Position numbers and translations under genes: made by a program
The notes under the pieces: model-generated
What the model was told of the DNA's origin: nothing
The model's database searches: none
What the model saw: only the letters and a program-made list of their open reading frames with translations
IMG/VR virus record: IMGVR_UViG_3300013004_000026
Location: 96,001-160,000 of that record
Length of the DNA: 64,000 nt
Direction: 5' to 3' (one strand)
Origin: a virus
Shown: positions 1 to 64,000 of the stretch, in pieces
Position numbering within the stretch: the first letter of the stretch is position 1
Layout of the letters: every line of letters begins with the position of its first letter

Positions 1-959
1 CTTACATACAATTTGATCAACATACCAGCTGCCATGTCTGCTTGACTTTCAATATCAGCTAGGTCTTGGGTAGCGTATGTGTTGCCATCTTCGCGTTGCT
101 TGTGATGTGCCAGTTCGTGAGCCACAGTACGCATGATATCAATCATGTTTCTATTTCCTGTGTACACCCACAGCTTGCCAGTGTCAGGTCTATAATAACC
201 AGTACGATTCTGATCAGGCGCTTCTTTTTCCTGCTGAAATTCAATCCCTGGCAACGAGTCGGTGATGTGTAACTTTTTCTTGACCCAGCTGATAAAATGT
301 CCCATTCTGTCAGGATCAAAAGATTCTTTGAGATCTTGATCCTGTGTGGCCACTGGTAAACTTCTATCTACACTTTTCAACTGTTGGGGTTGGTGTTCTA
401 TTTCTTTACGGATGATGGCCATTGCTCTTTGCAGTCCCTTGAGTACAATTTCAAGACTGTCTTCATCTGCTTGATATTTTATACCCACACCGCCGGCTGC
501 TTCCCAGGCAGTGATGTTGCTGCCCCGGTCATCTATTAGAACATTGGGTGTGCCATCGGGCTGAATGGCATGTTTGGCCTTGTTAGGCGTTATGATCACT
601 TGTGCAGGCTGTGTGCTTAGATTTTCTTTCAACCAAACTTTTTTATGGTGTGCGCTGTTGGCATGATCGCCTCGCAAGGGGCTGGAGCAAATGTTGTAGT
701 GCCCAAAAATTTTAATTACCATGTTTACCAAGGCATCTGCTGTGGGAAACTTTGGCAAACGAGCAAAGAAATCCGTACCAATCATTTTGTTCAGTGTAGG
801 ATCAGTTTTGGCTGCAGGAATGTTTCTGTAGTTATAACGACCACTGCCGTCTTTGGGATTACCAGCAAGTTTGGCATACTCTTCAAAAAAGTCGCAGAGA
901 ACTCCGTCCATGTCCAAGAACACTTCGCTTTTGCCTTTGAGAAATTCTTTACTCTGCAT
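1..959 (-). CDS. HAD-family 5'(3')-deoxyribonucleotidase fused to a C-terminal HExxH zincin domain (3' end runs off window; absent from ORF track)
   Basis: Manual translation from ATG 959: MQSKEFLKGKSEVFLDMDGVLCDF...NVLIDDRGSNITAWEAAGG (HAD motifs I and IV), then ...RTVAHELAHHKQRE...IESQAD; open to base 1. Confidence 0.8.
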   Translation of the reverse strand, partial: MQSKEFLKGKSEVFLDMDGVLCDFFEEYAKLAGNPKDGSGRYNYRNIPAAKTDPTLNKMIGTDFFARLPKFPTADALVNMVIKIFGHYNICSSPLRGDHANSAHHKKVWLKENLSTQPAQVIITPNKAKHAIQPDGTPNVLIDDRGSNITAWEAAGGVGIKYQADEDSLEIVLKGLQRAMAIIRKEIEHQPQQLKSVDRSLPVATQDQDLKESFDPDRMGHFISWVKKKLHITDSLPGIEFQQEKEAPDQNRTGYYRPDTGKLWVYTGNRNMIDIMRTVAHELAHHKQREDGNTYATQDLADIESQADMAAGMLIKLYV

Positions 960-1767
960 GTATAACTTTCAATATCACGGTGTTAAGATGGTTTTCTAGT
1001 TCTGTAAACAATTTGTGTTTTAGAGTGCTGCAAAAAAGTTCTGCATGAGCGGCTGCTCTTCGTTGAGCTATTCGCTTGTAACTGCTGGAGTCTACCCATT
1101 GTTTTATTTCATCAGCTAATGCTAAATTTCTAGCTTCATAGTTTTCCATCACTTCTAGTGATAATTTATTGACTATGTCTAATACCAATTTGTGCCAGTG
1201 CAAGGGCAGTTCGTCTAACAATGCATCCAACAGAATAACATGATTACCTTTTTTTAACTGTAGTCCAGACAGCATACATTTAGCATGATAATGTTCGCGA
1301 ATGAATCTAAAAAGAGTATCGTTGTCTATCCAACTGTTAGCAGACTCTACAAATTTTTGTACTACCATGGCATGCTTGATCTCTAGAATGTCTAGATCAA
1401 AATGCAAACTCAGTATCGGAATATTTTTCCGCACATCGTTTAGTTCAGGCATCTGGAGCCAAAATTCTAGATCTGGATGTTGTTGTCTAAACTGCAAAGG
1501 CGATACTGGGTTGTTGTTTTTGTTATTAATACAACTGCCATGCAACAGAGCTATTTTTGCATTTATATCAAAATAGCGTTGGTGGTCACTTACTGAATAT
1601 ATTGGTGCCATGCTCTGAACAAATTTTGACAAAAACTGTTGATGCTTGTAACACTTCTCAATCGGAATATCCTGTGATTCAAAAGTACCAACAGTGCTGC
1701 TATCGTTCAACACATGAACTGCAATACCATTCTGATTCAAAATTTGAGTGCGAACAAAGTCAACCAT
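949..1767 (-). CDS. hypothetical protein
   Basis: 272-aa ORF overlapping both neighbours in operon fashion. Confidence 0.6.
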   Translation of the reverse strand: MVDFVRTQILNQNGIAVHVLNDSSTVGTFESQDIPIEKCYKHQQFLSKFVQSMAPIYSVSDHQRYFDINAKIALLHGSCINNKNNNPVSPLQFRQQHPDLEFWLQMPELNDVRKNIPILSLHFDLDILEIKHAMVVQKFVESANSWIDNDTLFRFIREHYHAKCMLSGLQLKKGNHVILLDALLDELPLHWHKLVLDIVNKLSLEVMENYEARNLALADEIKQWVDSSSYKRIAQRRAAAHAELFCSTLKHKLFTELENHLNTVILKVIHAE

Positions 1768-2473
1768 GCCGTTGCTCCAGACTCATTTCGCGTGTTTTGA
1801 TATCAGTTATACGCTGTTTGAGATCACCAAGATCTCCTTCGGCCCGCAAAATCTTGAAAACCAAGTTTTCAGGACTGAATTCTCCGCCCCGGGCCAGACC
1901 AGCCTTGCGCATGTCGCGTATGCTCTGCCATAGACTGTTTATGGTCATAGCGTCATCATCTTTGAGAGCTTGTGCTATTCTACCTTTGTAGGTTTTGTAC
2001 TTTTGTTCTACGCTGGCATCATCCACCGTGGCCTTGGTCTGCTTGGGTTTTTGAATCCAGCGATCGTTGAGCAAACTGAATATGCCCATGCTATGATGTG
2101 GCTGTTCAACATCCTGTACATAAAGTTCCACATCATACCCGTGAATCTTAAAGTCAAATTGGTCGTTGTACTGGTATTTTTTTGCGTCGAACAGTTCGCG
2201 AAGTTCTGGGTCATGTGCATCTGGTATTACCACAACCAAATGTAGATCAATATCGCTGTTGGGAGTGTAGGTGTAGGCTGCGTTTGATCCACTTACTGTA
2301 ATGTCCACTAGATCAAAATTTTCAACACCAATAAACTGCTGAAAATCTCTAGCAATCTTCAGCAGTTTGTTGCGCACATCAGGCAGCATTTGCCCGTCGC
2401 GCCATAGGGCAGGATTCAGTGATTCATGAAATATCACTGCCTGCGATAGCTTGTCAAATTCTTGTAAACGCAT
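1760..2473 (-). CDS. Pol-beta superfamily nucleotidyltransferase
   Basis: hGS-x10-DhD motif (VSGSNAAYTYTPNSDIDLH) plus a third acidic strand (DVELY); TAAATA box at 2492-2497. Confidence 0.8.
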   Translation of the reverse strand: MRLQEFDKLSQAVIFHESLNPALWRDGQMLPDVRNKLLKIARDFQQFIGVENFDLVDITVSGSNAAYTYTPNSDIDLHLVVVIPDAHDPELRELFDAKKYQYNDQFDFKIHGYDVELYVQDVEQPHHSMGIFSLLNDRWIQKPKQTKATVDDASVEQKYKTYKGRIAQALKDDDAMTINSLWQSIRDMRKAGLARGGEFSPENLVFKILRAEGDLGDLKQRITDIKTREMSLEQRHG

Positions 2474-2528
2474 TGTTGCACCCTGATCGTGTATTTATTG
2501 CAGGATGCAATAGCTGTTAATTTGAAAA

Positions 2529-3119
2529 TTAGCGGTTTTCTAGCACCCGATCTGCTAGTCCATATGCAACTGCTTCGGTTGCGTTCATGAAAAAATCTCG
2601 TTCCATGTCAGCAGCGATTTCGTCAAATGTGCGCTCTGCACTGTTGTGCTGTACATACACATCTGTTAGAGTATGCTTCATTTTGAGTATTTCTCTAACC
2701 TGAATTTCCATGTCTGTGGCTTGCCCGCCAGCACCGCCCGAAGGCTGATGAATCATGTGTCTTGCATGAGGAAGTATGAGTCGTTTGCCCGCGGCGCCTG
2801 CTTGTGCTAATAAACTACCCATAGAACAGGCCTGCCCCATCACAATAGTACTCACACTTGGTTTGATAAATTGCATGGTATCATAGATGGCCATACCTGC
2901 TGTGACCACACCACCTGGGCTATTGATATAGAACAAGATGTCTGTGTCTGGATCTTCGCTTTCAAGATACAGTAGCTGAGCCACAATCAAACTGGCACTG
3001 TGTTCATTTACATCAGTGTCCAACATCACAATACGATCTTTGAGCAAACGACTGTACAAATCATAACTGCGTTCGCCTGCTGAAGTGCGTTCAAGCACCA
3101 TGGGTACCAAATGTGGCAT
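2529..3119 (-). CDS. clpP: ATP-dependent Clp protease proteolytic subunit
   Basis: [25 protein letters not shown] (catalytic Ser), MIHQP (His), ERD (Asp); SD AGGAG. Confidence 0.97.
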
Positions 3120-3130
3120 CGAAATCTCCT

Positions 3131-3173
3131 AGTTGAATTATAGTGAATTATAGTGAACTATAGTTAATTATAG
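3131..3173. repeat. ~4 imperfect tandem copies of a 10-bp unit (tagtgaatta) upstream of clpP
   Basis: agttgaatta tagtgaatta tagtgaacta tagttaatta tag; the minus strand reads CTATAATTAA CTATAGTTCA CTATAATTCA CTATAATTCA. Confidence 0.8.
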
Positions 3174-3180
3174 CAGTGAT

Positions 3181-3696
3181 CTAGGTTTTGCGCAAGTCTT
3201 GATGGCGGAACCAGCGTTTTTGTCCATGAGACTGTTTGAGAGTCAGTTGCCAGTCTTCAAACACATCTCGCCAGAGAAAAAAACTTGGGCCATGAGCACC
3301 GCTGTTGAGATGCATTTCTCGTCCAAATCGTTCTTTATGATCCCAACGATATATGTCCCACTGCCATTGGTGTACCATTTCATGCGCCAGTGTGTTGCAA
3401 AACCATTGGGGACAAAACCACTTGTCATAAAGTTCTATGGTACACCAAGTTCCGTTTTTGTTCCAGCCGCCTTTGCGTTGTCGTGTGTCTTGCCAACTGC
3501 AACGACCCCAGGCCTTTTGCAAAGTGCCAAGTGTAATGTTAGGTTGGGTCAGGGCGTTGTCAAAAATGTAACGATTAATAGCCCTATATAATGAATCCAC
3601 TTCTTGTGGCTCAGGGCGATAGGGTAATTTTTTTTGAACACTGATGCCAGGCAATCCTGCGTTCATATATTGGGTTATTAAATGTGGACGCCCCAT
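3181..3696 (-). CDS. SprT-like zinc metalloprotease
   Basis: TLAHEMVHQWQ...AHGPSF motif pattern. Confidence 0.85.
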   Translation of the reverse strand: MGRPHLITQYMNAGLPGISVQKKLPYRPEPQEVDSLYRAINRYIFDNALTQPNITLGTLQKAWGRCSWQDTRQRKGGWNKNGTWCTIELYDKWFCPQWFCNTLAHEMVHQWQWDIYRWDHKERFGREMHLNSGAHGPSFFLWRDVFEDWQLTLKQSHGQKRWFRHQDLRKT

Positions 3697-3759
3697 AGAA
3701 AAAGCCCTCCGCTGACAGTATTTACTACTGCACTGGGAGGGCTTTCTATATTGCTTAAA

Positions 3760-4323
3760 TTACTGCTTGTCCAACTCGCGGAAAGCTTCTGTAGCGCGGC
3801 CTGCGGTGCCCTGGCGGATTTTTTCATCCACCTTTTCACGGCGTAACACATTGGCTTCACCCATGGGCAGAGCTACTAGCACATAACTACGAAAACGAGT
3901 GCCTTCGCTCACACGCTTGACCTCTACTACTTCTGAGCCAGTTACATCAACCTTGCGACACATGGCACGAATAGCCATTTCACTGTTTTCTGCAGAGGTC
4001 TCGCCCACATCCTGACGGAACACACGACTCTGCTTGTCTACTTCGCCACCTGCTGCTATACAGATTTTACCAAATGCAATTACCTTGGCTTTTTCATCTG
4101 CCATGGCAAAGTCTGGGCTAGTGGCTGTGCCTGCGGCGTAAACTGCACTCTTGCTTTCAGGCAGTTTTTCCATCCACTTGGGAGCTTTGTCAATGGCTCG
4201 TTCGGCATACTTTTCTTGCCGTTCGCGCTCGGCATCGGCTCTGCGTTGATAAGGGTCGCTGCTGGTACTAGAGCAACCAACCAGTGTCAGCACCATTGCG
4301 CCAATTGCTAGTTTGAGTTTCAT
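3760..4323 (-). CDS. lipoprotein (LPP20-like)
   Basis: Lipobox LVGC; PKW...YAAGTA...A.EKA pattern. Confidence 0.65.
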   Translation of the reverse strand: MKLKLAIGAMVLTLVGCSSTSSDPYQRRADAERERQEKYAERAIDKAPKWMEKLPESKSAVYAAGTATSPDFAMADEKAKVIAFGKICIAAGGEVDKQSRVFRQDVGETSAENSEMAIRAMCRKVDVTGSEVVEVKRVSEGTRFRSYVLVALPMGEANVLRREKVDEKIRQGTAGRATEAFRELDKQ

Positions 4324-4332
4324 AGTGTTTCC

Positions 4333-4455
4333 TTATTTAGATTTAATCCAATCACCTGCTTTGCGCAGATCTTCACCTGCACCACCAACTGCACCACCAA
4401 CTGTGCCACAGCCTGTTAGAATAAAAGCCACTGTCAAAATTACAAGTTTTTTCAT
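4333..4455 (-). CDS. entericidin EcnA/B-like small lipoprotein (40 aa; not in ORF track)
   Basis: MKKLVILTVAFILTGCGTVGGAVGGAGEDLRKAGDWIKSK; lipobox LTGC and G-x-G-x-D pattern. Confidence 0.7.
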   Translation of the reverse strand: MKKLVILTVAFILTGCGTVGGAVGGAGEDLRKAGDWIKSK

Positions 4456-4488
4456 TTACGACCCCTTGGGTATAGTTTACACAATCAT

Positions 4489-4517
4489 AGTTTAACAAAA
4501 ATGAAATTATTTGTCAA
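4489..4517 (-). promoter_or_regulatory. sigma70-type promoter TTGACA-17-TAAACT
   Basis: Consensus -35 with 17-nt spacer upstream of the 4455 gene. Confidence 0.75.
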
Positions 4518-5100
4518 TCGAATGTATCCATTTTTCTGCAACATACCATTGTTCACGATTGATCCTGCAGATCACACCTTCGCTTTGGACCAAGCCACCT
4601 TGGCCCATGGGTACCGTTTCAGTGAACCATCTGCACTCTGTGCCTTTGTGTTGAAAACTTTGGCGTTTGGCCAAGTCCCAATGTGGTGCAACCTGACTTT
4701 CTTTCACAGTTTCGTGTTTTTTAACCGGACGCCATTTGGGAATTTCTTGATCAGTGCATATTAATTCTTGATGCATGCTGGCGGTACTGCCAGCTGCTTC
4801 TTGTAGAATTTGGCTGTTGCCATAGTCCTGAGCTTGGACGCACAGTTGTTCTACATTTGCAGACCCTGCGTTGAGCGCGGTGCCCTGGGCAGTGTGCCAC
4901 TGGCCAGCAATCATAACACGAAATGTTACTGTGCAAGAAATTTGGCCATTGAGGCGTTTCACTTCTCGCTGTACATCAGCAGTGCGCTCAATGCGTTCGC
5001 GAAATTGGTTCAGTGTAACACTCTTGTAGTAACATTCAGCAGATACCGATGCACTACACAAAGCCAACACACCAGCGATTATTTTTTTGTTTGGCACCAT
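4507..5100 (-). CDS. secreted Cys-rich hypothetical protein
   Basis: Signal peptide ending ASVSA; several Cys. Confidence 0.65.
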   Translation of the reverse strand: MVPNKKIIAGVLALCSASVSAECYYKSVTLNQFRERIERTADVQREVKRLNGQISCTVTFRVMIAGQWHTAQGTALNAGSANVEQLCVQAQDYGNSQILQEAAGSTASMHQELICTDQEIPKWRPVKKHETVKESQVAPHWDLAKRQSFQHKGTECRWFTETVPMGQGGLVQSEGVICRINREQWYVAEKWIHSIDK

Positions 5101-5432
5101 GTCTCTAAGTAATTGATTTTTCTTCGCGCCACAGCCTGGTTCCAGCCCTGTGCATGGCTGCGCCGCTCAGCGTAGGTTCCGTCGGCCATGCTGTAAATGG
5201 CACCGCCGGTACTGTTGACTATTTGGTAATTTGTGATACGCCATGCAGGATTGGGGATTTGCCGTTTCAACAATGCAATTTGCTCGTCCTTGTTGTTGCA
5301 ATCAACAACAAAATTCTCAAGGTCCTGCAAAGGCATCAACGCCACTCTAGTGCCTGGTGCGCTGGCGCAACCGCTTAGTATCAGCGCCGTCGCGATGACA
5401 CTGGCTGTACACAGGTGCTTTTTATAGTCCAT
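5079..5432 (-). CDS. lipoprotein
   Basis: Lipobox LSGC. Confidence 0.65.
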   Translation of the reverse strand: MDYKKHLCTASVIATALILSGCASAPGTRVALMPLQDLENFVVDCNNKDEQIALLKRQIPNPAWRITNYQIVNSTGGAIYSMADGTYAERRSHAQGWNQAVARRKINYLETWCQTKK

Positions 5433-5653
5433 ATTAGATTCTTTGCATTAGCAACATATCTGCGTTCGTAATCAGAGCGTTCTGGATTGTATACACCTGC
5501 AGCCAGTTGATGTTCTAACCAACGCACCTGGATGGCTGCATTGGTACAATCTGGACGCATGGTGCTTAAATCATCTCGCTCCACCAAAGGAGGTGGTACA
5601 GTGGCACAACCACTCAGTGCCACACACCCCAGTATCAACCAGCGCGGTACCAC
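5381..5653 (-). CDS. lipoprotein
   Basis: Lipobox LSGC; D-C-x-N...Q-I/V-x-x-L pattern shared with the 5079-5432 protein. Confidence 0.6.
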   Translation of the reverse strand: MVPRWLILGCVALSGCATVPPPLVERDDLSTMRPDCTNAAIQVRWLEHQLAAGVYNPERSDYERRYVANAKNLIWTIKSTCVQPVSSRRR

Positions 5654-5790
5654 AACATCACTCCGCGCAGAGCTGATTCGGCCTGCTCACGTTTCACACC
5701 AGTTTCCTGGACCACAAAACGCACTGCCCGATCAAAAGACATTTGACGACCAAAGATAGCCGTGTTAGCGGCCTGCTCAATTTGACTCAT
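5635..5790 (-). CDS. small hypothetical protein (51 aa)
   Basis: MSQIEQAANTAIFGRQMSFDRAVRFVVQETG...; SD GGAG; ATGA overlap with the upstream gene. Confidence 0.6.
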   Translation of the reverse strand: MSQIEQAANTAIFGRQMSFDRAVRFVVQETGVKREQAESALRGVMLWYRAG

Positions 5791-5960
5791 GATTCTCCAT
5801 TTAACAAGTTAGAGGTTTTCTCGTGCTTGGGCCGACGAGAGTAAGCCTTTTTGTTTTCTACTCTTTTTGGCTTGAAAGGCGTGCCAACAGCAAACAGTAC
5901 CATGTGGGCACGAGTACGCGGGCGAGGCATTTCAAAACAAATTGGAGTAGTCTTTTTCAT
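5787..5960 (-). CDS. small basic protein, ArfA-like (57 aa; not in ORF track)
   Basis: ...LFAVGTPFKPKRVENKKAYSRRPKH...; has its own sigma70 promoter. Confidence 0.55.
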   Translation of the reverse strand: MKKTTPICFEMPRPRTRAHMVLFAVGTPFKPKRVENKKAYSRRPKHEKTSNLLNGES

Positions 5961-5969
5961 GATGTTTGT

Positions 5970-5998
5970 AGTTTAACGAAATGAGTATTTACTGTCAA
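5970..5998 (-). promoter_or_regulatory. sigma70-type promoter TTGACA-17-TAAACT
   Basis: -10 box ends 9 nt before ATG 5960. Confidence 0.75.
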
Positions 5999-6000
5999 CC

Positions 6001-6174
6001 TTATTTGAATTTGGCACTGAGCAAGCCGCCCAAGAGCACAGCCGCGGCCCAGGTATTAAGAGTGTAAGGAATTAACAGTGCCGGAAACAGAGTATTCAAA
6101 CTCCATACAATCAGCAAAGGACCTGCAGCCAACACCAGCAATATACCAATCACAATACCAATTTTGAATAGCAT
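6001..6174 (-). CDS. small two-TM membrane protein
   Basis: Hydrophobic 57-aa ORF; SD GAGG. Confidence 0.65.
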   Translation of the reverse strand: MLFKIGIVIGILLVLAAGPLLIVWSLNTLFPALLIPYTLNTWAAAVLLGGLLSAKFK

Positions 6175-6203
6175 GTTTACCTCTTTGAAATAATCTAGCT
6201 CAT

Positions 6204-6232
6204 AGTGTAGCAAAACTAGCATTAAGTGTCAA
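6204..6232 (-). promoter_or_regulatory. sigma70-type promoter TTGACA-17-TACACT
   Basis: Consensus -35 with 17-nt spacer. Confidence 0.7.
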
Positions 6233-6235
6233 CCT

Positions 6236-6264
6236 AAAAAAAAGCTCCATAATATGGAGCTTTT
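6236..6264. terminator. intrinsic terminator
   Basis: A-run, AAAGCTCCAT-aat-ATGGAGCTTT, T-run. Confidence 0.8.
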
Positions 6265-6294
6265 AGTGTTGCAAAATTAACAACTGTTGCAAGA

Positions 6295-6453
6295 TTAGTA
6301 ACAATCACGAAACTGTCTATAAGTCCATTGTTTGTACAAAATTTCCAAATCTGCTTCGCTTTGTGGATTACGACTAGCTATCCAACTTTCAAACTCACTA
6401 GGGGTGCGAAACATCTCTTGAACTCTTTCCCAAAGGCCCTTGACAGTGATCAC
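6295..6453 (-). CDS. small hypothetical protein (52 aa, GTG start)
   Basis: MITVKGLWERVQEMFRTPSEFESWIASRNPQSEADLEILYKQW...; GTGA overlap with the phasin stop. Confidence 0.55.
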   Translation of the reverse strand: MITVKGLWERVQEMFRTPSEFESWIASRNPQSEADLEILYKQWTYRQFRDCY

Positions 6454-6734
6454 TTGCTCTTGGCTGGTGTAAAGACCTTGGCAAAAGATTCAGCAGTTTC
6501 TGAAAAGTACTTGCTGTAGTCGTATTTGGCAGTTTCTTGTGCCGCTTTTACCATTTCTTTACCCATAGTTGTGAATGCATCTGTGCTAACTTTTACTGCG
6601 GTCTTGGCAGATTGAGCCTGTGCTTCGACCAAGTCTGACAGGGTCTTGGCAATTGCTTCGTTTTGAATAAACTTGATTGCTTGCTTTTGTGCAGTAGTAA
6701 CTGTGTCGATAACAGTGTCTGTAGTGTTGAACAT
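6450..6734 (-). CDS. phasin-like (PHA granule-associated) protein
   Basis: Ala/Lys/Thr-rich amphipathic helical 94-aa protein; strong SD; TGC-rich box upstream. Confidence 0.55.
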   Translation of the reverse strand: MFNTTDTVIDTVTTAQKQAIKFIQNEAIAKTLSDLVEAQAQSAKTAVKVSTDAFTTMGKEMVKAAQETAKYDYSKYFSETAESFAKVFTPAKSK

Positions 6735-6916
6735 GTTTTTCTCCTTTAGACGAAATGTTCCAATTTACTTGATGACCCAGAATTGGCGTCATGTTTCTAT
6801 TGTACATTTATTTATGCGGCAGTGCAACATATAAACACAGATTTTTTCTCCGAAGCCTAGTGAGTGATCACTAAATAATTAACTATCCATAAAACTTACT
6901 TCGAAGGAGATCAAAA

Positions 6917-7219
6917 ATGGAAATTCTGTTACTACTTGTAGCGGTTGTGGTAGTGGGTACTATCTGGTACATTAGCACCCAATCTACTAAATCTAAGCCT
7001 GCCCAACCAGCGGCACCTTACAAGGTCGAAGCGCCTGCTGCTCAGGAGTCCACACCAGTGGCTGAGCCCGCAAAGGAGGTGATTACTGAGACTGCTTCCA
7101 AACCTGGCAAGGCCAAAAAGGCCCCTGCCAAGAAGCCTGCAGCCAAAAAAGCTGTCAAGCCCAAGCAGGCGGTCAAAAAGCCCGTGCCGGCCAAAAAGCC
7201 AACAAAACCCAAGAAATAA
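6917..7219 (+). CDS. membrane-anchored protein with histone H1-like PAKK-rich tail
   Basis: N-terminal TM; KKAPAKKPAAKK repeats; SD AAGGAG; TAAATA at 6872. Confidence 0.75.
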   Translation: MEILLLLVAVVVVGTIWYISTQSTKSKPAQPAAPYKVEAPAAQESTPVAEPAKEVITETASKPGKAKKAPAKKPAAKKAVKPKQAVKKPVPAKKPTKPKK

Positions 7220-7243
7220 AAAAGCCCCGAAAGGGGCTTTTTT
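7218..7243. terminator. bidirectional intrinsic terminator
   Basis: AAAAAAGCCCC-GAAA-GGGGCTTTTTT between convergent genes. Confidence 0.9.
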
Positions 7244-7252
7244 AATGACTTT

Positions 7253-8293
7253 CTAAATTACACCTAGTTTTTTAGCATGGGTATAAACTTGCTCACTGGC
7301 AAGATTTTTACCTTTGGCTTCACACATGATATCGCCCCACTCTAGATGCGATACTGCCCATTCGTTCACACGCTCATTCCAATAAAAGTCGCTGTGTGCT
7401 CTGAGCTTTTGCTTTTTATAACCTCCATCAAGGAGTCCAGCAAGATCGGGAGAAGTTCTGGAGCAATGATCCACAAGAATATCTTCGCGACTAATACTGT
7501 AATGCAAAGCAGGACGAGTACCACGCCAAGAGTCAATAACCCTGCAAACACGATCATCCGTTGCCAGGATGTAGTCGCCATTCGAGTTGATCCAATGATG
7601 GTGAAGGTCAAGAACAAGAGCCACATGTTCACCAACAGCAAGAGTACAGTCCAATCCATTTGTCATCTCATCATTCTCAATGGTTATAAGATTCCGTGCT
7701 TCTGGAGTCAAGCGACCCAGTGTTTGCAGAAACTTTGCTGGCCCACCTTTACCAGACAAATGCACATTGATCTTGAAGCCATGATCATGCCATGACGCAC
7801 CGTAGCCCATCCACCGTGCCATGTCAACGTGATATTCAAATTCTAAAATACTGCGTTCTACAATTTCGGCCGACTCACTAGCCAACACACAGAACTGTCC
7901 AGGATGGAAGCTGAGTCGTACATCTAGTCGTCTAGCAGTTTCGCCAATGGGTGCAAAGATCTTTTCACAATGCGCCTGCACCTCAGCTCGTTGCCACCAG
8001 GTGATCCAGTCTTTTTCAGTGTAGCCTTGTAGCATTTCTGACCCCAGTCGCACCATTCTGCGTTCTGCAGGCAGTGTGGCCACACGCTCAATCAGTCGCA
8101 CAGCCGCGGCAGCGTTGTGGTTCATGATGTCCCACTGTCGTTGTTCGGCCTCTTCAGGATGCTCACGCAACCAGCGCATGGTGGTACTACGACCGTTGAG
8201 TTCACGGTCCACAGCATTGACTTTCATTCCGCCACATTCTGACGGGTCGTTCAACCATTTACAAGCAAAGCCAATTCGTTTTGTTATTGCCAT
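7253..8293 (-). CDS. uvsE: UV damage endonuclease UvsE/UVDE
   Basis: RIGFAC, RLSFHPGQFCVL, INVH, IENDE, LDLHHH, HYS, RAHSD, DIMCEAKGK motifs. Confidence 0.93.
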   Translation of the reverse strand: MAITKRIGFACKWLNDPSECGGMKVNAVDRELNGRSTTMRWLREHPEEAEQRQWDIMNHNAAAAVRLIERVATLPAERRMVRLGSEMLQGYTEKDWITWWQRAEVQAHCEKIFAPIGETARRLDVRLSFHPGQFCVLASESAEIVERSILEFEYHVDMARWMGYGASWHDHGFKINVHLSGKGGPAKFLQTLGRLTPEARNLITIENDEMTNGLDCTLAVGEHVALVLDLHHHWINSNGDYILATDDRVCRVIDSWRGTRPALHYSISREDILVDHCSRTSPDLAGLLDGGYKKQKLRAHSDFYWNERVNEWAVSHLEWGDIMCEAKGKNLASEQVYTHAKKLGVI

Positions 8294-8403
8294 GGGTCTT
8301 TATCTTCAAAAGTTTCAAGGATTTTGGTAAGCAGGAACATAACTATACCGGCTATGCAACCGGCAAAAAGCACTAGCAACATGAAGTCAGTAAAGTTGTC
8401 CAT
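8284..8403 (-). CDS. small single-TM protein (39 aa), probably leaderless
   Basis: MDNFTDFMLLVLFAGCIAGIVMFLLTKILETFEDKDPWQ; ATG lies 6 nt after the -10 box. Confidence 0.55.
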   Translation of the reverse strand: MDNFTDFMLLVLFAGCIAGIVMFLLTKILETFEDKDPWQ

Positions 8404-8409
8404 ATGTGG

Positions 8410-8438
8410 AGTATACGCGAAAAAAGATTATTTGTCAA
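8410..8438 (-). promoter_or_regulatory. sigma70-type promoter TTGACA-17-TATACT
   Basis: Near-consensus; upstream of the small ORF and uvsE. Confidence 0.8.
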
Positions 8439-9697
8439 CTCAGTGTGCCAAAACGGCTCCACGCTCCATTGCCCAAACTGATCCAGCCAGCTGGTTGCCC
8501 GGGGCCCGGAGCACTGTTGAACAGTACAGATCCTTTGGTTGCACCATGTGCAGGAGTACCTGCACTGAACCCAATTTGTTGTTGCCCTATGTACAACTCA
8601 TTGATGCTCACGGTACCATCTTTGTTTAGAACCAAATTGTCTTTACGGTTAGCACTGAGTACCACAGTTTGGTCCCTTGGCGTTCCCACCCATGCCACAT
8701 CGCGTTCACGCTTACCAAACCCAATTTCTACTTCTTGATCCCAAACACTGAGTGCATGTCCAGGTTCTAGCGTGTTTATGCCCACTCGTTTGTCGCCAAC
8801 ATACAGTGTTTGGCTCAACAATGCTTCGCCTGTGGTTTGTAAATCGCGTACTAATCCTAATCGTGTGATATTGGTGTCTGTCACACTATAACTAAGTTTT
8901 GATCCATCGATCACAGGATTGCCATTGAGTGTTAATTTGTTGAGATCAATACCATGTTCTTGTATGCGTTCAAACAAGGTGCTGCTGAAACCGTCGAACA
9001 GTTCTGTGTTTAGACTCTGTTTTGTGGCAGCCACGGTGTTTTCTATAATTCGTTGAGCAAATGTGCCAGTCATCGGAACATCGCCTTTGATATGCAGGTC
9101 ACCTTCAATTACTGTTTGACCTTTGACTTCAAGTCCCAGACTGATAATCTTGTTTTCAATCACTACTCCTGCATCCAACAAGGTCATCTGAACCTGTGTG
9201 CTCTTGTCCTCAATACCGTTACTGTTAAAGTTTTGTATTGTGCCACCGCGTATGTTGTTACCACTTACAATTAGGGTTCTGGAGTTGATTGCATCACCAG
9301 GGATGCTGGCGTTGGGAAAAGCAAAGGTAGCTAACTTTTTACTAATTTCTGTGAGCACAATTTCACGCACAGTATGATTAACATCTATTTCATTGTACAG
9401 TTTGTGTTTGACATGCTCTGTGGCCAGGCGTTTGGTTTCTGCTTCAAAGCTGTTGACCACTTGATCTGCAACAGCATCCAATCTTTCTTGAACTCTGGTG
9501 TGATCCACTTCCATGCCGGCAATTAAACCGTCCAGCTTGGTACTGGCCAGCCAGTTCAATTTCTTTTCGTAATCAATGTTATCTAACCGCTGCGTTAATG
9601 CTGCGGTTACTAAATTGTCCACACGAGCATTCAGCCGTGTTTCAATTTGTTTAACTAGATTTTCAACTATACTGTCTACTTGATTGGTTATGTCCAT
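8435..9697 (-). CDS. hypothetical protein (N-terminal coiled coil, C-terminal fibre-like beta repeats)
   Basis: 420-aa ORF; RVGINTLEP fibre-like motif. Confidence 0.6.
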   Translation of the reverse strand: MDITNQVDSIVENLVKQIETRLNARVDNLVTAALTQRLDNIDYEKKLNWLASTKLDGLIAGMEVDHTRVQERLDAVADQVVNSFEAETKRLATEHVKHKLYNEIDVNHTVREIVLTEISKKLATFAFPNASIPGDAINSRTLIVSGNNIRGGTIQNFNSNGIEDKSTQVQMTLLDAGVVIENKIISLGLEVKGQTVIEGDLHIKGDVPMTGTFAQRIIENTVAATKQSLNTELFDGFSSTLFERIQEHGIDLNKLTLNGNPVIDGSKLSYSVTDTNITRLGLVRDLQTTGEALLSQTLYVGDKRVGINTLEPGHALSVWDQEVEIGFGKRERDVAWVGTPRDQTVVLSANRKDNLVLNKDGTVSINELYIGQQQIGFSAGTPAHGATKGSVLFNSAPGPGQPAGWISLGNGAWSRFGTLS

Positions 9698-10427
9698 TTA
9701 TAAATCTCATTGATATCACATGCTCATAATTTTTCTTGATCAGGCTCTTGTACATGATGTTCTTGTGTATTAAGAATTCACTTGCACCTGCATCAATGCT
9801 GAATTTTGCGCATTGTTTGAAAAACATTTGTCTACAATCAAATCCTGCAAAGGCTCGTAAATTTGTACCAGTGATTTCGTACACGCTGCGTTGCCAAGCG
9901 TTTCTATCTTGTACATCGTAGTCATGATATTCCAAATACAAACTGTCTGTTTGTTCGCTCTTGACCACGCTGGGTATACTAAATTCACGATCCTTGAAAC
10001 TTTGATTTTTGTAGTCTCTTAAAGTAGTTATCACCAATTGGGAACTGAGAGCGCAAATCTTGTTTAGATTTGCCAACTGTTCTTCGTCGGTTTTTGCAAA
10101 AGTTAAAAACTCATCCATGGCTATTACTGCATCAAATCTGTCGTGATCAGCTGACATATGATGCCACTCCATGTATTTGATGTCGCTACGATGAGCTTGC
10201 AAATAGGTCATTATAGAAGGAGTTACTTGTGTCACAGTTATCTGCTGTTTGCTGTCCATGGCCAAAATTGCAGGATTAAACCCAATAAACAACAGTTTTT
10301 TTGGAGCAGCACGATAGTGAGAAATCACATGATCAATGATTTCTTTCTTGCGTCTGATTGTTTCATCTTGCTTACTGCTGTTGCAAAAGGCATCAAAGCC
10401 AATTGCTGAATAGTTGATAAATTGCAT
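9663..10427 (-). CDS. degenerate class I SAM-methyltransferase-fold protein
   Basis: KLLFIGFNP...RFDAVIAMDEFLTF...LVITTLRDY resembles Rossmann MTase strands; canonical GxG is lost. Confidence 0.45.
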   Translation of the reverse strand: MQFINYSAIGFDAFCNSSKQDETIRRKKEIIDHVISHYRAAPKKLLFIGFNPAILAMDSKQQITVTQVTPSIMTYLQAHRSDIKYMEWHHMSADHDRFDAVIAMDEFLTFAKTDEEQLANLNKICALSSQLVITTLRDYKNQSFKDREFSIPSVVKSEQTDSLYLEYHDYDVQDRNAWQRSVYEITGTNLRAFAGFDCRQMFFKQCAKFSIDAGASEFLIHKNIMYKSLIKKNYEHVISMRFINGHNQSSRQYS

Positions 10428-10528
10428 TGTTTTTTTTGTCCCTGACAACTTTACAGTATATTTAGTGCCACCCAAAGTTTTTGGGCTAGCCCATAAATAC
10501 CTTATAACAATATCAATAAGGAGCTGTA

Positions 10529-10810
10529 ATGGGCGACATCTTCAAAATCATTGGCGATCTAGGATTTCCTATAGCAGTAGCACTAGCCGGCGGTTACTTT
10601 GTGTATCTTACAATTAAACTTTTATTGCAGGGTGTGCTAGGCAGTATTAAAGGCATGGCAGGCATTATCACAGCCTTGGACAATCGTGTAAAAACCATGA
10701 ATCACGATGTTATCCGTATCGACACTATTGTATCAAATGCACTAGGGCTTAAACCTGACACTGATCGTATTGCCAGAGCAGATGGCAAGAATGACGCAAG
10801 GAGAGACTGA
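10529..10810 (+). CDS. small membrane protein (GFPI family; holin-like?)
   Basis: IGDLGFPIAVALAGGYFVY TM plus coiled coil; TAAATA and AGGAG upstream. Confidence 0.7.
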   Translation: MGDIFKIIGDLGFPIAVALAGGYFVYLTIKLLLQGVLGSIKGMAGIITALDNRVKTMNHDVIRIDTIVSNALGLKPDTDRIARADGKNDARRD

Positions 10811-10956
10811 TGGGTAAGTATCAAAAATGGTGGGACAGTCTGAATCCACAAATGCAGGCCTATCTAAATGCACAACCAGTTTGGCATGATCGCGACTTAT
10901 ATAAAGCTGTGTTTTACGGTGCAGTGATTGGATTTTTATTGGGATTGCTATTTTGA
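10810..10956 (+). CDS. small C-terminal TM protein (48 aa)
   Basis: MGKYQKWWDSL...VIGFLLGLLF; TGATG coupling. Confidence 0.55.
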   Translation: MGKYQKWWDSLNPQMQAYLNAQPVWHDRDLYKAVFYGAVIGFLLGLLF

Positions 10957-11093
10957 TCTTTGAGGCATTCATGGTATTTTATTTGTTAGAATGCATGGTA
11001 TTGATCATGTGGTATCTATTGTACTGCAAAACTAAACCTGAAATTAAAAAGCGCATGTATGATCCCTGGGGATTCTGGAAAGGATATAATTGA
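10953..11093 (+). CDS. small TM protein (46 aa, TTG start)
   Basis: Overlap-coupled at both ends; hydrophobic. Confidence 0.4.
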   Translation: MIFEAFMVFYLLECMVLIMWYLLYCKTKPEIKKRMYDPWGFWKGYN

Positions 11094-11494
11094 TGGATGT
11101 TGTTGAATTAATTAACAAGTATGGATTTCCCATTGTCATGGCTGTGGGCATGGGTTACATTATCAAATATGTGTGGGAGTGGAGCACCAAAGAAGTCAAG
11201 CCAGTGATTTCTGAAGCAAACACAGTGCTCATAGCCTTGATTGATCGCATACGCATGTTGGACAATGATTTGATACGGTTGAATCAAAAAGTAAATACAG
11301 TACTGCATCTGCGAGGCAAGATGATTGAAAGCGATCGCGTGATGGAAACTGTAAAGGTCGAGCGCGAGGCAGCCAAACAGTTTGACCAAGCTGTGAGATT
11401 AGACGACGGAATTCACAGCAAACCCAAGAGTAAATCTAAAACAGAAACGTCTGACTCGTCAGATGATAAAGAAGCCAGAACAGGAAATCCTTGA
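11093..11494 (+). CDS. small membrane protein, paralog of 10529-10810
   Basis: INKYGFPIVMAVGMGYII TM; LIDRIRMLDNDLIRL vs LDNRVKTMNHDVIRI. Confidence 0.7.
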   Translation: MDVVELINKYGFPIVMAVGMGYIIKYVWEWSTKEVKPVISEANTVLIALIDRIRMLDNDLIRLNQKVNTVLHLRGKMIESDRVMETVKVEREAAKQFDQAVRLDDGIHSKPKSKSKTETSDSSDDKEARTGNP

Positions 11495-11498
11495 TTGC

Positions 11499-12086
11499 AT
11501 GACAATCGTGTACATACACGGTGCATCTGCCACCAGTGAAAGTTTTACTCGCATACGAGAACATCTACCCAAAAGAGACCTGTGCATAGATTATCACAGC
11601 AGCGATGGGTTTGACACCAATCTCAAAAAAATGATTGAATTGTTGGACAATGTTGAAAAAGTGTTTTTTGTTGCCCACAGCTTGGGCGGCATCTATGCTA
11701 TACATCTTGCAGATAAATTCCCCAACAAAGTTTTAGGCGCAGTTACTCTTAGCACACCCTACGGAGGCAGTAGAGAAGCAGACTATGCTAGATACTTTTT
11801 GCCTTTTTCACAGCTGATGCGTGACATAGGAACTATGAGCCGTCCAATGAGTGTTGTAAAAGATCTACGATATCCCAAGAATAAGTGGACCAATGTGGTT
11901 ACCACTCAAGGTGCAAGTCCTTGGATCAAACAAGACAATGACGGTGTTGTTACCATTGAAAGCATGCGAGCAGTTACCGACATGGAACTGATAGAAGTTC
12001 CTCTAAATCATTATGAAGTGGTGATCAGCGATAAAACTATAAACATTATCAAGGATCGCCTGGCAAGAACACCCTTAGGACCGTAA
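11499..12086 (+). CDS. alpha/beta hydrolase
   Basis: YIHG, AHSLGG nucleophile elbow, TPYGG, NDGVV, C-terminal His. Confidence 0.88.
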   Translation: MTIVYIHGASATSESFTRIREHLPKRDLCIDYHSSDGFDTNLKKMIELLDNVEKVFFVAHSLGGIYAIHLADKFPNKVLGAVTLSTPYGGSREADYARYFLPFSQLMRDIGTMSRPMSVVKDLRYPKNKWTNVVTTQGASPWIKQDNDGVVTIESMRAVTDMELIEVPLNHYEVVISDKTINIIKDRLARTPLGP

Positions 12087-12155
12087 CTTAGTTACGAGGG
12101 TGGCCGGCTGCTGGCCTCAGAAAACGATTCGCTACCGTGGACTGTAAAGTGAGCA
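12070..12155. ncRNA. putative structured RNA displaying rRNA-identical (minus) / rRNA-antisense (plus) loops
   Basis: Three stem-loops whose unpaired parts match 23S ACGGTCCTAAGG and GGTAGCGAA and 16S GCCAGCAGCCG; lies between convergent genes. Confidence 0.6.
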
Positions 12156-12935
12156 TTACTGTTCTAGCTCTTTCAATTCACTTATAAACTCTGCTTCTGG
12201 AATGCGTGTGCGAGTATTTTTACTGCCCAGCACCACCACAATTCTATCGCCCAAATCAGTGTCCATGAGCATGACAATGCATCCGCCACTGGTAGTTATC
12301 CAACCAGTCTTGCTTACTATCACTCGCTGAGTTCTACCAACCAAGGGATTGGTTTGAGGAAATAAAAAATACTTTTTCTTTAGTTTGATTTGTACTTTGG
12401 TCTTTTGACTGGCTTCAATCACTGCACCATAAGTTCTGGCCGCACGAACAAGCATGACAAGTTCTCTAGCAGTACTGACATTTCTAGCATCTAGGCCTGT
12501 GGGCTCATATACCACACTGTTGACCATGCCCAGTGTTTTCATCTTGATGTTCATTTCATCAACACAGGCTCTAAGCCCGCCGGGGTAGTGTTCGCACAAG
12601 GTCTGTGCAGCACGGTTGTCACTCTTGACCATGGCCAGTTCAATCAAGGTGCGACGACTCAGAGTTTTTATCTTTCTGGGAATATGACTTTTAGGGGCTC
12701 GAGCCAGGGTAAGCTGTTCCTCCATGCTTTGACCTGCGTCTAACACAGTCATTACTGTGAGTAGTTTTGTGATACTGGCTATGCTGCGAACTTGATCCGT
12801 GTTATCGCTGCGGATTATGTTTCCTTGTGGATCTGACACAAGCCAGCTTTGTGCGGTAAGGTGTCCTTTTGCGACAGTTGACCCATGACCACAAATGGCG
12901 AAAAGTACCAATCCAATAATAATTTTATTGAACAA
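12156..12935 (-). CDS. peptidase S11 D-Ala-D-Ala carboxy/endopeptidase (PBP7-like)
   Basis: SITK (SxxK), SDN (SxN), KTG triad; signal peptide. Confidence 0.92.
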   Translation of the reverse strand: MFNKIIIGLVLFAICGHGSTVAKGHLTAQSWLVSDPQGNIIRSDNTDQVRSIASITKLLTVMTVLDAGQSMEEQLTLARAPKSHIPRKIKTLSRRTLIELAMVKSDNRAAQTLCEHYPGGLRACVDEMNIKMKTLGMVNSVVYEPTGLDARNVSTARELVMLVRAARTYGAVIEASQKTKVQIKLKKKYFLFPQTNPLVGRTQRVIVSKTGWITTSGGCIVMLMDTDLGDRIVVVLGSKNTRTRIPEAEFISELKELEQ

Positions 12936-12956
12936 TCAAAAATCCAATCCAAGTAA

Positions 12957-15020
12957 TTATTTAGAAGTGGCACGATATACGCCATCCCAATCCTTGGGCA
13001 GTTTGGCCCGTTTCATTTCTTCACAGCGCAGGATCCAAAGTTCATAGTAGTGATCCATTTGTCCGTCAAACTCGCCTGTGAGTTCTTGGCACAGTTTGAT
13101 AGCTGCATCAAACTTTTGCTGTCTATACAGCACAATCATTTCATCATGAGTTTCTTTGGCCATGATGTACTCGGGCATGCCACCTGCATTGGTAGTCAAC
13201 GGAGTGTATATATTTAACCCAATTGCTTTGCCTTTCACCGCAATGCAATCTAGTTCCAGGCACAAGAAATCATCCTTGACCATTTGATAGGTGTCCGGGC
13301 CAATGATTATGAGCACCCCATAGCCTTTGGTTTGTCCTTCCAGTCGAGCAGCTACAGACACCGGATCGCCCAGCACATCGTATCCCATCTTACCTTCAGA
13401 TCCAATATTGCCTACCAAGATCTTACCGGTGTTGACACCGGCGCCCATGCCCACTGGTGGTTTGCCGATGCTGGCCAGGTGGTTGTTAAACTGTTCTACC
13501 GCTTGGATCATTTCCATAGTAGTCTTGACTGCACGATAGGCATGACGGTCGTCGTTAACTGGTGCACCGTGTATGTGCAAACTGGCGTCGCCGATGAACT
13601 TGATCAAACAGCCATCATTGGCAAACACAGGTCGGCTGATCGCAGTCATGTATTCATTCATGATGGCAGTGAAGCCTTCGACATCTGCACCATACTTTTC
13701 TCCCAGTCCAGTAAAGTTGCGCATGTCTGTCATGATCACTGACAGCACTTTTTCTTCACCGCCCAACTTGATCAGCTCGGGATTCTTTTGCAGTCGTTCA
13801 ACAATCACGGGACTCACATATGACCCAAATTGTTTCTTGATCTGTTGCTTCTGTAAGAACTCACTCACAAACTTAACGCCGTAAGTATGCAAAGCCACGA
13901 GCACAATACCAGCCGTGATTGCTGTCGCGTCTGCCAAGACGAGCCAGTTACTGAAAATATACTGAGTAACAGGAGCCACGGCAACGACCCCAAAAACAGT
14001 TGCACCCAAACCAACATAAGTCCACCTTGATAAAGAAATAATAATTAGTCCCAATAACAGCAATGTCAGAATCTCAGCGCCATCTGCATAGTCCGGACGC
14101 TGAATGGTAACATTGTTAAACATGGTTCCAATCACAGCAGCCTGCGCATCGTTGGGATACACCGCTCCTATGCTGGTGGGCACAGGATTTGAAATACCAG
14201 CTGCGGTAGGACCCACAAGGACTAGTGCGCCTTTAAGGTCTGCAGGCAGTTGTGTAATACTATAAGCGTGTGACTTTTGTGACCAGTCAATCCATATGCG
14301 ACCAAGATTGTCCGTGGCAATTGGACCAAATTTGGGTATGCGCATTTTTTCAACGCCATACTCATTTAACTTTATTTGAAAGGTGGTGTCACCTGCTGCT
14401 ACTCGCAACACTTCCATACCCAAACTTGGGTACAGAATGTCATTGACGCCAAATATCAAAGGCAGTCTTCGATTGACGCCATCTATTTCTGGCAGCGTGT
14501 GAGTACCACCTATGCCTGCCGCAGCATTTTCTATAGCAGGAATGTTAGCAATAATACCTGGATAGTTTACAATGTTTTCGATCCACTCTGGCCCAAGCAC
14601 TGCACTGCCAGGATTGCGAGGTTTGTTTTTTGTTTGATCACCTGGTACATTGGCAATGACCACAGGATATTTTTGCATTACCGCAGCTAGAGCAGCATCC
14701 CCGCCTAGCCTGTCTGTGTCCGGCATGAGCACATTCAGCACCACCAATCCTGCACCACGATTGTAAAGATCTTCTATCATGCGAGCATAGGTGTCTCGCT
14801 TGAATGGCCACTGTCCGTACTTGTCTAAAGCAGTTTCGTCAATGTTGGCCGTAACAATGTTGTTTTGTGTAGGAGCTTTGTCAGCTATTAGAGTATCAAA
14901 GTAGCGTAGTCTTATACTTTCTACAAAGACAGGATCAGCAATTCTTATACTTATAATAAGTGCCAATGTTAAAAGTGCGGTCCACGGATTTGACAGCACA
15001 GCTTTGATTTTGTTTTTCAT
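12957..15020 (-). CDS. CHASE2-domain class III adenylate cyclase
   Basis: IDE..L..YGQWPF.R CHASE2 motif, TM helices, TDMRNFT, IKFIGDA, YDVLGDPVSVAARLE. Confidence 0.93.
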   Translation of the reverse strand: MKNKIKAVLSNPWTALLTLALIISIRIADPVFVESIRLRYFDTLIADKAPTQNNIVTANIDETALDKYGQWPFKRDTYARMIEDLYNRGAGLVVLNVLMPDTDRLGGDAALAAVMQKYPVVIANVPGDQTKNKPRNPGSAVLGPEWIENIVNYPGIIANIPAIENAAAGIGGTHTLPEIDGVNRRLPLIFGVNDILYPSLGMEVLRVAAGDTTFQIKLNEYGVEKMRIPKFGPIATDNLGRIWIDWSQKSHAYSITQLPADLKGALVLVGPTAAGISNPVPTSIGAVYPNDAQAAVIGTMFNNVTIQRPDYADGAEILTLLLLGLIIISLSRWTYVGLGATVFGVVAVAPVTQYIFSNWLVLADATAITAGIVLVALHTYGVKFVSEFLQKQQIKKQFGSYVSPVIVERLQKNPELIKLGGEEKVLSVIMTDMRNFTGLGEKYGADVEGFTAIMNEYMTAISRPVFANDGCLIKFIGDASLHIHGAPVNDDRHAYRAVKTTMEMIQAVEQFNNHLASIGKPPVGMGAGVNTGKILVGNIGSEGKMGYDVLGDPVSVAARLEGQTKGYGVLIIIGPDTYQMVKDDFLCLELDCIAVKGKAIGLNIYTPLTTNAGGMPEYIMAKETHDEMIVLYRQQKFDAAIKLCQELTGEFDGQMDHYYELWILRCEEMKRAKLPKDWDGVYRATSK

Positions 15021-15073
15021 TTAATTATTTAAGGTTCTAGGTATTTGCCTATGGACCAGCATTGTATTTACAA

Positions 15074-15376
15074 TTACACAGATTCACCTAGTAACAAAGT
15101 AGAACCATCACCAACACCCACAATGCAAGCAATGCCTTCTGTGTTCATTTGCAGCATGGTCCAGGTGCCCAGTTTTTCATTTACAAACAAAGTATACCTG
15201 GTGTGGTCCACTGGATTTTTAGCTGACCAAATTGGTTTTTCGTTATAGTTAGACAAGGAAAAAAGCAAACTTTCAATGCTGTCGCACAGTACCGGTTTAC
15301 GAGCTTCAAATGGTTGGGCATTGACATTGGATAGTATTGACGCAAATGCTACGCATGACATAATTAATTTTTTCAT
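15074..15376 (-). CDS. secreted hypothetical protein
   Basis: Signal peptide; KPVLC...GTWT...ACIVGVG. Confidence 0.65.
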   Translation of the reverse strand: MKKLIMSCVAFASILSNVNAQPFEARKPVLCDSIESLLFSLSNYNEKPIWSAKNPVDHTRYTLFVNEKLGTWTMLQMNTEGIACIVGVGDGSTLLLGESV

Positions 15377-15406
15377 TTGTTGCCTCCGGTGGTGCAATAT
15401 TTATGT

Positions 15407-15430
15407 AAAAAAGCCCTCCGAAGAGGGCTT
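15407..15430 (-). terminator. intrinsic terminator
   Basis: AAGCCCTC-TTCG-GAGGGCTTTTT on the minus strand. Confidence 0.85.
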
Positions 15431-15457
15431 GAAACACAGCACTTGAGTATAGTTGTT

Positions 15458-17821
15458 TTAGTTAAATACCCATCTGATGCTTGCCTGTGCTGTGGAGTGT
15501 GACACACCATTTTGATACTGCTGTCCCACAGTAATACCTCCCACAATGTTTTGTCTTGGAGCAAAGTTGATTCCTGCTCTAACAGTGCTTAGGCTAGTAT
15601 CTGTGTGACTGGCTTCTAGCATGAAATTCACAGCGTCTTTGATCACAGTGTCATAGCGCAAGCCCAGTTCACTCACTGTGCGAGTACGATTAACACTGTC
15701 ATATGACATGGCTGTGATAGCATCACCAGACTCTATCAGTGCATTGCGCTTGTTCTGTTCCACACGAATACCACCAAACGGCCTAAAGCCGCGCCAGTCT
15801 GGCGTATACAATCTGTTGCTGATCCAAGCATCTGCACCTGTGGTTTTACCAGAGTTTGAATAACCTAGGTCTGGCAACAGATGATAGTTGGTAAAACTGT
15901 TCTGAGCATAACCTACATCAGTTTTGAACAACCAATTGTTATGGTTGTACAGGCTGTAGATACCCACATGGTCTTTGGTAAGTGATCCACCTGCATCTTG
16001 CCCTGACAGTGTGCCGCGCACATGATTGTATTGTAGACCCACTACCCAGTTGCCCTTGATCTGTTTTTCGTGCCCAACACCAAGGCGACGGTTGGTTAAC
16101 GAGTAGGTGTCGTTGGTGTTGGTTGTGCCACCTTCTGTAACTAGATACCACCAGCCTTTTTCCTGACTACCAGCATTACGAGTTCTGCTGGTCAATCCTT
16201 CACCATTGCTGGTATGACGACTTAACACATCGCTGTCCAAGTTCATGTTCATACGATTGTTAGCTGCCTCCAACTGACTGTATTGATCAATTCTAGTGTA
16301 ATAGTTTTGATTGCTTGAAGTTGTTACAACTTCGTTGGTAGTAGTTACATTGGTTGTGACATCGTTACGCACAGTCACAGTTGTCACTGGAGTTCCGTCG
16401 GCGGTAGTAGTAGTACCATCACTCCAGGTTGTTACTGTTCTAGGAGTGGTAACTGTGGTCACTGTTACAGGTGTTGTTTGAGTTGTAGTAGTGGTCACAG
16501 GTGTTGTGCTTACCACTGTGGTTGTACGCACCACTGCCAACTGTTTGTTATCAGCTGTGGCGTCACCGCGGTTATTGGCATGAGTAACTACCTCTACAGT
16601 GTTGCCACGCACAATAGTAGCACTTGTTACTGTGGTGCCTGGGGTTTCTGTTGTCACAACCTGCGAAGTACCAGGTGCGGTGCTGACCACAGTGGGGGTA
16701 GTATTCAAGCTAGATGTCGCTCCGGATGTGCCAGGATTGGCCACTGTACCATCGCCTGTGTCTGTGCTGGTTGTTGTGCTGGCGCTGTTGTAGTAATAGC
16801 TGACTTCAGATACTTGCACACTGTTACAATTTTCAGTTCCCAACCAACCACCACCGTAGGCCGCCATACAGTTTGTCATGTTAGGATATAAATCCAGAGC
16901 CTTGGTGCTGTCAAAGGTGATAAAGTAATACACATACGCATTGGTATTGGTAAAAGTGATATCGCTAGATGCAGTGAAGCGACTGTCACTGAGAGTTATG
17001 GCTTGATTGTCAACAATAGTAGTCCAAGTCTTGCCATCATTGGAGCCAAACAAACTGAATTTGCTAGGATCTCTTGGAGCATAGTCGTTGGCAGTGGTTA
17101 TAGTTAACTTTTCCAGCACACGACCTTGATCCAGCTTGATTGTAAAACCAGCACTGGCACGATCAAAGTTCAGGTATTTTGTGCCTGAGTTGCCATCAAT
17201 CACATTGGTAGCACCTTCTCCCGACGGACTGTTATTGCTAGTTGGAGTCACTTGTACCACATTAGCACTGGTAATTGCTGTGTATGTTGGCGTGGTGCTG
17301 CCGCTACCGGCTGTTTGCCCTGCTGCCAATGGGGTGGTGCTGGCCCAGGTGTAACTGCTTATATCACCGGCACTAACACTGGTGTCCATATTGGTAAAAC
17401 TGGCACTGGCACCGTAATTGTAGCCCTCTGCTGTGGAAATTACATTTCCAAGCCATCCACTACCAAGATAAAAGATAGCTCCACTTCCCAGTGCTGTTAT
17501 CTGTCCTGTAGAGTGGATTATTCTATTCAGTGTGTTGTCACTGTTGTACAATCCCATACCATGAGTGCCATCACCATTGTCAATGAATTTGAAATATTGA
17601 CCAGCGGTGGCTGTGACAGTTTGGAAATTGGAATCATACGGTGCAATAAAATTTGAAGCGTTTAAGGTAGTTCCGCTCCAGTTGTATTGCACATCAAAGA
17701 TTTGATTAATACTAAACGCACCATCTGTTACTGCGGCATTGGTGTTTGAAACCATGCCCATGGCCAAGGCCATAGCGGCCACGAAGGCCATTACTTTTTT
17801 TATTATCATTTTTTTCTCCAA
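15458..17821 (-). CDS. autotransporter-like outer-membrane protein with discoidin (F5/8 type C) domain and Thr-rich stalk
   Basis: Signal peptide; NVIDGNSGTKY...RDPSKFSLFGSNDGKTW discoidin; TTTPVTTT stalk; beta-barrel C-terminus ending IRWVFN. Confidence 0.8.
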   Translation of the reverse strand: MEKKMIIKKVMAFVAAMALAMGMVSNTNAAVTDGAFSINQIFDVQYNWSGTTLNASNFIAPYDSNFQTVTATAGQYFKFIDNGDGTHGMGLYNSDNTLNRIIHSTGQITALGSGAIFYLGSGWLGNVISTAEGYNYGASASFTNMDTSVSAGDISSYTWASTTPLAAGQTAGSGSTTPTYTAITSANVVQVTPTSNNSPSGEGATNVIDGNSGTKYLNFDRASAGFTIKLDQGRVLEKLTITTANDYAPRDPSKFSLFGSNDGKTWTTIVDNQAITLSDSRFTASSDITFTNTNAYVYYFITFDSTKALDLYPNMTNCMAAYGGGWLGTENCNSVQVSEVSYYYNSASTTTSTDTGDGTVANPGTSGATSSLNTTPTVVSTAPGTSQVVTTETPGTTVTSATIVRGNTVEVVTHANNRGDATADNKQLAVVRTTTVVSTTPVTTTTTQTTPVTVTTVTTPRTVTTWSDGTTTTADGTPVTTVTVRNDVTTNVTTTNEVVTTSSNQNYYTRIDQYSQLEAANNRMNMNLDSDVLSRHTSNGEGLTSRTRNAGSQEKGWWYLVTEGGTTNTNDTYSLTNRRLGVGHEKQIKGNWVVGLQYNHVRGTLSGQDAGGSLTKDHVGIYSLYNHNNWLFKTDVGYAQNSFTNYHLLPDLGYSNSGKTTGADAWISNRLYTPDWRGFRPFGGIRVEQNKRNALIESGDAITAMSYDSVNRTRTVSELGLRYDTVIKDAVNFMLEASHTDTSLSTVRAGINFAPRQNIVGGITVGQQYQNGVSHSTAQASIRWVFN

Positions 17822-17888
17822 CTTTATTATTGTTATTGGTGTTGGTGCTAGTATTTAGGCCAAAATGGACAAACCAAAAAATACTGAG

Positions 17889-18992
17889 TTATTGCTGTGT
17901 TATAGTGAGTGAGCTGGTACTGCCTTTGTTGACATTTTGTATAATGGTCTGACCGTCTTGGTTCAAAGTAAATGTAGCATTTTTATTGGTATCAAAAGTA
18001 GCAGTGGCCGTGTGTACACCTGCTTTGTACAGTGTGACCTTGCTGGAATCTTCATTGAAATAATACAACAGTCCCAGTGACTTGTTGGCGGCATAGCCAG
18101 GCAACACTGGTATATCTAGTTCGTTGCTCAACAACGAAGCATTTTGTCTGTCTAGTTCATTCAATTCATTGTAGGCCAATAAATCTGCGTCTAAGTCATT
18201 TCTATCCAAGGCTGTTTTTTCATCTAGCGCATTGACATCTAATTTTGAAAATTTCAGTAGGTCAATATCTAATTCATTGAAATCCAACAGTCCTTTTTCT
18301 TTTCTGGCTATGCCTGCTTGCTCTGCGTCTGTTATTTCTTTTGGCTTGCTGATGATCAACATGTTGCTGATATTGGCTTGATCCAATCTTACCACCGTGG
18401 GCTCGGTAGGCGGTTGATAGGCACTGTTGACCATGGTGGCCTGATAAGGAACATCCAATAACACAACTCCTGCTAGATTTCTGACTTCTATCACACCTGT
18501 AACACAACCGCCTTTGGGATCACAACTGGGCAGCAGCATCACAAGGCTGCGCCCTAGTTCATCCACTGTCATGGAAAAATCAGTACCTCGTACGGCAATG
18601 GTAGCAGTGGGTGTTTTGATAGCTACCTGCTGGGGATTGTTTTTGGCTATCTGTCCCGAGGCATATCGTGCCGTACCCAAGGCCATGTTGATGGCCAACT
18701 TGCCTGATCCTTTCTTTGGATCATATACAAAATCATCTATGATCATTTTTGAATGTTCAGTGAGCTTGACTGTGGTTTTGTCTTCAAAGGTAAGTTCGGC
18801 CCGAGACTTGGCTGTGGAAATGGCGTCGTTCATTTCAACACCAGTATTCACAGCCGAGGGAATACTTTTCTTGTTCCTCAGAATCTCTGTAGGACCAGTT
18901 TGTTCTGTTACTTTGCCAACTGCGGCAGCAGCTTCAATCGGACTGAGTAACAGTAACGTTGTTATTAGAACCGTTGCTGGTAATAACTGCAT
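17889..18992 (-). CDS. FecR-domain protein
   Basis: VGKV...D.IST...LTFEDKTTVKLTEHS...IKTPTATIAVRGTDF. Confidence 0.88.
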   Translation of the reverse strand: MQLLPATVLITTLLLLSPIEAAAAVGKVTEQTGPTEILRNKKSIPSAVNTGVEMNDAISTAKSRAELTFEDKTTVKLTEHSKMIIDDFVYDPKKGSGKLAINMALGTARYASGQIAKNNPQQVAIKTPTATIAVRGTDFSMTVDELGRSLVMLLPSCDPKGGCVTGVIEVRNLAGVVLLDVPYQATMVNSAYQPPTEPTVVRLDQANISNMLIISKPKEITDAEQAGIARKEKGLLDFNELDIDLLKFSKLDVNALDEKTALDRNDLDADLLAYNELNELDRQNASLLSNELDIPVLPGYAANKSLGLLYYFNEDSSKVTLYKAGVHTATATFDTNKNATFTLNQDGQTIIQNVNKGSTSSLTITQQ

Positions 18993-19605
18993 TTTTATTT
19001 GACACTCCACTCTGTACCAGTGTAACCGCATTTGGTGCACCGTTTGCTCCACTGCCCGATACCGTAATTTCTCCTGAATGCAACCCCACACCAGATGCAG
19101 TGTGTGTTACATTGTTGTAGTTGCCGGTTATGGCTATGGTGCTTCTTGTTGTTCCTCCGCTGAGTGTTTGTACAGTGTTGTTATTATTACCAACTATTTC
19201 AGATCTAATGGTGTTTGCATTGCAGTTGGAAGCCAATGCTGTACCGCAGCCTACAGTTTGATTATTGCCACTACCATCAGCAGATATAACCACAGTGGCT
19301 CCAGTGCCATTGGTTTCATTGTTTACCACTACAGAAACAGTGTTACTGGCGCCTATTTGCGTGATAGTCACGCTGTTAAGATCGCCTTTGATCAGTGCAG
19401 GATCATCTGTGTTGCCTGATCCGTCAACATTTCCATTCACAAGATTACCAGCTCCTGTTTGCGTGATTGATACTGTGGAATTATCTCCTATTTGCTCAAT
19501 GTAGACATCATTGGCCCAACTGTTGGATAGCATCAGCCCTGACGCTGATAGCATGACCAACAAACTTTTCCACAATCTACTTTTATTTTTTATTTTAGTT
19601 TTCAT
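18934..19605 (-). CDS. curlin-repeat-like secreted protein (CsgA/CsgB-like)
   Basis: Repeated S/T-x-x-I-x-Q-x-G-x-x-N units (IEQIGDNS, ITQTGAGN, ITQIGASN). Confidence 0.75.
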   Translation of the reverse strand: MKTKIKNKSRLWKSLLVMLSASGLMLSNSWANDVYIEQIGDNSTVSITQTGAGNLVNGNVDGSGNTDDPALIKGDLNSVTITQIGASNTVSVVVNNETNGTGATVVISADGSGNNQTVGCGTALASNCNANTIRSEIVGNNNNTVQTLSGGTTRSTIAITGNYNNVTHTASGVGLHSGEITVSGSGANGAPNAVTLVQSGVSNKNAVITSNGSNNNVTVTQSD

Positions 19606-19702
19606 TTTAGCTCCAGATGCTTGTGCATCCATGTGTTACTTTCCCTTACTGCTCTGCTCCTTTGAAGGCGGTGCTCTCATCATTTTTGCTTCTTGCATGA
19701 CT

Positions 19703-20602
19703 TTATCTCTCGCTGGGCTGCTCCGTTGCGGGGGCTGCGCTGGCATCTGACTGGGATGGCGCGACGGTTTGTGATTGAACCAACTCATCTTTGTTCTCCT
19801 TAATTTGCGTTGTGCCACTGGCTGCAAGTTTTTTATATCTCCACAAGCCTTTCTTTTCGCCTGCTATGACCATGTCATGTACTGCTTGTTCTATGGCAAC
19901 TCGCACAGCATAGGTAGTCGGTTCATTAAGAGCAGATCCATTTTCAAGCTCAAGGGCCTTGGTACCTGCGTCTACAAAACGCAACACACCCACATTGTGC
20001 TGAGTGCTATAGATAGTTTTGCTAACAGCATTGCTTATTAGAACTTCACCACTGTTAACACTGATCAATCTGAGACTGATAACGATTTCATCCACACGGT
20101 ATTGTTGGCTTCCACCAATGCCTAAAAATCTAGCACCGTTGCCGCCACTTCTTATGTTGCTGTCATACCCTATAATGCCACCTTCAATCAGCACTCCTGC
20201 CACAGTCATTGGTTTCAATGGCCTAGCATCTTTTCCTTCATATACTTCTCGTTGATTGCGTATCAGCTGGCGCTCTTTGATCAGATTATCAAGCCCCACA
20301 CGCTCTACCACTTTGAACCAGTTGTTGGCGTCTTGCAGTGATTTTATTAAAAACACTTCTGCGCCCTGAGTGACTGCTTTTGAAAACACAGCCAATCTGT
20401 CATTGGGTTTCATCTGCCCTGTTTTGTCCGCAAATCCATACACAGCTATGGTTATAGGTGGCCCATCCAAGTCAGGTAATTTTGTTACTAGATTTTCTTT
20501 TGGCAGTAGTGCAACAGGCTCTTCTTTGTTCAGGTCCATGTTTACATGAGCACATCCCGAGAGAGCTGTCGCAAGGATTGTGTATAGCAAGATGTGTTTC
20601 AT
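19703..20602 (-). CDS. csgG: curli secretion channel CsgG
   Basis: Lipobox LSGC; AVYGFADKTGQMK, FSKAVTQG, VVERVGLDNLIKERQLIR, IEGGIIGYD. Confidence 0.93.
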   Translation of the reverse strand: MKHILLYTILATALSGCAHVNMDLNKEEPVALLPKENLVTKLPDLDGPPITIAVYGFADKTGQMKPNDRLAVFSKAVTQGAEVFLIKSLQDANNWFKVVERVGLDNLIKERQLIRNQREVYEGKDARPLKPMTVAGVLIEGGIIGYDSNIRSGGNGARFLGIGGSQQYRVDEIVISLRLISVNSGEVLISNAVSKTIYSTQHNVGVLRFVDAGTKALELENGSALNEPTTYAVRVAIEQAVHDMVIAGEKKGLWRYKKLAASGTTQIKENKDELVQSQTVAPSQSDASAAPATEQPSER

Positions 20603-21048
20603 TAAAATGCAAAGCTCGCTATTGGGACAATTATTTCTGTTCTGCCACCTGTAGCTTCAATTATGGTCAAAGTTACATCGGTGCCAGTTTTAACCCAACT
20701 GATATTTGTACCTTGAAAGTCCATGCTACCGCTGTTGCCGCCACCTTCAGCAAACATTTGATCAGCCAGCTGTTTGGATAATTGGGCGTAGATACGGGCT
20801 TCTACATTTACAAGAAATTTTGCAAGATTTGTTTGTTTTGCGGCTGCTTCTGCTTTGGCCAATGCTGCGGCTGCTTCTGCTTTGATTTCTTTGGCTTTGT
20901 TTTCTTCCATCTGGAAGATGGAAAGTACATGTTGGCTGTAGCCGTTGCCCGGTATAAACGCAGGGCTTTGAAATTGATGCACCAGCTCGGTTGGACGAGC
21001 AACCGCTGATACAGTGACTAGCGCCACCACCAGCAGTAACCTTTTCAT
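20602..21048 (-). CDS. csgF: curli assembly component CsgF
   Basis: Mature N-terminus ELVHQFQSPAF-x-G; TGGRTEI.VP; adjacent to csgG. Confidence 0.8.
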   Translation of the reverse strand: MKRLLLVVALVTVSAVARPTELVHQFQSPAFIPGNGYSQHVLSIFQMEENKAKEIKAEAAAALAKAEAAAKQTNLAKFLVNVEARIYAQLSKQLADQMFAEGGGNSGSMDFQGTNISWVKTGTDVTLTIIEATGGRTEIIVPIASFAF

Positions 21049-21157
21049 CTTCCCAGCTCCTTTTGATAATTCCGCAGGGCTTGTTGATGATTTTAATTGA
21101 TAGAAACGCCCTTGTTATGTAAGTATTTACAACATCAAGAGCATCAATTCACTGGTG

Positions 21158-21499
21158 CTATTTTGGTAAATTGGGCAGTATAAGTTTGGTTGACCCAGTG
21201 CTGATTATACGGTGCAGGATTTCACTGTAAAAACTGTCTAATTCGCCACTAAATTTTCCAATCAAACTTTTACTTAATTCTGTGGCCCTTGCACAATCGT
21301 TATTTTTTACAGCCTGTATCAACTGCTCGTGTAGTGCTACATTAGATTCAAGTGATGCCATTTCCATTACAATTTGCTCCACTGGCAACACACAAAAGGC
21401 AGGAACAAGGCCGTCAGGATGCGGCATACTGTCTAGCTCTAGCAAGGTATATCTTTTGCGTAATTCGTCGGCAACTGCTTGTGTAAGAACAATATGCAT
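21158..21499 (-). CDS. hypothetical protein
   Basis: 113-aa ORF resembling the C-terminal tail of the cyclase (LELD...G.F.G.LD.FY). Confidence 0.65.
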   Translation of the reverse strand: MHIVLTQAVADELRKRYTLLELDSMPHPDGLVPAFCVLPVEQIVMEMASLESNVALHEQLIQAVKNNDCARATELSKSLIGKFSGELDSFYSEILHRIISTGSTKLILPNLPK

Positions 21500-21500
21500 G

Positions 21501-21740
21501 TTACCACCGTTGACTTTGTTCTCTAAACGCTTCTAGTCTAGCTGCTTTATTACTTTCTGTTGCGGAACTCTGATTGCCGGTGTTTGCTAGCATGGCTGTT
21601 TGTACCACAGTTTGTTCAATGCTGTGTACTGTGTTCTTTAGTTCTTCTACATCGTCAAGTATAAACTTGATTCTGGTATCCATGGCTTTGACAATACTAA
21701 TCAGTTCGTCAACTTTGCTATCAGTTTCTTTTTCGTACAT
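21501..21740 (-). CDS. small coiled-coil protein
   Basis: 79-aa ORF in operon. Confidence 0.55.
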   Translation of the reverse strand: MYEKETDSKVDELISIVKAMDTRIKFILDDVEELKNTVHSIEQTVVQTAMLANTGNQSSATESNKAARLEAFREQSQRW

Positions 21741-22291
21741 TAGGCATGGGCCCTTTCTTTAGGGTTAACAACTTTTGCTTTTTTATATATTTCTTGAACA
21801 CCAATAGCTTGATAATAACAATCCATAAGAGCATTGTGTGCTGCTCTGCGCGATTTATCTCTTGGGTCGCCGTGTACACCAAACAATGTACGACTGTCAC
21901 GAATTTGCCAGAATTGCCATGGTGTGGGCTTGCCCAGCTGGCGATACAAGTTTTCTAAAATAACAATATCAAACGCAGGCCCTTGACACCAAATACTGTC
22001 AACTCCTACTAGAAATCTGTTCAGACTGGAGGACAATGTTTCTAGACTCACTCTGTTTGATTCGCCCATGGCTTCTTCAAAAACTTCAGATTCTTGTTTT
22101 CCCCACCAGTCAACAGTTTCTTGTTGTACATGACGGCCCAGGCTCAGTTGTTCGTCGACATCAATGCGCAGATATAAACCTGCTTCTGCATCAACATCCT
22201 CCTCCCAGGGATTGAATTTCACAGCGCCAATGGTTAAGATCACGCTTTCTGGGCGTGTGCTCAGAGTTTCTAAATCAAGCATCACATCCAT
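21740..22291 (-). CDS. DEDDh 3'-5' exonuclease (Rv2179c/RNase AS-like)
   Basis: MLDLETL, WCQG..FD, RDSRT, HNALMD. Confidence 0.88.
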   Translation of the reverse strand: MDVMLDLETLSTRPESVILTIGAVKFNPWEEDVDAEAGLYLRIDVDEQLSLGRHVQQETVDWWGKQESEVFEEAMGESNRVSLETLSSSLNRFLVGVDSIWCQGPAFDIVILENLYRQLGKPTPWQFWQIRDSRTLFGVHGDPRDKSRRAAHNALMDCYYQAIGVQEIYKKAKVVNPKERAHA

Positions 22292-22620
22292 TAGCCGTCT
22301 ACCTCAAGTTTGATTTGCAAGGGAAATCCGTTGTTTCTTGCCAGCAGTGTGGTTTCTATACCTTTTTGCTCGGCCAATTCAAAAGGATACACTGCTACAA
22401 CACCACTGCCTTCTTCATGGATTTGAACAGTTTTGGCTTCGGCAGCTTCGGGTCCGTATTTGAATATATTTTTCAAGCATTCAACAATAAATTCCATGGT
22501 AGTAATTTCATCATTGACAAAAATTACTTTGAATAGTTTTGGCTCTTGAACATTCAACTTTGGATCATGTTTCAAAGCATTTTCTTGTCTGGGCTTGATA
22601 GCAGTGTCGGTTGGCATCAT
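22291..22620 (-). CDS. clpS: Clp protease adaptor ClpS
   Basis: FKVIFVNDEITTMEFIV...IHEEGSGVVAVY...AEQK...FPL. Confidence 0.93.
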   Translation of the reverse strand: MMPTDTAIKPRQENALKHDPKLNVQEPKLFKVIFVNDEITTMEFIVECLKNIFKYGPEAAEAKTVQIHEEGSGVVAVYPFELAEQKGIETTLLARNNGFPLQIKLEVDG

Positions 22621-22635
22621 TTTCTTTCCAAAAGT

Positions 22636-22663
22636 AAAAGGCTACGAGTTGCCTCGTAGCCTA
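22636..22663 (-). terminator. intrinsic terminator after hsp20
   Basis: AGGCTACGAG-GCAA-CTCGTAGCCT followed by T-run on the minus strand. Confidence 0.8.
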
Positions 22664-22670
22664 CATTATA

Positions 22671-23123
22671 TTACTTAGAGAAAGTAATTGCAACCTTCTT
22701 GGGTTTTTGTGTTTCCGGAACTTTGTGTTCCAGAGTCACAGTGAGAATGCCATTGGCCACACCAGCACCTATCACTTCCACACTTTCATTTAGTGGAAAC
22801 ACTCGTTCAAAGTTACGAGTGGCCAGGCCGCGATGTAGATATTGCCAGGTTTCTTCACTGTCGCGCTTGCGTTCACCCCGAATGGTCAGCACACTCTGTC
22901 CATAAGTATTTGTCACAGTTTCAATGTCTAATTCATTTTCCAAAAAGCCAGCCACTGCCATTTCGATAATGTATCTATTATCACCTGTGCGAATGATATT
23001 GTGCGGTGGGTAGTTTTCTTGTTTGCTCACTTGGAAAGAGCGTTGAATCTCTTCAAACAGTTGGTCAAAACCAACAAAACTGCGATGTAGGGTGGGTAGA
23101 TCTAGAGTTACATAAGTGGTCAT
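22671..23123 (-). CDS. small heat-shock protein Hsp20 (IbpA-like)
   Basis: GFDQLF, YPPHNI, EMAVAGF, YLHRGLA.RNF, NGIL. Confidence 0.95.
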   Translation of the reverse strand: MTTYVTLDLPTLHRSFVGFDQLFEEIQRSFQVSKQENYPPHNIIRTGDNRYIIEMAVAGFLENELDIETVTNTYGQSVLTIRGERKRDSEETWQYLHRGLATRNFERVFPLNESVEVIGAGVANGILTVTLEHKVPETQKPKKVAITFSK

Positions 23124-23181
23124 TTTATTTTCTCCTTTAAGCAAAATATGACTTGTAAGACCCCGTAGGCATCTTACATTT

Positions 23182-23189
23182 TATTTATA
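23182..23189 (-). promoter_or_regulatory. T4-late-like promoter TATAAATA (representative of ~23 TAAATA boxes in the window)
   Basis: TAAATA just upstream of starts at 2492, 3719, 6809, 6872(+), 10459, 10494(+), 15026, 15398, 17852, 21124, 23182, 26942, 28585, 29269, 32911, 41305, 43665, 44792, 45844, 46285, 46828, 53519, 56950(+). Confidence 0.75.
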
Positions 23190-23223
23190 CTACATAAAAC
23201 TGCATAAGTCAAGTATTTTGATA

Positions 23224-23460
23224 CTAATAACTTTTTGGAGGCAAAGCATCGCTGGCTAATTTTTTGAGCCAGCGTCTACGAGCTGCACTTTTGGCTTTTT
23301 TCCTGGCCGTAGTAGGTTTTTCATAAAATTCACGCTCGCGCAGTTCTTGCAGTAACCCGCTTTCGGTAACTTTCTTTTTGAATTTGCGCAGTGCTTTTTC
23401 CACTTGGTCGTTGACCACTTCTACTCGTAAACCAGACAATTGGTTAGACTTAAATCTCAT
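23224..23460 (-). CDS. rpsU: ribosomal protein bS21
   Basis: VEKALRKFKKKV...LQELREREFYEKPT..RK; SD AGGAG. Confidence 0.92.
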   Translation of the reverse strand: MRFKSNQLSGLRVEVVNDQVEKALRKFKKKVTESGLLQELREREFYEKPTTARKKAKSAARRRWLKKLASDALPPKSY

Positions 23461-23467
23461 AATTCTC

Positions 23468-24658
23468 CTATTGAGCAACAGTATTAATTATCATCGATTC
23501 ATCAATGATTAAATCTTTAATGCCTTCTTTTTTCAGCTGAGTCATATTGAACAGCAAAGGCATCATGGTTGTTTCTAAAACAGCTTTGAGTCCTCGAGCA
23601 CCTATACCCATGGCATGAGCCTGTTGAGCAATAGCAAGTACTGCACTGTCATCAAACTGTAATTCAATTCCGTCTGTTTGAAAAAAGAACTGCATCTGTG
23701 CCAGTAGACTATTTTTTGGTTCTAATAACACTCGCATTAGATCTTCTAAATTCAAACTATGCAATGGTACCGTGACTGGAAACCTTCCAACAAATTCTGG
23801 AATCATGCCATAGCGCATGAAATCTTCAGCTGTGGCGCTGTCTGTGTGATTGGTTGTTTGCAAGTTAGTAAACCCAATGCTGCTGCCGCGTAATCGTTTG
23901 GCAATAATACCATCAAGCCCGTCAAAGGCTCCGCCGGCCACAAACAATATATTACTTGTATCAATTTCAACTGTTTCCAAAGCTGGATGCTTTTTATTTC
24001 CATTCATTGCAACACGACATTTTGTTCCTTCAACCATTTTAAGCAATGCCTGTTGTACACCTTCGCCCGACACATCTCTATGAAGACTAGCACTTTCACT
24101 CTTACGGCCAATTTTATCAATTTCATCAATAAACACAATGCCCTGCTCGCAGCGTTCTACATCATTGTCTGCTTCAGATAGCAAACGGCCAACCAAGGTT
24201 TCCACATCCTCGCCAACATAGCCGGCTTGTGTGAGGCTGGTAGCATCTGCAATTACAAATGGCACATTCAAATATCGTGCAATTGTTTTGGCCAACAGAG
24301 TTTTGCCAGACCCAGTAGGACCATAAAATAACAGGTTACTTTTTTCAATTTCAATTTTAGGTTTGAAAAACACTCGTTTGTAGTGATTGACCACAGTAAC
24401 GCACATGGCTATTTTGGCGGCGTCCTGCCCCACAATGTAGGTATCTAGAAATCGTTTGATTTTTACAGGATCAAGAGCTCGGCTGATTTTTTTATCAGAC
24501 TTGATATTTTCAATGCGTTCTTTGTCAAGAATGTTGGCACACAGTTCAATGCATTCATTGCAAATTGCAGCTTCATTGGCCACAATCAGTTTGTCAACTT
24601 CACTGCGAGCCTTGCCGCAAAAATCGCAGCTCATGTGCTGCACTTGATTTTCAGCCAT
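23468..24658 (-). CDS. clpX: ATP-dependent Clp protease ATPase subunit ClpX
   Basis: C4 zinc finger CDFC...CNEC, GPTGSGKT, AGYVGEDVE, FIDEIDKI, IGF loop, GARGL. Confidence 0.96.
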   Translation of the reverse strand: MAENQVQHMSCDFCGKARSEVDKLIVANEAAICNECIELCANILDKERIENIKSDKKISRALDPVKIKRFLDTYIVGQDAAKIAMCVTVVNHYKRVFFKPKIEIEKSNLLFYGPTGSGKTLLAKTIARYLNVPFVIADATSLTQAGYVGEDVETLVGRLLSEADNDVERCEQGIVFIDEIDKIGRKSESASLHRDVSGEGVQQALLKMVEGTKCRVAMNGNKKHPALETVEIDTSNILFVAGGAFDGLDGIIAKRLRGSSIGFTNLQTTNHTDSATAEDFMRYGMIPEFVGRFPVTVPLHSLNLEDLMRVLLEPKNSLLAQMQFFFQTDGIELQFDDSAVLAIAQQAHAMGIGARGLKAVLETTMMPLLFNMTQLKKEGIKDLIIDESMIINTVAQ

Positions 24659-25013
24659 AATTTTTGATAAAGAAGTCCATGGGTGACTCTATCTTTTGCT
24701 TGTTTGCCAAGAAAGACTTGTTTCCGTAGTAGTACACATTTGGTGCTTTGAGCAACTGTTTCTTTATGTGATCCACTGCGCTGTTTGCTGTGTTTAGAAT
24801 AATTGTGTCAACACTGTTAATGGCCTGTACTAGCCAGATTTCATCCAACATGATGTCACTGTAGATGTAAACATTGAGATTCAAGGGTGCAGTTTTGCAC
24901 CACAGAGCAAGGGTATCAATGTCATTCCAGTCTGCATCAATGATAAGCACTGACGGAAAGTCATCATCAACAAAGTCTGGTGGAGTTACAAAATTACTAT
25001 AATGTTGTGTCAT
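24651..25013 (-). CDS. hypothetical protein
   Basis: ORF in operon. Confidence 0.6.
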   Translation of the reverse strand: MTQHYSNFVTPPDFVDDDFPSVLIIDADWNDIDTLALWCKTAPLNLNVYIYSDIMLDEIWLVQAINSVDTIILNTANSAVDHIKKQLLKAPNVYYYGNKSFLANKQKIESPMDFFIKNYG

Positions 25014-26937
25014 TGCGTTTGAGATGTTGTTCAATTTCATCTTTTTCAGTTTGACTTAGATCATCCACATCAGTTTCACCTTTGCGAATGCTGTCAATCA
25101 AATGTTCGATATACGCTTGGTTGTAGGCCAATCTGTCATTGCCAGTTTTATCAATTTCAATCCACTTGCTGTTGTTCCATTTGAACAGTCTGCTTGGCAA
25201 ATAATCTACTCGTAGAAAAATGTCACCTTTTTGCGGACTGGCAGGAAATTCAATTCCAAAATCTGCGTTCTCGTTGTGATCTGTGACTGGTGCTGTGTAC
25301 TTGCTAAAATAGCGTTGTTCGTAACCTAGTTTTGGATCATAGTTTGTTTCTTCGCCTGCTATGATTTGTTCTGGAGCAGGTGGCTCTGGGTCGGGCATTT
25401 GAACAACTATTTCTTCAGCCACTTCTTCCACCAGTACTGGAGGAGGCAGAGGAATCTGTGTCAATGCTGCATTTAATTTTTCGTTGCGTTCTTGTGCCAG
25501 TGCCACTGCTGCCTGCAAATCAGATTGCAAACTTTCAATGTATTGTTTTAACTGTGCCACTTCGGTGTCACTGTTGGTAAGCTGTATGCGCAGTTTGGCC
25601 GCTGTGTTATTGGCAGTGATTAGATCTTGTGCAAGTTGTGTTTTATCAGCAGTCAAGTCTTGATTGGTTGCTGTGGTAGCGTTTATGGCAATCTGCAGGT
25701 CGCTCTTGACCTGTTCGGCCTGTGCCAATTGAGCTTCAAGTTCTGCTCGGCGCTGTTCAGTTTCAGTGACTCTGGCCTCTACTTGCAAAAACTCTTGAGC
25801 AAGATTATCTAAAAATTCCTGTTGCTCGCGCACTTTGACTGCCAACTGTTCTTCAGATTCTGACACTGTTTTGGCTTGTTCTACCATGGCATCGACATCT
25901 ATTGCAGAATCAATCTCAGCCAGTTTTTCATTGGCTTCTTGAGTCAGGCGTTCAGCTTCTTCTGCGTCCAGGGCCTTGGCAATCATCCGGCCGCGCCAGA
26001 AAAAGCGTTCAACTTCTTCAAGTTCTTTCTTCTCGCGTTCTTCCTCTGAAAGAGGATGTTCTTGTTCGGTTATTTCTGCTGGCTCTGGTGCCTGTACAGG
26101 ACTTTTTTCTTTTGGTTCAAACACCGTGCGTTCAATTGGGCCTGGCCGGTCTTCTTCATCATGTATCCAACCGCCGCGACCTTGCCTAGCCCATTCCAGT
26201 TGTTTGTTGCCTGCGAGAATGAGTGTGAGAGCCAACGGATCAAACACAATAACAATCAAGATGATCACCCAGCGCACTGCGGCTTCCAGCATGTTCTGGC
26301 TGGCAGCATCTCCGTAGATCAGGGCCGCAATGTATTTGATAGGCCCAACTTCTGCCTCCACTTTTCGGAATTCAGCTCGCAGTGGCGCGGCCTCTTGGCT
26401 AAGGGCAGTAATAGTTTTCTGTTCGGCCTGGATCTCAGACTGAAGTCTGACTCGTTCTTTCTGCTGTGAGCGACGGATTTGCACAGCCTTATCGGCACCT
26501 TTTTCATCACTGCTTCGGCCCATGACCTGGTCCACAGCTTCATCCATCTGTTTAAGAGCTTTACGATTGGCCTCAATATTGTCTTTGGAGATTTGAATTT
26601 TTTCATCATATATGGCAACCCGAGCCATGGCGTCACCTGACACTAGACTTTGGTCACCGTGTGCTTTGGAGAGGAATCCAAAGATGCCCATGCTTGTGAG
26701 TAGCATGAGGAATATGATAGCAGGAATGAGATACAGCTTGAATGCCATGCCGACCCGCTGCCAGTTGTTGTGCAACCAAACAGTTGCTACAATTTTACCT
26801 GCTTCTAGTGCACCGCCCATGATCATGACGGGAACAACTGCGGCTGCAAAAATGGCTGTGAGACCTACCACTGAATAGTAGGCAGCAATGGCTGAGATTA
26901 GTACAGCCACTATGAGAATTAGGTATCCAAAGATCAT
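24997..26937 (-). CDS. multi-TM membrane protein with long coiled coil
   Basis: N-terminal TMs (AAYYSVVGL, LEAGK, TSMGIFGFLSKAH), VGPIKYIA, VFDPLA; acidic coiled coil. Confidence 0.8.
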   Translation of the reverse strand: MIFGYLILIVAVLISAIAAYYSVVGLTAIFAAAVVPVMIMGGALEAGKIVATVWLHNNWQRVGMAFKLYLIPAIIFLMLLTSMGIFGFLSKAHGDQSLVSGDAMARVAIYDEKIQISKDNIEANRKALKQMDEAVDQVMGRSSDEKGADKAVQIRRSQQKERVRLQSEIQAEQKTITALSQEAAPLRAEFRKVEAEVGPIKYIAALIYGDAASQNMLEAAVRWVIILIVIVFDPLALTLILAGNKQLEWARQGRGGWIHDEEDRPGPIERTVFEPKEKSPVQAPEPAEITEQEHPLSEEEREKKELEEVERFFWRGRMIAKALDAEEAERLTQEANEKLAEIDSAIDVDAMVEQAKTVSESEEQLAVKVREQQEFLDNLAQEFLQVEARVTETEQRRAELEAQLAQAEQVKSDLQIAINATTATNQDLTADKTQLAQDLITANNTAAKLRIQLTNSDTEVAQLKQYIESLQSDLQAAVALAQERNEKLNAALTQIPLPPPVLVEEVAEEIVVQMPDPEPPAPEQIIAGEETNYDPKLGYEQRYFSKYTAPVTDHNENADFGIEFPASPQKGDIFLRVDYLPSRLFKWNNSKWIEIDKTGNDRLAYNQAYIEHLIDSIRKGETDVDDLSQTEKDEIEQHLKRNDTTL

Positions 26938-27008
26938 ATGATATTTACCAAGGGTTTGGCACTATATTACACGATTTATCAGGCTAGTGCAACTCAAACG
27001 GTAAATTA

Positions 27009-28472
27009 TCAAAACTCAATGGTGCGTATTTTTGTTGTGATTTGCCAATCAATGGTACTGGTGACTGCTGCGCCCGTGGGTGCTTCTAGTCGTAGCACCA
27101 GATCCTGGCTGCCGGCTGTGACATTAGCTTGAAGAAAAACCTTGCTGGCATTCACGGCGCCGGCTGGCCAATTGGTCGCATCTGAATTGTACGCAGTTTC
27201 CTGCAACACCTGATCCAACACAGTCCAATTGCCGGTGCTTGATGCATAGCTGATGGTGGCAATCCATCTCTTGCGTAGGCGTTTGACCACTGGTGGATTT
27301 ACCGCAGGATCTGTTACATAGACTCCTTGCACATGAAATTCCACATCTGATTGCTGATTGTTGGTGTAGGCCAGTGGAAAACCTCCCAGGGCTGAGTGAT
27401 ACGCAGTGAGACTGATGTTGGCTCTGTCACCGCCTGCAAAGCCGGCGTAAGTTTGAGTAAATTTATGGGCCACAACCACTTCCCTGAAGGAGTCTAACTC
27501 TCCACCATATTCAGTCCACTGGGAAGTGATTGCTGGGCTGATTGTGTAGGTTCCGGTACTGCTGTCATTCATCACAGGGTCAAAAGATCGTCCAAGGCCT
27601 GTGGAAGAAATCCTTCCGGCCACGGACTGGTTATACCCGACGGTGGCTCCAAATGTACCTTGCGAATTGCTTCTAAGATTCAAAACCAGGGTGGTACTGC
27701 CGGATCTTGCTGTGTAATGAGTCATTTCAGTCTGCCCCACAACACCTGATCCAATTACCGAAATTCTTGCACGAGTACCTGCTGATCCGCCGCTGGCATC
27801 TTCTCCTGCAAAGTCTATGTTGCCATAAATCTCGCCACTGGTCACTGTGGTGTCAGGCGAACGCACGAATTGTATGGTAGTTGTGTCCGTGCCAGTCATG
27901 ATCAAATTGCCACTGGCATTGATGTTGCCTACAGAAATATTGCCTTCGCCTACAAAAACATTACTGGCTATCACACCTCCATTGGCCAAGATATTGCCAG
28001 TGATATAATCAATATTTGATTGTATGGCTTGCACATTGCTGTAGGTGGCACTGATGTTGGCATTGGCTGCACTGACATTGTTTTGTAAACTTATGATGTT
28101 GGCATTGGCCAAAGAGATGCTGATATTAGCGGCAGCTATGTTACTTTGTAAACTTGCAATGTTTAGGTTAGCTGCGGTTGTATTGGCATTGATGCTGGTG
28201 ATAGTGGGATCAACAGGTAAGTAAGCAGCCACAACAACATTGCCATAACTGCCCGCCACAATAATAGCAGATGTTAAGCCTGCGTCTACATAGGTTTTCA
28301 TGCTGCTGTTTGCTGAAACAATGGCTGCATTGGCTGCATTGACATTGCCGATCATGTCGGTGGCAAAAGTGGCCAGGTTAAGTGCAGAGTTTCCAATGGC
28401 CAGTTGTCCATACACCGTGGTACTACCTATTACTCTCAAATTGCCTGCTACGCTGTAATCTTGTTGTGCCAT
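27009..28472 (-). CDS. putative tail fibre / virion fibre protein
   Basis: Repeats of N-x-x-AAN-x-x-I-x-x-LQ forming a coiled coil, then a beta-rich C-terminus; TAAATA upstream. Confidence 0.6.
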   Translation of the reverse strand: MAQQDYSVAGNLRVIGSTTVYGQLAIGNSALNLATFATDMIGNVNAANAAIVSANSSMKTYVDAGLTSAIIVAGSYGNVVVAAYLPVDPTITSINANTTAANLNIASLQSNIAAANISISLANANIISLQNNVSAANANISATYSNVQAIQSNIDYITGNILANGGVIASNVFVGEGNISVGNINASGNLIMTGTDTTTIQFVRSPDTTVTSGEIYGNIDFAGEDASGGSAGTRARISVIGSGVVGQTEMTHYTARSGSTTLVLNLRSNSQGTFGATVGYNQSVAGRISSTGLGRSFDPVMNDSSTGTYTISPAITSQWTEYGGELDSFREVVVAHKFTQTYAGFAGGDRANISLTAYHSALGGFPLAYTNNQQSDVEFHVQGVYVTDPAVNPPVVKRLRKRWIATISYASSTGNWTVLDQVLQETAYNSDATNWPAGAVNASKVFLQANVTAGSQDLVLRLEAPTGAAVTSTIDWQITTKIRTIEF

Positions 28473-28590
28473 TTTTGCAATCTGATTAGTTCACTGTCAC
28501 AGCAACATAACATCCTGCTGCCAAGGCTGTGAAACAAGTGTAGTCGAGGTGGAATGCAATATTCATAATGTTGTCCTGTTTGGGTATTTA

Positions 28591-29247
28591 CTAAATTTTT
28601 TCGCCAATAAAAATGTGACTTTGTCTTTGTGATACCCAAGTATTGCTGTTAGTTGATCCGTAACCTGTGTTGATTGCTGAGCGTATACCCGCATCCAGTC
28701 CCGATGCATCATATACTACCAACACCGCAATGCGGTCACTGGCCACTGCACCCAACGCACTTGCTAGTGCGGCGCGGGCTCCTGGTGCTCCACCTGTATC
28801 CCATGTATCATACTGGGTAGGACCAGAAACGACATCACCGTATGAATCTAGCACTACCAAAGTATGTCCACGCAGGGCTGTATTTGCCACTGTAATATCG
28901 TTGACCACAATTCTGGCATTTTGATAACTGGGAACATCGTAGGTTGATGACTCGGCATAGATCTTGTTACCACTCACATACTGTGTGGTTGATATTGCTA
29001 CATTTGTGCCAAATGCTTCGTAGAATGTAAATGTGGATACTGTTTCAATCCACGGGCGTCCAACTACAAGTCCGCCTGCATTGGGATTGTTAATTATGGC
29101 ATTGCTGTTAAACTGTGTGGGTAACAATGTCAAATCATAAGTTGCTCTAGGGTCGCCTACAGCGGCTCTGTTGGCAGCGGCCAGATCCAATTTGGCCTTT
29201 TGCCTAAGCTCTTTTGTTGCCAGTGTCGATATGCCGTTTGCAGCCAT
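28591..29247 (-). CDS. ILEI/PANDER-like domain protein (possible virion protein)
   Basis: RGHTLVVLD...YDT...LASAL...IAVLVVYDA...SHIFIG pattern. Confidence 0.55.
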   Translation of the reverse strand: MAANGISTLATKELRQKAKLDLAAANRAAVGDPRATYDLTLLPTQFNSNAIINNPNAGGLVVGRPWIETVSTFTFYEAFGTNVAISTTQYVSGNKIYAESSTYDVPSYQNARIVVNDITVANTALRGHTLVVLDSYGDVVSGPTQYDTWDTGGAPGARAALASALGAVASDRIAVLVVYDASGLDAGIRSAINTGYGSTNSNTWVSQRQSHIFIGEKI

Positions 29248-29279
29248 TATTTTATTCCCTGATAAGAGTATTTATGGTG

Positions 29280-29308
29280 TTGACTGTTTGAACTGTTTAT
29301 GTTATATT
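29280..29308 (+). promoter_or_regulatory. sigma70-type promoter TTGACT-17-TATATT (TG-extended)
   Basis: ATG 29314 lies 5 nt after the -10 box. Confidence 0.7.
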
Positions 29309-29313
29309 CAGGC

Positions 29314-29883
29314 ATGAACATCCAAACTTTGCCCACTCTGCTGGAATCAGCTGAAATCACCTGCCCAAGTTCGGGCAATCAACGAGCCTACGCTGATCTA
29401 ATAGAAGAAAGTGCTTGTGCCATTGCGCAGAATCAATTTGCCGAACAGTATCGCAAGTCGCGTTCGGTCAAAAGCACCGAGGATTTTGCCTTGATTGAAA
29501 ACGGGCGCACCATCTACATTGATGTAAAAACTCGTCAGCTGGGCACGGATCTAAACATGCCCAACATGATCAGTGTGGACAAGTTAAACAAACTGTTGGA
29601 TGATGTTGACACAGAATTGTACTACTGGATGATTGACTATGAAGTGCGTGAGGATGGCTCTGCACAGGTCACGCATACCGAAATGCGAGCTGTATGGGAC
29701 TTGCCCTGGTCGGCCCTGGCTATTCAAAACCTTGGGCTAGGGCAGTTGCAAATTGCCAATTGGTCTGCAATGAATCAACCCGGCTTGCCCAGGGCCGCAT
29801 GGCATGCACAACTCAAACAGGAAATGCGGGCATTTTACACCCGTCAAGCTCAAAAGTTCCTGGATTTGGCCAGCAAAATCTAG
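29314..29883 (+). CDS. PD-(D/E)xK restriction-endonuclease-like protein
   Basis: E...STEDF...IYIDVKT motif; own promoter. Confidence 0.6.
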   Translation: MNIQTLPTLLESAEITCPSSGNQRAYADLIEESACAIAQNQFAEQYRKSRSVKSTEDFALIENGRTIYIDVKTRQLGTDLNMPNMISVDKLNKLLDDVDTELYYWMIDYEVREDGSAQVTHTEMRAVWDLPWSALAIQNLGLGQLQIANWSAMNQPGLPRAAWHAQLKQEMRAFYTRQAQKFLDLASKI

Positions 29884-29988
29884 CACAAAAACTGTTGCAA
29901 AAAAGTAACACTTTTGTACTACTTTTAGCCCTGCAAAATCAACAGGTTAGTGGGCACTAACTTAGCATTTTTGCAACAATTCAAACGG

Positions 29989-30017
29989 TTGACCGTTTTG
30001 GCCCGTTTTGCTATAAT
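29989..30017 (+). promoter_or_regulatory. sigma70-type promoter TTGACC-17-TATAAT (TG-extended)
   Basis: ATG 30024 lies 6 nt after the -10 box. Confidence 0.85.
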
Positions 30018-30023
30018 AATGAC

Positions 30024-30350
30024 ATGAACTTACAAAAGCCCACTCGCAAAAGACGCCAGGACACCAACCATGCTGTTTACTGTATTACCAATACAGTGAC
30101 AGGTGCTCAGTACATTGGCATCACAGTATGCGGTGGCAATGTACGCAAGGCACTCAAAGTGCGCATCCAAAAACATGTTCGCCGCGCTGTTACAGAAAAC
30201 AAAGATTGGGAATTGTGCAAGAGCATCCGTGAATACGGTACACTTGCACACACCTATGGACTTGTTGAAATTGTGCGTGGCCGCAAGCCAGCTCATGCTC
30301 GTGAGCGCGAACTGATCCGTACTTACAACCCTCAACTCAACTCACACTAA
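30024..30350 (+). CDS. GIY-YIG nuclease-family protein
   Basis: AVYCITNTVTGAQYIGIT...R..KH...E.ELI...LN. Confidence 0.8.
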   Translation: MNLQKPTRKRRQDTNHAVYCITNTVTGAQYIGITVCGGNVRKALKVRIQKHVRRAVTENKDWELCKSIREYGTLAHTYGLVEIVRGRKPAHARERELIRTYNPQLNSH

Positions 30351-30359
30351 GGAGGCAAT

Positions 30360-30593
30360 ATGATCACAATTGATCCACGAGCCATAGCAGAAAAGTTTAT
30401 CCGCCACGGTGGTGCGTTTGATCGTGGCAGTGCAGACAGCTACTACCATCGTCCGGCCCGTCCGCATTACTTTGCAGGTGATACCTATGCAAGTGATCCT
30501 ATCACTGCCGAGCCCGGCTCGCCTGAATACGAAGCCTACATGGCAGGCTATGAGTACAACGAAGCACACGGTGACAAAAAAGACTGGGGTTAA
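30360..30593 (+). CDS. hypothetical protein
   Basis: SD AAGGAGG; HGGAFDRGSADSYY. Confidence 0.7.
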   Translation: MITIDPRAIAEKFIRHGGAFDRGSADSYYHRPARPHYFAGDTYASDPITAEPGSPEYEAYMAGYEYNEAHGDKKDWG

Positions 30594-30594
30594 C

Positions 30595-30795
30595 ATGTCC
30601 TACACTGTTTTCAAACACAATCAAGAATACGGCCCCCGCAAGGGGCTGGAAGGTCCGTTTCATTTTGCCAATGGACGAGTGTTGTACTACGATGTCCGAG
30701 CAGGCGAGTACTGGGATCCCCGCACCGACTTTTATGTTGAGCGCGAGGAAGTGGACATGCTACACTGCATGACTGTTGAACTACTAAGGGCTTGA
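30595..30795 (+). CDS. hypothetical protein
   Basis: MSYTVF...LEGPF...VLYYD...GEYWDP.TDFY. Confidence 0.65.
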   Translation: MSYTVFKHNQEYGPRKGLEGPFHFANGRVLYYDVRAGEYWDPRTDFYVEREEVDMLHCMTVELLRA

Positions 30796-30796
30796 T

Positions 30797-31012
30797 ATGA
30801 ACATTGAGATTCAAGGACTCACACCCAAACAAATGGCGCTGGCAGACATCATGTGGGCTATCAGTAGCCGCGAAGGCGTGGAGAGCTTTATTAGCACACT
30901 GCCCCGATCGGATCAGCGTGACTGCCGTACCATAATTGAACTCATGCAATTGGCGTTCGCAGATGAGATCACGGATACCACAGAAGCACAAGAACTGCTA
31001 TCACAGTTTTAA
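30797..31012 (+). CDS. hypothetical protein
   Basis: 71-aa ORF ending the plus-strand island. Confidence 0.65.
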   Translation: MNIEIQGLTPKQMALADIMWAISSREGVESFISTLPRSDQRDCRTIIELMQLAFADEITDTTEAQELLSQF

Positions 31013-31031
31013 CTGCACAACACAAAACAAC

Positions 31032-31055
31032 AAGCCCGCTTCGGCGGGCTTTTTT
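31032..31055 (+). terminator. intrinsic terminator
   Basis: AAGCCCGC-TTCG-GCGGGCTTTTTT. Confidence 0.9.
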
Positions 31056-31059
31056 GTGA

Positions 31060-31299
31060 CTAGTGTATGGTGCCGTCTGTATCAAAGTCCAGCATGTTGA
31101 TGTCTTTGATTCCTAATACCTTGAGAATCTTCTTTACCACTGGTGGGGGATTGAGATTGAATTCGTTGGGCGTGAACATGTGTTTGAGTTCGCCGTCGGG
31201 CCCAATAATAAACCCGTAGTCGTTTTCGTCAGCAAGGTCTTCCAGTGCCTCAAGTTCTTCTACTTCTACTTCTTGGTCTTTTTGAATTTTGTTGGTCAT
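31060..31299 (-). CDS. acidic hypothetical protein
   Basis: 79-aa ORF. Confidence 0.6.
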   Translation of the reverse strand: MTNKIQKDQEVEVEELEALEDLADENDYGFIIGPDGELKHMFTPNEFNLNPPPVVKKILKVLGIKDINMLDFDTDGTIH

Positions 31300-31921
31300 G
31301 GTAGTCAGCCTCCAGCCGACACAAGTATTTACTAATCTGCTGCCTTAATTTTAACACAACAGATTGATCTGTGTCAAAAGCACTAGAGTACACACGCCAC
31401 ATCACTATGTTTTCAAGCTCAGGAGAATCAATGCTAAAGGTGCCATGCATGGCACTTAGTTCAGCAGCAATACTAAATCCATATGCTTCTATTTCTTCCC
31501 TAGTGCCTAGATATTCTTGCTCTTCTTTTTTGTGCGAACAATGTTCATGACTCGCATATTCACGAATAGCACGATATTTTCTGCGCTTGGCCTGTTCTCG
31601 ATGAACAAACTCATGACCCACACACTCAGCAACATCAAAACAAAGCCTACGCCACTGAGTCTGATCCAACACCAAGTGCTGTTGGTCTGGGTGATACAGT
31701 AGGTTCACCTCCACGCAAAGACCACGAGCTTGATCCTCATCTGGGTCGTAATTGCCACTCACGCACACTTGTCCTGTTTCCACAAAACCGTGTCGTTGTG
31801 TGGTAACTTTTACCAATGGATTTTTTATCGACTGTCTAAAAACTGCTGTGAGTTGGCCAGGTGTGATTGACCCTTGATGTCTGGGTACTCTAGCTAGAGC
31901 ATACATCAAGGGTACAAACAT
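31250..31921 (-). CDS. zincin-like metallopeptidase
   Basis: GHEFVHREQ...YL...EIEAY. Confidence 0.7.
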   Translation of the reverse strand: MFVPLMYALARVPRHQGSITPGQLTAVFRQSIKNPLVKVTTQRHGFVETGQVCVSGNYDPDEDQARGLCVEVNLLYHPDQQHLVLDQTQWRRLCFDVAECVGHEFVHREQAKRRKYRAIREYASHEHCSHKKEEQEYLGTREEIEAYGFSIAAELSAMHGTFSIDSPELENIVMWRVYSSAFDTDQSVVLKLRQQISKYLCRLEADYHDQQNSKRPRSRSRRT

Positions 31922-31922
31922 A

Positions 31923-32264
31923 TTATTTGAAGATCATTAACGCCATGAGCACTGCTTGAATTGCAAACCCTAAACCAATGGTAATAATGTTCAGGCCATC
32001 TTTGAGAATGGTGGCTCTAGCAAACAGCAACAGCAAACCACCCCACATGAACAACACCATGTCCACGGGTGGCATGCGATCGCTCAGGCCTGCGGCTGTG
32101 GCAATCAAGGTGGGAATAGTTGCTAGGTGGATCAGTATGGCTGCAAACCAACCCAGTGTGTCTGCGCTTAATCGAGCAAAGTTTTCGCTGAACCAGCGTT
32201 GGATCCAGCTACGGAATCCGTCGTAGTCAATGTGACCTTGTTCATCTTTGATTTTGAAGTTCAT
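31923..32264 (-). CDS. multi-TM membrane protein
   Basis: Three hydrophobic segments. Confidence 0.7.
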   Translation of the reverse strand: MNFKIKDEQGHIDYDGFRSWIQRWFSENFARLSADTLGWFAAILIHLATIPTLIATAAGLSDRMPPVDMVLFMWGGLLLLFARATILKDGLNIITIGLGFAIQAVLMALMIFK

Positions 32265-32280
32265 TTTTGTCCTCGGTTGA

Positions 32281-32868
32281 TTATCTTGCTTTGTTATCTG
32301 AATAAAAGATGTGACGTCCAATGGTGGCTATCTTTTCTTTACCCCATCTTGGACTCACATAGTCTGCATGATAGTACACAGCATCCTTGAGTCCGTCCAA
32401 ACGGAATCCTTCCAACAGTACCTTTTTGGCCACTGCCATGCTTTCCTGATACGCGGCAGGATTCACTGGTTTGCGAACTCCTGCGTTTTCACAGTACCAG
32501 CTGAACTGACAAATTACTTTGTCATAGATCACACTTTTCTGGAAAATTACTCCGCAAACATCATCTGGCCATTTACCAGACTCCATGCGGTTGAGCGTGA
32601 CCTGAGCCACTGCTACTTTACCTTCGAAGGGCTCATACCCTGCTTCGTAGTAAATGTTTTGTGCCAAGCATTTGAGTTCACGTTCGCGATCAGCAACTGT
32701 TACAAAAGTTGTTGGGTTGCTTGCAATCTGAGCTCGCAGATAATCCATCTTGGCCACGGTGACTTTGGAAGCTACCATAAATGCAAGCACAAGGCCTGTC
32801 ACTATAAATGCAAAACGGATCAATGCTCCTGTAAACACTCGAGGTGTTCCTTGGGCGAGATTTTTCAT
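32281..32868 (-). CDS. cell wall hydrolase SleB/CwlJ family (Hydrolase_2)
   Basis: CLAQNIYYEA, GKVAVAQVTLNR, CQFSW, YYHADYVSPRW, IGRHIFY; N-terminal TM. Confidence 0.92.
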   Translation of the reverse strand: MKNLAQGTPRVFTGALIRFAFIVTGLVLAFMVASKVTVAKMDYLRAQIASNPTTFVTVADRERELKCLAQNIYYEAGYEPFEGKVAVAQVTLNRMESGKWPDDVCGVIFQKSVIYDKVICQFSWYCENAGVRKPVNPAAYQESMAVAKKVLLEGFRLDGLKDAVYYHADYVSPRWGKEKIATIGRHIFYSDNKAR

Positions 32869-32935
32869 ATATTTCTCCTTTCAATTCACGGATTGATAAA
32901 TCCGTAGTTCTATTTACGGACTCAATTGTAGACTA

Positions 32936-32964
32936 ATAATACACTATAAATCGGAAAGTGTCAA
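32936..32964 (-). promoter_or_regulatory. sigma70-type promoter TTGACA-17-TATTAT (a TAAATA box also lies at 32911)
   Basis: Two promoter types upstream of the hydrolase gene. Confidence 0.65.
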
Positions 32965-33036
32965 GGCTAACTACAAAGATCGAAAATAAACTACGCTGTT
33001 AACACCGTTCTAATGGGTTTTTATACCATTAACGGC

Positions 33037-35136
33037 TTATACAACTGTGCGTCTTGAGCGACTTGCTTCATAGTATCCGGCCTGCAATTCAAAAAAGTGG
33101 CGCTGATATCCATAGTATGCATTGATAAAAATTAGATCCCTCGTTTGTTCTTCCGTGAGTCTATTGTTTACTGCATAGTTAGTGATTATGGTTTGTTGCT
33201 CAGTAGTGAGCCCAAAACCAAATTTTGCGCGGCGTTTTGCCGCTTCGTCTTCAATGTCAACCTTGGGCATTTTAATTCCCAAAGTTTGAAGTGTTTGAGT
33301 GTTTCTTGCTTCTGCTTGCATGGCCAAAATAGCTTGCCCTCCTCGAGTGTTTGGATTGGCCATAGTAGCAATAAGATTGTTAAATCCTGTGGCATCTGCC
33401 ACAGCTTCAATGATATTGGTCACTAGTGATATCACAGCCTTTACACCGTTAGTGAAACTCCAAAAGCCTTCTTTGTTATCCTTTAAGGCCGTGAGCAATC
33501 CTGTGTTCATTCCAGCAGCGGCCGAAGATCCGCCGTCTGCTCCATTTGTTGCCGCAGTGCCAGCAATGGCTGTACCAATTGCCGTCGCAACTTGAGCAAT
33601 GGTTTGAATAATAGAATAAACTGCGTAGCCCATGGCCACTGCGTTGGTAATTTCACTTACCAATTGCAGAGCACTTTCTAAAATGCCTTCTTCTGCATCT
33701 GCGCTGGCCTGTTGCACCACAGGGTCTGGTGAATTTTTCACTGCTTCCAGTGCAGCAATTAAATTTGCTTCCGCAATGGCGTTCAATGGGTCACCTGGAT
33801 CATCATGCAGTTCGTAAAACTCCAATGCTACCAATAGAGCTTGCCCTTCAGCGGTGCTTTCGAGTCTGTCATTGGCTTCGCTAATTTTCTGATAAGCTTC
33901 GGTATGTGCAGCACCGCCGGCCGTGCCAATCAAATCAGTAAGAGTGGCTTCGCCAAACAATCCACTGCCAGAGCTTAGATATGGTTTAAGAGCTGCCATA
34001 TCACTTTCAAAGCTGGGGTTGTTGATTAATCCAATATCAGGTAAATCCAGTTGATCTAGAGTTTCAGCAATCAACTCCCAGGTCACGCGATTGGTGATTC
34101 CAAGGCTGGCAATTTGTCGACCAAAGTTTTCTAAATCACCGTAGGGTATGTTATCTAGTGCGCTCTGTGTCATCAATACATCTGGCCTACACAGATCAGC
34201 TGCGGTTTGACAGTTGCCAGGCTGCGCCAGTATTACACCCGTGCGTTCAATAATTACTTTTAACTCGTTGCCGGTAATGAGCTTGAGTGCTTCTTTTATG
34301 GCCACTGGACTGCTGTTGAACACTTCCTCATCGTTGTCAATGAATATGAACTCTTTTAACAAAGCTTCTCGCAAGCCTACATCTTCTGCAATACCCTGTT
34401 CACGCAAACTGTATATCAGTCCGCTTGGAGTTCCAATCCATTCTGGCAAATTTGGATCCCAGAGTGTGCCAAGATTTCTCATGGCTGCGGTAACTGTGCG
34501 CAACCCTGCGCGAATTTGTGCACCGCTGATGGAAATGCCAGATGCTGTGAGTCGTCTGCCCGCAATAGTATTGCCAGCAGCTGGGCCAAGTTGTGCAGTT
34601 ACTCCGCCTGTGATCAAATCTGTAAATGTTTGGCAAGCTGTGAGCAATTGACTCACACTGCGCAGTGCACCAAACACCTCGGCTATGCCGCTACTGGTAA
34701 AACTGGCCTGTTCATAACTTCGTGCTCTCAGAGCTTGCTCAAGAAATCGTATGGGACTTTGCACCAAATCATTGGCTCTCTGTACTGCACTGCCCACAAT
34801 GTCACTGGGATTTATGCCGGCTGCTTGAGCTGCTGACGAAATCACACCTAGCCCCACTGTGAGAGCAAACCCGCCTGCATTGTTTTTAATAGCGTTGGTT
34901 AGAACAACACTGGTGCTGGCTGCATTAACTATAGCTGTGAGTTTGCCACACACTCTGGTTACACTTTGCAAACCACTGGCAACTGAACTGAAATCAGTTG
35001 GAGGGATAATTGCCAGTGGGTCAGTCAACAAAGCCAATAAACCCGTTGGCATCATGGGTGTGATATCGGGTCTATCTTTTCCTTCGGGATAAGGGGCCTT
35101 GCCCCGCGGTTGTTTACCAAAAGCTAAAAAACTCAT
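33037..35136 (-). CDS. large hypothetical, probable virion (baseplate-region) protein
   Basis: 699-aa Ala/Gly-rich ORF with TAAGTA late-type box. Confidence 0.55.
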   Translation of the reverse strand: MSFLAFGKQPRGKAPYPEGKDRPDITPMMPTGLLALLTDPLAIIPPTDFSSVASGLQSVTRVCGKLTAIVNAASTSVVLTNAIKNNAGGFALTVGLGVISSAAQAAGINPSDIVGSAVQRANDLVQSPIRFLEQALRARSYEQASFTSSGIAEVFGALRSVSQLLTACQTFTDLITGGVTAQLGPAAGNTIAGRRLTASGISISGAQIRAGLRTVTAAMRNLGTLWDPNLPEWIGTPSGLIYSLREQGIAEDVGLREALLKEFIFIDNDEEVFNSSPVAIKEALKLITGNELKVIIERTGVILAQPGNCQTAADLCRPDVLMTQSALDNIPYGDLENFGRQIASLGITNRVTWELIAETLDQLDLPDIGLINNPSFESDMAALKPYLSSGSGLFGEATLTDLIGTAGGAAHTEAYQKISEANDRLESTAEGQALLVALEFYELHDDPGDPLNAIAEANLIAALEAVKNSPDPVVQQASADAEEGILESALQLVSEITNAVAMGYAVYSIIQTIAQVATAIGTAIAGTAATNGADGGSSAAAGMNTGLLTALKDNKEGFWSFTNGVKAVISLVTNIIEAVADATGFNNLIATMANPNTRGGQAILAMQAEARNTQTLQTLGIKMPKVDIEDEAAKRRAKFGFGLTTEQQTIITNYAVNNRLTEEQTRDLIFINAYYGYQRHFFELQAGYYEASRSRRTVV

Positions 35137-35183
35137 TGCTGTGTCCTATGTAACTATACTTATCTGCCTGAACTCAGGTCAGA

Positions 35184-35504
35184 TTAAAGCCCGGTTACAA
35201 TGCTGCCAGCAGTAACAGTTTTGATACCTGTGGTAACCTCTATGTAATGGTCGCGTATTTCTTTGGCTGTGCTGGAGTGCAGTAGCACATGGCTTTTACT
35301 AACAGTTACTTTGAAATCCGGCTGTGAAGTAAACAGGCTTGAAATTAGCATGATACCTTTTTGACTAGGAACCACAGTGCATGGGCGTTCTAGTCTATAT
35401 TCTGCGCTGCCATCTTCAATTACTTTGGCCACAATTTCGTCGCCATTGATTAATTTCAACGAAGCAATATCACCTTCACTGTACTTGTTGTTTTCGATTA
35501 ACAT
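35184..35504 (-). CDS. hypothetical protein (small beta-barrel, KL.NGDEIVAK)
   Basis: ORF downstream of glutaredoxin. Confidence 0.65.
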   Translation of the reverse strand: MLIENNKYSEGDIASLKLINGDEIVAKVIEDGSAEYRLERPCTVVPSQKGIMLISSLFTSQPDFKVTVSKSHVLLHSSTAKEIRDHYIEVTTGIKTVTAGSIVTGL

Positions 35505-35506
35505 TT

Positions 35507-35752
35507 TTATCCTTTGAGAGCTGCAAACCAAGAGTCGTCTTGACGACTCAATCCTTGATAACCACCTTCAATCAAGAGTTTACCGTCTTGATATATTTGT
35601 GGCACTGTTCTGTGTCCTTCGCCAACAATAAACTGTTTGGCTGTGTCATCTTCGTCTATTTTTACTTCTTGATAATCAAGTCCTTTTAACTTTAGCAAGT
35701 TTTTGGCCTGCACACAAAAAGGACAATTGTTTTTTGAATACACTGTGATCAT
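35507..35752 (-). CDS. glutaredoxin
   Basis: CPFC, TVPQI, GG; next to nrdB. Confidence 0.93.
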   Translation of the reverse strand: MITVYSKNNCPFCVQAKNLLKLKGLDYQEVKIDEDDTAKQFIVGEGHRTVPQIYQDGKLLIEGGYQGLSRQDDSWFAALKG

Positions 35753-35753
35753 T

Positions 35754-36878
35754 TTATAAGCTGAATCCTTTGAATGTATCGTTAGTGACATCTTGTTTTG
35801 TGCCACCAATCACATAAGTAGTTATCTCTGTTTCCTGGGGGGCAACTTGAACTTCTGCTCCAGCAATCCATTTTTGTGTCCACGGCAGTGGATTACTGCC
35901 AGTCTTGATATGGCACTTGAGACCCACGCTGTTCATGCGCTTGCAGGTCAGCCAATCAATATAATCGCAGAGTAGTTGCTCATTGAGACCAATCATGCTG
36001 CCATCTTTGAACAAATACTTTGCCCAGTCTTTTTCTTGAGCAGCGGCTTGCAAAAACATGTCTTCGCATTCCTGCAAAGTTTCTTCCTTGATCTTGGCAA
36101 AGTCATGATCATCCTGCGGTAGTATTTTCAACAGAGTTTGTGTTGCACCCAGATGCACATTCTCATCGCGACAGATGAGTTTGATAATCTTGGCATTGCC
36201 TTCCATCTTCTTGAGTTCTGCAAATGCCCAGGAGCAGGCAAAACTCACATAAAATCTTATGCCTTCTAAGGCGTTTACAGAATTTATTGCCAACCATAAC
36301 TTTTTCTTAAGATCATAAAGATCAATCTTGATTTCTTTACCGTTCACAGTATGAGTACCGGCTCCCAGTAGGTTGTAGTAGCTGCCGTACTCTATCACAT
36401 CATCATAGTATTTGCTGATGTCTTTGGCACAATCCATGATAGGTTGTATTTCCATGAGCTCATCAAAAATAATACTTGGGTCGCTGTAGACATTTCGTAT
36501 GATGTGAGTATAACTGCGACTATGTACTGTTTCGTTAAAGGTCCAAGTGGCAATCCAAGTTTCTAATTCTGGTAAGCTGCACAACGGTCCAAATGCTGCA
36601 CTGGGCGCACGACCTTGCACACTGTCTAGCAGAATCTGTCGTTTGAGATTGCTGGTAAAAATATGTTGTTCAAATGGAGTTAGTTCTTTGAAATCCTTGC
36701 TGTCATGTCCCACATCAATTTCTTCAGGGCGCCAAAAAAAGCCAAGTTGTTTATCTGTTAGTTTATCAAATTGTCTATACTTGAGAGTATCAAATCGTTG
36801 GATGGTAACACCACCGTTGGGATCTAAAAAAGCCAAACTGTCCACATGGGACTTCTTATTAATATTAAAAATTGACAC
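35754..36878 (-). CDS. nrdB: ribonucleotide reductase class Ia beta subunit
   Basis: FFWRPEE, LLDSVQ, ETVHSRSY, LEGIRFYVSF, DENVH, VAPQE. Confidence 0.97.
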   Translation of the reverse strand: MSIFNINKKSHVDSLAFLDPNGGVTIQRFDTLKYRQFDKLTDKQLGFFWRPEEIDVGHDSKDFKELTPFEQHIFTSNLKRQILLDSVQGRAPSAAFGPLCSLPELETWIATWTFNETVHSRSYTHIIRNVYSDPSIIFDELMEIQPIMDCAKDISKYYDDVIEYGSYYNLLGAGTHTVNGKEIKIDLYDLKKKLWLAINSVNALEGIRFYVSFACSWAFAELKKMEGNAKIIKLICRDENVHLGATQTLLKILPQDDHDFAKIKEETLQECEDMFLQAAAQEKDWAKYLFKDGSMIGLNEQLLCDYIDWLTCKRMNSVGLKCHIKTGSNPLPWTQKWIAGAEVQVAPQETEITTYVIGGTKQDVTNDTFKGFSL

Positions 36879-36888
36879 GGTGTTTTCC

Positions 36889-39189
36889 TTAAATTACACA
36901 GCTTTCGCAGTCTTCTTGTTCAATGGGAGCTAGTTGTTCTTCTTTTGCTGAAAGTTTATCTACATCAATTTCGCCTTGGCCATCGTAGGTATTAAAATAG
37001 TATAGTTGTTTACCGCCGTACTTGTAAAACTGTACCACATGGCGCAGCATGTCGCTCATGGGAATTTTTTCATCATCGTAGAATTGTGGATTGTAACTGG
37101 TGTTGACACTGATGCCTTGATCAATGTATTTTTGTAACACTGCGCAAATGTTCATGTAACCTTCGGGGCTACGCTGATTCCACAGCAGTTCGTACTTGTT
37201 TTTTAATCTACGGTACTCTGGCACCACTTGTTTGAGAACGCCATCTTTGCTTTGTTTCACGCTAACATAACTGCGTGGCGGCTCAATGCCATTTGTGGCA
37301 TTGCTGATTTGTGCGCTGGTTTCGGCTGGCATCAATGCCATTAGTGTGGCATTACGAATACCAGTGGCAAGAATCTGCTCTCGCAGACTCTGCCACGGCA
37401 TGCGCTCTTGGTGTGCTACCAGTTCATCTACTTCTTTCTTGCGTGTGTCAATTGGCAACACACCGTCAGCATATTTTAGATCTTGCCAACGAGTGCATGG
37501 ACCTTGTTCGGCTGCTAGATCAGCTGATGCCTTGATTAAATAATAACTCCATGCTTCTGCATATTCATCCACCAGAGGTAGTGCCTGGGGGTTTGAATAG
37601 CTGGAGTCATTCTTGGCCAGCCAATAGGCAAAGTTAATAATACCAATGCCTAGCGGACGAAATTCTTGGGTTGCCAGTTCTGCTGCTAGTACAGGATACT
37701 GCTGATAACTTAACAATGCATCTAAACCACGAACTGCTAACCGACACATCTTTTCGAAGTCATGTGGGCTTTTTACATTGCCCCAATTGATCGCTGATAG
37801 AGTACATAAAGCGATCCTACCATCTTCATCGTTGACATCGTTCAACGGTACAGTTGGCAAATCGATTTCACAACAAAGGTTACTCATCTTGATAGGAGCA
37901 CGGTCTGGCTTGAATGGACTATGCGTGTTAGCATGATCCACATTTTGTAGATACACACGACCAGTGTCCTTGCGTTCCTGCATGAATTTACTAAACAACT
38001 CCGCTGCTTTGATTTTTTTCTTTCTAATCTTAGTATTGCGTTCAGCGGTTTCGTACAGTTCTTTGAAATGATCAGCATCCGTAAAAAATGCATCGTACAT
38101 CTCTGGAACATCTTTTGGCGAAAACAATGTGATGTCTCCGCCTTGCAACAATCGCTCATACATCACACGATTGAACTGCACTCCGTAATCCATATGGCGC
38201 ACACGATTGTCTTCGGTGCCTTTGTTGTTTTTCAGCACCAGCATGTCTTCAATTTCTAAATGCCATATGGGATAATACAAGGTGGCTGCGCCATTGCGCA
38301 CGCCGCCCTGACTGCAACTGCGAGTGGCTGCCTGGAACAATTTGAAGAAAGGAATCACACCAGTGTGATATGCATCTCCATTACGAATAGGGCTTCCCAG
38401 CGCACGAATACGACCTGCACCAATTCCAATGCCGGCTTTTTGGCTCACATACTTTACCACGGCGCTGGTTGTGGCATTGATGCTGTCTAGGCTATCGCCT
38501 GACTCAATGAGCACACAACTGGAAAACTGTTTCTGCGGGGTGCGTACACCTGCCATCACAGGCGTAGGCAAACTGATGTCATGATTGGAAATAGCATCGT
38601 AATAATCTCTAACCCAGCGCAGTCGTGTTTCTCGAGAATATGTTTGAAACAGTGTGGCAGCAATCAGCAGATATGCCACCTGCGGTGTTTCAAAAATTTC
38701 CTTGGTCACACGATTCTGTACTAGATATTTGCCACGCCATTGTTCCATGGCAGCATAGGTAAAGTTTTCATCGCGCTTGTGATCCATGTAGCTGTTCAAA
38801 GTGTTCCACTCGTCTGCGGAATAAGCGGCGAGAAGACCTTTATCATAAAATCCCGCCTCCACATTTTTCTTCACCAAATCCAGCAGGGGCCATGGTTCAT
38901 AGTCTCCGTAGACTTGTTTACGCAAATGGTACACTATCAGCCTGCCAGCCACATATTGATAGTTTGGTGTGTCTTCAGTGATAAGATCAGCTGCTGCTTT
39001 GATAAGCGTTTCTTGAATCTCTGATGTTTTAATTCCGTTGAAAAACTGAATATGACTCTTAATTTCTACTTCACTGGCACTAACACCTGTTATGCCTTCT
39101 GTGGCCCAGAAAACCACCTGGTGTAGTTTTTCTAGATCCAATGGCATCTTGGCGCCGTTTCTTTTTGTAACTTGTATTTGTTGACTCAT
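36889..39189 (-). CDS. nrdA: ribonucleotide reductase class Ia alpha subunit
   Basis: ATP cone VTKRNG, PTPVMAG, SSCVLI, SNLCCEI, C-terminal CESC. Confidence 0.97.
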   Translation of the reverse strand: MSQQIQVTKRNGAKMPLDLEKLHQVVFWATEGITGVSASEVEIKSHIQFFNGIKTSEIQETLIKAAADLITEDTPNYQYVAGRLIVYHLRKQVYGDYEPWPLLDLVKKNVEAGFYDKGLLAAYSADEWNTLNSYMDHKRDENFTYAAMEQWRGKYLVQNRVTKEIFETPQVAYLLIAATLFQTYSRETRLRWVRDYYDAISNHDISLPTPVMAGVRTPQKQFSSCVLIESGDSLDSINATTSAVVKYVSQKAGIGIGAGRIRALGSPIRNGDAYHTGVIPFFKLFQAATRSCSQGGVRNGAATLYYPIWHLEIEDMLVLKNNKGTEDNRVRHMDYGVQFNRVMYERLLQGGDITLFSPKDVPEMYDAFFTDADHFKELYETAERNTKIRKKKIKAAELFSKFMQERKDTGRVYLQNVDHANTHSPFKPDRAPIKMSNLCCEIDLPTVPLNDVNDEDGRIALCTLSAINWGNVKSPHDFEKMCRLAVRGLDALLSYQQYPVLAAELATQEFRPLGIGIINFAYWLAKNDSSYSNPQALPLVDEYAEAWSYYLIKASADLAAEQGPCTRWQDLKYADGVLPIDTRKKEVDELVAHQERMPWQSLREQILATGIRNATLMALMPAETSAQISNATNGIEPPRSYVSVKQSKDGVLKQVVPEYRRLKNKYELLWNQRSPEGYMNICAVLQKYIDQGISVNTSYNPQFYDDEKIPMSDMLRHVVQFYKYGGKQLYYFNTYDGQGEIDVDKLSAKEEQLAPIEQEDCESCVI

Positions 39190-39203
39190 TGATTCCTCTG
39201 ACT

Positions 39204-39650
39204 TCAATAACGATCCAGCCCTAAATCAGCACTGGAATATTTGATAATTTGTACTAAGCTCTCTGGTATTGATTTTTTATTTACAACCTCGCTGGATTCT
39301 AAATTAAGAACATATTTCCCATTGTTAATCCAAACTAAATTAAACTGGTGAAGTGTTCCGTGCTGACGATACACACGCACTTCTAAATCACAATTTTTAT
39401 GATCACTTAGATGTAGAGTGTACACTATTGCTAGAGCTTTTGCAAGATCGCAGTAGTAATTCTCGGCAATTAAAGTCCACGGATCTGGCCAAGTATCTGG
39501 CCTGTCGTACTCAAGGTAAAAAGGAGTAAAGGGTGCTCTACTCCAGAATCTGGCCACATGTTCCAGCGCAGATTCAATGGACATTGAATCTATTTCTTTA
39601 CGAAATCTTTTCCAATAGTCCAACCGTTCAGCTGGAGATAGTTTCCACAT
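39204..39650 (-). CDS. hypothetical protein (possibly transglutaminase-like fold)
   Basis: WPDPW.LI..NYYCDLAKA...YVLN pattern. Confidence 0.55.
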   Translation of the reverse strand: MWKLSPAERLDYWKRFRKEIDSMSIESALEHVARFWSRAPFTPFYLEYDRPDTWPDPWTLIAENYYCDLAKALAIVYTLHLSDHKNCDLEVRVYRQHGTLHQFNLVWINNGKYVLNLESSEVVNKKSIPESLVQIIKYSSADLGLDRY

Positions 39651-39664
39651 GAACTTACTTATGT

Positions 39665-41281
39665 TTAGACAAACTTGGTTATTGAATATGTCAAGGTGCC
39701 AGAGCCGCTGCCGTCACTGGTGTATGCCAAGTTTGCCTGCGTGGCACTGATACTCATGACCTTGAAAGTTACTCCAGTAGGGCCCGGATACGAAAAATTA
39801 CCCGCATCAGGATACTCAACATATTCGTCCATGTATTGCACATTGGTTCCTGCATGCACAATGTCAATTTTGCCATGTCTATATGCACTGGCGCTGGGTC
39901 TCTGCAACCAATAGTGTACTGTGGCAGCACCATTGGTTCCGTCAAATACAATACCTGTGTTTGCATTAGTTTGACTTGCACTAATGGTCAGCACTCGTCC
40001 AGGTGCTTGATTGACCTTGCCGAGACTTATACCGGTGTTGGCATCAAAACTCATGCTCACACTAGCTGCTGGTGTGCTTACCCGTGGTTGTACTGCATGA
40101 TCTTTTTCGTCGCGAACAAAAACATCGCCTATGCTGTGATTGCCACTGCCACCAAATGTCACCACTGGGTATGCGGCAGATCCTATGCCTGCATAGGCTG
40201 TGCCAACATCATCATAAAAGTTCATGCTGCTGATTACAGAAGTGTAAATGTTTGTATTAGCTGCTTGAACATTAATGGCTGATCTAGCAATGTCGTCAAA
40301 GGTACTGTTTATTACTTTGATATTTTTTGTTTCAACCACCGTGGCTGTGGTGTCAATTACCACTGCCTGACTTAACTGTTTGAAACCGCAGCCAATGAAT
40401 CTAATGTCTGTTCCATTAAGCACTGCACCTTGAGTGCAGTTGTTGAAATCACATTCAACAAAACTTACATTTCGTATAAAGCCAGAATTGCTCAATGGTC
40501 TTGCATAAACAGCATTCTGTAATGCAACATTGGCACTGTTGGGGCTGCTTTGACTGCCTTTGAACACCACTCGTATAAATTCAACTCGCTCAGTGGTATC
40601 TAGTCTTACAATATCTTGATTGACAAGATGTTCAAGAGTCATGTTTTCAATGTAAATATCTCGGGCCACTGTTGCACTACCAGTGCCGTAGTTTGCATCA
40701 ATTTTGTTTTCGCTGTCTTTAAGTTGAACCAATGGATAAAGATTTGAACTCTGTCTAATTATGGTTCTTCCTTTGCCCTCGCCTTGCAAGATAGCAAAGC
40801 TGGGCAATTTTAGGCTGGCGGTAATTAGATACACACCAGCCGGGAAATGAATAATTCTACGCAGTCTTGGTGTAGTCAGTGAGAAGTTACCAAAATACAC
40901 TTCGTCAATGGCTCGTTGTATAGCTGCGGTATCATTGGTGTTACCGTCGCCCACAACACCGAAGTCGCGTACATTTACATAATCATCAACTTTTTGCTGT
41001 AGCGTACGAGTGATCGGTTGATCTGTGGTAGGACCAGTTCGACTGGTGTAACCAGACTGACTGCCTCTAAATGTATAGGCATCACTGATGTTCAACAGAT
41101 CTGAATACTGTGTGAGAATTTCTGTCACACCAGTCTCTGGTGCACCTTCAGCAATGGTTCCATTGCCAATGTACAGCTGGCGTGTGTCAACAGCCCATCC
41201 TAACTCTGCGCTGGCCAGCTGTGGTAAATCCTGTTGCAGCCCTTTACGGTGCTGAATTCTTGATATCTGAATAACGGCCAT
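39665..41281 (-). CDS. tail spike/fibre protein with pectate-lyase-like beta-helix
   Basis: N-terminal RIQHRKG..LPQLA.AELGW..D...LYIGNG; VNVRDFGVVGDG.TNDTAAIQRAI; FPAGVYLI. Confidence 0.85.
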   Translation of the reverse strand: MAVIQISRIQHRKGLQQDLPQLASAELGWAVDTRQLYIGNGTIAEGAPETGVTEILTQYSDLLNISDAYTFRGSQSGYTSRTGPTTDQPITRTLQQKVDDYVNVRDFGVVGDGNTNDTAAIQRAIDEVYFGNFSLTTPRLRRIIHFPAGVYLITASLKLPSFAILQGEGKGRTIIRQSSNLYPLVQLKDSENKIDANYGTGSATVARDIYIENMTLEHLVNQDIVRLDTTERVEFIRVVFKGSQSSPNSANVALQNAVYARPLSNSGFIRNVSFVECDFNNCTQGAVLNGTDIRFIGCGFKQLSQAVVIDTTATVVETKNIKVINSTFDDIARSAINVQAANTNIYTSVISSMNFYDDVGTAYAGIGSAAYPVVTFGGSGNHSIGDVFVRDEKDHAVQPRVSTPAASVSMSFDANTGISLGKVNQAPGRVLTISASQTNANTGIVFDGTNGAATVHYWLQRPSASAYRHGKIDIVHAGTNVQYMDEYVEYPDAGNFSYPGPTGVTFKVMSISATQANLAYTSDGSGSGTLTYSITKFV

Positions 41282-41307
41282 TTGCTAAAAACCCCTGTAT
41301 GGAGTAT

Positions 41308-42018
41308 TTAGCTCATCAGGTAGTATAGCTCAACTCGCTTGAGCCACTCTTCCTTCCAGTGTGCAAATTCAGTGCTTTCGATGGTAAATTCCTGGTATTC
41401 TGGGGTACTGTAGGTGCCATCTTCTAGCAGTTTTGGCTGTGCGCACATCAATATCACGCCATCCTGTATGTTGGTACCGTGTGTTTCATTGTGTGCTTCT
41501 GCATAGGCTGCAAGCTGTAAAAAATAATCTCCAACCCATTCGCGTTTTTTAGGCCGGTTGGTCTGCTTGAAATCCATAATTGCAGGACGACCCTTCCACA
41601 CACCCACACAGTCTGTGGTACCCGCATATAACCCACTATAATAAACAGGCACTTCTGACCCCCAGAATTCATCCACATGACACAGGCCTTTGAGGATAAC
41701 TTCTGCTGCCATGAACCAACTGGGGTGTGCATAAGGATTGGTAGGCAAGGGTTTCATGTCATCCTGCAGGATAAATGATTCCAAATAAGCATGCATACGA
41801 GTACCGCGATTGGCTGCTTCTGTGGTAATGGCTTGAGCACGTTCCACCCCCACACGGTTACGCCATTCCTGAAGTTTCTGCTTGGCTTCCTCTGGCTTGG
41901 TGCGATCTAGAATAGTAGTAACACTGGGTACTTTGCTGCCATCAGGCAAGCAATAGTGTCTCTTGCCATCCACAGTTGTTCTGTTGATTGGCGTGTAGTC
42001 ATATCGTTGAATTATCAT
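41308..42018 (-). CDS. PD-(D/E)xK exonuclease
   Basis: PSVTTIL, RGTRMH, E...AGTTD...IMDFKQ, QLAAY. Confidence 0.9.
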   Translation of the reverse strand: MIIQRYDYTPINRTTVDGKRHYCLPDGSKVPSVTTILDRTKPEEAKQKLQEWRNRVGVERAQAITTEAANRGTRMHAYLESFILQDDMKPLPTNPYAHPSWFMAAEVILKGLCHVDEFWGSEVPVYYSGLYAGTTDCVGVWKGRPAIMDFKQTNRPKKREWVGDYFLQLAAYAEAHNETHGTNIQDGVILMCAQPKLLEDGTYSTPEYQEFTIESTEFAHWKEEWLKRVELYYLMS

Positions 42019-42345
42019 TTATATTCGAAAACTTTCCCCGCATCCGCATTCGCCTTTGGAATTTGGATTGCGAAACTCGAACCCTTCATTGAGTCCTTGT
42101 CTTACATAGTCTACTTCTAGTCCACTGATGTACACATGGTCTTGACCATTTACCCATACCGTGGCACCATTGCTTTCATACTGGAACCAGTCACGAGTAA
42201 CAGGCGCAGTGTCCATGTATTCTAACACATAAGCCAGGCCCGAGCAACCAGTGGTTTTTACACCAATGCGTATGCCCACTCCATGTCCTCGGCGTTCAAT
42301 ATGTGCAATAACTTTTTTAGCAGCTTGTTCAGTCAGTGTTATCAT
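42019..42345 (-). CDS. iscA: Fe-S cluster assembly A-type carrier IscA
   Basis: GCSGLAY, GFEFRNPN, CGCGESF. Confidence 0.95.
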   Translation of the reverse strand: MITLTEQAAKKVIAHIERRGHGVGIRIGVKTTGCSGLAYVLEYMDTAPVTRDWFQYESNGATVWVNGQDHVYISGLEVDYVRQGLNEGFEFRNPNSKGECGCGESFRI

Positions 42346-42806
42346 GTGTGCCAGATCTCATCAAAACCTTCTTGTTCAGTGGGTTCTTCCCAGTCGCCCA
42401 GCATTTTTTCCAGCACTGAGTCAGGAATCTCTTTACCTGGTCTGCTGTCAAGGCGGCGTCGTAATTCCATTGGCTCCGGGGTAGGAAAAACTACAGCCAC
42501 CATCTTGTAGTCAGGCAGCATGCGAAACTTTCTAGCACGGCTGGCTGTGGTAGTAGAAGTTTGATCCCAGATGATATCTTTTTCTTGTTCTCTAGCATCA
42601 ATCACCTGAGCAGCCATGATGTTCACAGCCTTGGGCATGTACTCGTCAAATATTTCAGTATAAGTTTTTCCCTGGCGGTCAGCTTCAATTTGCACCCAAA
42701 CATCTGTTGACGCATAGGTACAATCTTTTGCCCAGTCTTGATTAGACACCCAGGTGCTTTTGCCCGAGCCAGGTACGCCTACTAGGATATATGCTGTTGG
42801 CATCAA
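42342..42806 (-). CDS. P-loop kinase (AAA_33; polynucleotide-kinase-like)
   Basis: GVPGSGKSTW, STD, IIWDQT, R...R. Confidence 0.85.
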   Translation of the reverse strand: MMPTAYILVGVPGSGKSTWVSNQDWAKDCTYASTDVWVQIEADRQGKTYTEIFDEYMPKAVNIMAAQVIDAREQEKDIIWDQTSTTTASRARKFRMLPDYKMVAVVFPTPEPMELRRRLDSRPGKEIPDSVLEKMLGDWEEPTEQEGFDEIWHT

Positions 42807-43174
42807 TGTTTGCTCTTGTAGTCAATTATGGCTGCTTGAATCGCGTCTTCAGCAAGAATTGAGCAATGTATTTTAACTGGGGGGAGTGCAAGATGTTCGG
42901 CGATCTCAGAATTCTTAATAGATCCTGCTTCTGCCAGCGTCTTACCTTTGACCCACTCCGTAACGAGTGATGAACTTGCAATGGCTGAGCCGCAGCCATA
43001 AGTCTTGAATTTTGCGTCCGTGATAATGCCATCTTGCACCTTGATTTGTAGTTTCATTACATCACCACATGCAGGTGCTCCCACCATGCCTGTGCCTACT
43101 GTGTCGTCAATTTCTAATTTTCCTACGTTACGGGGGTTTTCGTAGTGATCTATAACTTTGTCTGAATATGCCAT
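42803..43174 (-). CDS. iscU: Fe-S scaffold IscU
   Basis: MAYSDKVIDHYENPRNVG, APACGD, GCGSAIAS, LPPVKIHC. Confidence 0.97.
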   Translation of the reverse strand: MAYSDKVIDHYENPRNVGKLEIDDTVGTGMVGAPACGDVMKLQIKVQDGIITDAKFKTYGCGSAIASSSLVTEWVKGKTLAEAGSIKNSEIAEHLALPPVKIHCSILAEDAIQAAIIDYKSKH

Positions 43175-43175
43175 T

Positions 43176-43637
43176 TTATTGTGTGTTAGATGTATCGTAG
43201 GTCTTGGCAAAGATATCTGCTTTGACAGCACCATAATCACCAGGTCCATGTTTGACAATGTAGTCATTGCCTGTGGTGTAGTTTAGATTGCCCCAGCTGG
43301 TATGTAGTACACCGTCATGGTCAGCAAGTTTTGCTACCTTGAGTATTTTCTTAGGTGTGCATTCACCGTCACCGAGATCGTCTTTGTATTCACGGAACTT
43401 TTCTGGTGTGATAGGATACTGTTCGCCTTTGGGGCCTGTCATGATATAATGACCCGTATCGTAGCTAACAGGACCTTCTAGTGTTTCCACTGTGCCAGGG
43501 GCTTGTGCTATTTGGTATTTTTCAACAGCAGGCTTTTTGAATGTTTCAAATGATCCTTTTTCAAACCAAGCATCATTGATTGCTGTTTCGGCTTCAACTA
43601 TCATATTACTGTACTTTCGAAAAAATATTGAGTCCAT
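43176..43637 (-). CDS. PGDYG-family protein
   Basis: TLEG, GPKGEQYP, PGDYG.V..DIF..TY. Confidence 0.8.
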   Translation of the reverse strand: MDSIFFRKYSNMIVEAETAINDAWFEKGSFETFKKPAVEKYQIAQAPGTVETLEGPVSYDTGHYIMTGPKGEQYPITPEKFREYKDDLGDGECTPKKILKVAKLADHDGVLHTSWGNLNYTTGNDYIVKHGPGDYGAVKADIFAKTYDTSNTQ

Positions 43638-43655
43638 GTAAAAAACCCTACTGTT

Positions 43656-43684
43656 ATTGTAAGGTATTTATTTGGCTATGTCAA
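43656..43684 (-). promoter_or_regulatory. sigma70-type promoter TTGACA-17-TACAAT with a TAAATA box in its spacer
   Basis: Nested early and late promoter elements. Confidence 0.7.
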
Positions 43685-43689
43685 GGATT

Positions 43690-44070
43690 TTAACTTCTAT
43701 TAGAAGCAGCTCGTTTGGCCATTGCGTCAACAACTTTGGTAGGATCTTTGGCGTTGCCACTGTTCCCGGTGTCTTGCTCGCTCTCTGGGCTGGTACCGGG
43801 CTCATCTCCAAAGGGCTTGAAGCTGATGTTTTTTTCGTCTAGATTGGTAATGAGATTTTTGAATGCTGGCTTGCTCATCATGTTTTGCAGCAATTGGTAA
43901 TTTAACACACGGCTGCCTGCCATGTTGTTTACCATGTTAATAAACCCCGCGGTGCTGTGCGGGGTTGTTAACTTTTTGTTATGGTCTCGGTTACGCAAAA
44001 ACTCCAGCGTGGTCAATATCTGCGCAGTGAGTTGATCCGAGTCCTCACTCAAGAACTCGTGTATGCGCAT
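43690..44070 (-). CDS. hypothetical protein, probable head-internal protein
   Basis: N-terminus MRIHEFLSE. Confidence 0.65.
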   Translation of the reverse strand: MRIHEFLSEDSDQLTAQILTTLEFLRNRDHNKKLTTPHSTAGFINMVNNMAGSRVLNYQLLQNMMSKPAFKNLITNLDEKNISFKPFGDEPGTSPESEQDTGNSGNAKDPTKVVDAMAKRAASNRS

Positions 44071-44072
44071 GA

Positions 44073-44765
44073 TTATCTCTTGCCGCGACCAAGTGTTTCG
44101 CCGCCGCCGGCAGCAGCATCGGTTGCAGCAAATTCATCTGGTGCTTCAATATCGCTGGCCATGTCTGGTGCAGGAGGAGCTTCCATGCCAGGCATACCTG
44201 GAGTTCCCATGTCACCACCTGGCATGCCCATTGGGGCAGCTACCTGTTCACCAGCCAGTGTTCTAGCAGCACCGTCAGATGCTTCGCGAGCACCTTGCAG
44301 TGCTGTTACCAACTCTTGCAGGATAGGAGTCACTGTGCCTTTGAAAGCATCAGCTTGTGGTTGACCAATTTGGTCACGAATGGTGTCCAGCAGTGCAGGT
44401 AACTGTTCGTTTTGCATTTTGCTGATGTCTTCTAGCATGTCCTGGAAGCTGTCTACGATGTCCTTGGCAGCCAGAATTGCACCGCTTTTGGCAATTTCGC
44501 TTTCTGTGAGTGGACGATTTTCGTCAATCCAACGATTGAGTCCTTCGCGCACCATGAGCATTTCCATGTACTTTGGATTCTTTTCTGCTGTGTGAACGCC
44601 AAAATTATACTTTAGACGGTTTAGGTTTTCTGTCAAACTGACGCTGAGCTCTCGAGCTTTGCGTAAATTCAGCTTGCTGTAATCAATGCGAAAACCAAAG
44701 CGATTTTCGTTGATTCTGTTAATCTTAAGAGATGAAGGTTTAGTTGCGAGTTCTTGCAGTTTCAT
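44073..44765 (-). CDS. hypothetical protein, probable prohead core/virion protein
   Basis: MKLQEL start, LTES site, TAAATA upstream. Confidence 0.6.
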   Translation of the reverse strand: MKLQELATKPSSLKINRINENRFGFRIDYSKLNLRKARELSVSLTENLNRLKYNFGVHTAEKNPKYMEMLMVREGLNRWIDENRPLTESEIAKSGAILAAKDIVDSFQDMLEDISKMQNEQLPALLDTIRDQIGQPQADAFKGTVTPILQELVTALQGAREASDGAARTLAGEQVAAPMGMPGGDMGTPGMPGMEAPPAPDMASDIEAPDEFAATDAAAGGGETLGRGKR

Positions 44766-45261
44766 GGTTTTTAGTTTCCCATACTTTAGAGTATTTAGCA
44801 CTGTAGATTGTTTTTTGCATATTAGTTTTTAGATTTTCCAACCTTGGACGACTAATACTTAGCCTAGCTAAAAATAGGTCTTGTTTGAAAGCGTCATGAC
44901 TACGCACTGCCTGTGCTAGTCCGTGTGTGTAATCTGTTACTTCTTGCAACATTTTTGTGAGAGCTACATCCATATGCACAAATTCTTGCGCTTTATGATA
45001 CATGTTGCGGCTTTCGTACAAGCAAAACAACACAGCAGCAGGGGCTACAGAAAATGTGTGCAGCGTGATACCGTACTGATTTTTTACAATCCAGACACCG
45101 TGCTGTTTCTTGAGTACAAATTTACCAACACGATACAGATGTTTACCAACATCTACACATACGAATTCACGGCTGTCTACTAGAGCTTGTAGTTCTTTTT
45201 GGGTCCAACGGTCCAACATTCTTGCGGCTACTTCTGTTATTACTTCAGCAGTTGCAGTCAT
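44740..45261 (-). CDS. hypothetical protein
   Basis: ORF in operon. Confidence 0.55.
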   Translation of the reverse strand: MTATAEVITEVAARMLDRWTQKELQALVDSREFVCVDVGKHLYRVGKFVLKKQHGVWIVKNQYGITLHTFSVAPAAVLFCLYESRNMYHKAQEFVHMDVALTKMLQEVTDYTHGLAQAVRSHDAFKQDLFLARLSISRPRLENLKTNMQKTIYSAKYSKVWETKNHETARTRN

Positions 45262-45271
45262 AGTGACTTGT

Positions 45272-45499
45272 TTAGACAAACGTTGATTGTTCTGGGATTT
45301 TTTTGTAATAGGTAACTTGCCCATTTTGATTTTTCCTGTACAGCACATCCTTGACCACTAGGTTATTGGCCAGCACAATCTCGCGTTCGTTGAGATCCTG
45401 CCTGGACACGCTGCTGTTATCGTAGAATTTAGAAAGGAGGTCAGCTTCCTCATTTGTTACGGGCATGGACACGCCCTGTACGACCTCAATAATTTTCAT
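45272..45499 (-). CDS. small hypothetical protein
   Basis: MKIIE...TNEEADLL...LVVKDVL. Confidence 0.65.
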   Translation of the reverse strand: MKIIEVVQGVSMPVTNEEADLLSKFYDNSSVSRQDLNEREIVLANNLVVKDVLYRKNQNGQVTYYKKIPEQSTFV

Positions 45500-45753
45500 T
45501 TGTTTATAAAATGCACTAGCACGGTTATAAGCCCAGTTATTAAAACACTGATCACAGCGGTGCCAATGGCTATCAATTGTTTGCTCTGGCGATCACCTGC
45601 GCCAGCCAAGGTTTGCTTGATATCAATGATATGAGTTTCAAGCTGTTCGACCTTTCTTTCCACGGTCTCTAGTTTGGTTTCCAACTTTTCATACCTTTCC
45701 GCACACAGCTCGACGTGGGCTTCAAGGTTGGTTTTTTCAATATTTGTCGACAC
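45496..45753 (-). CDS. coiled-coil plus C-terminal TM protein (holin/XhlA-like?)
   Basis: LEAHVELCAERY, heptads, single C-terminal TM; GTG start with SD GGAG. Confidence 0.65.
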   Translation of the reverse strand: MSTNIEKTNLEAHVELCAERYEKLETKLETVERKVEQLETHIIDIKQTLAGAGDRQSKQLIAIGTAVISVLITGLITVLVHFINK

Positions 45754-45838
45754 CGACTTGCTCCGTATGGTTAACGATGCTGTTGTTGAGCCTTGATATG
45801 AGCCTTAATAAATTGCCTGTAATTGCCAAAACATCAGG

Positions 45839-46276
45839 TTATGTATTTACACCAAATGACGCAGTCTTAAAATATATGTTTTTAATGGCGCCGTGAGTGT
45901 AAAACACAGGCAACATGAAACGAGCAGTTTCGCTGAGATAGGTAATCACTGGAACTTGATCAAAATCTAAGTGCAGTAGATGTGCAGGATCAACAGCATC
46001 ACCGAACACACCTGCGTGATCCACGGTGAAAGCAAAGCTCCATACACGGTGTGTGCCAGAGTAAAACTCTCCAAATTCATATGCGTTTAATTCTACTTCG
46101 TCAACTCGCCAACTGGTTTCCAGAGGCTGAGTGCGGATACCTATGCACTGTAACACTGTTTCCCAGTTGCGCTGTTGATTGCGCGGCAGATCATGTTCAA
46201 CTTCCGTGTGTACCACTCCTGTTGGAGTGATATCAACAAGAGTATAACCAATGAATGTTTTGTCGGGCGAGTACAT
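45839..46276 (-). CDS. hypothetical protein
   Basis: TLVDIT.TG...RNQQRNWET..Q. Confidence 0.65.
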   Translation of the reverse strand: MYSPDKTFIGYTLVDITPTGVVHTEVEHDLPRNQQRNWETVLQCIGIRTQPLETSWRVDEVELNAYEFGEFYSGTHRVWSFAFTVDHAGVFGDAVDPAHLLHLDFDQVPVITYLSETARFMLPVFYTHGAIKNIYFKTASFGVNT

Positions 46277-46295
46277 GATGCAAATATTTAGTCAC

Positions 46296-46320
46296 AAAAA
46301 AAGCACCTTGCGGTGCTTTT
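46296..46320 (-). terminator. intrinsic terminator
   Basis: AAAAGCACC-GCAA-GGTGCTTTTTTT on the minus strand. Confidence 0.88.
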
Positions 46321-46339
46321 CTTGTCACGGTGAATGTGA

Positions 46340-46783
46340 TTATGGACGACGATAAGCAAAGTGTGTGTCAACAACTTCTGCGTTGGTTGCTGTAACTGCG
46401 CCTACGCTACCAATGTTACCAAGGGTACGAATAACAGTTTGCAATGCCGCATTGCTGGTCCAACCTGAACGCTCTACTAGAACTGTCATGCTAGCACCTA
46501 AAGCGCCGGCTGCTGTGCCAGTATTAGCTGGGTTCACTTGATATGCAAGAACAGAAGCATTGCTTGAAATTGTTTTCAACAATGTATCAACTGCGCCTGG
46601 TACGCCTGAACCGTTTGGTCCACCTAGCTCTGCTGCCAAGTTACCTACGATTTCAATATTGTAAACATTCAAAGGACCAGCAACACCTGTGCTGATAATT
46701 TTACTGTTTGCATTTCTTGTGGTGTCTCCACCAACGTTTTGCACGTTTTGTGCATCACCATTTACTCTATTAAATACAGCCAT
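46340..46783 (-). CDS. probable abundant virion structural protein
   Basis: Ala/Gly/Asn/Thr-rich; own TAAATA box, strong SD and terminator. Confidence 0.6.
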   Translation of the reverse strand: MAVFNRVNGDAQNVQNVGGDTTRNANSKIISTGVAGPLNVYNIEIVGNLAAELGGPNGSGVPGAVDTLLKTISSNASVLAYQVNPANTGTAAGALGASMTVLVERSGWTSNAALQTVIRTLGNIGSVGAVTATNAEVVDTHFAYRRP

Positions 46784-46841
46784 TTTATTTCTCCTAATTT
46801 TAATGAGCGCAGTGCGCTACATGCAAATATTTATGATCTTG

Positions 46842-47408
46842 TTATAAATCTAGTTCGTTTGGTAACAGATCCACAATGTCCAATAACAGCGCATGACGCT
46901 GTAATTCTCTGCGTAGATTACTCGCTGCCATACGCTTTTCAAAACGATTGCTACGAGTCCAGTCCATTACCACTCTTCGTATGCCGGTAAGTGTGGAATC
47001 ACTTATGCTCAAAGCATATTCTAGATTTAGAAAAAACTGCCGATCCAGGCTGGGTGCAGAAATGCCCATGCGCAGTCTTTGCATATAACTATGTATCTGT
47101 AGCGACGGGGCATGCACATCAAAGTTTACCTCTATACGCTCTGCATAGTCATTTTGATTGCTCAACACAGTTACCAAATTTGCCACATCTGTGGCTCCAT
47201 TGCGCATCTTGTCAAAGTCATTGAACTGTAAGGTTCTGTAAGCATACATTTGACTGCGTTGGTCATTAAACTGCCTTATGAACTCCAAGGACAACATGGC
47301 CACATACAGCACTCGGCCCAGTTCGTGGGCTTTTTGTCCACGCAAGCCTGCTAGTCCGCGAAACATGCGGCTTTCTTTTAGTTCGTCTAAGAATTCAAAA
47401 CTAGACAT
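46842..47408 (-). CDS. hypothetical protein
   Basis: MSSFEFLDELKES start. Confidence 0.6.
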   Translation of the reverse strand: MSSFEFLDELKESRMFRGLAGLRGQKAHELGRVLYVAMLSLEFIRQFNDQRSQMYAYRTLQFNDFDKMRNGATDVANLVTVLSNQNDYAERIEVNFDVHAPSLQIHSYMQRLRMGISAPSLDRQFFLNLEYALSISDSTLTGIRRVVMDWTRSNRFEKRMAASNLRRELQRHALLLDIVDLLPNELDL

Positions 47409-48546
47409 TTTTTGCAAAGTTAGCTCTACTGAAACCCAGTCGATCAATCAACTTGAACTTGTCAGCACCACCGCCTACCACATAGCCCTCGTGCCCTATA
47501 TCGTCGCCAGTGTATGCTTGTACATCGCCACTGGCTTGTTGTGCATCAATTTGTTTTTTAACTGACAACTTGAGGTTGTACAAGGCTACCCATATGGCAA
47601 ACATGCCTGCTAGGCCTTGTGCTCCTTCTTTGTAGAGATATCCAGGTTGCTCTTCTGTGCCAAGCAATTTGGTACTGGCTGCTCCGCTGAGATTTTGGCC
47701 AAGGTATGCGTAGAATCCTTCCAGCATGTTATCAAAGTTGCCTGCGGAGATCTTGCTGGTAATATACTTGCTGGCCAGTCCAATGATACCTTTGGCTTTG
47801 AGTCCTGCAAGACTGCTCATGAAGTTGGTCACAGCATCTGAGTATTGATCAATGATTTTTTGCACAGGTGCTGTGTCAGCTGCGGCTATTTTGACCTTGG
47901 GCACAGGCATTTCACCTGTGACAAACCAAATTGGATTACCGTCAGCTGGTAATCCGCCTAGCCCTTGCAACGGCTGGTCAGCTTCACCCACGCCAGGTAT
48001 AAAACTGTGTACAGCAATACCTGCGATGCTGCTTTTGATTTTCTGTCCCACTGGACTATCTGCTTTCACACGATATGTGACTGTGTTGGGACGAAAAACA
48101 TACATACCCTGTTGTGGTTGTAGCCGACCTGCATACAGCAAATCTCCAAAGTAAAAGCCACGGAAATTGCCTGGTATGATAGATTCCAGTGCTGGCCACA
48201 GGGTGTCAATCTTGGCATGCAGGTCTCCGCGGTCAGCACCGCGATTCATGTCATATTGTTTGAATGCTTCTGGACTGGTAACACGGCCGCTGCCGTCCTT
48301 TTTTTCAAACATGTGCTTGTCTGTGACCATGAGCTCGCCGTCCACATTGCGTCCAAACACCAGGGCTGGAAATCCGTCCCACTTGATAGTGGTAAGTTCT
48401 TTGCCTGTGCTCATACTAGACAGAGCATTCATACTGCGGCTGGCACCTTCTATGCCATCAGTCCACACAGCATCTTCAGGATGTACAATGCCTTCCTTGA
48501 TAAACACCGGTTCTGACGGTTTGTTAAATATTTCTGTAATCTTCAT
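47401..48546 (-). CDS. ATP-dependent ligase-fold (RNA-ligase-like) protein
   Basis: Motif I IKWDG, III YFGDLL, IV HEGYVV, V FKLID. Confidence 0.7.
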   Translation of the reverse strand: MKITEIFNKPSEPVFIKEGIVHPEDAVWTDGIEGASRSMNALSSMSTGKELTTIKWDGFPALVFGRNVDGELMVTDKHMFEKKDGSGRVTSPEAFKQYDMNRGADRGDLHAKIDTLWPALESIIPGNFRGFYFGDLLYAGRLQPQQGMYVFRPNTVTYRVKADSPVGQKIKSSIAGIAVHSFIPGVGEADQPLQGLGGLPADGNPIWFVTGEMPVPKVKIAAADTAPVQKIIDQYSDAVTNFMSSLAGLKAKGIIGLASKYITSKISAGNFDNMLEGFYAYLGQNLSGAASTKLLGTEEQPGYLYKEGAQGLAGMFAIWVALYNLKLSVKKQIDAQQASGDVQAYTGDDIGHEGYVVGGGADKFKLIDRLGFSRANFAKNV

Positions 48547-49670
48547 TTGAAGTAGCCTTGAACTGTTTCCAGTCCTTGTAAAATTTTTTGTTTGTCGCTT
48601 TCAGCACGAGCAATAGCAGCAGGTGTTTGAGCTTTGTCACGCTTTTTGCCCTGCACATCAACCATGGCTTTGTCTTGATAACGCTGCCAAAACTTATTTA
48701 AGAAATCATCAGCACCGGAAAAGTTCTTTAGATCTCCTTGCCCAAACATGTTGTTGGCCTCGGCACTGGCTGCAAATGCCTTGACACCGCGCACGAGAGT
48801 TTCTATGTTGACTTTTTCAATATTGACACCGCCATAGGTTTTCAATGCTGGCACAATTTTTGGTTTATCAATGCCCTGTTGCTTTGCTAGATAGCGAAAA
48901 GTATCTAGTATAAATGATGTAGGTTCAGTGGTTACTGTGACTGTTTCAGTGTCTTTTTGCTTGCTAAACGGCACACGCTCGCCGTCAATTACTTTTAGTT
49001 GCACGCCTGCATGTTGAATACTCATGTCCAACAGCTCGCCCAACACACTCCACATGTTGCCAGTAAGCAGTCCTTTCACACCGTGTTGTGGTGTTACTCT
49101 AGTGGCGCCCCAGGTGCTTAACTTTGGTTCGTGCCACATGAAATCAACTTGTACAAAAGCATCCTTGCCAATGGCTATAATAGGGTGTCCTGGTTTACTT
49201 TCTGTGGACAACACATACGCAGGATTGGTTTCTTTTACAAACTCGTCGGCCAAGCGATTCCAAAAGCTAGTAAACTGTCCATAAGTTAATCCTTCCACCG
49301 GAGGCGCAATCATCTGTAGATCCACATCACCGTAGACTTTTTCTGGATCATTTTTGGCATCTTGAGCATGGTAAGCACTGCTACCAGTGGGGCGACCCAT
49401 CTGCACAGGTCCTTGACCTTGTGGTTGCAACCAGGTGTTGAAATCTGTTACAAACTGTTGAACCACTGCCAACGAGGATTTTACCACATTGGGTGTTATC
49501 ACAGTGCCTTGAGTAGCTGTGGTATCCCACCCACCTTCTTGCACACTTTCTCCACCGTCGCCACCATCGCTGCTGTCGCCGTATGAGCCAAAGCCAGGAA
49601 ACCAATAACCACTGTAGGCAAATTTAGATTTCTTGTGGCGTTTTTCGCTTACAAAGTCTTTAGATTTCAT
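48543..49670 (-). CDS. Pol-beta superfamily nucleotidyltransferase
   Basis: TGSSAY...YGDVDL and FVQVDFM. Confidence 0.7.
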   Translation of the reverse strand: MKSKDFVSEKRHKKSKFAYSGYWFPGFGSYGDSSDGGDGGESVQEGGWDTTATQGTVITPNVVKSSLAVVQQFVTDFNTWLQPQGQGPVQMGRPTGSSAYHAQDAKNDPEKVYGDVDLQMIAPPVEGLTYGQFTSFWNRLADEFVKETNPAYVLSTESKPGHPIIAIGKDAFVQVDFMWHEPKLSTWGATRVTPQHGVKGLLTGNMWSVLGELLDMSIQHAGVQLKVIDGERVPFSKQKDTETVTVTTEPTSFILDTFRYLAKQQGIDKPKIVPALKTYGGVNIEKVNIETLVRGVKAFAASAEANNMFGQGDLKNFSGADDFLNKFWQRYQDKAMVDVQGKKRDKAQTPAAIARAESDKQKILQGLETVQGYFK

Positions 49671-50440
49671 TATCTCACCAGCAGAGTTTGCATGGCGCGA
49701 AACCAACTGGGAGATCCTTCTTCTAGTTTTTTAGGCAGCATGATGAGACCTTTAACCTCGTCTTCACGAGCTTGTGCCAATTTCTCATCTTGCATGGGAT
49801 CATTTTCCAGTGCTCGCAGAATACTTTTCACACTGTTGAGATCATCGCCAGTGGCTCGAGGATTGAGTAGAATCTTGGCCACGCTGTCTCTGTCTCTTGC
49901 TACCACAGTGTTATCGTCACGACGAAGTAGTTTAGCACCAAAGGCATCAAATTTCAAACCCAGTGCTTTGCCAATGCTGTTCATTAGAATAAAGATACTT
50001 TGTCCTTTGAATTCAGGATCATTGTAACTGCCTCGAGGCCCATGCTGGTGATAAGGTGCAACTAAGGCAGCATCATTGATAACCATCACATCAACTTGAG
50101 CCATAGCGTCCTTGTAGGGCACGCCTATGTGTACATTGTTGCCCTTGGTCACACTGTCAAAACCTTTGGCACGGAAAAAGTTTTCCAGTGCTTTTTTACC
50201 TGCTTTCACAGGTTCTTTTTCGTCTTGAGTTTGAAACAGTGCAACAACATCTTCTGCTTCAATCATGACATCAATGTCGCCTGATTCTACTTTGTAGCCT
50301 GCACTGCCAATGTCTATTTGCATGCGTTTCACTAACGCAGGCGGCAATGCTGATCGTACTTCGTCAACCACTTTTGCAACATCTCTTTTGGCTACAGGAA
50401 TGCTGTTGGGAATGGCGTTTCCGCCTTCGTGTAATTTCAT
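49670..50440 (-). CDS. Pol-beta superfamily nucleotidyltransferase
   Basis: IGSAGYKVESGDIDV and AQVDVM. Confidence 0.75.
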   Translation of the reverse strand: MKLHEGGNAIPNSIPVAKRDVAKVVDEVRSALPPALVKRMQIDIGSAGYKVESGDIDVMIEAEDVVALFQTQDEKEPVKAGKKALENFFRAKGFDSVTKGNNVHIGVPYKDAMAQVDVMVINDAALVAPYHQHGPRGSYNDPEFKGQSIFILMNSIGKALGLKFDAFGAKLLRRDDNTVVARDRDSVAKILLNPRATGDDLNSVKSILRALENDPMQDEKLAQAREDEVKGLIMLPKKLEEGSPSWFRAMQTLLVR

Positions 50441-53259
50441 AGCTTTACTGCATCCAAAACAAAGTTTTCAAACTCTCGGGCCAACTTGGTGTCAGCTGAT
50501 TCACGAATGTATTTGCCTCCATACGCCCGAGTTTGCTCGTTGGCCTGTGCCACACGCTGATCAGCCTGTGTAGAGGCTCCAGGATTGTTGGATACCAATT
50601 CGCTTGGCCCTAGCTGTTTTTTTGGTACAGTATCTTGTGCGCCGCCTTTGCCTTTTGATCTTTTGCCTTTGGTGCGCTTGATGATTTCAGCTGGCTTTTC
50701 AGTGGTCTGGCCGGCAGAGGTGCCTCTAAATTGCTTTAGTTTTTCACGATAGACCGGTGGCGCAGCGCGAGACAACACACTCATTGCTGTGTCAATAATG
50801 GTTATAAGGTCATCGGCATACGCCATGCTAGTCATACGAGCCAACTGTGGTAGGATCATATTGGTTGCACTAGCAATTTGACCATCACCTTGTGAACCAC
50901 CTGTTGTAGTGCCACCCGGTGTACTGCCTTGCATTCCGCCTGAGGTTGTAGTGGTTGTTGTGCTACCACCTGCGCCTGCACCACCTGCTCCAGTGTCAGT
51001 ACTACTCACGCCTGCAGACATGTCTGGTGCACCATTGGCAAAGAATCTCACATTGCCCCGATCATCGCGATTGTATGGATCAATGGCGTCTGCTCCACCA
51101 GCTGCTCCACCAGCTGCTGCACCTGCTGCACCAGCTGCTGTTGCAGGAGCATCTAACTTAGGTGCTGGAAAATTAAGTTGTGTAAACAGTTGCTTGATAA
51201 TCTCTGGTGGTACTTTTCTACCAACCAAGAACTTTGCCACTTCGTCGCTGTCTGTTGGTGAGTCTGCATCCTGCCAATGGCGTAATAAGCCATTTAGAGT
51301 TACCTTGGTAGTAGCTTCGCGCCATGAGTCTCCGGCCCAGTTGCCAAAACGCTTTAGGCCGCTTTCGATACCACGCATGAGCTTGCCGCCAAGTGGACCT
51401 TTGCCCTTGGTCTTGAACTTGCCTTCGGGATCAGCTGCCAAGTAAGGCATGGTGTTGCCTGCTGGAGCAGTTCCGGTGGCCAGCCCGCCTACATTGCCGC
51501 CTGTGAGTCCTGCCAATGGTCCAGCTGTGTTTGAAACATTGGTTGCGGATGTTCTGGCATTCTTTGCCATGGCTGCAGGATCATTGGCATTAGCAGGACG
51601 GCTGCGCACTGTACCGCCTTGTTGATCCTTTTGTAGATCAGCTGATGTTCTTTCTCCTCTACCAGCCGCAAAAGAATCTACAGTACCTGGATCAGGTATG
51701 CCAGGTTCTGGCGTAGAGGCAGCGATGTCTGCTGCCGCGGCTGGGTTTGATTGTGCAAACTGTTGTGCTGTCATTTTTCCTTTAACAGGCGCAGGAGCAG
51801 CTCTACCAGCTTTTTCAGCAGCAGCTTTGGCGGCAGCATTTTGTGTAGCAGCCTGCGCGGCGCCAGCACGACCTGCGGCTTGCCCCATGGCATGACTGCG
51901 CTCACGGCCAATGTTGTAACGGCGTGCTTCGTCCATGGCAAATTCATGCAATCGTTCTAGATTTGCAAACACTGTGCGAATGCCTGCTTCGTTCAATTGA
52001 ACACTGCGTTTGTTGTCACGACCTAAACTTTCATTTAGTGCCCATTTACGAACTGTAGCCTGACGATCAACCAACATGCCAACAGGTGCAGTGATAATAT
52101 CAAAGCCTTCTAGTATGTTACGACCTTTTTTGATCTTGACAGATTCTGTACGCACCATTCTGTTAGCAAAAGGGTCCTGTGCAGACGGCGTTGGAGTTTG
52201 AGCAGACGGAGCTGATGAGGCTGCTGTCTTGGCCTTGGCTGCGGCTGCATCAGCTGCTATTCTTTTAGCGGCCATGCCTTGGTCTGACCCCAACTGTCCT
52301 GCATCCATTTTGTTCTGGATGTTTTGAGCTGTCATGGCATTGTCGCCACTGTAAGGCCCTTTGTAGGCCGCAGCATCAATGTTCTTTGGCAATACAATTT
52401 GATCGCCGGGACTGAGAATATTAGGATTACCGCTAGGCCCAAACTTGCCAGGATTGAGCTTGGCCATAACATCTGGATCAACTTTGTACTTGGCACTAAT
52501 GTCGCTGAGTGTGTCACCCTGTTTCACTGTGATAGTTTGTGTTTCGCCGCCAGGTGGTACCACATTGTCTGGACCAGGTGGTACAACATTGTCAGGACCA
52601 GGTGGATTGGGCTTGAATGGGTTGTTAATATCGGGAATGTCAGTGTTGGCAATAACGTCGCCTGCTGCTGTTGCGGCCTTGACACCAAGAGCTGCGCCCA
52701 CTGGCCGTGTGGCACGACCTGCTGCTGTGCTGAACTGTTCACCTTGCATCAAGCCATCAATCATTTTGATTGCACCCAGGGCCAGCACAGGTGCTGCGCC
52801 GCTGGTAAGTAGACCAGTCAGCACCCCAGCTACACCCCAGAAAAACTTGCTGGTGGTAGGATAACGCTGAGCAGTTTGTTTGTATGTGTCAAGAGCTCGC
52901 AGTACCCTGGAGCCTTCTGGGCTCTTGCCCATGCCCATGCTGGCTGCTTTTTTGAGTTCATCAAACTTGGCATCAACACCTTGAACAACTGTGGTATCTT
53001 GCAGGGCTTTTCCCAGGCCTTTGATCTTGGCTCCTAGAGCTCCTGCTAGGTCGCCGGCCTTGCCCAGTATGTTACGATTTTTGTTACCGGCTGTCATTGC
53101 CTCTTCTGCACCCTTGAATAAATCGTGGATTTCGCTGCGATTGAGGGCCTTGCCTTCTGTGAGTTTATTAAGCTCACGCACCAATGCTACTGCTTCTTGG
53201 TATAGTGGGTGAGTCTGTATATCTAAATCGTTATTGTTTGTTAGGTGTTGAAGTTTCAC
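50437..53259 (-). CDS. large LysM-containing low-complexity protein, probable injected head protein
   Basis: TVKQGDTLSDIS...LNP...PNILSPGDQIVLP LysM; hydrophobic hairpin; Ala/Gly/Pro-rich. Confidence 0.75.
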   Translation of the reverse strand: MKLQHLTNNNDLDIQTHPLYQEAVALVRELNKLTEGKALNRSEIHDLFKGAEEAMTAGNKNRNILGKAGDLAGALGAKIKGLGKALQDTTVVQGVDAKFDELKKAASMGMGKSPEGSRVLRALDTYKQTAQRYPTTSKFFWGVAGVLTGLLTSGAAPVLALGAIKMIDGLMQGEQFSTAAGRATRPVGAALGVKAATAAGDVIANTDIPDINNPFKPNPPGPDNVVPPGPDNVVPPGGETQTITVKQGDTLSDISAKYKVDPDVMAKLNPGKFGPSGNPNILSPGDQIVLPKNIDAAAYKGPYSGDNAMTAQNIQNKMDAGQLGSDQGMAAKRIAADAAAAKAKTAASSAPSAQTPTPSAQDPFANRMVRTESVKIKKGRNILEGFDIITAPVGMLVDRQATVRKWALNESLGRDNKRSVQLNEAGIRTVFANLERLHEFAMDEARRYNIGRERSHAMGQAAGRAGAAQAATQNAAAKAAAEKAGRAAPAPVKGKMTAQQFAQSNPAAAADIAASTPEPGIPDPGTVDSFAAGRGERTSADLQKDQQGGTVRSRPANANDPAAMAKNARTSATNVSNTAGPLAGLTGGNVGGLATGTAPAGNTMPYLAADPEGKFKTKGKGPLGGKLMRGIESGLKRFGNWAGDSWREATTKVTLNGLLRHWQDADSPTDSDEVAKFLVGRKVPPEIIKQLFTQLNFPAPKLDAPATAAGAAGAAAGGAAGGADAIDPYNRDDRGNVRFFANGAPDMSAGVSSTDTGAGGAGAGGSTTTTTTSGGMQGSTPGGTTTGGSQGDGQIASATNMILPQLARMTSMAYADDLITIIDTAMSVLSRAAPPVYREKLKQFRGTSAGQTTEKPAEIIKRTKGKRSKGKGGAQDTVPKKQLGPSELVSNNPGASTQADQRVAQANEQTRAYGGKYIRESADTKLAREFENFVLDAVKL
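52550..52605. repeat. 24-bp coding tandem repeat (PPGPDNVV x2)
   Basis: ccaggtggtac(c/a)acattgtc(t/a)gga repeated. Confidence 0.75.
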
Positions 53260-53497
53260 TGCGCATTCTCCGTATTCCCCTAATGAACTTGTTAGGGTCC
53301 TGCGCTCGAATGCTGTTCAACAGCCTGCGTTCTAGCTCAGAAGCCACTTCCTCATTATAGGATTCTCTAATGGTATTAATAAGGTTAATGGCGCCTTGTA
53401 TAACATGGTCAGCACGACTTTCCAGCACATTTTCTTTGTCCTTTTCGACAAAGTAGCTGTCTAGTTCTTCCAGTATACTACGGGTTTTTTTAAGCAC
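53231..53497 (-). CDS. hypothetical protein
   Basis: KKTRSILEEL...ELERRLLNSIR; TAAATA upstream. Confidence 0.7.
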   Translation of the reverse strand: MLKKTRSILEELDSYFVEKDKENVLESRADHVIQGAINLINTIRESYNEEVASELERRLLNSIRAQDPNKFIRGIRRMRSETSTPNKQ

Positions 53498-53548
53498 CCC
53501 AAGACTCCATTTCTCTATTATTTATTGCAAGTGCGTTTAGAGTTTGGC

Positions 53549-54946
53549 TTATCTTGCCTGGGCTTTGATGCCAGCCAGCATGCTTTTTAACTTGTTTGAA
53601 CCCAGTTCCGCTTGTGCTGAAGCAGTCGATTCAGCAGTGTCAGGCTCCACAGTGCTTTTGGTTTTGATTTGATTCATGATATTCAGTGCCTGTGGACGAT
53701 GTGAATCCCCTTGTTGATCTTCGGGCAAGTCTGTGATACGCAAACTTTCCATATTGTATTCTAGATCAACCTTTTGGCCAACCCCACTGCTGCTACGAGT
53801 TTTCATTAACTGTATTTGATAGCGTCCGCGCTCTTTCATGGCTCTTGAAGTAAAGATACCAAACACATTATCTGCTGTGTTAATCTTACTGATACCACCA
53901 GAGATATGACTGTGGTCAAATTCAATTTCTTCCACAGCACTGCGATTCAACTGACTTGCAGTGATCAACAGTATGTTGAACTCTTTGGCCAAATTGCGTA
54001 GTTCTTCACTCACATACTTGTCTTTTACAAACAGATCGTTTGGTGATACCTTGGCACTCACTGGCATGAGCAAGTCCAGATAGTCTACCATTATGTAGTC
54101 TGTTTTCATTCCGGTTTGCACTTGCAATTCTTTTAGATATGCACGAATGTCATTGATGTTGCTTTGTGCTGGCATGTATTTGATGCGCATTGCTCCGGCC
54201 TTTTTACCTACCAGCTTGATCTTCATTTCTACTGTGTCAATATCTTTGAAGATTTCACGAGTGCTCACATTGGCCAACATGCTATCTATGCGCATGGCAC
54301 ACAGGCCTTCACTGAGTTCTAGTGTTAGATACACACCATTGAGTCCTGCTAGTGACCAGTTACACGCAATGTTTTGCATGAACAAGGATTTACCTGATCC
54401 AGACCCGCCTGCAAAGATGTTGAGTTCGCCTCGGTTCATGCCGCCAAACAGTTTCTTGTCCATGGCAGGCCAGCCAGTACTGATTTGTCCGTTGCCTTCT
54501 CTGATGGCCATTAGTCGTCCACGAGGATCAGCAAAATAGTCAGTGCCCATGTCTTTGGTCAAACTAATCTGCACAGCATCTTTGATCAGTTTTTCCACAG
54601 GATTGAACTCGCCTTTTTCAATCAAATCTGCTGCTTTGAGGATGGCTCGTTCAAGTTCTTTTTGTTTGGTAAAACTTTCAAACTCTTCCATAAACCAATC
54701 AAAATGCCCGTCGCCTAGATCTGGAATGCTTCGTAGTTCAACCCCAGTGACTGCTCGCACCTGTTCTAATGTGGGTAGAGTTTTGTGTTTGTCTGAGTGT
54801 TCTTTGACAAACTTGGCCACACTTCTGAGACTGCGGTCAAAGTTTTCATCATTGTAGATGTTTTGCACACGCACAAAACTCTGTGCGTCATGCAGCATCA
54901 TTTCAAGAAAGAGTTTTTGTATTTCTGTATTATATTCTTTAATCAT
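53549..54946 (-). CDS. DnaB-like replicative helicase (T4 gp41-like)
   Basis: ISTGW, GGSGSGKS, LELSE, VDYLDL, TASQLNR, KTRSS. Confidence 0.93.
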   Translation of the reverse strand: MIKEYNTEIQKLFLEMMLHDAQSFVRVQNIYNDENFDRSLRSVAKFVKEHSDKHKTLPTLEQVRAVTGVELRSIPDLGDGHFDWFMEEFESFTKQKELERAILKAADLIEKGEFNPVEKLIKDAVQISLTKDMGTDYFADPRGRLMAIREGNGQISTGWPAMDKKLFGGMNRGELNIFAGGSGSGKSLFMQNIACNWSLAGLNGVYLTLELSEGLCAMRIDSMLANVSTREIFKDIDTVEMKIKLVGKKAGAMRIKYMPAQSNINDIRAYLKELQVQTGMKTDYIMVDYLDLLMPVSAKVSPNDLFVKDKYVSEELRNLAKEFNILLITASQLNRSAVEEIEFDHSHISGGISKINTADNVFGIFTSRAMKERGRYQIQLMKTRSSSGVGQKVDLEYNMESLRITDLPEDQQGDSHRPQALNIMNQIKTKSTVEPDTAESTASAQAELGSNKLKSMLAGIKAQAR

Positions 54947-55809
54947 AATTGCCTACAAGTATAACTGCAAACTGGCTGCGGATCAAATTGCATTTGCTCA
55001 TCATACTGTCCCAACTGAGTCAACACTTGACTCAGCGTAGTGTTACTTATATTGTATGCTGCTGAGTCAGTGTGGAACTTGCTGCGATAATAGAATCTAT
55101 GATCAGCTGCATAACAACATGGTGCGTATTGTCCACTTGCACTGATATAGTGTTGATTGCCCACAGAACACTTTGGTTGTATCAATCCTGCACCTCTATG
55201 CCATATTAAAGTTTGTGACTGCGGACGCAGAGGATCTGTTTCTGCAAAACGATTGCTGGGATCTAGTTTTACATCGTGCATGCCTAGATCTTTGGCCATT
55301 TGTTGTATGGCAGGAATTTCGTGTTCATTGAAACTAAAAGGCACCACTTTCCACACAGCTCTAGCGTCAGAATTTGCAACTGACTGTATGCCTTGTGCAA
55401 TGGTGCTCCAATCACTGTTCACACGATATTTTACACTACTGTCTGGCAAACCGTCGATACTAAATTCCACAATGTCAGCTGGTGTCAGCATGCCCACCCA
55501 GGACTCCCACCAGGCACGATCTCTGTAGCTGCCATTGGTAGTGAGTACAATACGGCCTTGATTACTTTTTATAAACATTATCAAGTCACGCAGGTGTTCG
55601 TAGTAGATAGGATCTCCTGTGTTGCCGCAGATGCCCCAGGTAAGATTGGCAATGTCCACATCCAAGAAACTTTTCAGTGCTGATAGATCAAGATCTTGAT
55701 TGTGCCAGTTCTTTCTACCAAACTGCTGAATAAATTGAGTGCGTTCACAGGCAGAGCATGCTAACACACATCTGTTGGTGGGTTCTAAATGAAAGCCGGA
55801 GATTTTCAT
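54943..55809 (-). CDS. radical SAM protein with Twitch/SPASM-like tail
   Basis: CVLACSAC (CxxxCxxC), GDP, TNGS, FSIDG, PCC. Confidence 0.9.
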   Translation of the reverse strand: MKISGFHLEPTNRCVLACSACERTQFIQQFGRKNWHNQDLDLSALKSFLDVDIANLTWGICGNTGDPIYYEHLRDLIMFIKSNQGRIVLTTNGSYRDRAWWESWVGMLTPADIVEFSIDGLPDSSVKYRVNSDWSTIAQGIQSVANSDARAVWKVVPFSFNEHEIPAIQQMAKDLGMHDVKLDPSNRFAETDPLRPQSQTLIWHRGAGLIQPKCSVGNQHYISASGQYAPCCYAADHRFYYRSKFHTDSAAYNISNTTLSQVLTQLGQYDEQMQFDPQPVCSYTCRQL

Positions 55810-56897
55810 TGCTTGCTCTTTAGTTTAATTTTCACAGGATTTTTTTCTACTGCGTCAATGATACTTTTGAGCACAAACAATTTGCCATACTTTTTAACTG
55901 CATCAGCCACATCCTTGCACTCGGGGTCTTCCCGCCAGATAGGAAAACTCACTGCCCAGCCATATTCTATTGCACGGTTTACCAAAGCTTCTCCTGGCCA
56001 CACTTCTTTACCACGCTTGTCCACATGACGATCAAAGTCAGGAACCACAATGATATCTCTGCCAAGATCTTCAATGATTTCTGCCTGTGTTTCGCTGATG
56101 TCATTGCTCAATGTAGCCACGCCGTCCACTGCCATGGCATCAAAGGGACCTTCAACCACCAACACAAACTTGGCATTGGGTTGTTGCATGTTGGTATTGA
56201 AAACATAATTAGATTCGTAATTGCTGTGGTATTTTGGTTTCACATCAGGTGTCACTGCTCTAGCTGTGTAACCAATCAGTTGATCACGCCAGAAGAATGG
56301 TACAATCACACGCCGGTGTAGATTATAGCTGGTGTCCGCAGTGAGATAAAAGTCATACTTGTTTTGAATTCTTCGTTCATGCAAATACTCAGCTGCTTCT
56401 ATCAACTGTTCGCCAGCAAGATTCAGTATCTGCGATTCTTGAACAAGTCCGTTTTTATCATAGTCAACCTTGAGTCTAATCATAGTACATAGCTGTGCTA
56501 TGCTTACACTTTCTTCAGGCAACGCACGAGGTTTGAAAGTGATGTCCACTGGTGGTGGCGCTGCATGGTCATCTGCAGGCATACTTTCTTTGAGTCGCAG
56601 AGCTTCCATGACCAGTCGTTGCACAGTGTTATCATCTGCGCCTAGCCATTTGAGTAGTTTACGGAATTTGAATCCCAGTGGACGCCCTGGATAGAACCCT
56701 GTTTTGAATCCGCAGTTGAAGCAATGGTAACTCACACTTCCGTCGGCGTTGGGCAGCATTCCACCTCGTCCTCTGGTGTCAGCTGATTCGCCGTTGTGTG
56801 AGCAACACACAGCATTAAAACTAATCCAGCGAGAACTGTTCTTGCGCTTGGGCGGCAACAAGGACAATATTTCCTGCTGAACTAGATTATTATTCAT
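55806..56897 (-). CDS. DNA primase (T4 gp61-like)
   Basis: N-terminal Zn finger CC...HCFNC, GYTAR, TOPRIM VEGPFDA, PDFD, KDVAD. Confidence 0.9.
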   Translation of the reverse strand: MNNNLVQQEILSLLPPKRKNSSRWISFNAVCCSHNGESADTRGRGGMLPNADGSVSYHCFNCGFKTGFYPGRPLGFKFRKLLKWLGADDNTVQRLVMEALRLKESMPADDHAAPPPVDITFKPRALPEESVSIAQLCTMIRLKVDYDKNGLVQESQILNLAGEQLIEAAEYLHERRIQNKYDFYLTADTSYNLHRRVIVPFFWRDQLIGYTARAVTPDVKPKYHSNYESNYVFNTNMQQPNAKFVLVVEGPFDAMAVDGVATLSNDISETQAEIIEDLGRDIIVVPDFDRHVDKRGKEVWPGEALVNRAIEYGWAVSFPIWREDPECKDVADAVKKYGKLFVLKSIIDAVEKNPVKIKLKSKQ

Positions 56898-56903
56898 CAT
56901 GCA

Positions 56904-56932
56904 ATTGTAACATCAGTGTAAAGAAAAATCAA
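56904..56932 (-). promoter_or_regulatory. sigma70-type promoter TTGATT-17-TACAAT (TG-extended)
   Basis: Second ATG (56897) lies 6 nt after the -10 box. Confidence 0.65.
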
Positions 56933-56981
56933 ACTCGTTTTTTTGGCGCTAAATAACTTGAGCCAAAAATTGGATTAAACA

Positions 56982-57356
56982 GTGGACGACCAGTTAAAAG
57001 AATTTATCAAAAAATATCCTTTTATAAGCTATGTGGTGTATGGTGGCAATGAATACATTGGCATTATACAAAATGTGGATGATATTCTAACCACCGTGTA
57101 TGATTTTGGTAGCCTGCGCACAGAACAAGAAAAAGCATTGTTTCTTAATCTAGGCGACCAATGGTGGTGGGAAAGCAATCGTACCATTCCTATCAATGTG
57201 TTTCTGAGGCAGGACTGGGTACCTTTTAGATACTCACTGAAAACCATGAACAGCCGTGATGTGGTAATCAAATTTGGCCCTTATATAAGTCTCAAAGAGA
57301 TAGCCGCCAAGAAAACCAAACGCCGTTCAATTGTGTTGGTTCGCAAAACTGATTAG
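56982..57356 (+). CDS. hypothetical protein
   Basis: YPFIS...EYIGIIQN...WWWESNR.IPINVFL; TAAATA at 56950. Confidence 0.75.
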   Translation: MDDQLKEFIKKYPFISYVVYGGNEYIGIIQNVDDILTTVYDFGSLRTEQEKALFLNLGDQWWWESNRTIPINVFLRQDWVPFRYSLKTMNSRDVVIKFGPYISLKEIAAKKTKRRSIVLVRKTD

Positions 57357-57917
57357 ATTCATATTCACCACAACCAAGTGCGCATAGGCAACTGCGTGAC
57401 TTTTCTTGAAATAGTATGCACCGTCGTCGGGTCGTGTCCAAACATGTTTGGCAACTTCGCTCCAGGCCATGCCGGTTAGATTTCTTTTGGCAGGTCTAAT
57501 CACACTCAAAAACATAGCCAACCTAGGAATAGTATCCACAGGTTCTGGCATACGCTTCAACAAGTCCCAGTGATTGTTCACATGAATAAGTTGTTCAAAA
57601 AACGCCTTATCAGTGTTAAAACGCTGCCAGTTGGGGGTAGAATTCATTAATTCTACCAGGTGTGCTTCGTCTTGCACCTGACGGTACAAGTTTACATTGA
57701 TAAAATCAAGTTTGAGATATCCACGATCTTCAGCCTGTTCATAATCTAGACTGGCCAGTCCTGTGAACGGATCTGCAGGAATCATGGTAGGATGCACACC
57801 TGTGTTGTGTGCAGACAGTGCATCGTTGCGACGCAAGCTGGCAGGTGTGTGTTTGATCAATTGCAGTATTTGTTCGCGGTCTGCAAAGTCAATGTCAATA
57901 TCTGATTGGAACTTCAT
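57327..57917 (-). CDS. miniature DNA polymerase III alpha (DnaE)-like catalytic core
   Basis: SDIDIDF, HNTG, KLDFIN, AMFLSVIRP, FKKSHAVAY. Confidence 0.8.
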   Translation of the reverse strand: MKFQSDIDIDFADREQILQLIKHTPASLRRNDALSAHNTGVHPTMIPADPFTGLASLDYEQAEDRGYLKLDFINVNLYRQVQDEAHLVELMNSTPNWQRFNTDKAFFEQLIHVNNHWDLLKRMPEPVDTIPRLAMFLSVIRPAKRNLTGMAWSEVAKHVWTRPDDGAYYFKKSHAVAYAHLVVVNMNLISFANQHN

Positions 57918-58615
57918 AGCCCTGCCTCCCCAAGTACATGTTTACACCACTCTGCGTCTGCCATGTAGTCTTGTAGCTTGCGATTCCAATAATCAGGATC
58001 AATCCAAGGCAGAACAACAGCCAAAAGACTTTGGTCAAGACTGCCAAGAAAATCAACGCCACTAGCGCAATTAAACAATAGCCAAGGACTAATCCTACCG
58101 GTAGTAACATGGTGACAAACACGACTAGCATTAGCATAGCGAAAGTAATCACAAAACCCGTTTTTAAGATCTGGATGAGTGTCTGCATAGTTTTGCATTT
58201 CTTTTAGGCCGCGCTCAAGTGCGTCTTGCACATTCTCTTTGCGCAGATACTGCATGAGCCATTCTTCATAGAAACTGTCCTTGCACCAATGATCCAATTT
58301 CTTGTTTTGCTTCAACAACCATTCCAGATAGTCTATGGAATTTATTGCACGAACACCAACCAGATGCCGGCCAAATTTAACAAATGCACCATAGTATGGA
58401 CTGGTTACAAAATCCTCATAACTTTTTAGTCGAGCACTGCCCTGTGTGACTTCATAAAAGCGCAGATAAGAACGAAGTCCCAGTTGCACTCCTGCTTCTT
58501 TTTCCTGCTGCCAGCGTCTTTTTTGCTCGCAGAGATGTGCTGCAAGTGTAGACTCCTTGCGGAATTCTGTGTTGCAATACCGACATTTATAACTCTGCTT
58601 TGATTCGTTTGTCAT
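57914..58615 (-). CDS. hypothetical protein with N-terminal zinc finger
   Basis: YKCRYC...F..E.TL..HLC. Confidence 0.7.
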   Translation of the reverse strand: MTNESKQSYKCRYCNTEFRKESTLAAHLCEQKRRWQQEKEAGVQLGLRSYLRFYEVTQGSARLKSYEDFVTSPYYGAFVKFGRHLVGVRAINSIDYLEWLLKQNKKLDHWCKDSFYEEWLMQYLRKENVQDALERGLKEMQNYADTHPDLKNGFCDYFRYANASRVCHHVTTGRISPWLLFNCASGVDFLGSLDQSLLAVVLPWIDPDYWNRKLQDYMADAEWCKHVLGEAGL

Positions 58616-59054
58616 CCCAACCCAACTCCCGGGCTTTTTTGATAAGGTCTTGTTTGTTGTTGAGCTTGGCCATGAGTTCAATTTCATCTCTCTTGAGGTG
58701 TGGATACAATGCAGCAAGAAACTTCAGATGTTTGTTTTCATAACCTGAATTCTTTTTCTTGTTTGCAATCCACTGATGTTTGAATGTACCAATGCCTGGG
58801 CTCACTGCTGTGGCGCACAGCCATTGTAACTTAGGGTGTTTGGCTATGTCAAAAAAATTCTTGTTGAGATTTTGATTACAGCTCATCACATAGTAGGCTT
58901 GAATATTGCCAGCGGCCTGCACCTGACTGCTCCAACGCAGCATGAGATATGTGCTGAATTTTTTGCGTTCTTCGTCAGTGAGCTCGTCATAGAACAGAGT
59001 GTTCTTACGATCCAACTGTGCCATTTCGTTATTGATATTCAGTTTGTCGCTCAT
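58587..59054 (-). CDS. putative clamp loader small subunit (gp62-like)
   Basis: FSTYLMLRW.S...N.N...HPKLQW...HQWI...LYP pattern; replication context. Confidence 0.55.
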   Translation of the reverse strand: MSDKLNINNEMAQLDRKNTLFYDELTDEERKKFSTYLMLRWSSQVQAAGNIQAYYVMSCNQNLNKNFFDIAKHPKLQWLCATAVSPGIGTFKHQWIANKKKNSGYENKHLKFLAALYPHLKRDEIELMAKLNNKQDLIKKARELGWDDKRIKAEL

Positions 59055-59266
59055 GTTTTACTCAACCTATACACTATTTTAACACGATCAAGTGCATCTT
59101 GCAAGGCAGGATTATACGGTGCACGAAACATTGCGTCAATTATCTCTGGGAGATCATATAAACTTTCGGCATGTACCATTTCTCTAAGATCTGGATTCTT
59201 GATCCATACTTCGTGTTCATCCTCACCGTGATGAATATTGATTGTGGTAAAATCTTTGATGATCAT
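59051..59266 (-). CDS. hypothetical protein
   Basis: 71-aa ORF in operon. Confidence 0.6.
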   Translation of the reverse strand: MIIKDFTTINIHHGEDEHEVWIKNPDLREMVHAESLYDLPEIIDAMFRAPYNPALQDALDRVKIVYRLSKT

Positions 59267-59610
59267 CAGTGATTCCGTTTGCCATCAAACACACAATTAA
59301 ATATCAAATGCATTTCCCCGTCATTGATTACTCGATGAAATGCACCGTCTGGGATAAGAACAATATCACCTGACTTTACATCAAAAGGTTCGTCTGTTTC
59401 GTTGCCCACAATCATTTTACCATAGCCCTGCACAAACAAGTATACTTCCTCTTGACCCGCATGTCTATGACCTCTGGTGCTTTGTCCCCGGTAAAGTTTT
59501 GTCGAACTTAGCACCAGATTGTTCAATGTTTTGTTGTCTTTGAGCAAGTAGGTTTCGTTGTCTTTGACAACTTCGCCGCCCACATCATGAATGTTATATC
59601 TCAAGTTCAT
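59266..59610 (-). CDS. cupin domain protein
   Basis: GHRH..QEEVY...G.G...GD.VLIP.GAFH. Confidence 0.9.
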   Translation of the reverse strand: MNLRYNIHDVGGEVVKDNETYLLKDNKTLNNLVLSSTKLYRGQSTRGHRHAGQEEVYLFVQGYGKMIVGNETDEPFDVKSGDIVLIPDGAFHRVINDGEMHLIFNCVFDGKRNH

Positions 59611-60146
59611 AGCAGTTCCTTGGCTTTGTCATCTATGTAGTATTGGCATCTTTGTTCAAGATCAAAATTTGTAATGACAGCATGGTGCAAAGGTAATCTT
59701 GGCATTTGATCTCTAGGTCTGGCACTAGAGTGATTATGGAAAAATCCATGTCCAAAATAAACCTTGGGCTGCGGCAGGCGTTGGGCCACTGAGTGTAATA
59801 ACACATGATGCACATGTTTGTATTCGCCAATGGCATTATGAGTCAGTACTAGATCAAATTGCACTCCTGTGTCGATCAATTTACTCAACACTGCAACTTC
59901 ATCATTTTGATTGCTCAACGGCACCTTGTCCTGAAAGCCCAAAAAACATGTGGTGATATTTTGCTGACGCCAGTAACTGGCAATCTCTTGTGCCCTGTCA
60001 CTGTTTTCGTCGTAGGTAAGATACACAATGGTCCAATCCAGTTGTTTTTGTTCTAGCAAAAATGCCTGAGCAAATATCACACAATCGTCAGGATGCGCCA
60101 CAAGGCACAATCCTTTTTTACTTTTACCTTTGATCCAATTAAACAT
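59607..60146 (-). CDS. PIG-L/LmbE-family N-acetylsugar deacetylase
   Basis: VAHPDD, R..E, LTHN..GEY.H.HH. Confidence 0.8.
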   Translation of the reverse strand: MFNWIKGKSKKGLCLVAHPDDCVIFAQAFLLEQKQLDWTIVYLTYDENSDRAQEIASYWRQQNITTCFLGFQDKVPLSNQNDEVAVLSKLIDTGVQFDLVLTHNAIGEYKHVHHVLLHSVAQRLPQPKVYFGHGFFHNHSSARPRDQMPRLPLHHAVITNFDLEQRCQYYIDDKAKELL

Positions 60147-60646
60147 TACCAAACCTTTCCGTAATCAACTACCTCACACTGTCTGCTGATATCTTTAACA
60201 AAGTATGCGCACACAGGATTGTCTCCTGCTGTGAGTGGTACTGCAAGCAACTGCCCGGGCCTGAGCTTGGGGAAATACCACTTGGTGTCATGATATATAT
60301 CTACAATTTCAATTGGAAAAAACTCTGGCTTAAAACTTTTTAGTGGATTGAATGTAAACACGCTGAAGCCACGATCATTAATACTGGTCAATGGCACAAC
60401 TTCTAGGTCACCGAAGTCATGTTCACCAATAAGCACTTGCCAATCCACTGGCATTTTGATTGTGTGTGGCCCAATACGCAGCACCAGAGCAGGGCTGTTG
60501 AAACTTTCTAAAAATATCAATGGTATGTAAAAGTAATCAGGGTCCTTAGGATTGCTGTTATCAAATACACAAAATCTCAAATCCTCTACTTCGTCTGGAA
60601 TTTCGTCCATCTCAAACGCTTGATTATCCAGCGTTAAAATTCTCAT
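60146..60646 (-). CDS. hypothetical phage protein
   Basis: MRILTLDN...PLIFLESF.SPA...WYFPK. Confidence 0.7.
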   Translation of the reverse strand: MRILTLDNQAFEMDEIPDEVEDLRFCVFDNSNPKDPDYFYIPLIFLESFNSPALVLRIGPHTIKMPVDWQVLIGEHDFGDLEVVPLTSINDRGFSVFTFNPLKSFKPEFFPIEIVDIYHDTKWYFPKLRPGQLLAVPLTAGDNPVCAYFVKDISRQCEVVDYGKVW

Positions 60647-60648
60647 AA

Positions 60649-61422
60649 TTATTTTCCTCTTCTTAAATCTTTATTGCAGGATACCTTGATCAAGAATCCT
60701 TCTCTAGGACTGTGCAACCTATACTGCTTCAATAACAAATTGTTTTTTTCAAGCCAAGCGCTCATCAATGCATATTCTGTAAACATGGCCTTGTGATTGA
60801 TTTGCAACATCAGGAGCTGTGGAAACAGAGCGCCGCATTGTTGCTTTAGATATGTTATCATGTTTTGCACTGAGTGTGTATGACAAGGACACACACTGGC
60901 TTCTCTAGTTCTTAGAGCAACTGTGTGTTCTGTAAAACGCAGTCCCATGAAATCATATGCATGTTCATATTGACTACGATGATGCGAATTTGGGCCAAAC
61001 CAAGCGTCTTGTGGATCATGTATAGGCAATGCTTGTAGCATACTCTGTCCTTGAGTATCAACAAAATCATTGTATGCAAGATTACCAAAATAAAAATCCT
61101 TGCTGTCATTGATCACATACCATTCTGTTCTGATCAATTCAGCAGCAATAATCTTGAGTTGTTGTTGGCTTTGCCAATCATATGCACTCTGTTCTGGCCA
61201 TATGCTGTTGCTCCACAGGTGTCGTATGGGTAGCATTGAAAATTGTTGCACTACAGATTCAAACTCAGGCAGATATCTGTAATGATCGTTGAATATCAAC
61301 AGCACTTCTTCTAAATCATCTCTATTGCAGTGAGTCACCAGACTGCGAAGATAACGAGATAACAACAACAGGTCTTTGCTGCAAGTAACCACCACAAAGG
61401 TTAACTTGTTGGCTATTGCCAT
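60649..61422 (-). CDS. GT-A-fold glycosyltransferase-like protein
   Basis: VVVTC..D, W..QQQLK, INDSKD (DxD-like), TEY. Confidence 0.6.
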   Translation of the reverse strand: MAIANKLTFVVVTCSKDLLLLSRYLRSLVTHCNRDDLEEVLLIFNDHYRYLPEFESVVQQFSMLPIRHLWSNSIWPEQSAYDWQSQQQLKIIAAELIRTEWYVINDSKDFYFGNLAYNDFVDTQGQSMLQALPIHDPQDAWFGPNSHHRSQYEHAYDFMGLRFTEHTVALRTREASVCPCHTHSVQNMITYLKQQCGALFPQLLMLQINHKAMFTEYALMSAWLEKNNLLLKQYRLHSPREGFLIKVSCNKDLRRGK

Positions 61423-62867
61423 TCGGACTTCTCCACAGCAAATGGATAGTTGGCTTCTCTATAGAACGCCTTGCGTTTGGTAAGGTGCCGTTTGGCAAAT
61501 TTACAGGTACTGGTCAAATCCCAGATTTGTACAAAGTCTTTGTCTTCTGCTTTCCTAATACCTCTTCCAATAGATTGTATAACCCTAACAAAGCTCTTTC
61601 CGGGTTCCACAAGAACCAAATTAAATATCCTAGGAATATTAATGCCCACAGCGGCCACACCATAAGTCGCCACAATAACCTTGCCGTGTGCGGTAGCCAC
61701 CTCATTGTACTCATCTTGACGATCTGTAGCTTTCGTTGCCCCCGATATGAATACTGCATCTTTGATCCTCTCAGTTAATGCTTGACCAGCTGCCACACGA
61801 TCAACCAGGATGAGAGTGTTGCCGCTTTCGCGAATACCTTGTACCAGTTGAGCCATGTAGTCTAATCTACCAGCTGTCTCCAATAGGTATTTAAGTTCGC
61901 TTTGATAATTGTTGTACTCAACATGATCTGCAAGCTGAACAATGTTCACATGACATTGTGCTAGATGACCAGCTTCTTGCAGTGTTGCTGCTTTCAAACT
62001 GCCTACTACCTCACCAATGGCACACTTGATTGACATGAACTCATATTCTTCTTTGGGTATAGTTCCTGTAAGTCCCCAACGAATTGGAATGTGACTCATT
62101 ACACCTGTCAGCAGAGTTTTCAGTGCATCTGCTTTGGCCATGTGTACTTCATCCACAATAACACACACCACATCTTCCAGGAACTCGCCGATGGTAATGT
62201 CAGCTTCTTGGTTCTTGGTATTCTTGAGCAACACATTTAGGCTCTGCCAGGTACAAATAGTGTGCTGACGACCAAACTCTTTTCTATCTCCGTAGAACAC
62301 ACCTACATCTAACTGCATGTTGATATAATCAAGCTCTGTTTGTGTGACCAGACTCTTGTTGGGCACTATGACTATGGAGCGACCGTACTGACTCACTGCG
62401 TCACTGAGCGCGGCTGTGATCACTGTTTTGCCTGCACCAGTGGCCACTTCTTGTACACTTTGTGGATTCTCAAAAAAGCGATTGATAATTTCAGCCTGAT
62501 AGTCTCTGAGACGCATGGGTTGGCCTACCATGGGGTGTCCCTTGGGCCAGGCAATATGACTGTAGCTGTCTTCAGTTATCTGCTTGAATTCAAAGTTGGT
62601 TTTATACTCTCTAGTATCATTGACTTCGATGTTGTAGCCTTGCTGACCCAGATAAGACAATATCTCTGGCAATAGATTGATGTAGGTGCTGCCGCCCAAT
62701 TGGAAAAAACCCACCTTGCCATCCCACCGCCCTAGTCGCACTGCCGGCAGATATCTAGCCCCAGGAATTTCGTACTTGTACTTGTTGGCAAGCTCTCGCC
62801 TGTCTGAAAGTTCTAGTCCTTCGATCTTGACATTGACTTCGTCACGGATAATTAGTTTAGCAAACAT
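61413..62867 (-). CDS. SF2 DNA helicase (UvsW-like)
   Basis: LRDYQ, ATGAGKT, DEVH, GLTGT, GINIP, QSIGRGIR. Confidence 0.93.
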   Translation of the reverse strand: MFAKLIIRDEVNVKIEGLELSDRRELANKYKYEIPGARYLPAVRLGRWDGKVGFFQLGGSTYINLLPEILSYLGQQGYNIEVNDTREYKTNFEFKQITEDSYSHIAWPKGHPMVGQPMRLRDYQAEIINRFFENPQSVQEVATGAGKTVITAALSDAVSQYGRSIVIVPNKSLVTQTELDYINMQLDVGVFYGDRKEFGRQHTICTWQSLNVLLKNTKNQEADITIGEFLEDVVCVIVDEVHMAKADALKTLLTGVMSHIPIRWGLTGTIPKEEYEFMSIKCAIGEVVGSLKAATLQEAGHLAQCHVNIVQLADHVEYNNYQSELKYLLETAGRLDYMAQLVQGIRESGNTLILVDRVAAGQALTERIKDAVFISGATKATDRQDEYNEVATAHGKVIVATYGVAAVGINIPRIFNLVLVEPGKSFVRVIQSIGRGIRKAEDKDFVQIWDLTSTCKFAKRHLTKRKAFYREANYPFAVEKSEWQ

Positions 62868-62873
62868 GTTGTA

Positions 62874-62902
62874 ATTTTAACACAAAAGCAACAGGCAAAT
62901 CA
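62874..62902 (-). promoter_or_regulatory. sigma70-type promoter TTGATT-17-TAAAAT (TG-extended)
   Basis: ATG 62867 lies 6 nt after the -10 box. Confidence 0.65.
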
Positions 62903-63607
62903 ACCTGTTGCGCAGAGTTTTTCATAACTTTTCTCAATCAAATCTTTCATTTGTTTGTCATGACTTTGATATATTGTGATGTGCAGTCTAGTGTAAGGAG
63001 TAGGGTTAACCACAGCATGCCTGCAGCCAACATTGATCATAAACGCTTTACCGTTTTCAAATGGCACGATTCCTGCACCTTCAACTGCAAACTCACAGCC
63101 CTGTGGATGATCAATGGCAATGTTAATATTGTCTAGTCCATGACAATCATCTTTGTGCAACCCTATCACTCCATTGGGCTCTAACCCCAACAGTCTAATC
63201 TTGTGAAACTGAGCATGCGGCCATTGTTCCTGTAGATATTTTACTGTGTTGGGCATGAGAGTCAGGGCCTGCGCTGTCCAATCATTGACACCCTGCACAG
63301 GACCATGATAGTCGCCTGGATCTTCTGCTCCACGACTGTAGATGCCAAGGTTGGTCCAGCCATGACTGTCATGGCTGGTAATAGGCTGTGCCAGCATGTG
63401 AGGCATGGCAGCACGAGCTTCTTGCTGAATCATGTGCCAGGGTATTTCAATATCCAGTGGCAAGTAAGGCAACCCACTCTGCCAACATATCCAATCACTG
63501 TTGGCTTGATCCACGCGGGGCACCTGTAGAGAATCTGTTCTTACACTGCGCAGGAACGCCTGTGTTATTCCCGGCTGATGAGCAAACTCACTTACTTCTT
63601 TTCGCAT
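62900..63607 (-). CDS. 2OG-Fe(II) oxygenase, Asp/Asn beta-hydroxylase family
   Basis: RLLGLEPNG.IGLHKD, INIAI..P, HAVVN...RLH. Confidence 0.85.
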   Translation of the reverse strand: MRKEVSEFAHQPGITQAFLRSVRTDSLQVPRVDQANSDWICWQSGLPYLPLDIEIPWHMIQQEARAAMPHMLAQPITSHDSHGWTNLGIYSRGAEDPGDYHGPVQGVNDWTAQALTLMPNTVKYLQEQWPHAQFHKIRLLGLEPNGVIGLHKDDCHGLDNINIAIDHPQGCEFAVEGAGIVPFENGKAFMINVGCRHAVVNPTPYTRLHITIYQSHDKQMKDLIEKSYEKLCATG

Positions 63608-64000
63608 TATTTGCCTAACTTGTGATTTAGGTACACAATTTTTTCGCTGTTCTGTTGCATCATTTGTTTTTCAATTCCCGGCAACATGCCCGAGTAACTG
63701 ATCAATAAAGGTATGGTGTCATTGGTGTTGATAGGCTTATGGGTAAACAGCACCGGTGTGGTTATTTCTTTGATACTGTCTAGTTTTTTATTCAACAACA
63801 AAGTCACTTGATCCTGTCCCAGCTCTTGTGTTACCAACGCATGTTCGTTAGACAAACTAGGTGCATAGATTATCATGGGCAATCTATTTACCAGCTGAGC
63901 ATAGCGTAGCAGGCGACTCAACTGATTTTGTGCGCCAGCTAATTCGTATTCTCTACGCAACATGAACACCACTAGATCAGGCCCTAGAGCACTGTCAAGT
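63607..64000 (-). CDS. hypothetical protein (5' end outside window)
   Basis: Reading frame stays open to the window edge. Confidence 0.6.
   Translation of the reverse strand, partial: LDSALGPDLVVFMLRREYELAGAQNQLSRLLRYAQLVNRLPMIIYAPSLSNEHALVTQELGQDQVTLLLNKKLDSIKEITTPVLFTHKPINTNDTIPLLISYSGMLPGIEKQMMQQNSEKIVYLNHKLGK

Follow-up and report, generated by a model that had tools for sequence, protein, structure and literature searches.

A putative pseudoknotted RNA family of uncultured jumbo phages with invariant loops complementary to ribosomal RNA

Why should a short intergenic stretch of a phage genome carry several words of bacterial ribosomal RNA (rRNA) side by side? The question arose in the window, by which we mean the whole stretch of 64,000 nucleotides analyzed here (bases 96001-160000 of a 168-kb IMG/VR virus contig). 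At 12070-12155 of the window, the original prediction placed a small structured RNA built from decoding-centre sequences of both rRNAs, which would act either as a minus-strand decoy for ribosome-targeting factors or as an antisense RNA of the plus strand whose exposed loops are complementary to rRNA. The element lies, as stated there, between convergent genes. Its parts, in plus-strand order, are an AAGAAC lead, a hairpin P3 with an optional insert, a hairpin P2, a hairpin P1 and the tail AAGUGAGCA. The features of the window copy are as follows; the hairpins and the pseudoknot are predicted structures.

12070-12155: the element, in the gap between ORFs 11463-12086 (plus) and 12156-12935 (minus)
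11463-12086, plus strand: upstream alpha/beta hydrolase gene (207 aa), co-directional with the element, with its last codons and stop inside the element
12084-12086, plus strand: stop codon UAA of the hydrolase ORF, inside the insert hairpin of the element
12156-12935, minus strand: peptidase S11 (D-Ala-D-Ala carboxypeptidase) gene (259 aa), convergent, ending one base from the element
12065-12070, plus strand: conserved 5' lead AAGAAC, the complement of the GUUCUU block of the family alignments
12070-12102, plus strand: hairpin P3, with arms CACCCU (12070-12075) and AGGGUG (12097-12102) that enclose a bulge and the insert hairpin
12073-12082, plus strand: invariant block CCUUAGGACC, exact complement of 23S 1921-1930
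12082-12096, plus strand: insert hairpin CGUAAC-UUA-GUUACG, optional and variable, of which 12089-12096 complement 23S 1909-1916
12102-12116, plus strand: hairpin P2, GGCC-GGCUGCU-GGCC, with the loop at 12106-12112; 12105-12115 complement 16S 517-527 (530 loop)
12118-12144, plus strand: hairpin P1, whose outer stem is CAG/CUG and whose inner stem is ACG/CGU
12127-12135, plus strand: P1 loop AUUCGCUAC; 12128-12136 complement 23S 1929-1937
12147-12155, plus strand: conserved 3' tail AAGUGAGCA, of which AGC (12152-12154) can pair with GCU (12107-12109) of the P2 loop to form a pseudoknot

The rRNA matches were sought by script as exact matches to the rrsH and rrlH genes of E. coli K-12. The minus strand of 12070-12155 is exactly the sequence quoted in the original prediction, and the four matches named there, with their E. 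coli numbering, proved exact: 23S 1919-1930 (12 nt), 16S 517-527 (11 nt), 23S 1929-1937 (9 nt) and 23S 1909-1916 (8 nt). We found two more exact 8-mers in the window copy (16S 802-809 and 16S 162-169); all of its matches are in the rRNA sense on the minus strand. At the CCUUAGGACC block, the complementarity of this copy extends to 12 nt (23S 1919-1930), part of it bulged and part in the P3 arm. Within its own genome alone, the rRNA-word density of the element is not exceptional. The 168-kb genome holds 47-49 rRNA 12-mers per strand, and the element has 32 bases under rRNA words of at least 9 nt (the genome maximum is 60), so that among 86-nt windows it ranks in the top ~2%. Single-sequence folding of the element was no better than that of shuffles on either strand (z = -0.25 and -0.39). 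When the locus was searched by BLAST against the phages of GenBank, nothing close to it came up, just four spurious 27-nt matches. Taken by itself, the sequence of this copy is unremarkable, and the significance of the rRNA matches comes from relatives.

An exact 24-mer spanning the H69-like part was present in 42 IMG/VR contigs with mostly unrelated flanks, and searches with the 5' half alone, or with P2 and block 4 alone, returned at least 120 matches each. Judged from these sequences, the element appears to be one copy of a previously undescribed pseudoknotted RNA family with at least 162 distinct members of 76-107 nt (median 92). In 95 of 100 loci, a covariance model made from nine plus-strand sequences (R1) detected the element once and only once. 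The element is also single in each of six genomes, namely five large contigs, one of which is a complete genome of 352,754 bp with terminal repeats, and the window's own genome. A search of 185,579 prokaryote genomes with a three-block pattern gave a single match, on a 183-kb contig of a metagenome-assembled genome (MAG) that is probably a binned phage. The carriers are uncultured freshwater phages, and similarity of their DNA polymerase places them among jumbo T4-related phages of the 121Q / Atu_ph07 / Phosso kind. Five phages of this kind that are in culture have no copy of the element, 121Q and Atu_ph07 being among the relatives without it, so that it would be dispensable for the group. Among the loci, the neighboring genes include those for a DsbA-like protein, the family-B DNA polymerase gp43, a ferritin-like protein, a desaturase and a radical-SAM protein. 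The DNA of the window was found again in ~19 lake-water metagenome runs; the sole RNA run with the locus yielded one 172-nt contig (12146-12314), which lies over the neighboring gene and carries no strand information.

Misalignment of the helices limited two approaches: RNAalifold on a MAFFT alignment recovered just 7 pairs, and a column-pair scan of two alignments (A1 and A2) gave no information. Therefore, we used anchor-based counts and a hand-annotated covariance model, from which a model-based alignment (A4) was produced. In A4, 92.3% of the cells are paired as compared to 59.0% in shuffles (0 of 500 reach the observed value) and to 34-45% in slid controls; the covariation score is 0.699, against 0.180 in shuffles, and both-side changes occur in 16 of the 17 pairs. 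The P3 arms (helix 1 of A4) have 95.7% of their cells paired with both-side changes in 5 of 5 pairs, the P2 stem (helix 2) is 100% paired, and the outer and inner stems of P1 form helices 3 and 4. The anchor-based counts, which are independent of the model, agree with the model-based fold. By these counts, pairs 2 and 3 of P2 are paired in 99-100% of cases (51-55% after permutation) and pairs 1 and 2 of P1-inner in 95-97% (45-75% after permutation).

The family form of P2 is a G+C stem of 3-4 bp with the loop GGCUGCU, and this loop is also where the pseudoknot forms. Read on the rRNA-sense strand, the tail and the P2 loop pair as GCU:AGC in 158 members and as GGU:ACC, a compensatory change, in 3; in A4 the pseudoknot is 100% paired, with 2 rows changed on both sides. 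The G524-like nucleotide of the 16S match covaries with its pseudoknot partner and is not fixed on the rRNA sequence. Taken together, the covariation shows a predicted fold of three hairpins (P3, P2 and P1) and a 3-bp pseudoknot of the 3' tail with the P2 loop. The three hairpins of the original prediction are thus real, with their support coming from covariation among relatives and not from single-sequence folding; the check that it had proposed, namely whether the stems covary while the rRNA-matching loops stay invariant, gave this outcome. An additional pairing of the P1 loop with the tail (GAAU with GUUC) was considered and dropped, as the loop variants give no support for it.

In the rRNA sense, the conserved blocks of the family are GGUCCUAAGG (23S 1921-1930, with a match of 11-15 nt in individual members), GUAGCGAA (23S 1930-1937) and CAGCAGCCG (16S 519-527). 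The last of these is the conserved core of the longer 16S match, 517-527, which had been reported for the window copy and is exact there but is not kept at full length in the family. The 23S 1921-1930 block is nearly invariant even in the members that were retrieved without it as a search pattern, and the best rRNA alignment falls at 23S 1900-1950 in 100 of 117 members. The H69-like match CGTAACTA, also part of the original prediction, is present in the window copy but belongs to the variable and optional insert, as does its CGUAACUA. The insert is missing from 42 of the 162 members. It is not random: RUAAC (rRNA sense, equal to 23S 1910-1914) is kept in 92 of 120 inserts, and several inserts match H69 in sequence and loop size. 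In one member (L079) the insert reads CCGUAA-ACGG-UAACGGUCCUAAGGU, where 23S 1908-1931 reads CCGUAA-CUA-UAACGGUCCUAAGGU; three others (L046, L074 and L076) are near-copies of H69 much like it.

The P1 loop occurs in several types, which we defined with members found without P1 in the search pattern. Type 1 equals 23S 1930-1937. Type 3, GAAUGGCGU, equals 23S 1968-1976 (with a 10-nt match in L201), and in the type-3 loop GAAUGGCGUUAA the first 9-10 nt equal 23S 1967-1976, which we take to be the other strand of helix 70 relative to 1930-1937. No significant rRNA match was found for the loops of type 2 (GCACGAC) and type 4; the one match of type 4, to the opposite strand, seems accidental. Together, the type-1 P1 loop and the P3 block span the contiguous segment 23S 1921-1937; the positions of block 4 and of the type-1 and type-3 loops are all within 23S 1921-1976, on one strand. 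Compared with shuffled motifs, the invariant blocks gave p = 0.007 (10-mer) and p = 0.021 (9-mer). A rough estimate of the joint chance of the family-level matches, derived from the shuffled-motif p-values, is ~1e-8. At the level of the family, then, the sequence comparison shows a complementarity of the fixed loops to conserved rRNA that is beyond chance. The matched segments (530 loop, H69 and its junction, helix 70) lie near the decoding centre and bridge B2a and are universally conserved. Two weaker likenesses were set aside: block 1 as 23S 1099-1105 or 16S 506-513 is a 7/8 match that is not significant (p = 0.24), and that of the P3 stem CACAC to 16S h44 appears coincidental, as the region covaries.

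Which strand is the RNA? The complement of a hairpin or of a pseudoknot folds alike, so that structural likeness is no indicator of strand; in agreement, the minimum free energies (MFE) of the two strands across 117 members do not separate (-24.2 vs. -23.9 kcal/mol, p = 0.36). The original prediction had argued that both strands can be transcribed, which holds for the window locus, where the downstream gene is convergent, but this arrangement is atypical for the family. In 96 of 117 loci the gene abutting the element upstream has the orientation of the element's plus strand, as have both neighbors in 91. The stop of the upstream ORF lies inside the element or at most 16 nt away in 87 of the 117, at the AAGAAC lead or just inside the element in most loci. 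Phage tRNA genes are co-directional with their neighboring genes and opposite to the rRNA-sense strand. The promoter of the next gene, either sigma70-type (TTGACA-17-TATACT) or late-type (ATAAATAC), follows directly, 10-45 nt outside the conserved element, and thus leaves no room for a promoter on the opposite strand. The element itself is delimited neither by a recognizable promoter nor by an intrinsic terminator.

The wobble pairs point the same way. These counts are anchor-based and have no built-in preference for either strand. Read on the rRNA-sense strand, pair 3 of P1-inner is A-U in 22 members, G-C in 12, A-C in 17 and G-U in none, and pair 4 of P2 is G-C in 85, A-U in 45, A-C in 12 and G-U in none. 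The P1-outer helix is lengthened by A-C in 32-33 members as compared to G-U in 5-6, and permuted controls are symmetric. An A-C mismatch on one strand is a G·U pair on the other, which argues that the selected fold is the plus-strand one, although common ancestry among the members could inflate the asymmetry. The functional strand is therefore most likely the plus strand of the window, and a plus-strand RNA would be a complement of rRNA and not an rRNA mimic. Of the two readings in the original prediction, the link to rRNA is real and conserved in the family, and it is the plus-strand antisense reading that is favored and the minus-strand decoy that is disfavored.

We tentatively lean towards the view that the element may be an anti-rRNA kissing-loop RNA. 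Exposed complementary loops that are conserved while their stems covary would be expected of a trans-acting antisense RNA that pairs with rRNA, and this is the pattern found. Loops of 6-10 nt suit kissing interactions, as in ColE1 RNA I and CopA. The RNA would be transcribed from the plus strand as the 3' end of whichever gene lies upstream, with the element placed directly before the next promoter. Its loops would then base pair with loops of the host rRNA, either nascent or in free subunits. The exposed-loop targets would be 16S 519-527, 23S 1920-1931 (the 3' strand of H69 and the junction) and one or the other strand of helix 70, 1930-1937 or 1967-1976. In mature 70S ribosomes most of these targets are structured or buried, and pairing would therefore need free subunits or assembly intermediates. 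It is conceivable, if rather uncertain, that this guide-like RNA docks by three kissing loops on the rRNA of both subunits, capturing, silencing or remodeling ribosomes or assembly intermediates in any host. The likeliest consequence would be that subunits or assembly intermediates are sequestered or remodeled. As the targets are identical in all bacteria, the phage would gain a hold on the ribosomes of any host, and the invariance of the loops across diverse phages would follow because the targets are the same in every host. Several considerations count against pairing: the P2 loop would be partly occupied by the internal pseudoknot, with whose partner one 16S-complementary nucleotide covaries; the P1 loops of types 2 and 4 have no significant rRNA match; a promoter and an intrinsic terminator at the borders of the element are lacking; cultured relatives do without it; and there is no obvious gain for a phage in harming ribosomes.

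A different explanation, which we consider possible but doubtful, is a structured element of a 3' UTR or intergenic region in which the invariant loops are recognized by a protein of phage or host, the complementarity to rRNA being a by-product of origin or of shared motifs. Such an element could be a signal for processing, stabilization, termination or anti-termination, or the RNA part of a phage ribonucleoprotein. The stereotyped position, with the upstream stop inside or within 16 nt in those 87 of 117 loci and the sigma70-type or late-type promoter of the next gene directly after, would suit this explanation, as would the single copy. So would the internal tertiary pairing, which accounts for part of the conservation of the P2 loop, and the type-2 P1 loops, which lack a significant rRNA match. 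A single protein site, however, would not accept three or four P1 loop sequences, and the loops of types 1 and 3 still map to the two strands of helix 70, beside the target of P3; alternative P1 loops that address different strands of one rRNA helix are expected if the RNA is a guide, but not if the loop is one site for a protein. The estimated joint chance of the rRNA matches (~1e-8) and the lack of a canonical terminator also stand against a protein-binding element. A consensus scan for intrinsic terminators over 12060-12160 found none on either strand, and the plus-strand RNA ends in AAGUGAGCA with no U tract directly after a stem. Since the neighboring genes are not conserved, the element would have no gene-specific role in cis.

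A minus-strand mimic or decoy, which would present the 530 loop with its pseudoknot, H69 and the strands of helix 70 and so titrate away whatever toxin, nuclease, modifying enzyme or factor recognizes these rRNA elements, seems improbable. The rRNA-sense strand does repeat folds as well as words of rRNA: there are H69-like hairpins with the same stem and a loop of 9-10 nt, and the 3-bp pseudoknot is in the register of the 16S pseudoknot pairs, which are G506:C525 and C507:G524. On that strand a U-rich tail follows P3, as does an extra GC hairpin in some members, and upstream of the window copy, one base away, is the end of a minus-strand gene. However, a mimic requires that the functional RNA be the rRNA-sense strand, and by the indirect test of gene orientation and wobble it is the other one. 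The rRNA-sense strand is antisense to both neighbors in the 91 of 117 loci, and to phage tRNA genes; no promoter is seen upstream on it, that space being filled by the promoter of the neighbor on the opposite strand; and its helices have A·C mismatches at positions that are G·U on the complementary strand (17 vs. 0, 12 vs. 0 and 32 vs. 5). An element acting as DNA, such as a recombination joint, a homing-endonuclease-type site, an origin or a DNA-hairpin site, is very improbable, although 23S 1915-1937 is the region of the I-CeuI site. In its favor, the stems are almost purely Watson-Crick, the MFE is equal on both strands, the single copies lie in variable regions with neighbors that differ between phages and upstream ORFs often take their stop codon from the element. 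Against it, the compensatory pseudoknot change and the invariant loops on covarying stems are marks of RNA, the asymmetry of G·U and A·C is not expected from duplex or cruciform DNA, no nuclease or recombinase gene is consistently adjacent, and no copy split by an insertion was found.

The possibility that the element belongs to an already described Rfam family, raised at the outset as an objection, found no support. A search with Rfam 15 at the gathering threshold gave no match on either strand in the 64-kb window, nor any at the element in the loci of five relatives, and an E-value search of 12000-12230 returned only noise (E = 2.5-4.2). ARAGORN detected no tRNA or tmRNA in the window and none at the element in 60 loci; with this negative result, a likeness of blocks 1 and 2 to tRNA D-arms and T-arms was dropped. 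A permuted intron-exon arrangement or a captured rDNA fragment was likewise rejected, as the flanks are unconserved and the variant loops map to different 23S segments. Literature searches returned nothing relevant on the motif, on phage rRNA mimics, on H69 decoys or on the accessibility of the 530 loop to oligonucleotides.

No RNA of phages or bacteria is known to us in which conserved loops complement decoding-centre rRNA from both subunits. If the pairing with rRNA proves true, it would be a new viral way of acting on ribosomes, and one that is independent of the host, as the targets are invariant across bacteria; it would also be a natural template for RNA tools made to bind ribosomes of bacteria or their precursors. 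If the docking of the loops is true as well, the element would have no known precedent in bacteria or their viruses as a natural anti-rRNA RNA. If the idea of pairing fails, what is left is a large and well-supported new structured RNA family, specific to uncultured jumbo phages of lakes, themselves an abundant group, with a non-chance relation to rRNA that still needs to be explained.

Several known systems share features with the element. PeSLs of T4-like phages are promoter/stem-loop cassettes that resemble it in being conserved intergenic modules of variable T4-type regions, set between a gene end and the next promoter, with neighbors that differ (PMC2839356, PMC4122927). Unlike a PeSL, the element is present as one copy in each of six genomes, has three covarying hairpins, a pseudoknot and invariant loops of 8-10 nt, and leaves the promoter 10-45 nt outside. 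PeSLs occur many times per genome and combine an early promoter with simple stem-loops. The rRNA mimics in the leaders of ribosomal-protein operons are, as is the element, non-ribosomal RNAs with exact rRNA words and a local fold. Those mimics, however, have the rRNA sense, and each binds the protein of the ribosomal-protein operon in whose 5' UTR it lies. In the element, it is the complementary strand that folds, and the main annotated clusters of neighbors include no ribosomal-protein gene.

Viral RNAs with a loop complementary to rRNA near a stop codon or in a UTR include motif 1 of the calicivirus TURBS, domain IIId of the HCV IRES and the BYDV-type 3' elements. These RNAs, which tether ribosomes, are eukaryotic; each is directed at one short site in 18S rRNA and serves a particular ORF downstream in cis. 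The element differs in having three loops directed at both rRNAs, varying neighbors and a promoter before the next gene. The eukaryotic and archaeal U3, box C/D and H/ACA snoRNAs are like the element in that short conserved antisense segments face universally conserved rRNA, and in that two segments can bind adjacent targets, which for the element would be 23S 1921-1937. The architecture is different, however. The element would target the rRNAs of both subunits, and it has no C/D or H/ACA boxes (RUGAUGA and CUGA, or ANA and ACA), none being found in the invariant columns of the family. The snoRNA models scored it at 12-14 bits against gathering thresholds of 40-41 bits (E = 3.8 and 4.2). We know of no guides of this type in bacteria or phages.

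The last comparison is with the kissing-loop antisense RNAs, ColE1 RNA I and R1 CopA. These are encoded in cis, opposite the one mRNA or primer that they target, and have fast-evolving loops, whereas the loops of the element are invariant, would address two host rRNAs and are not antisense to a functional partner at their own locus. Like RNA I and CopA, the element is an RNA of ~70-110 nt with three stem-loops, in which the complementarity to the target resides in short exposed loops and the stems are free to vary while remaining paired.

Immediately beside the element, in the window itself, lies a pair of genes on the minus strand, the second directly downstream of the first:

12957-15020, minus strand: phage-encoded fusion of a CHASE2 sensor with a class III adenylate/guanylate cyclase, 687 aa
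12156-12935, minus strand: peptidase S11 (D-Ala-D-Ala carboxypeptidase)

The CHASE2-cyclase protein is 42% identical to its counterpart in Methylophilales phage Melnitz and 34% identical to that of Pelagibacter phage HTVC008M. On the other side of the element, contigs from two other lake metagenome runs connect window position 11764 to 11978 via about 210 differing letters. The 11764-11978 stretch is a segment of the alpha/beta-hydrolase gene that has been replaced in populations of related phages. Outside the window, at about 9,540-9,630 of the same 168-kb virus contig, we found an 86-nt stretch with the top rRNA 9-mer coverage of the genome (60 bases, minus strand).

Across the loci that bear the element, a paralogous family of proteins of about 200-320 aa (for example, L106:8674-9267, on one such contig) flanks it on either side, with 55 occurrences. 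This family, cluster 1 of the neighbours, matched nothing in Pfam and hit phrog_10346 only weakly. A related viral contig, L007, encodes a tmRNA and seven tRNA genes within a few kb of its copy of the element:

L007:5651-6042, minus strand: tmRNA (105 bits with the Rfam beta_tmRNA model, 127 bits with a permuted tmRNA model)
L007:991-1976, minus strand: tRNA genes

The sole prokaryote-genome match to the element was NZ_JBBAKG010000001.1, a contig of 183,398 bp from a 'Haliscomenobacter sp.' MAG. Its 183-kb size, together with the presence of a phage-specific RNA, suggests that this contig is the genome of a jumbo phage, placed in a bacterial MAG by binning. Alternatively, the match is possibly a clue to the host.

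At related loci, promoter sequences lie close to the element:

10-70 nt downstream of the element, in the direction of the gene (for example, loci L063, L101 and L121): promoter region

The genes concerned code for 86-aa DsbA-like proteins; their ribosome-binding sites read AGGAG, and their sigma70 promoters are near-consensus (TTGACA, 17 nt, TATACT). A late-type motif, ATAAATAC, stands 6-12 nt ahead of the ATG in many of the other neighbouring genes. Since both sigma70-type and late-type motifs were found, both T4-style promoter classes can be read in these uncultured jumbo phages.

What the first reader, a model, noticed from the sequence alone, without database searches (positions are those of the whole stretch)
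47401..50440. Tandem ligase-fold enzyme plus two Pol-beta nucleotidyltransferases: a possible virion-delivered RNA repair or anti-defence kit
Seen: three adjacent coupled genes encode an RNA-ligase-like protein (KWDG / FGD / EGYVV / FKL, motifs I, III, IV, V) and two divergent NTases (GS-x-GDxD plus QVD). A third NTase is at 1760-2473, a HAD phosphatase at <1-959 and a PNK-like kinase at 42342-42806. All but the kinase begin with the M-x-x-x-E/D leader described in the next finding. Established: T4 Pnk and Rnl1 repair tRNA cut by the anticodon nuclease PrrC, and Pol-beta NTases include CCA-adding, AMPylating and cyclic-nucleotide-synthesising enzymes. Inference: these enzymes are packaged and injected to heal tRNA/rRNA ends or modify host proteins before phage transcription starts.
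Basis: partly seen in the sequence, partly recalled or inferred. Interest (0 to 1): 0.78.

Follow-up and report, generated by a model that had tools for sequence, protein, structure and literature searches.

The report
Phage mini-PolX pair plus ligase-like enzyme
Three overlapping late genes of an uncultured T4-related giant phage encode two stripped-down DNA-polymerase-X-like enzymes and an unrecognised ligase-type enzyme (DUF6267), each made with a T4-style head-loading and cleavage tag, so they probably form a fill-and-seal kit for broken nucleic acid that may travel inside the virus head; no activity has been measured.

Summary
47401-50440 (minus strand) carries three translationally coupled genes. 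P1 (381 aa, Pfam DUF6267) folds with high confidence as a covalent nucleotidyltransferase. Its 31 best structural neighbours are all RNA ligases, DNA ligases or capping enzymes, and every ligase motif residue is invariant. P3 (256 aa) is more than a generic Pol-beta NTase: it has the palm and thumb of a family X DNA polymerase, closest to ASFV Pol X (Z 10.7, 156 of 176 residues). P2 (375 aa) is a distant, enlarged paralogue of P3 (hhalign 85%). All three domains begin just after a [LIVM]-x-E|G site, the cut site of the T4 gp21 head protease. Relatives place 5-45-residue leaders or whole extra enzyme domains before that site. The operon follows a T4-late-like ATAAATA motif, and a 92%-complete relative encodes gp21-type protease and gp23-type capsid protein. 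Head packaging is therefore plausible but unproven. The tRNA-repair reading has no specific support. A PolX plus ligase fill-and-seal pair, as in ASFV and Phaeocystis globosa virus, fits better, but DNA versus RNA substrate is open. This scan has already reported the same PolX-like/DUF6267 module on many other phage genomes. New here are the split three-gene form and the second paralogue.

The parts
53519..53525 (-). ATAAATA late-promoter-like motif heading the transcription unit, 28 nt before the small ORF's start
   Evidence: 18 of the contig's 28 copies lie within 80 nt upstream of a same-strand start, against about 1.5 expected (binomial 6e-17). Other copies precede giant, presumably structural, genes. 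The next copy downstream is at about 46834, after the operon.
53231..53497 (-). Small ORF (88 aa), first gene of the unit; function unknown
   Evidence: An 84-87-aa gene sits at the same place in related contigs.
50437..53259 (-). 940-aa low-complexity protein with one LysM domain, coupled (ATGA) to P3
   Evidence: Pfam LysM E 3e-8 and PHROG transglycosylase/endolysin hits. It holds this position, DnaB helicase - LysM protein - P3, in relatives.
49670..50440 (-). P3: minimal family-X-polymerase-like nucleotidyltransferase (palm plus thumb plus a C-terminal helical tail). Codons 1-5 (MKLHE, 50426-50440) are a putative propeptide ending in L-x-E|GG
   Evidence: AF2 pLDDT 93.1, with residues 1-5 below 50. 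Foldseek PDB finds Pol lambda, Pol mu and Tth PolX at prob 1.0, E 1e-5. VIA-align finds ASFV Pol X at Z 10.7, rmsd 3.0, 156 aligned. G45, D55, D57 and D117 are invariant.
48543..49670 (-). P2: enlarged, divergent paralogue of P3. Codons 1-45 (49536-49670) form a variable propeptide ending in V-Q-E|GGWDTT
   Evidence: hhalign of the P3 family against the P2 family gives prob 85.5%, E 5.7e-6 over 133 columns that include the GS, DxD and QVD motifs. E45, G46, G47, G96, S97, D115, D117 and D176 are invariant. No structure was predicted.
47401..48546 (-). P1: DUF6267, a ligase-fold covalent nucleotidyltransferase with a helical insert of about 115 aa (res 222-337) and no OB domain. Codons 1-18 (48493-48546) are a putative propeptide, MKITE...FIKE|G
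   Evidence: Pfam DUF6267 E 4e-33. AF2 pLDDT 89.6, with the first 20 residues at 49-57. The top 31 VIA-align rows are all ligases or capping enzymes, Z 8.0-4.6. Motif residues are invariant.
46842..47408 (-). 188-aa helical protein with leader MSSFEFLDE, coupled to P1; conserved companion of DUF6267
   Evidence: Its start overlaps the P1 stop. A 190-193-aa gene follows DUF6267 in relatives. It is fused to the C-terminus of DUF6267 in P0342. It has no Pfam family.

Best explanation
The three genes belong to one late operon of a T4-related jumbo phage of roughly 360 kb. They encode a fill-and-seal set for nucleic-acid ends. P3 and its enlarged paralogue P2 are minimal family-X-type polymerases that would add nucleotides at a 3'-OH, either filling a gap or tailing an end. 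P1 (DUF6267) is a lysine-nucleotidylating ligase that would seal the resulting nick. Each is made as a precursor whose N-terminal leader resembles the T4 capsid-targeting sequence and ends in the gp21-type site [LIVM]-x-E|G. They are therefore probably loaded into the prohead, trimmed there and ejected with the genome, where they could mend the incoming DNA before phage genes are expressed. African swine fever virus packages its Pol X, ligase and AP endonuclease in the same way. Shown: the folds, the catalytic residues, the gene coupling, the conserved junction motif and the late-type promoter motif. Inferred: packaging, cleavage, the substrate (DNA slightly favoured over RNA) and cooperation between the enzymes.
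For: Folds:
- P3 matches family X polymerases over palm and thumb: ASFV Pol X Z 10.7, Pol beta palm-thumb 9.8, TdT 9.6, Tth PolX 9.5, Pol lambda 9.4. Palm-only NTases (TUTases, CD-NTases, MenT) score 8.1 or less. Foldseek gives prob 1.0 to Pol lambda and Pol mu. BFVD finds giant-virus PolX proteins and an Atu_ph07 protein.
- P1's 31 best structural neighbours are all ligases or capping enzymes, and its motif I-V residues are invariant.
- P2 is homologous to P3.

Functional linkage:
- The P3 domain and DUF6267 are fused in one polypeptide in P0367, P0375 and P0372, and in an Atlas cluster of 245 members.
- The order P3 ... DUF6267 is conserved in related contigs.

Packaging:
- E is at -1 in 30 of 30 P2 homologues and 28 of 29 P3 homologues. 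L/I/V/M is at -3 in 29 of 30 and 28 of 29.
- The same site lies at internal domain junctions of polyproteins.
- The part upstream of the site ranges from 5 residues to whole GNAT, NTase or HxGH domains.
- 33 of 37 P1 homologues have such a site 2-6 residues before the conserved HPED motif.
- The leaders are disordered in the models.
- The leader motif is found at 15 of 221 N-termini against 11 of 999 internal Met (p 6e-6).
- An ATAAATA motif heads the operon.
- The relative G001 (92% complete, P3 66% identical) has Peptidase_S77 (gp21) at E 2.5e-27 and Gp23 at E 2e-98.
- The T4 CTS is the first 10 residues, with processing determined at residues 8 and 10 (PMC9026906).

Precedents and context:
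- ASFV packages Pol X, ligase and AP endonuclease (PMC12172490).
- The PgV PolX-ligase fusion performs gap filling and sealing (PMC5537341).
- The phage has a separate canonical ATP-dependent DNA ligase, so P1 is an extra, specialised enzyme.
- The phage also encodes a UvdE repair endonuclease.
Against: - No activity, cleavage or virion presence has been measured for any family member.
- P1's Z-scores (8 or less) are in the range the tool calls middling. Its nearest neighbours are nick-sealing RNA ligases (NgrRnl, T4 Rnl2, REL1), tied within about 1.5 Z with DNA ligases. It has no OB or other known DNA-binding domain.
- At sequence level the only solved relative of the P3 profile is an RNA uridylyltransferase (Tailor, E 0.004, N-terminal 80 residues).
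- P3 lacks the 8-kDa lyase and helix-hairpin-helix subdomains.
- In G001 and seven other homologues P3 starts M-GG with no leader. So the leader is not universal, and the E|GG junction could partly be a feature of the domain start.
- The window's own contig (47% complete) shows no head protease or capsid gene.
- The operon adjoins replication genes (DnaB helicase), as DUF6267 does in cyanophages.
- P2 was not modelled.
Confidence: 0.45

Rival explanations
1. RNA repair kit. The Pol-beta-type enzymes restore nucleotides lost from cleaved tRNA or other RNA, and P1 is an RNA ligase that reseals it. This would counter anticodon nucleases, like T4 Pnk/Rnl1 or the RlaP-plus-RNA-ligase systems predicted in jumbo phages.
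For: P1's best structural neighbours are RNA ligases: NgrRnl Z 8.0, T4 Rnl2 6.9, REL1 6.8. P1 has no OB domain, as in RNA ligases. The P3 profile's only sequence-level PDB hit is a terminal uridylyltransferase. Jumbo phages commonly pair RNA ligases with a Pol-beta NTase, RlaP (PMC7824862). The genome also has a P-loop AAA_33 kinase and a leader-tagged HAD phosphatase. A canonical DNA ligase already exists for DNA.
Against: P2 and P3 do not match RlaP (PF10127) or any RNA-specific NTase family, and P1 does not match PF09414. P3's thumb-inclusive match is to DNA polymerases of family X, not to CCA-adding enzymes (Z 5.7) or TUTases (palm only). The kinase lacks the leader and lies 4.6 kb away in another gene block.
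Confidence: 0.2
2. The three enzymes are not a nucleic-acid repair set. They are part of a packaged or late cargo of nucleotide/NAD-handling enzymes, and they make or transfer nucleotides onto small molecules or proteins.
For: The P3 domain and DUF6267 recur in fusions with HxGH cytidylyltransferase/NMNAT-like domains, NUDIX, NT5C, GNAT and amidoligase domains. In cyanophage P-HM1, DUF6267 is followed by two cytidyltransferase genes. This genome has a leader-bearing HxGH gene elsewhere. The N-terminal G-G-N after the cut site is nearly invariant, which hints at a non-standard active-site element.
Against: If the fusions are polyproteins cut at the L-x-E sites between domains, they show co-delivery rather than one pathway. 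The thumb subdomain shared with family X polymerases and the full ligase motif set point to polynucleotide substrates.
Confidence: 0.15
3. The enzymes are ordinary cytoplasmic late or replication-associated repair proteins and are not packaged. The hydrophobic-x-E-G motif is simply the conserved first strand of the domains.
For: Some P3 homologues start M-GG without a leader. The operon adjoins DnaB helicase and ribonucleotide reductase genes. Cyanophage DUF6267 genes lie in the replication module and lack a clear leader. No protease or capsid gene is on this contig.
Against: The same motif precedes three unrelated folds (P1, P2/P3 and others) and sits at every inter-domain junction examined. 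The segments before it vary in length and are disordered. The leaders match the T4 CTS pattern and are enriched at N-termini. There is a late-type promoter motif.
Confidence: 0.3

Closest known systems
African swine fever virus Pol X (O174L) with ASFV DNA ligase (NP419L) and AP endonuclease, packaged in the virion core
   Same: Both have a minimal palm-plus-thumb family X polymerase; P3 aligns to 156 of the 176 residues of 5hr9 at Z 10.7. Both pair it with a virus-encoded ligase. The ASFV set is packaged so that repair is available before replication (PMC12172490).
   Different: The host is bacterial and the virus is tailed. The ligase here is DUF6267, with a helical insert and no OB or DNA-binding domain, not a canonical DNA ligase. 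There are two polymerase paralogues. No AP endonuclease is in the operon (a UvdE gene lies elsewhere). Packaging would be through a T4-type propeptide. No biochemistry exists.
[quoted passage not shown]
   Same: Both couple a PolX to a ligase, and relatives of this module are fused in the same order (P0375, P0367). The PgV enzyme has been shown to fill gaps and seal nicks.
   Different: PgVPolX has dRP/AP lyase activity and a LigA-type ligase domain. Here the genes are split, the ligase fold is nearer ATP-dependent RNA and DNA ligases (LigA adenylation domain only Z 4.6), and no lyase domain is present.
RlaP (RNA-ligase-associated Pol-beta NTase) plus Rnl1/Rnl2 RNA repair systems of jumbo phages (Burroughs and Aravind, as summarised in PMC7824862)
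   Same: Both place a Pol-beta-superfamily NTase beside a ligase-superfamily enzyme in a jumbo phage, with the predicted logic of restoring nucleotides and then ligating.
   Different: P2 and P3 do not match the RlaP model and P1 does not match the RNA_ligase model. P3 carries a PolX-type thumb.
T4 internal proteins IPI-III and Alt: capsid-targeting sequence removed by the gp21 prohead protease
   Same: Both have an N-terminal leader of the type M-K-x-x-E-F/I-I/L-x-E and cleavage after Glu in L/I-x-E. Both deliver diverse cargo with a constant tag (PMC9026906, PMC3012670).
   Different: The cargo here is a set of nucleotidyl-transfer enzymes, and in relatives multi-enzyme polyproteins. The P3 leader is only 5 residues. 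Nothing has been shown experimentally.
NgrRnl (Rnl5) and T4 Rnl2 nick-sealing RNA ligases
   Same: They are the best structural neighbours of P1's nucleotidyltransferase domain (Z 8.0 and 6.9) and share the motif I, III, IIIa, IV and V residues.
   Different: P1 has a helical insertion of about 115 residues between motifs IIIa and IV, a conserved HPED motif upstream of motif I, none of their N- or C-terminal accessory domains, and no sequence-level match.

Membership tests
Covalent nucleotidyltransferase superfamily (ATP/NAD+ ligases, capping enzymes) - P1 | Motif I KxDG with the nucleotidylated lysine | tested here: met
   K55-W-D57-G58; K55, D57 and G58 are invariant in 37 homologues.
Covalent nucleotidyltransferase superfamily - P1 | Motifs III, IIIa, IV and V in order | tested here: met
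   G134-D135, F151-x-P153-N154, E353-G354-Y-V356 and K363-x-K365 (with R369) contain invariant residues. The IIIa-to-IV spacing is unusually long, about 200 aa, because of a helical insert.
Covalent nucleotidyltransferase superfamily - P1 | Nucleotidyltransferase domain fold | tested here: met
   AF2 pLDDT 89.6. The 31 best of 48,161 chains are all ligases or capping enzymes, Z 8.0-4.6. Each single Z is middling; the weight lies in the uniformity of the list.
Covalent nucleotidyltransferase superfamily - P1 | Formation of a lysyl-NMP intermediate and strand joining | not testable with these tools
   Needs a labelled-nucleotide adenylylation assay and a nick-sealing assay.
Rnl2/Rnl5-type RNA ligases (Pfam RNA_ligase PF09414) - P1 | Match to the family model | tested here: not met
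   No PF09414 hit at E<=1 for the protein or anywhere on the contig. The structural similarity is at superfamily level only.
Canonical ATP-dependent DNA ligases - P1 | OB-fold domain after the NTase domain; match to PF01068 | tested here: not met
   The model ends about 15 residues after motif V. PF01068 matches a different gene at contig 65413-66729.
Family X DNA polymerases - P3 | G-S motif and three catalytic carboxylates on the palm | tested here: met
   G45-S46, D55, D57 and D117. G45, D55, D57 and D117 are the only invariant columns in 53 sequences.
Family X DNA polymerases - P3 | Palm plus thumb architecture | tested here: met
   ASFV Pol X Z 10.7, rmsd 3.0, 156 aligned. Pol beta palm-thumb Z 9.8. 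TdT, Tth PolX, Pol lambda and Leishmania pol beta Z 9.1-9.6. All span model residues about 13-205. Foldseek prob 1.0.
Family X DNA polymerases - P3 | 8-kDa dRP-lyase and helix-hairpin-helix (fingers) subdomains | tested here: not met
   The protein has 256 aa, and the matches begin at the palm. ASFV Pol X lacks them as well, so this excludes only the full-length type.
Family X DNA polymerases - P3 | Match to the Pfam palm and thumb models | tested here: not met
   Only 4 of 53 members give sub-threshold DNA_pol_B_palm hits, best E 0.016.
Family X DNA polymerases - P3 and P2 | Template-directed dNTP addition | not testable with these tools
   Needs primer-extension and gap-filling assays with dNTPs and rNTPs.
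P3-type PolX-like family - P2 | Homology to P3 including the catalytic motifs | tested here: met
   hhalign prob 85.5%, E 5.7e-6, 133 columns. G96, S97, D115, D117 and D176 are invariant. No model was made, so the fold is inferred.
RlaP RNA-ligase-associated NTases (PF10127) - P2, P3 | Match to the family model | tested here: not met
   No hit at E<=1 on the proteins or on the contig, while the model rang in control genomes.
T4-type capsid-targeted, gp21-processed head proteins - P1, P2, P3 | N-terminal leader resembling the CTS and a L/I-x-E cleavage site | tested here: met
   MKITE...FIKE|G, MKSKDFVSE...VQE|GG and MKLHE|GG. The site is conserved across the families. The leader motif is enriched at N-termini.
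T4-type capsid-targeted, gp21-processed head proteins | A gp21-family prohead protease in the phage | tested here: inconclusive
   None was found on the window's contig, which is only 47% complete. It is present, with a gp23-type capsid protein, in the 92%-complete relative G001.
T4-type capsid-targeted, gp21-processed head proteins | Presence of the processed protein in virions | not testable with these tools
   Needs virion proteomics of a cultured relative.

The most novel reading that the evidence does not exclude
T4-related jumbo phages carry a modular enzyme cargo in the head. PolX-like polymerases, a DUF6267 ligase, HxGH/NMNAT-like transferases, Nudix, GNAT and phosphatase domains are encoded either as separate leader-tagged genes, as here, or as polyproteins. 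The prohead protease cuts them apart at L/I-x-E|G linkers. Cleavage exposes a conserved Gly-Gly-Asn N-terminus that is needed for PolX-like activity, so the enzymes are switched on only inside the capsid and act on the genome, or on host nucleotides, at the moment of injection.
Probability: 0.25. Interest if true: 0.85.

Novelty: new variant of a known kind. Interest (0 to 1): 0.62.

Why it matters
If the reading is right, tailed phages have their own version of the packaged PolX-ligase repair sets known from giant eukaryotic viruses, built from two protein families with no functional annotation. DUF6267 is carried by most marine T4-like cyanophages. The P3 family has no Pfam model and comprises 377 clusters at 50% identity. 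That would assign a biochemical role to thousands of hypothetical phage proteins. It would extend the T4 internal-protein concept from small inhibitors to catalytic nucleic-acid enzymes and polyproteins. It would also point to a step, mending or remodelling the genome on entry, that could matter for survival of very large phage genomes in the environment and against nicking or cutting host defences. The minimal polymerase and the OB-less ligase could be useful as compact enzymes.

Tried and rejected
- Sequence searches against PDB found nothing useful. Single proteins gave no hit. The family profiles A1, A2 and A3 gave none, or only a spurious TRIM29 coiled-coil hit.
- tblastn of P2 and P3 against 50,697 cultured-phage records gave no match. 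megablast of the whole locus gave none.
- The first hhalign of P3 against P2 used shallow alignments and was insignificant (prob 1%). It became significant only with the deeper alignment A4.
- I tested whether the genes upstream of DUF6267 in cyanophage P-HM1 and in Melnitz are P2/P3 homologues. They are not (hhalign prob below 1%), and the A4 profile finds nothing in those genomes.
- The Atlas feature searches returned only the proteins' own unnamed or DUF6267 clusters.
- The canonical T4 late promoter TATAAATA is not enriched: 1 copy against 1.7 expected. Only the shorter ATAAATA is.
- The literature search for DUF6267 gave 0 papers. The searches for phage PolX and for jumbo-phage family X polymerases returned nothing relevant.
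- Complex prediction of P1 with P3 gave no verdict (score 0.00, controls not run). It is not used as evidence either way.
- Related metagenome contigs from the look-up of encoding contigs could not be searched whole because the records are not held.

Full report
**Where the window lies**

The window is bases 96001-160000 of a 168-kb IMG/VR viral contig that CheckV rates 47% complete, which implies a genome of roughly 360 kb. A 92%-complete relative of 333 kb (G001), whose P3 protein is 66% identical, encodes a T4 gp23-type major capsid protein (E 2e-98) and a T4 gp21-type prohead protease (Peptidase_S77, E 2.5e-27). The phage is therefore an uncultured T4-related jumbo phage.

**The observation**

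Three minus-strand ORFs fill 47401-50440 exactly:
- P3, 49670-50440, 256 aa.
- P2, 48543-49670, 375 aa. Its start is the ATG at 49670, as most homologues show, not the upstream TTG.
- P1, 47401-48546, 381 aa.

The genes overlap as TAATG and ATGA. The same coupling extends upstream to a 940-aa LysM protein and downstream to a 188-aa gene. The side claims also hold: a borderline NTP_transf_2 protein at 1760-2473, an NT5C/HAD protein at the window's start and an AAA_33 kinase at 42342-42806.

**P1 is a ligase-fold enzyme**

- P1 is a member of Pfam DUF6267 (E 4e-33). No paper in the library mentions this family.
- Homologues occur in T4-like cyanophages, Methylophilales phage Melnitz and Stenotrophomonas phage DLP_6 at 22-28% identity, and in hundreds of metagenomic phages.
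- In 37 homologues down to 44% identity the invariant residues include K55, D57 and G58 (motif I), G134-D135 (III), F151, P153 and N154 (IIIa), E353, G354 and V356 (IV) and K365 and R369 (V).
- The AlphaFold2 model is confident: pLDDT 89.6, pTM 0.84.
- Foldseek gave only weak rows, but these were dominated by ligases.
- The exhaustive VIA-align search placed 31 covalent nucleotidyltransferases at the top of 48,161 chains. NgrRnl scored Z 8.0, and T4 Rnl2, REL1 and DNA ligases IV, III, T4 and T7 scored 6.9-5.7. Capping enzymes scored 4.4-4.8.
- Each Z is middling by the tool's own caveat. The case rests on the uniformity of the list together with the invariant motif residues.
- P1 differs from every known family. 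It has a helical insert of about 115 residues between motifs IIIa and IV, a conserved HPED motif before motif I, no OB domain, and no match to the RNA_ligase or DNA_ligase_A_M models.
- The genome has a separate canonical ATP-dependent DNA ligase at contig 65413-66729, so P1 is an additional, specialised enzyme.

**P3 is a minimal family-X-polymerase-like enzyme**

- P3 has no Pfam, PHROG or PDB sequence match.
- A profile search of 1.8 billion cluster representatives found 377 clusters.
- In a 53-sequence alignment reaching 25% identity, the only invariant columns are G45, D55, D57 and D117, the Pol-beta superfamily signature.
- The model is very confident: pLDDT 93.1.
- Foldseek matches Pol lambda, Pol mu and Thermus PolX with probability 1.0 over about 200-215 columns.
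- VIA-align ranks eight family X polymerases first. ASFV Pol X scores Z 10.7, rmsd 3.0 A, with 156 of its 176 residues aligned. Pol beta palm-thumb scores 9.8, TdT 9.6, Tth PolX 9.5 and Pol lambda 9.4. All span palm and thumb.
- TUTases, CD-NTases, MenT and the CCA-adding enzyme follow at Z 8.1 or less, with only the palm aligned.
- The viral structure library returns family members, an Atu_ph07 protein and giant-virus PolX proteins.
- Against this, the only sequence-level PDB hit of the family profile is the uridylyltransferase Tailor (E 0.004, N-terminal 80 residues). P3 also lacks the lyase and helix-hairpin-helix subdomains.

**P2 is a distant paralogue of P3**

P2 has about 590 metagenomic homologues but none in cultured phages. 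With the deep P3 alignment, hhalign links the two families at 85.5% probability (E 5.7e-6, 133 columns), aligning GS, DxD and QVD. The corresponding P2 residues are invariant.

**Functional linkage**

- The P3 domain and DUF6267 occur in one polypeptide in P0367, P0372 and P0375, and in an Atlas cluster of 245 members.
- DUF6267 is also fused to, or followed by, HxGH cytidylyltransferase/NMNAT-like domains.
- P2 relatives carry N-terminal GNAT or NTP_transf_2 domains.
- Long polyproteins add NUDIX, NT5C and amidoligase domains.
- The gene order DnaB helicase - LysM protein - P3 - variable genes - DUF6267 - 190-aa gene is conserved.
- The 188-aa downstream protein is fused to DUF6267 in P0342.

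**Packaging signals**

- The conserved part of each protein starts right after [LIVM]-x-E|G: MKLHE|GG in P3, ...SVQE|GGWDTT in P2 and ...FIKE|G in P1.
- Glu is at -1 in 30 of 30 P2 and 28 of 29 P3 homologues. L/I/V/M is at -3 in 29 of 30 and 28 of 29.
- 33 of 37 P1 homologues have such a site just before HPED.
- The site also lies at every internal junction inspected in polyproteins.
- What precedes it is variable. It may be five residues, a Gly/acidic linker or a whole domain. It is disordered in both models.
- The leaders (MKSKDFVSE, MKITEIF, MSSFEFLDE, MRIHEFLSE and others) resemble the T4 capsid-targeting sequence. That sequence is the first 10 residues of IPIII, with processing determined at residues 8 and 10 (PMC9026906).
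- The leader motif is found at 15 of 221 predicted N-termini against 11 of 999 internal Met (p 6e-6), clustered in two gene blocks.
- An ATAAATA motif, a shortened T4 late promoter, lies within 80 nt upstream of starts in 18 of 28 copies (p 6e-17). One copy heads this operon at 53519-53525, and others precede giant, presumably structural, genes.
- Cautions: some P3 homologues, including that of G001, begin M-GG with no leader. The window's own half-genome contig shows no protease or capsid gene. Nothing has been measured.

**Interpretation**

A PolX-type enzyme next to, or fused with, a ligase is the arrangement of the ASFV base-excision repair set, which is packaged in the virion core (PMC12172490). 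It is also the arrangement of the PolX-ligase fusion of Phaeocystis globosa virus, which fills gaps and seals nicks in vitro (PMC5537341).

I therefore favour a fill-and-seal kit for nucleic-acid ends, probably head-delivered and acting on the incoming genome. The phage also encodes UvdE.

The RNA-repair reading remains a serious rival for three reasons. P1's nearest neighbours are RNA ligases. Jumbo phages often pair RNA ligases with the Pol-beta NTase RlaP (PMC7824862). A canonical DNA ligase already exists. However, neither RlaP nor RNA_ligase models match.

A third possibility is a nucleotide/NAD-handling cargo unrelated to strand repair. The fusion partners keep this open.

**Relation to earlier scan results**

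The scan has already reported the PolX-like/DUF6267 module, with similar conclusions, on many other phage genomes. I reached the fold assignments independently before reading those notes. I took from them only the PgVPolX reference, which I checked. What is particular here:
- the module is split into three coupled genes;
- there is a second, enlarged PolX-like paralogue;
- the HxGH partner is unlinked, at contig 4489-5658;
- there is a conserved 188-aa companion.

Noticed in passing
window 7253-8293 (-): UV-damage endonuclease UvdE (Pfam E 1.4e-27), without the leader. It shows that the phage invests in DNA excision repair.
   Followed up: partly
whole contig; window copies at 53525, 46834, 29275, 23188, 15404, 10493 and 2498: ATAAATA, a shortened T4-late-promoter-like motif, sits 7-66 nt (mostly 23-30 nt) upstream of start codons in 18 of 28 copies (binomial 6e-17). 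The canonical TATAAATA occurs only once in the window.
   Followed up: yes
window 43690-44070, 44073-44762, 46842-47408, 1760-2473, <1-959; contig 87927-95979 (before the window): A family of N-terminal leaders of the type M-K/R-x-x-E/D-F/I/L-(I/L/V)-x-E sits on unrelated proteins in two gene blocks. It is found at 15 of 221 N-termini against 11 of 999 internal Met.
   Followed up: partly
contig 65413-66729 (outside the window, 30 kb before its start): A canonical ATP-dependent DNA ligase (PF01068, E 7.7e-19), so the DUF6267 protein is a second, non-canonical ligase-superfamily enzyme.
   Followed up: partly
contig 4489-5658 (outside the window): An HxGH cytidylyltransferase/NMNAT-like gene (PF01467, E 9e-9) with N-terminus MFIAQLFE and an ATAAATA motif 30 nt upstream. 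In relatives this domain is adjacent or fused to DUF6267 and P3.
   Followed up: partly
L032 7998-11585 (relative G001): In the 333-kb relative the module is P3 (starting M-GG, no leader), DUF6267 (leader MKIREIITE...LNE|G), and a 567-aa HxGH protein. There is no P2.
   Followed up: partly
L088 19-594 and 1471-3796 (relative G001): A 191-aa protein with leader MRINEIINE lies two genes downstream of the gp23-type capsid gene, with one ORF between. The capsid protein and the adjacent coiled-coil (scaffold-like) protein also have L-L-E sites near their N-termini.
   Followed up: no
window 50437-53259 (-): A 940-aa Ala/Gly/Pro-rich protein with a single LysM domain is coupled to P3. It is conserved at this position in relatives. 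It may be an ejected, cell-wall-binding protein.
   Followed up: no
window 35754-39207, 39665-41281, 41308-42018, 42803-43267, 53549-55809: Neighbouring genes: class I ribonucleotide reductase large and small subunits, a pectate-lyase-like protein with an Mtd_N domain (fibre-like), a weak PD-(D/E)XK nuclease hit, a NifU-like protein, a DnaB-type helicase and a radical SAM/SPASM protein.
   Followed up: partly
L002 5164-7061 (Prochlorococcus phage P-HM1): In this cultured cyanophage the DUF6267 gene is followed directly by two genes annotated as cytidyltransferases and lies near gp41 and mazG, not in the structural module.
   Followed up: partly
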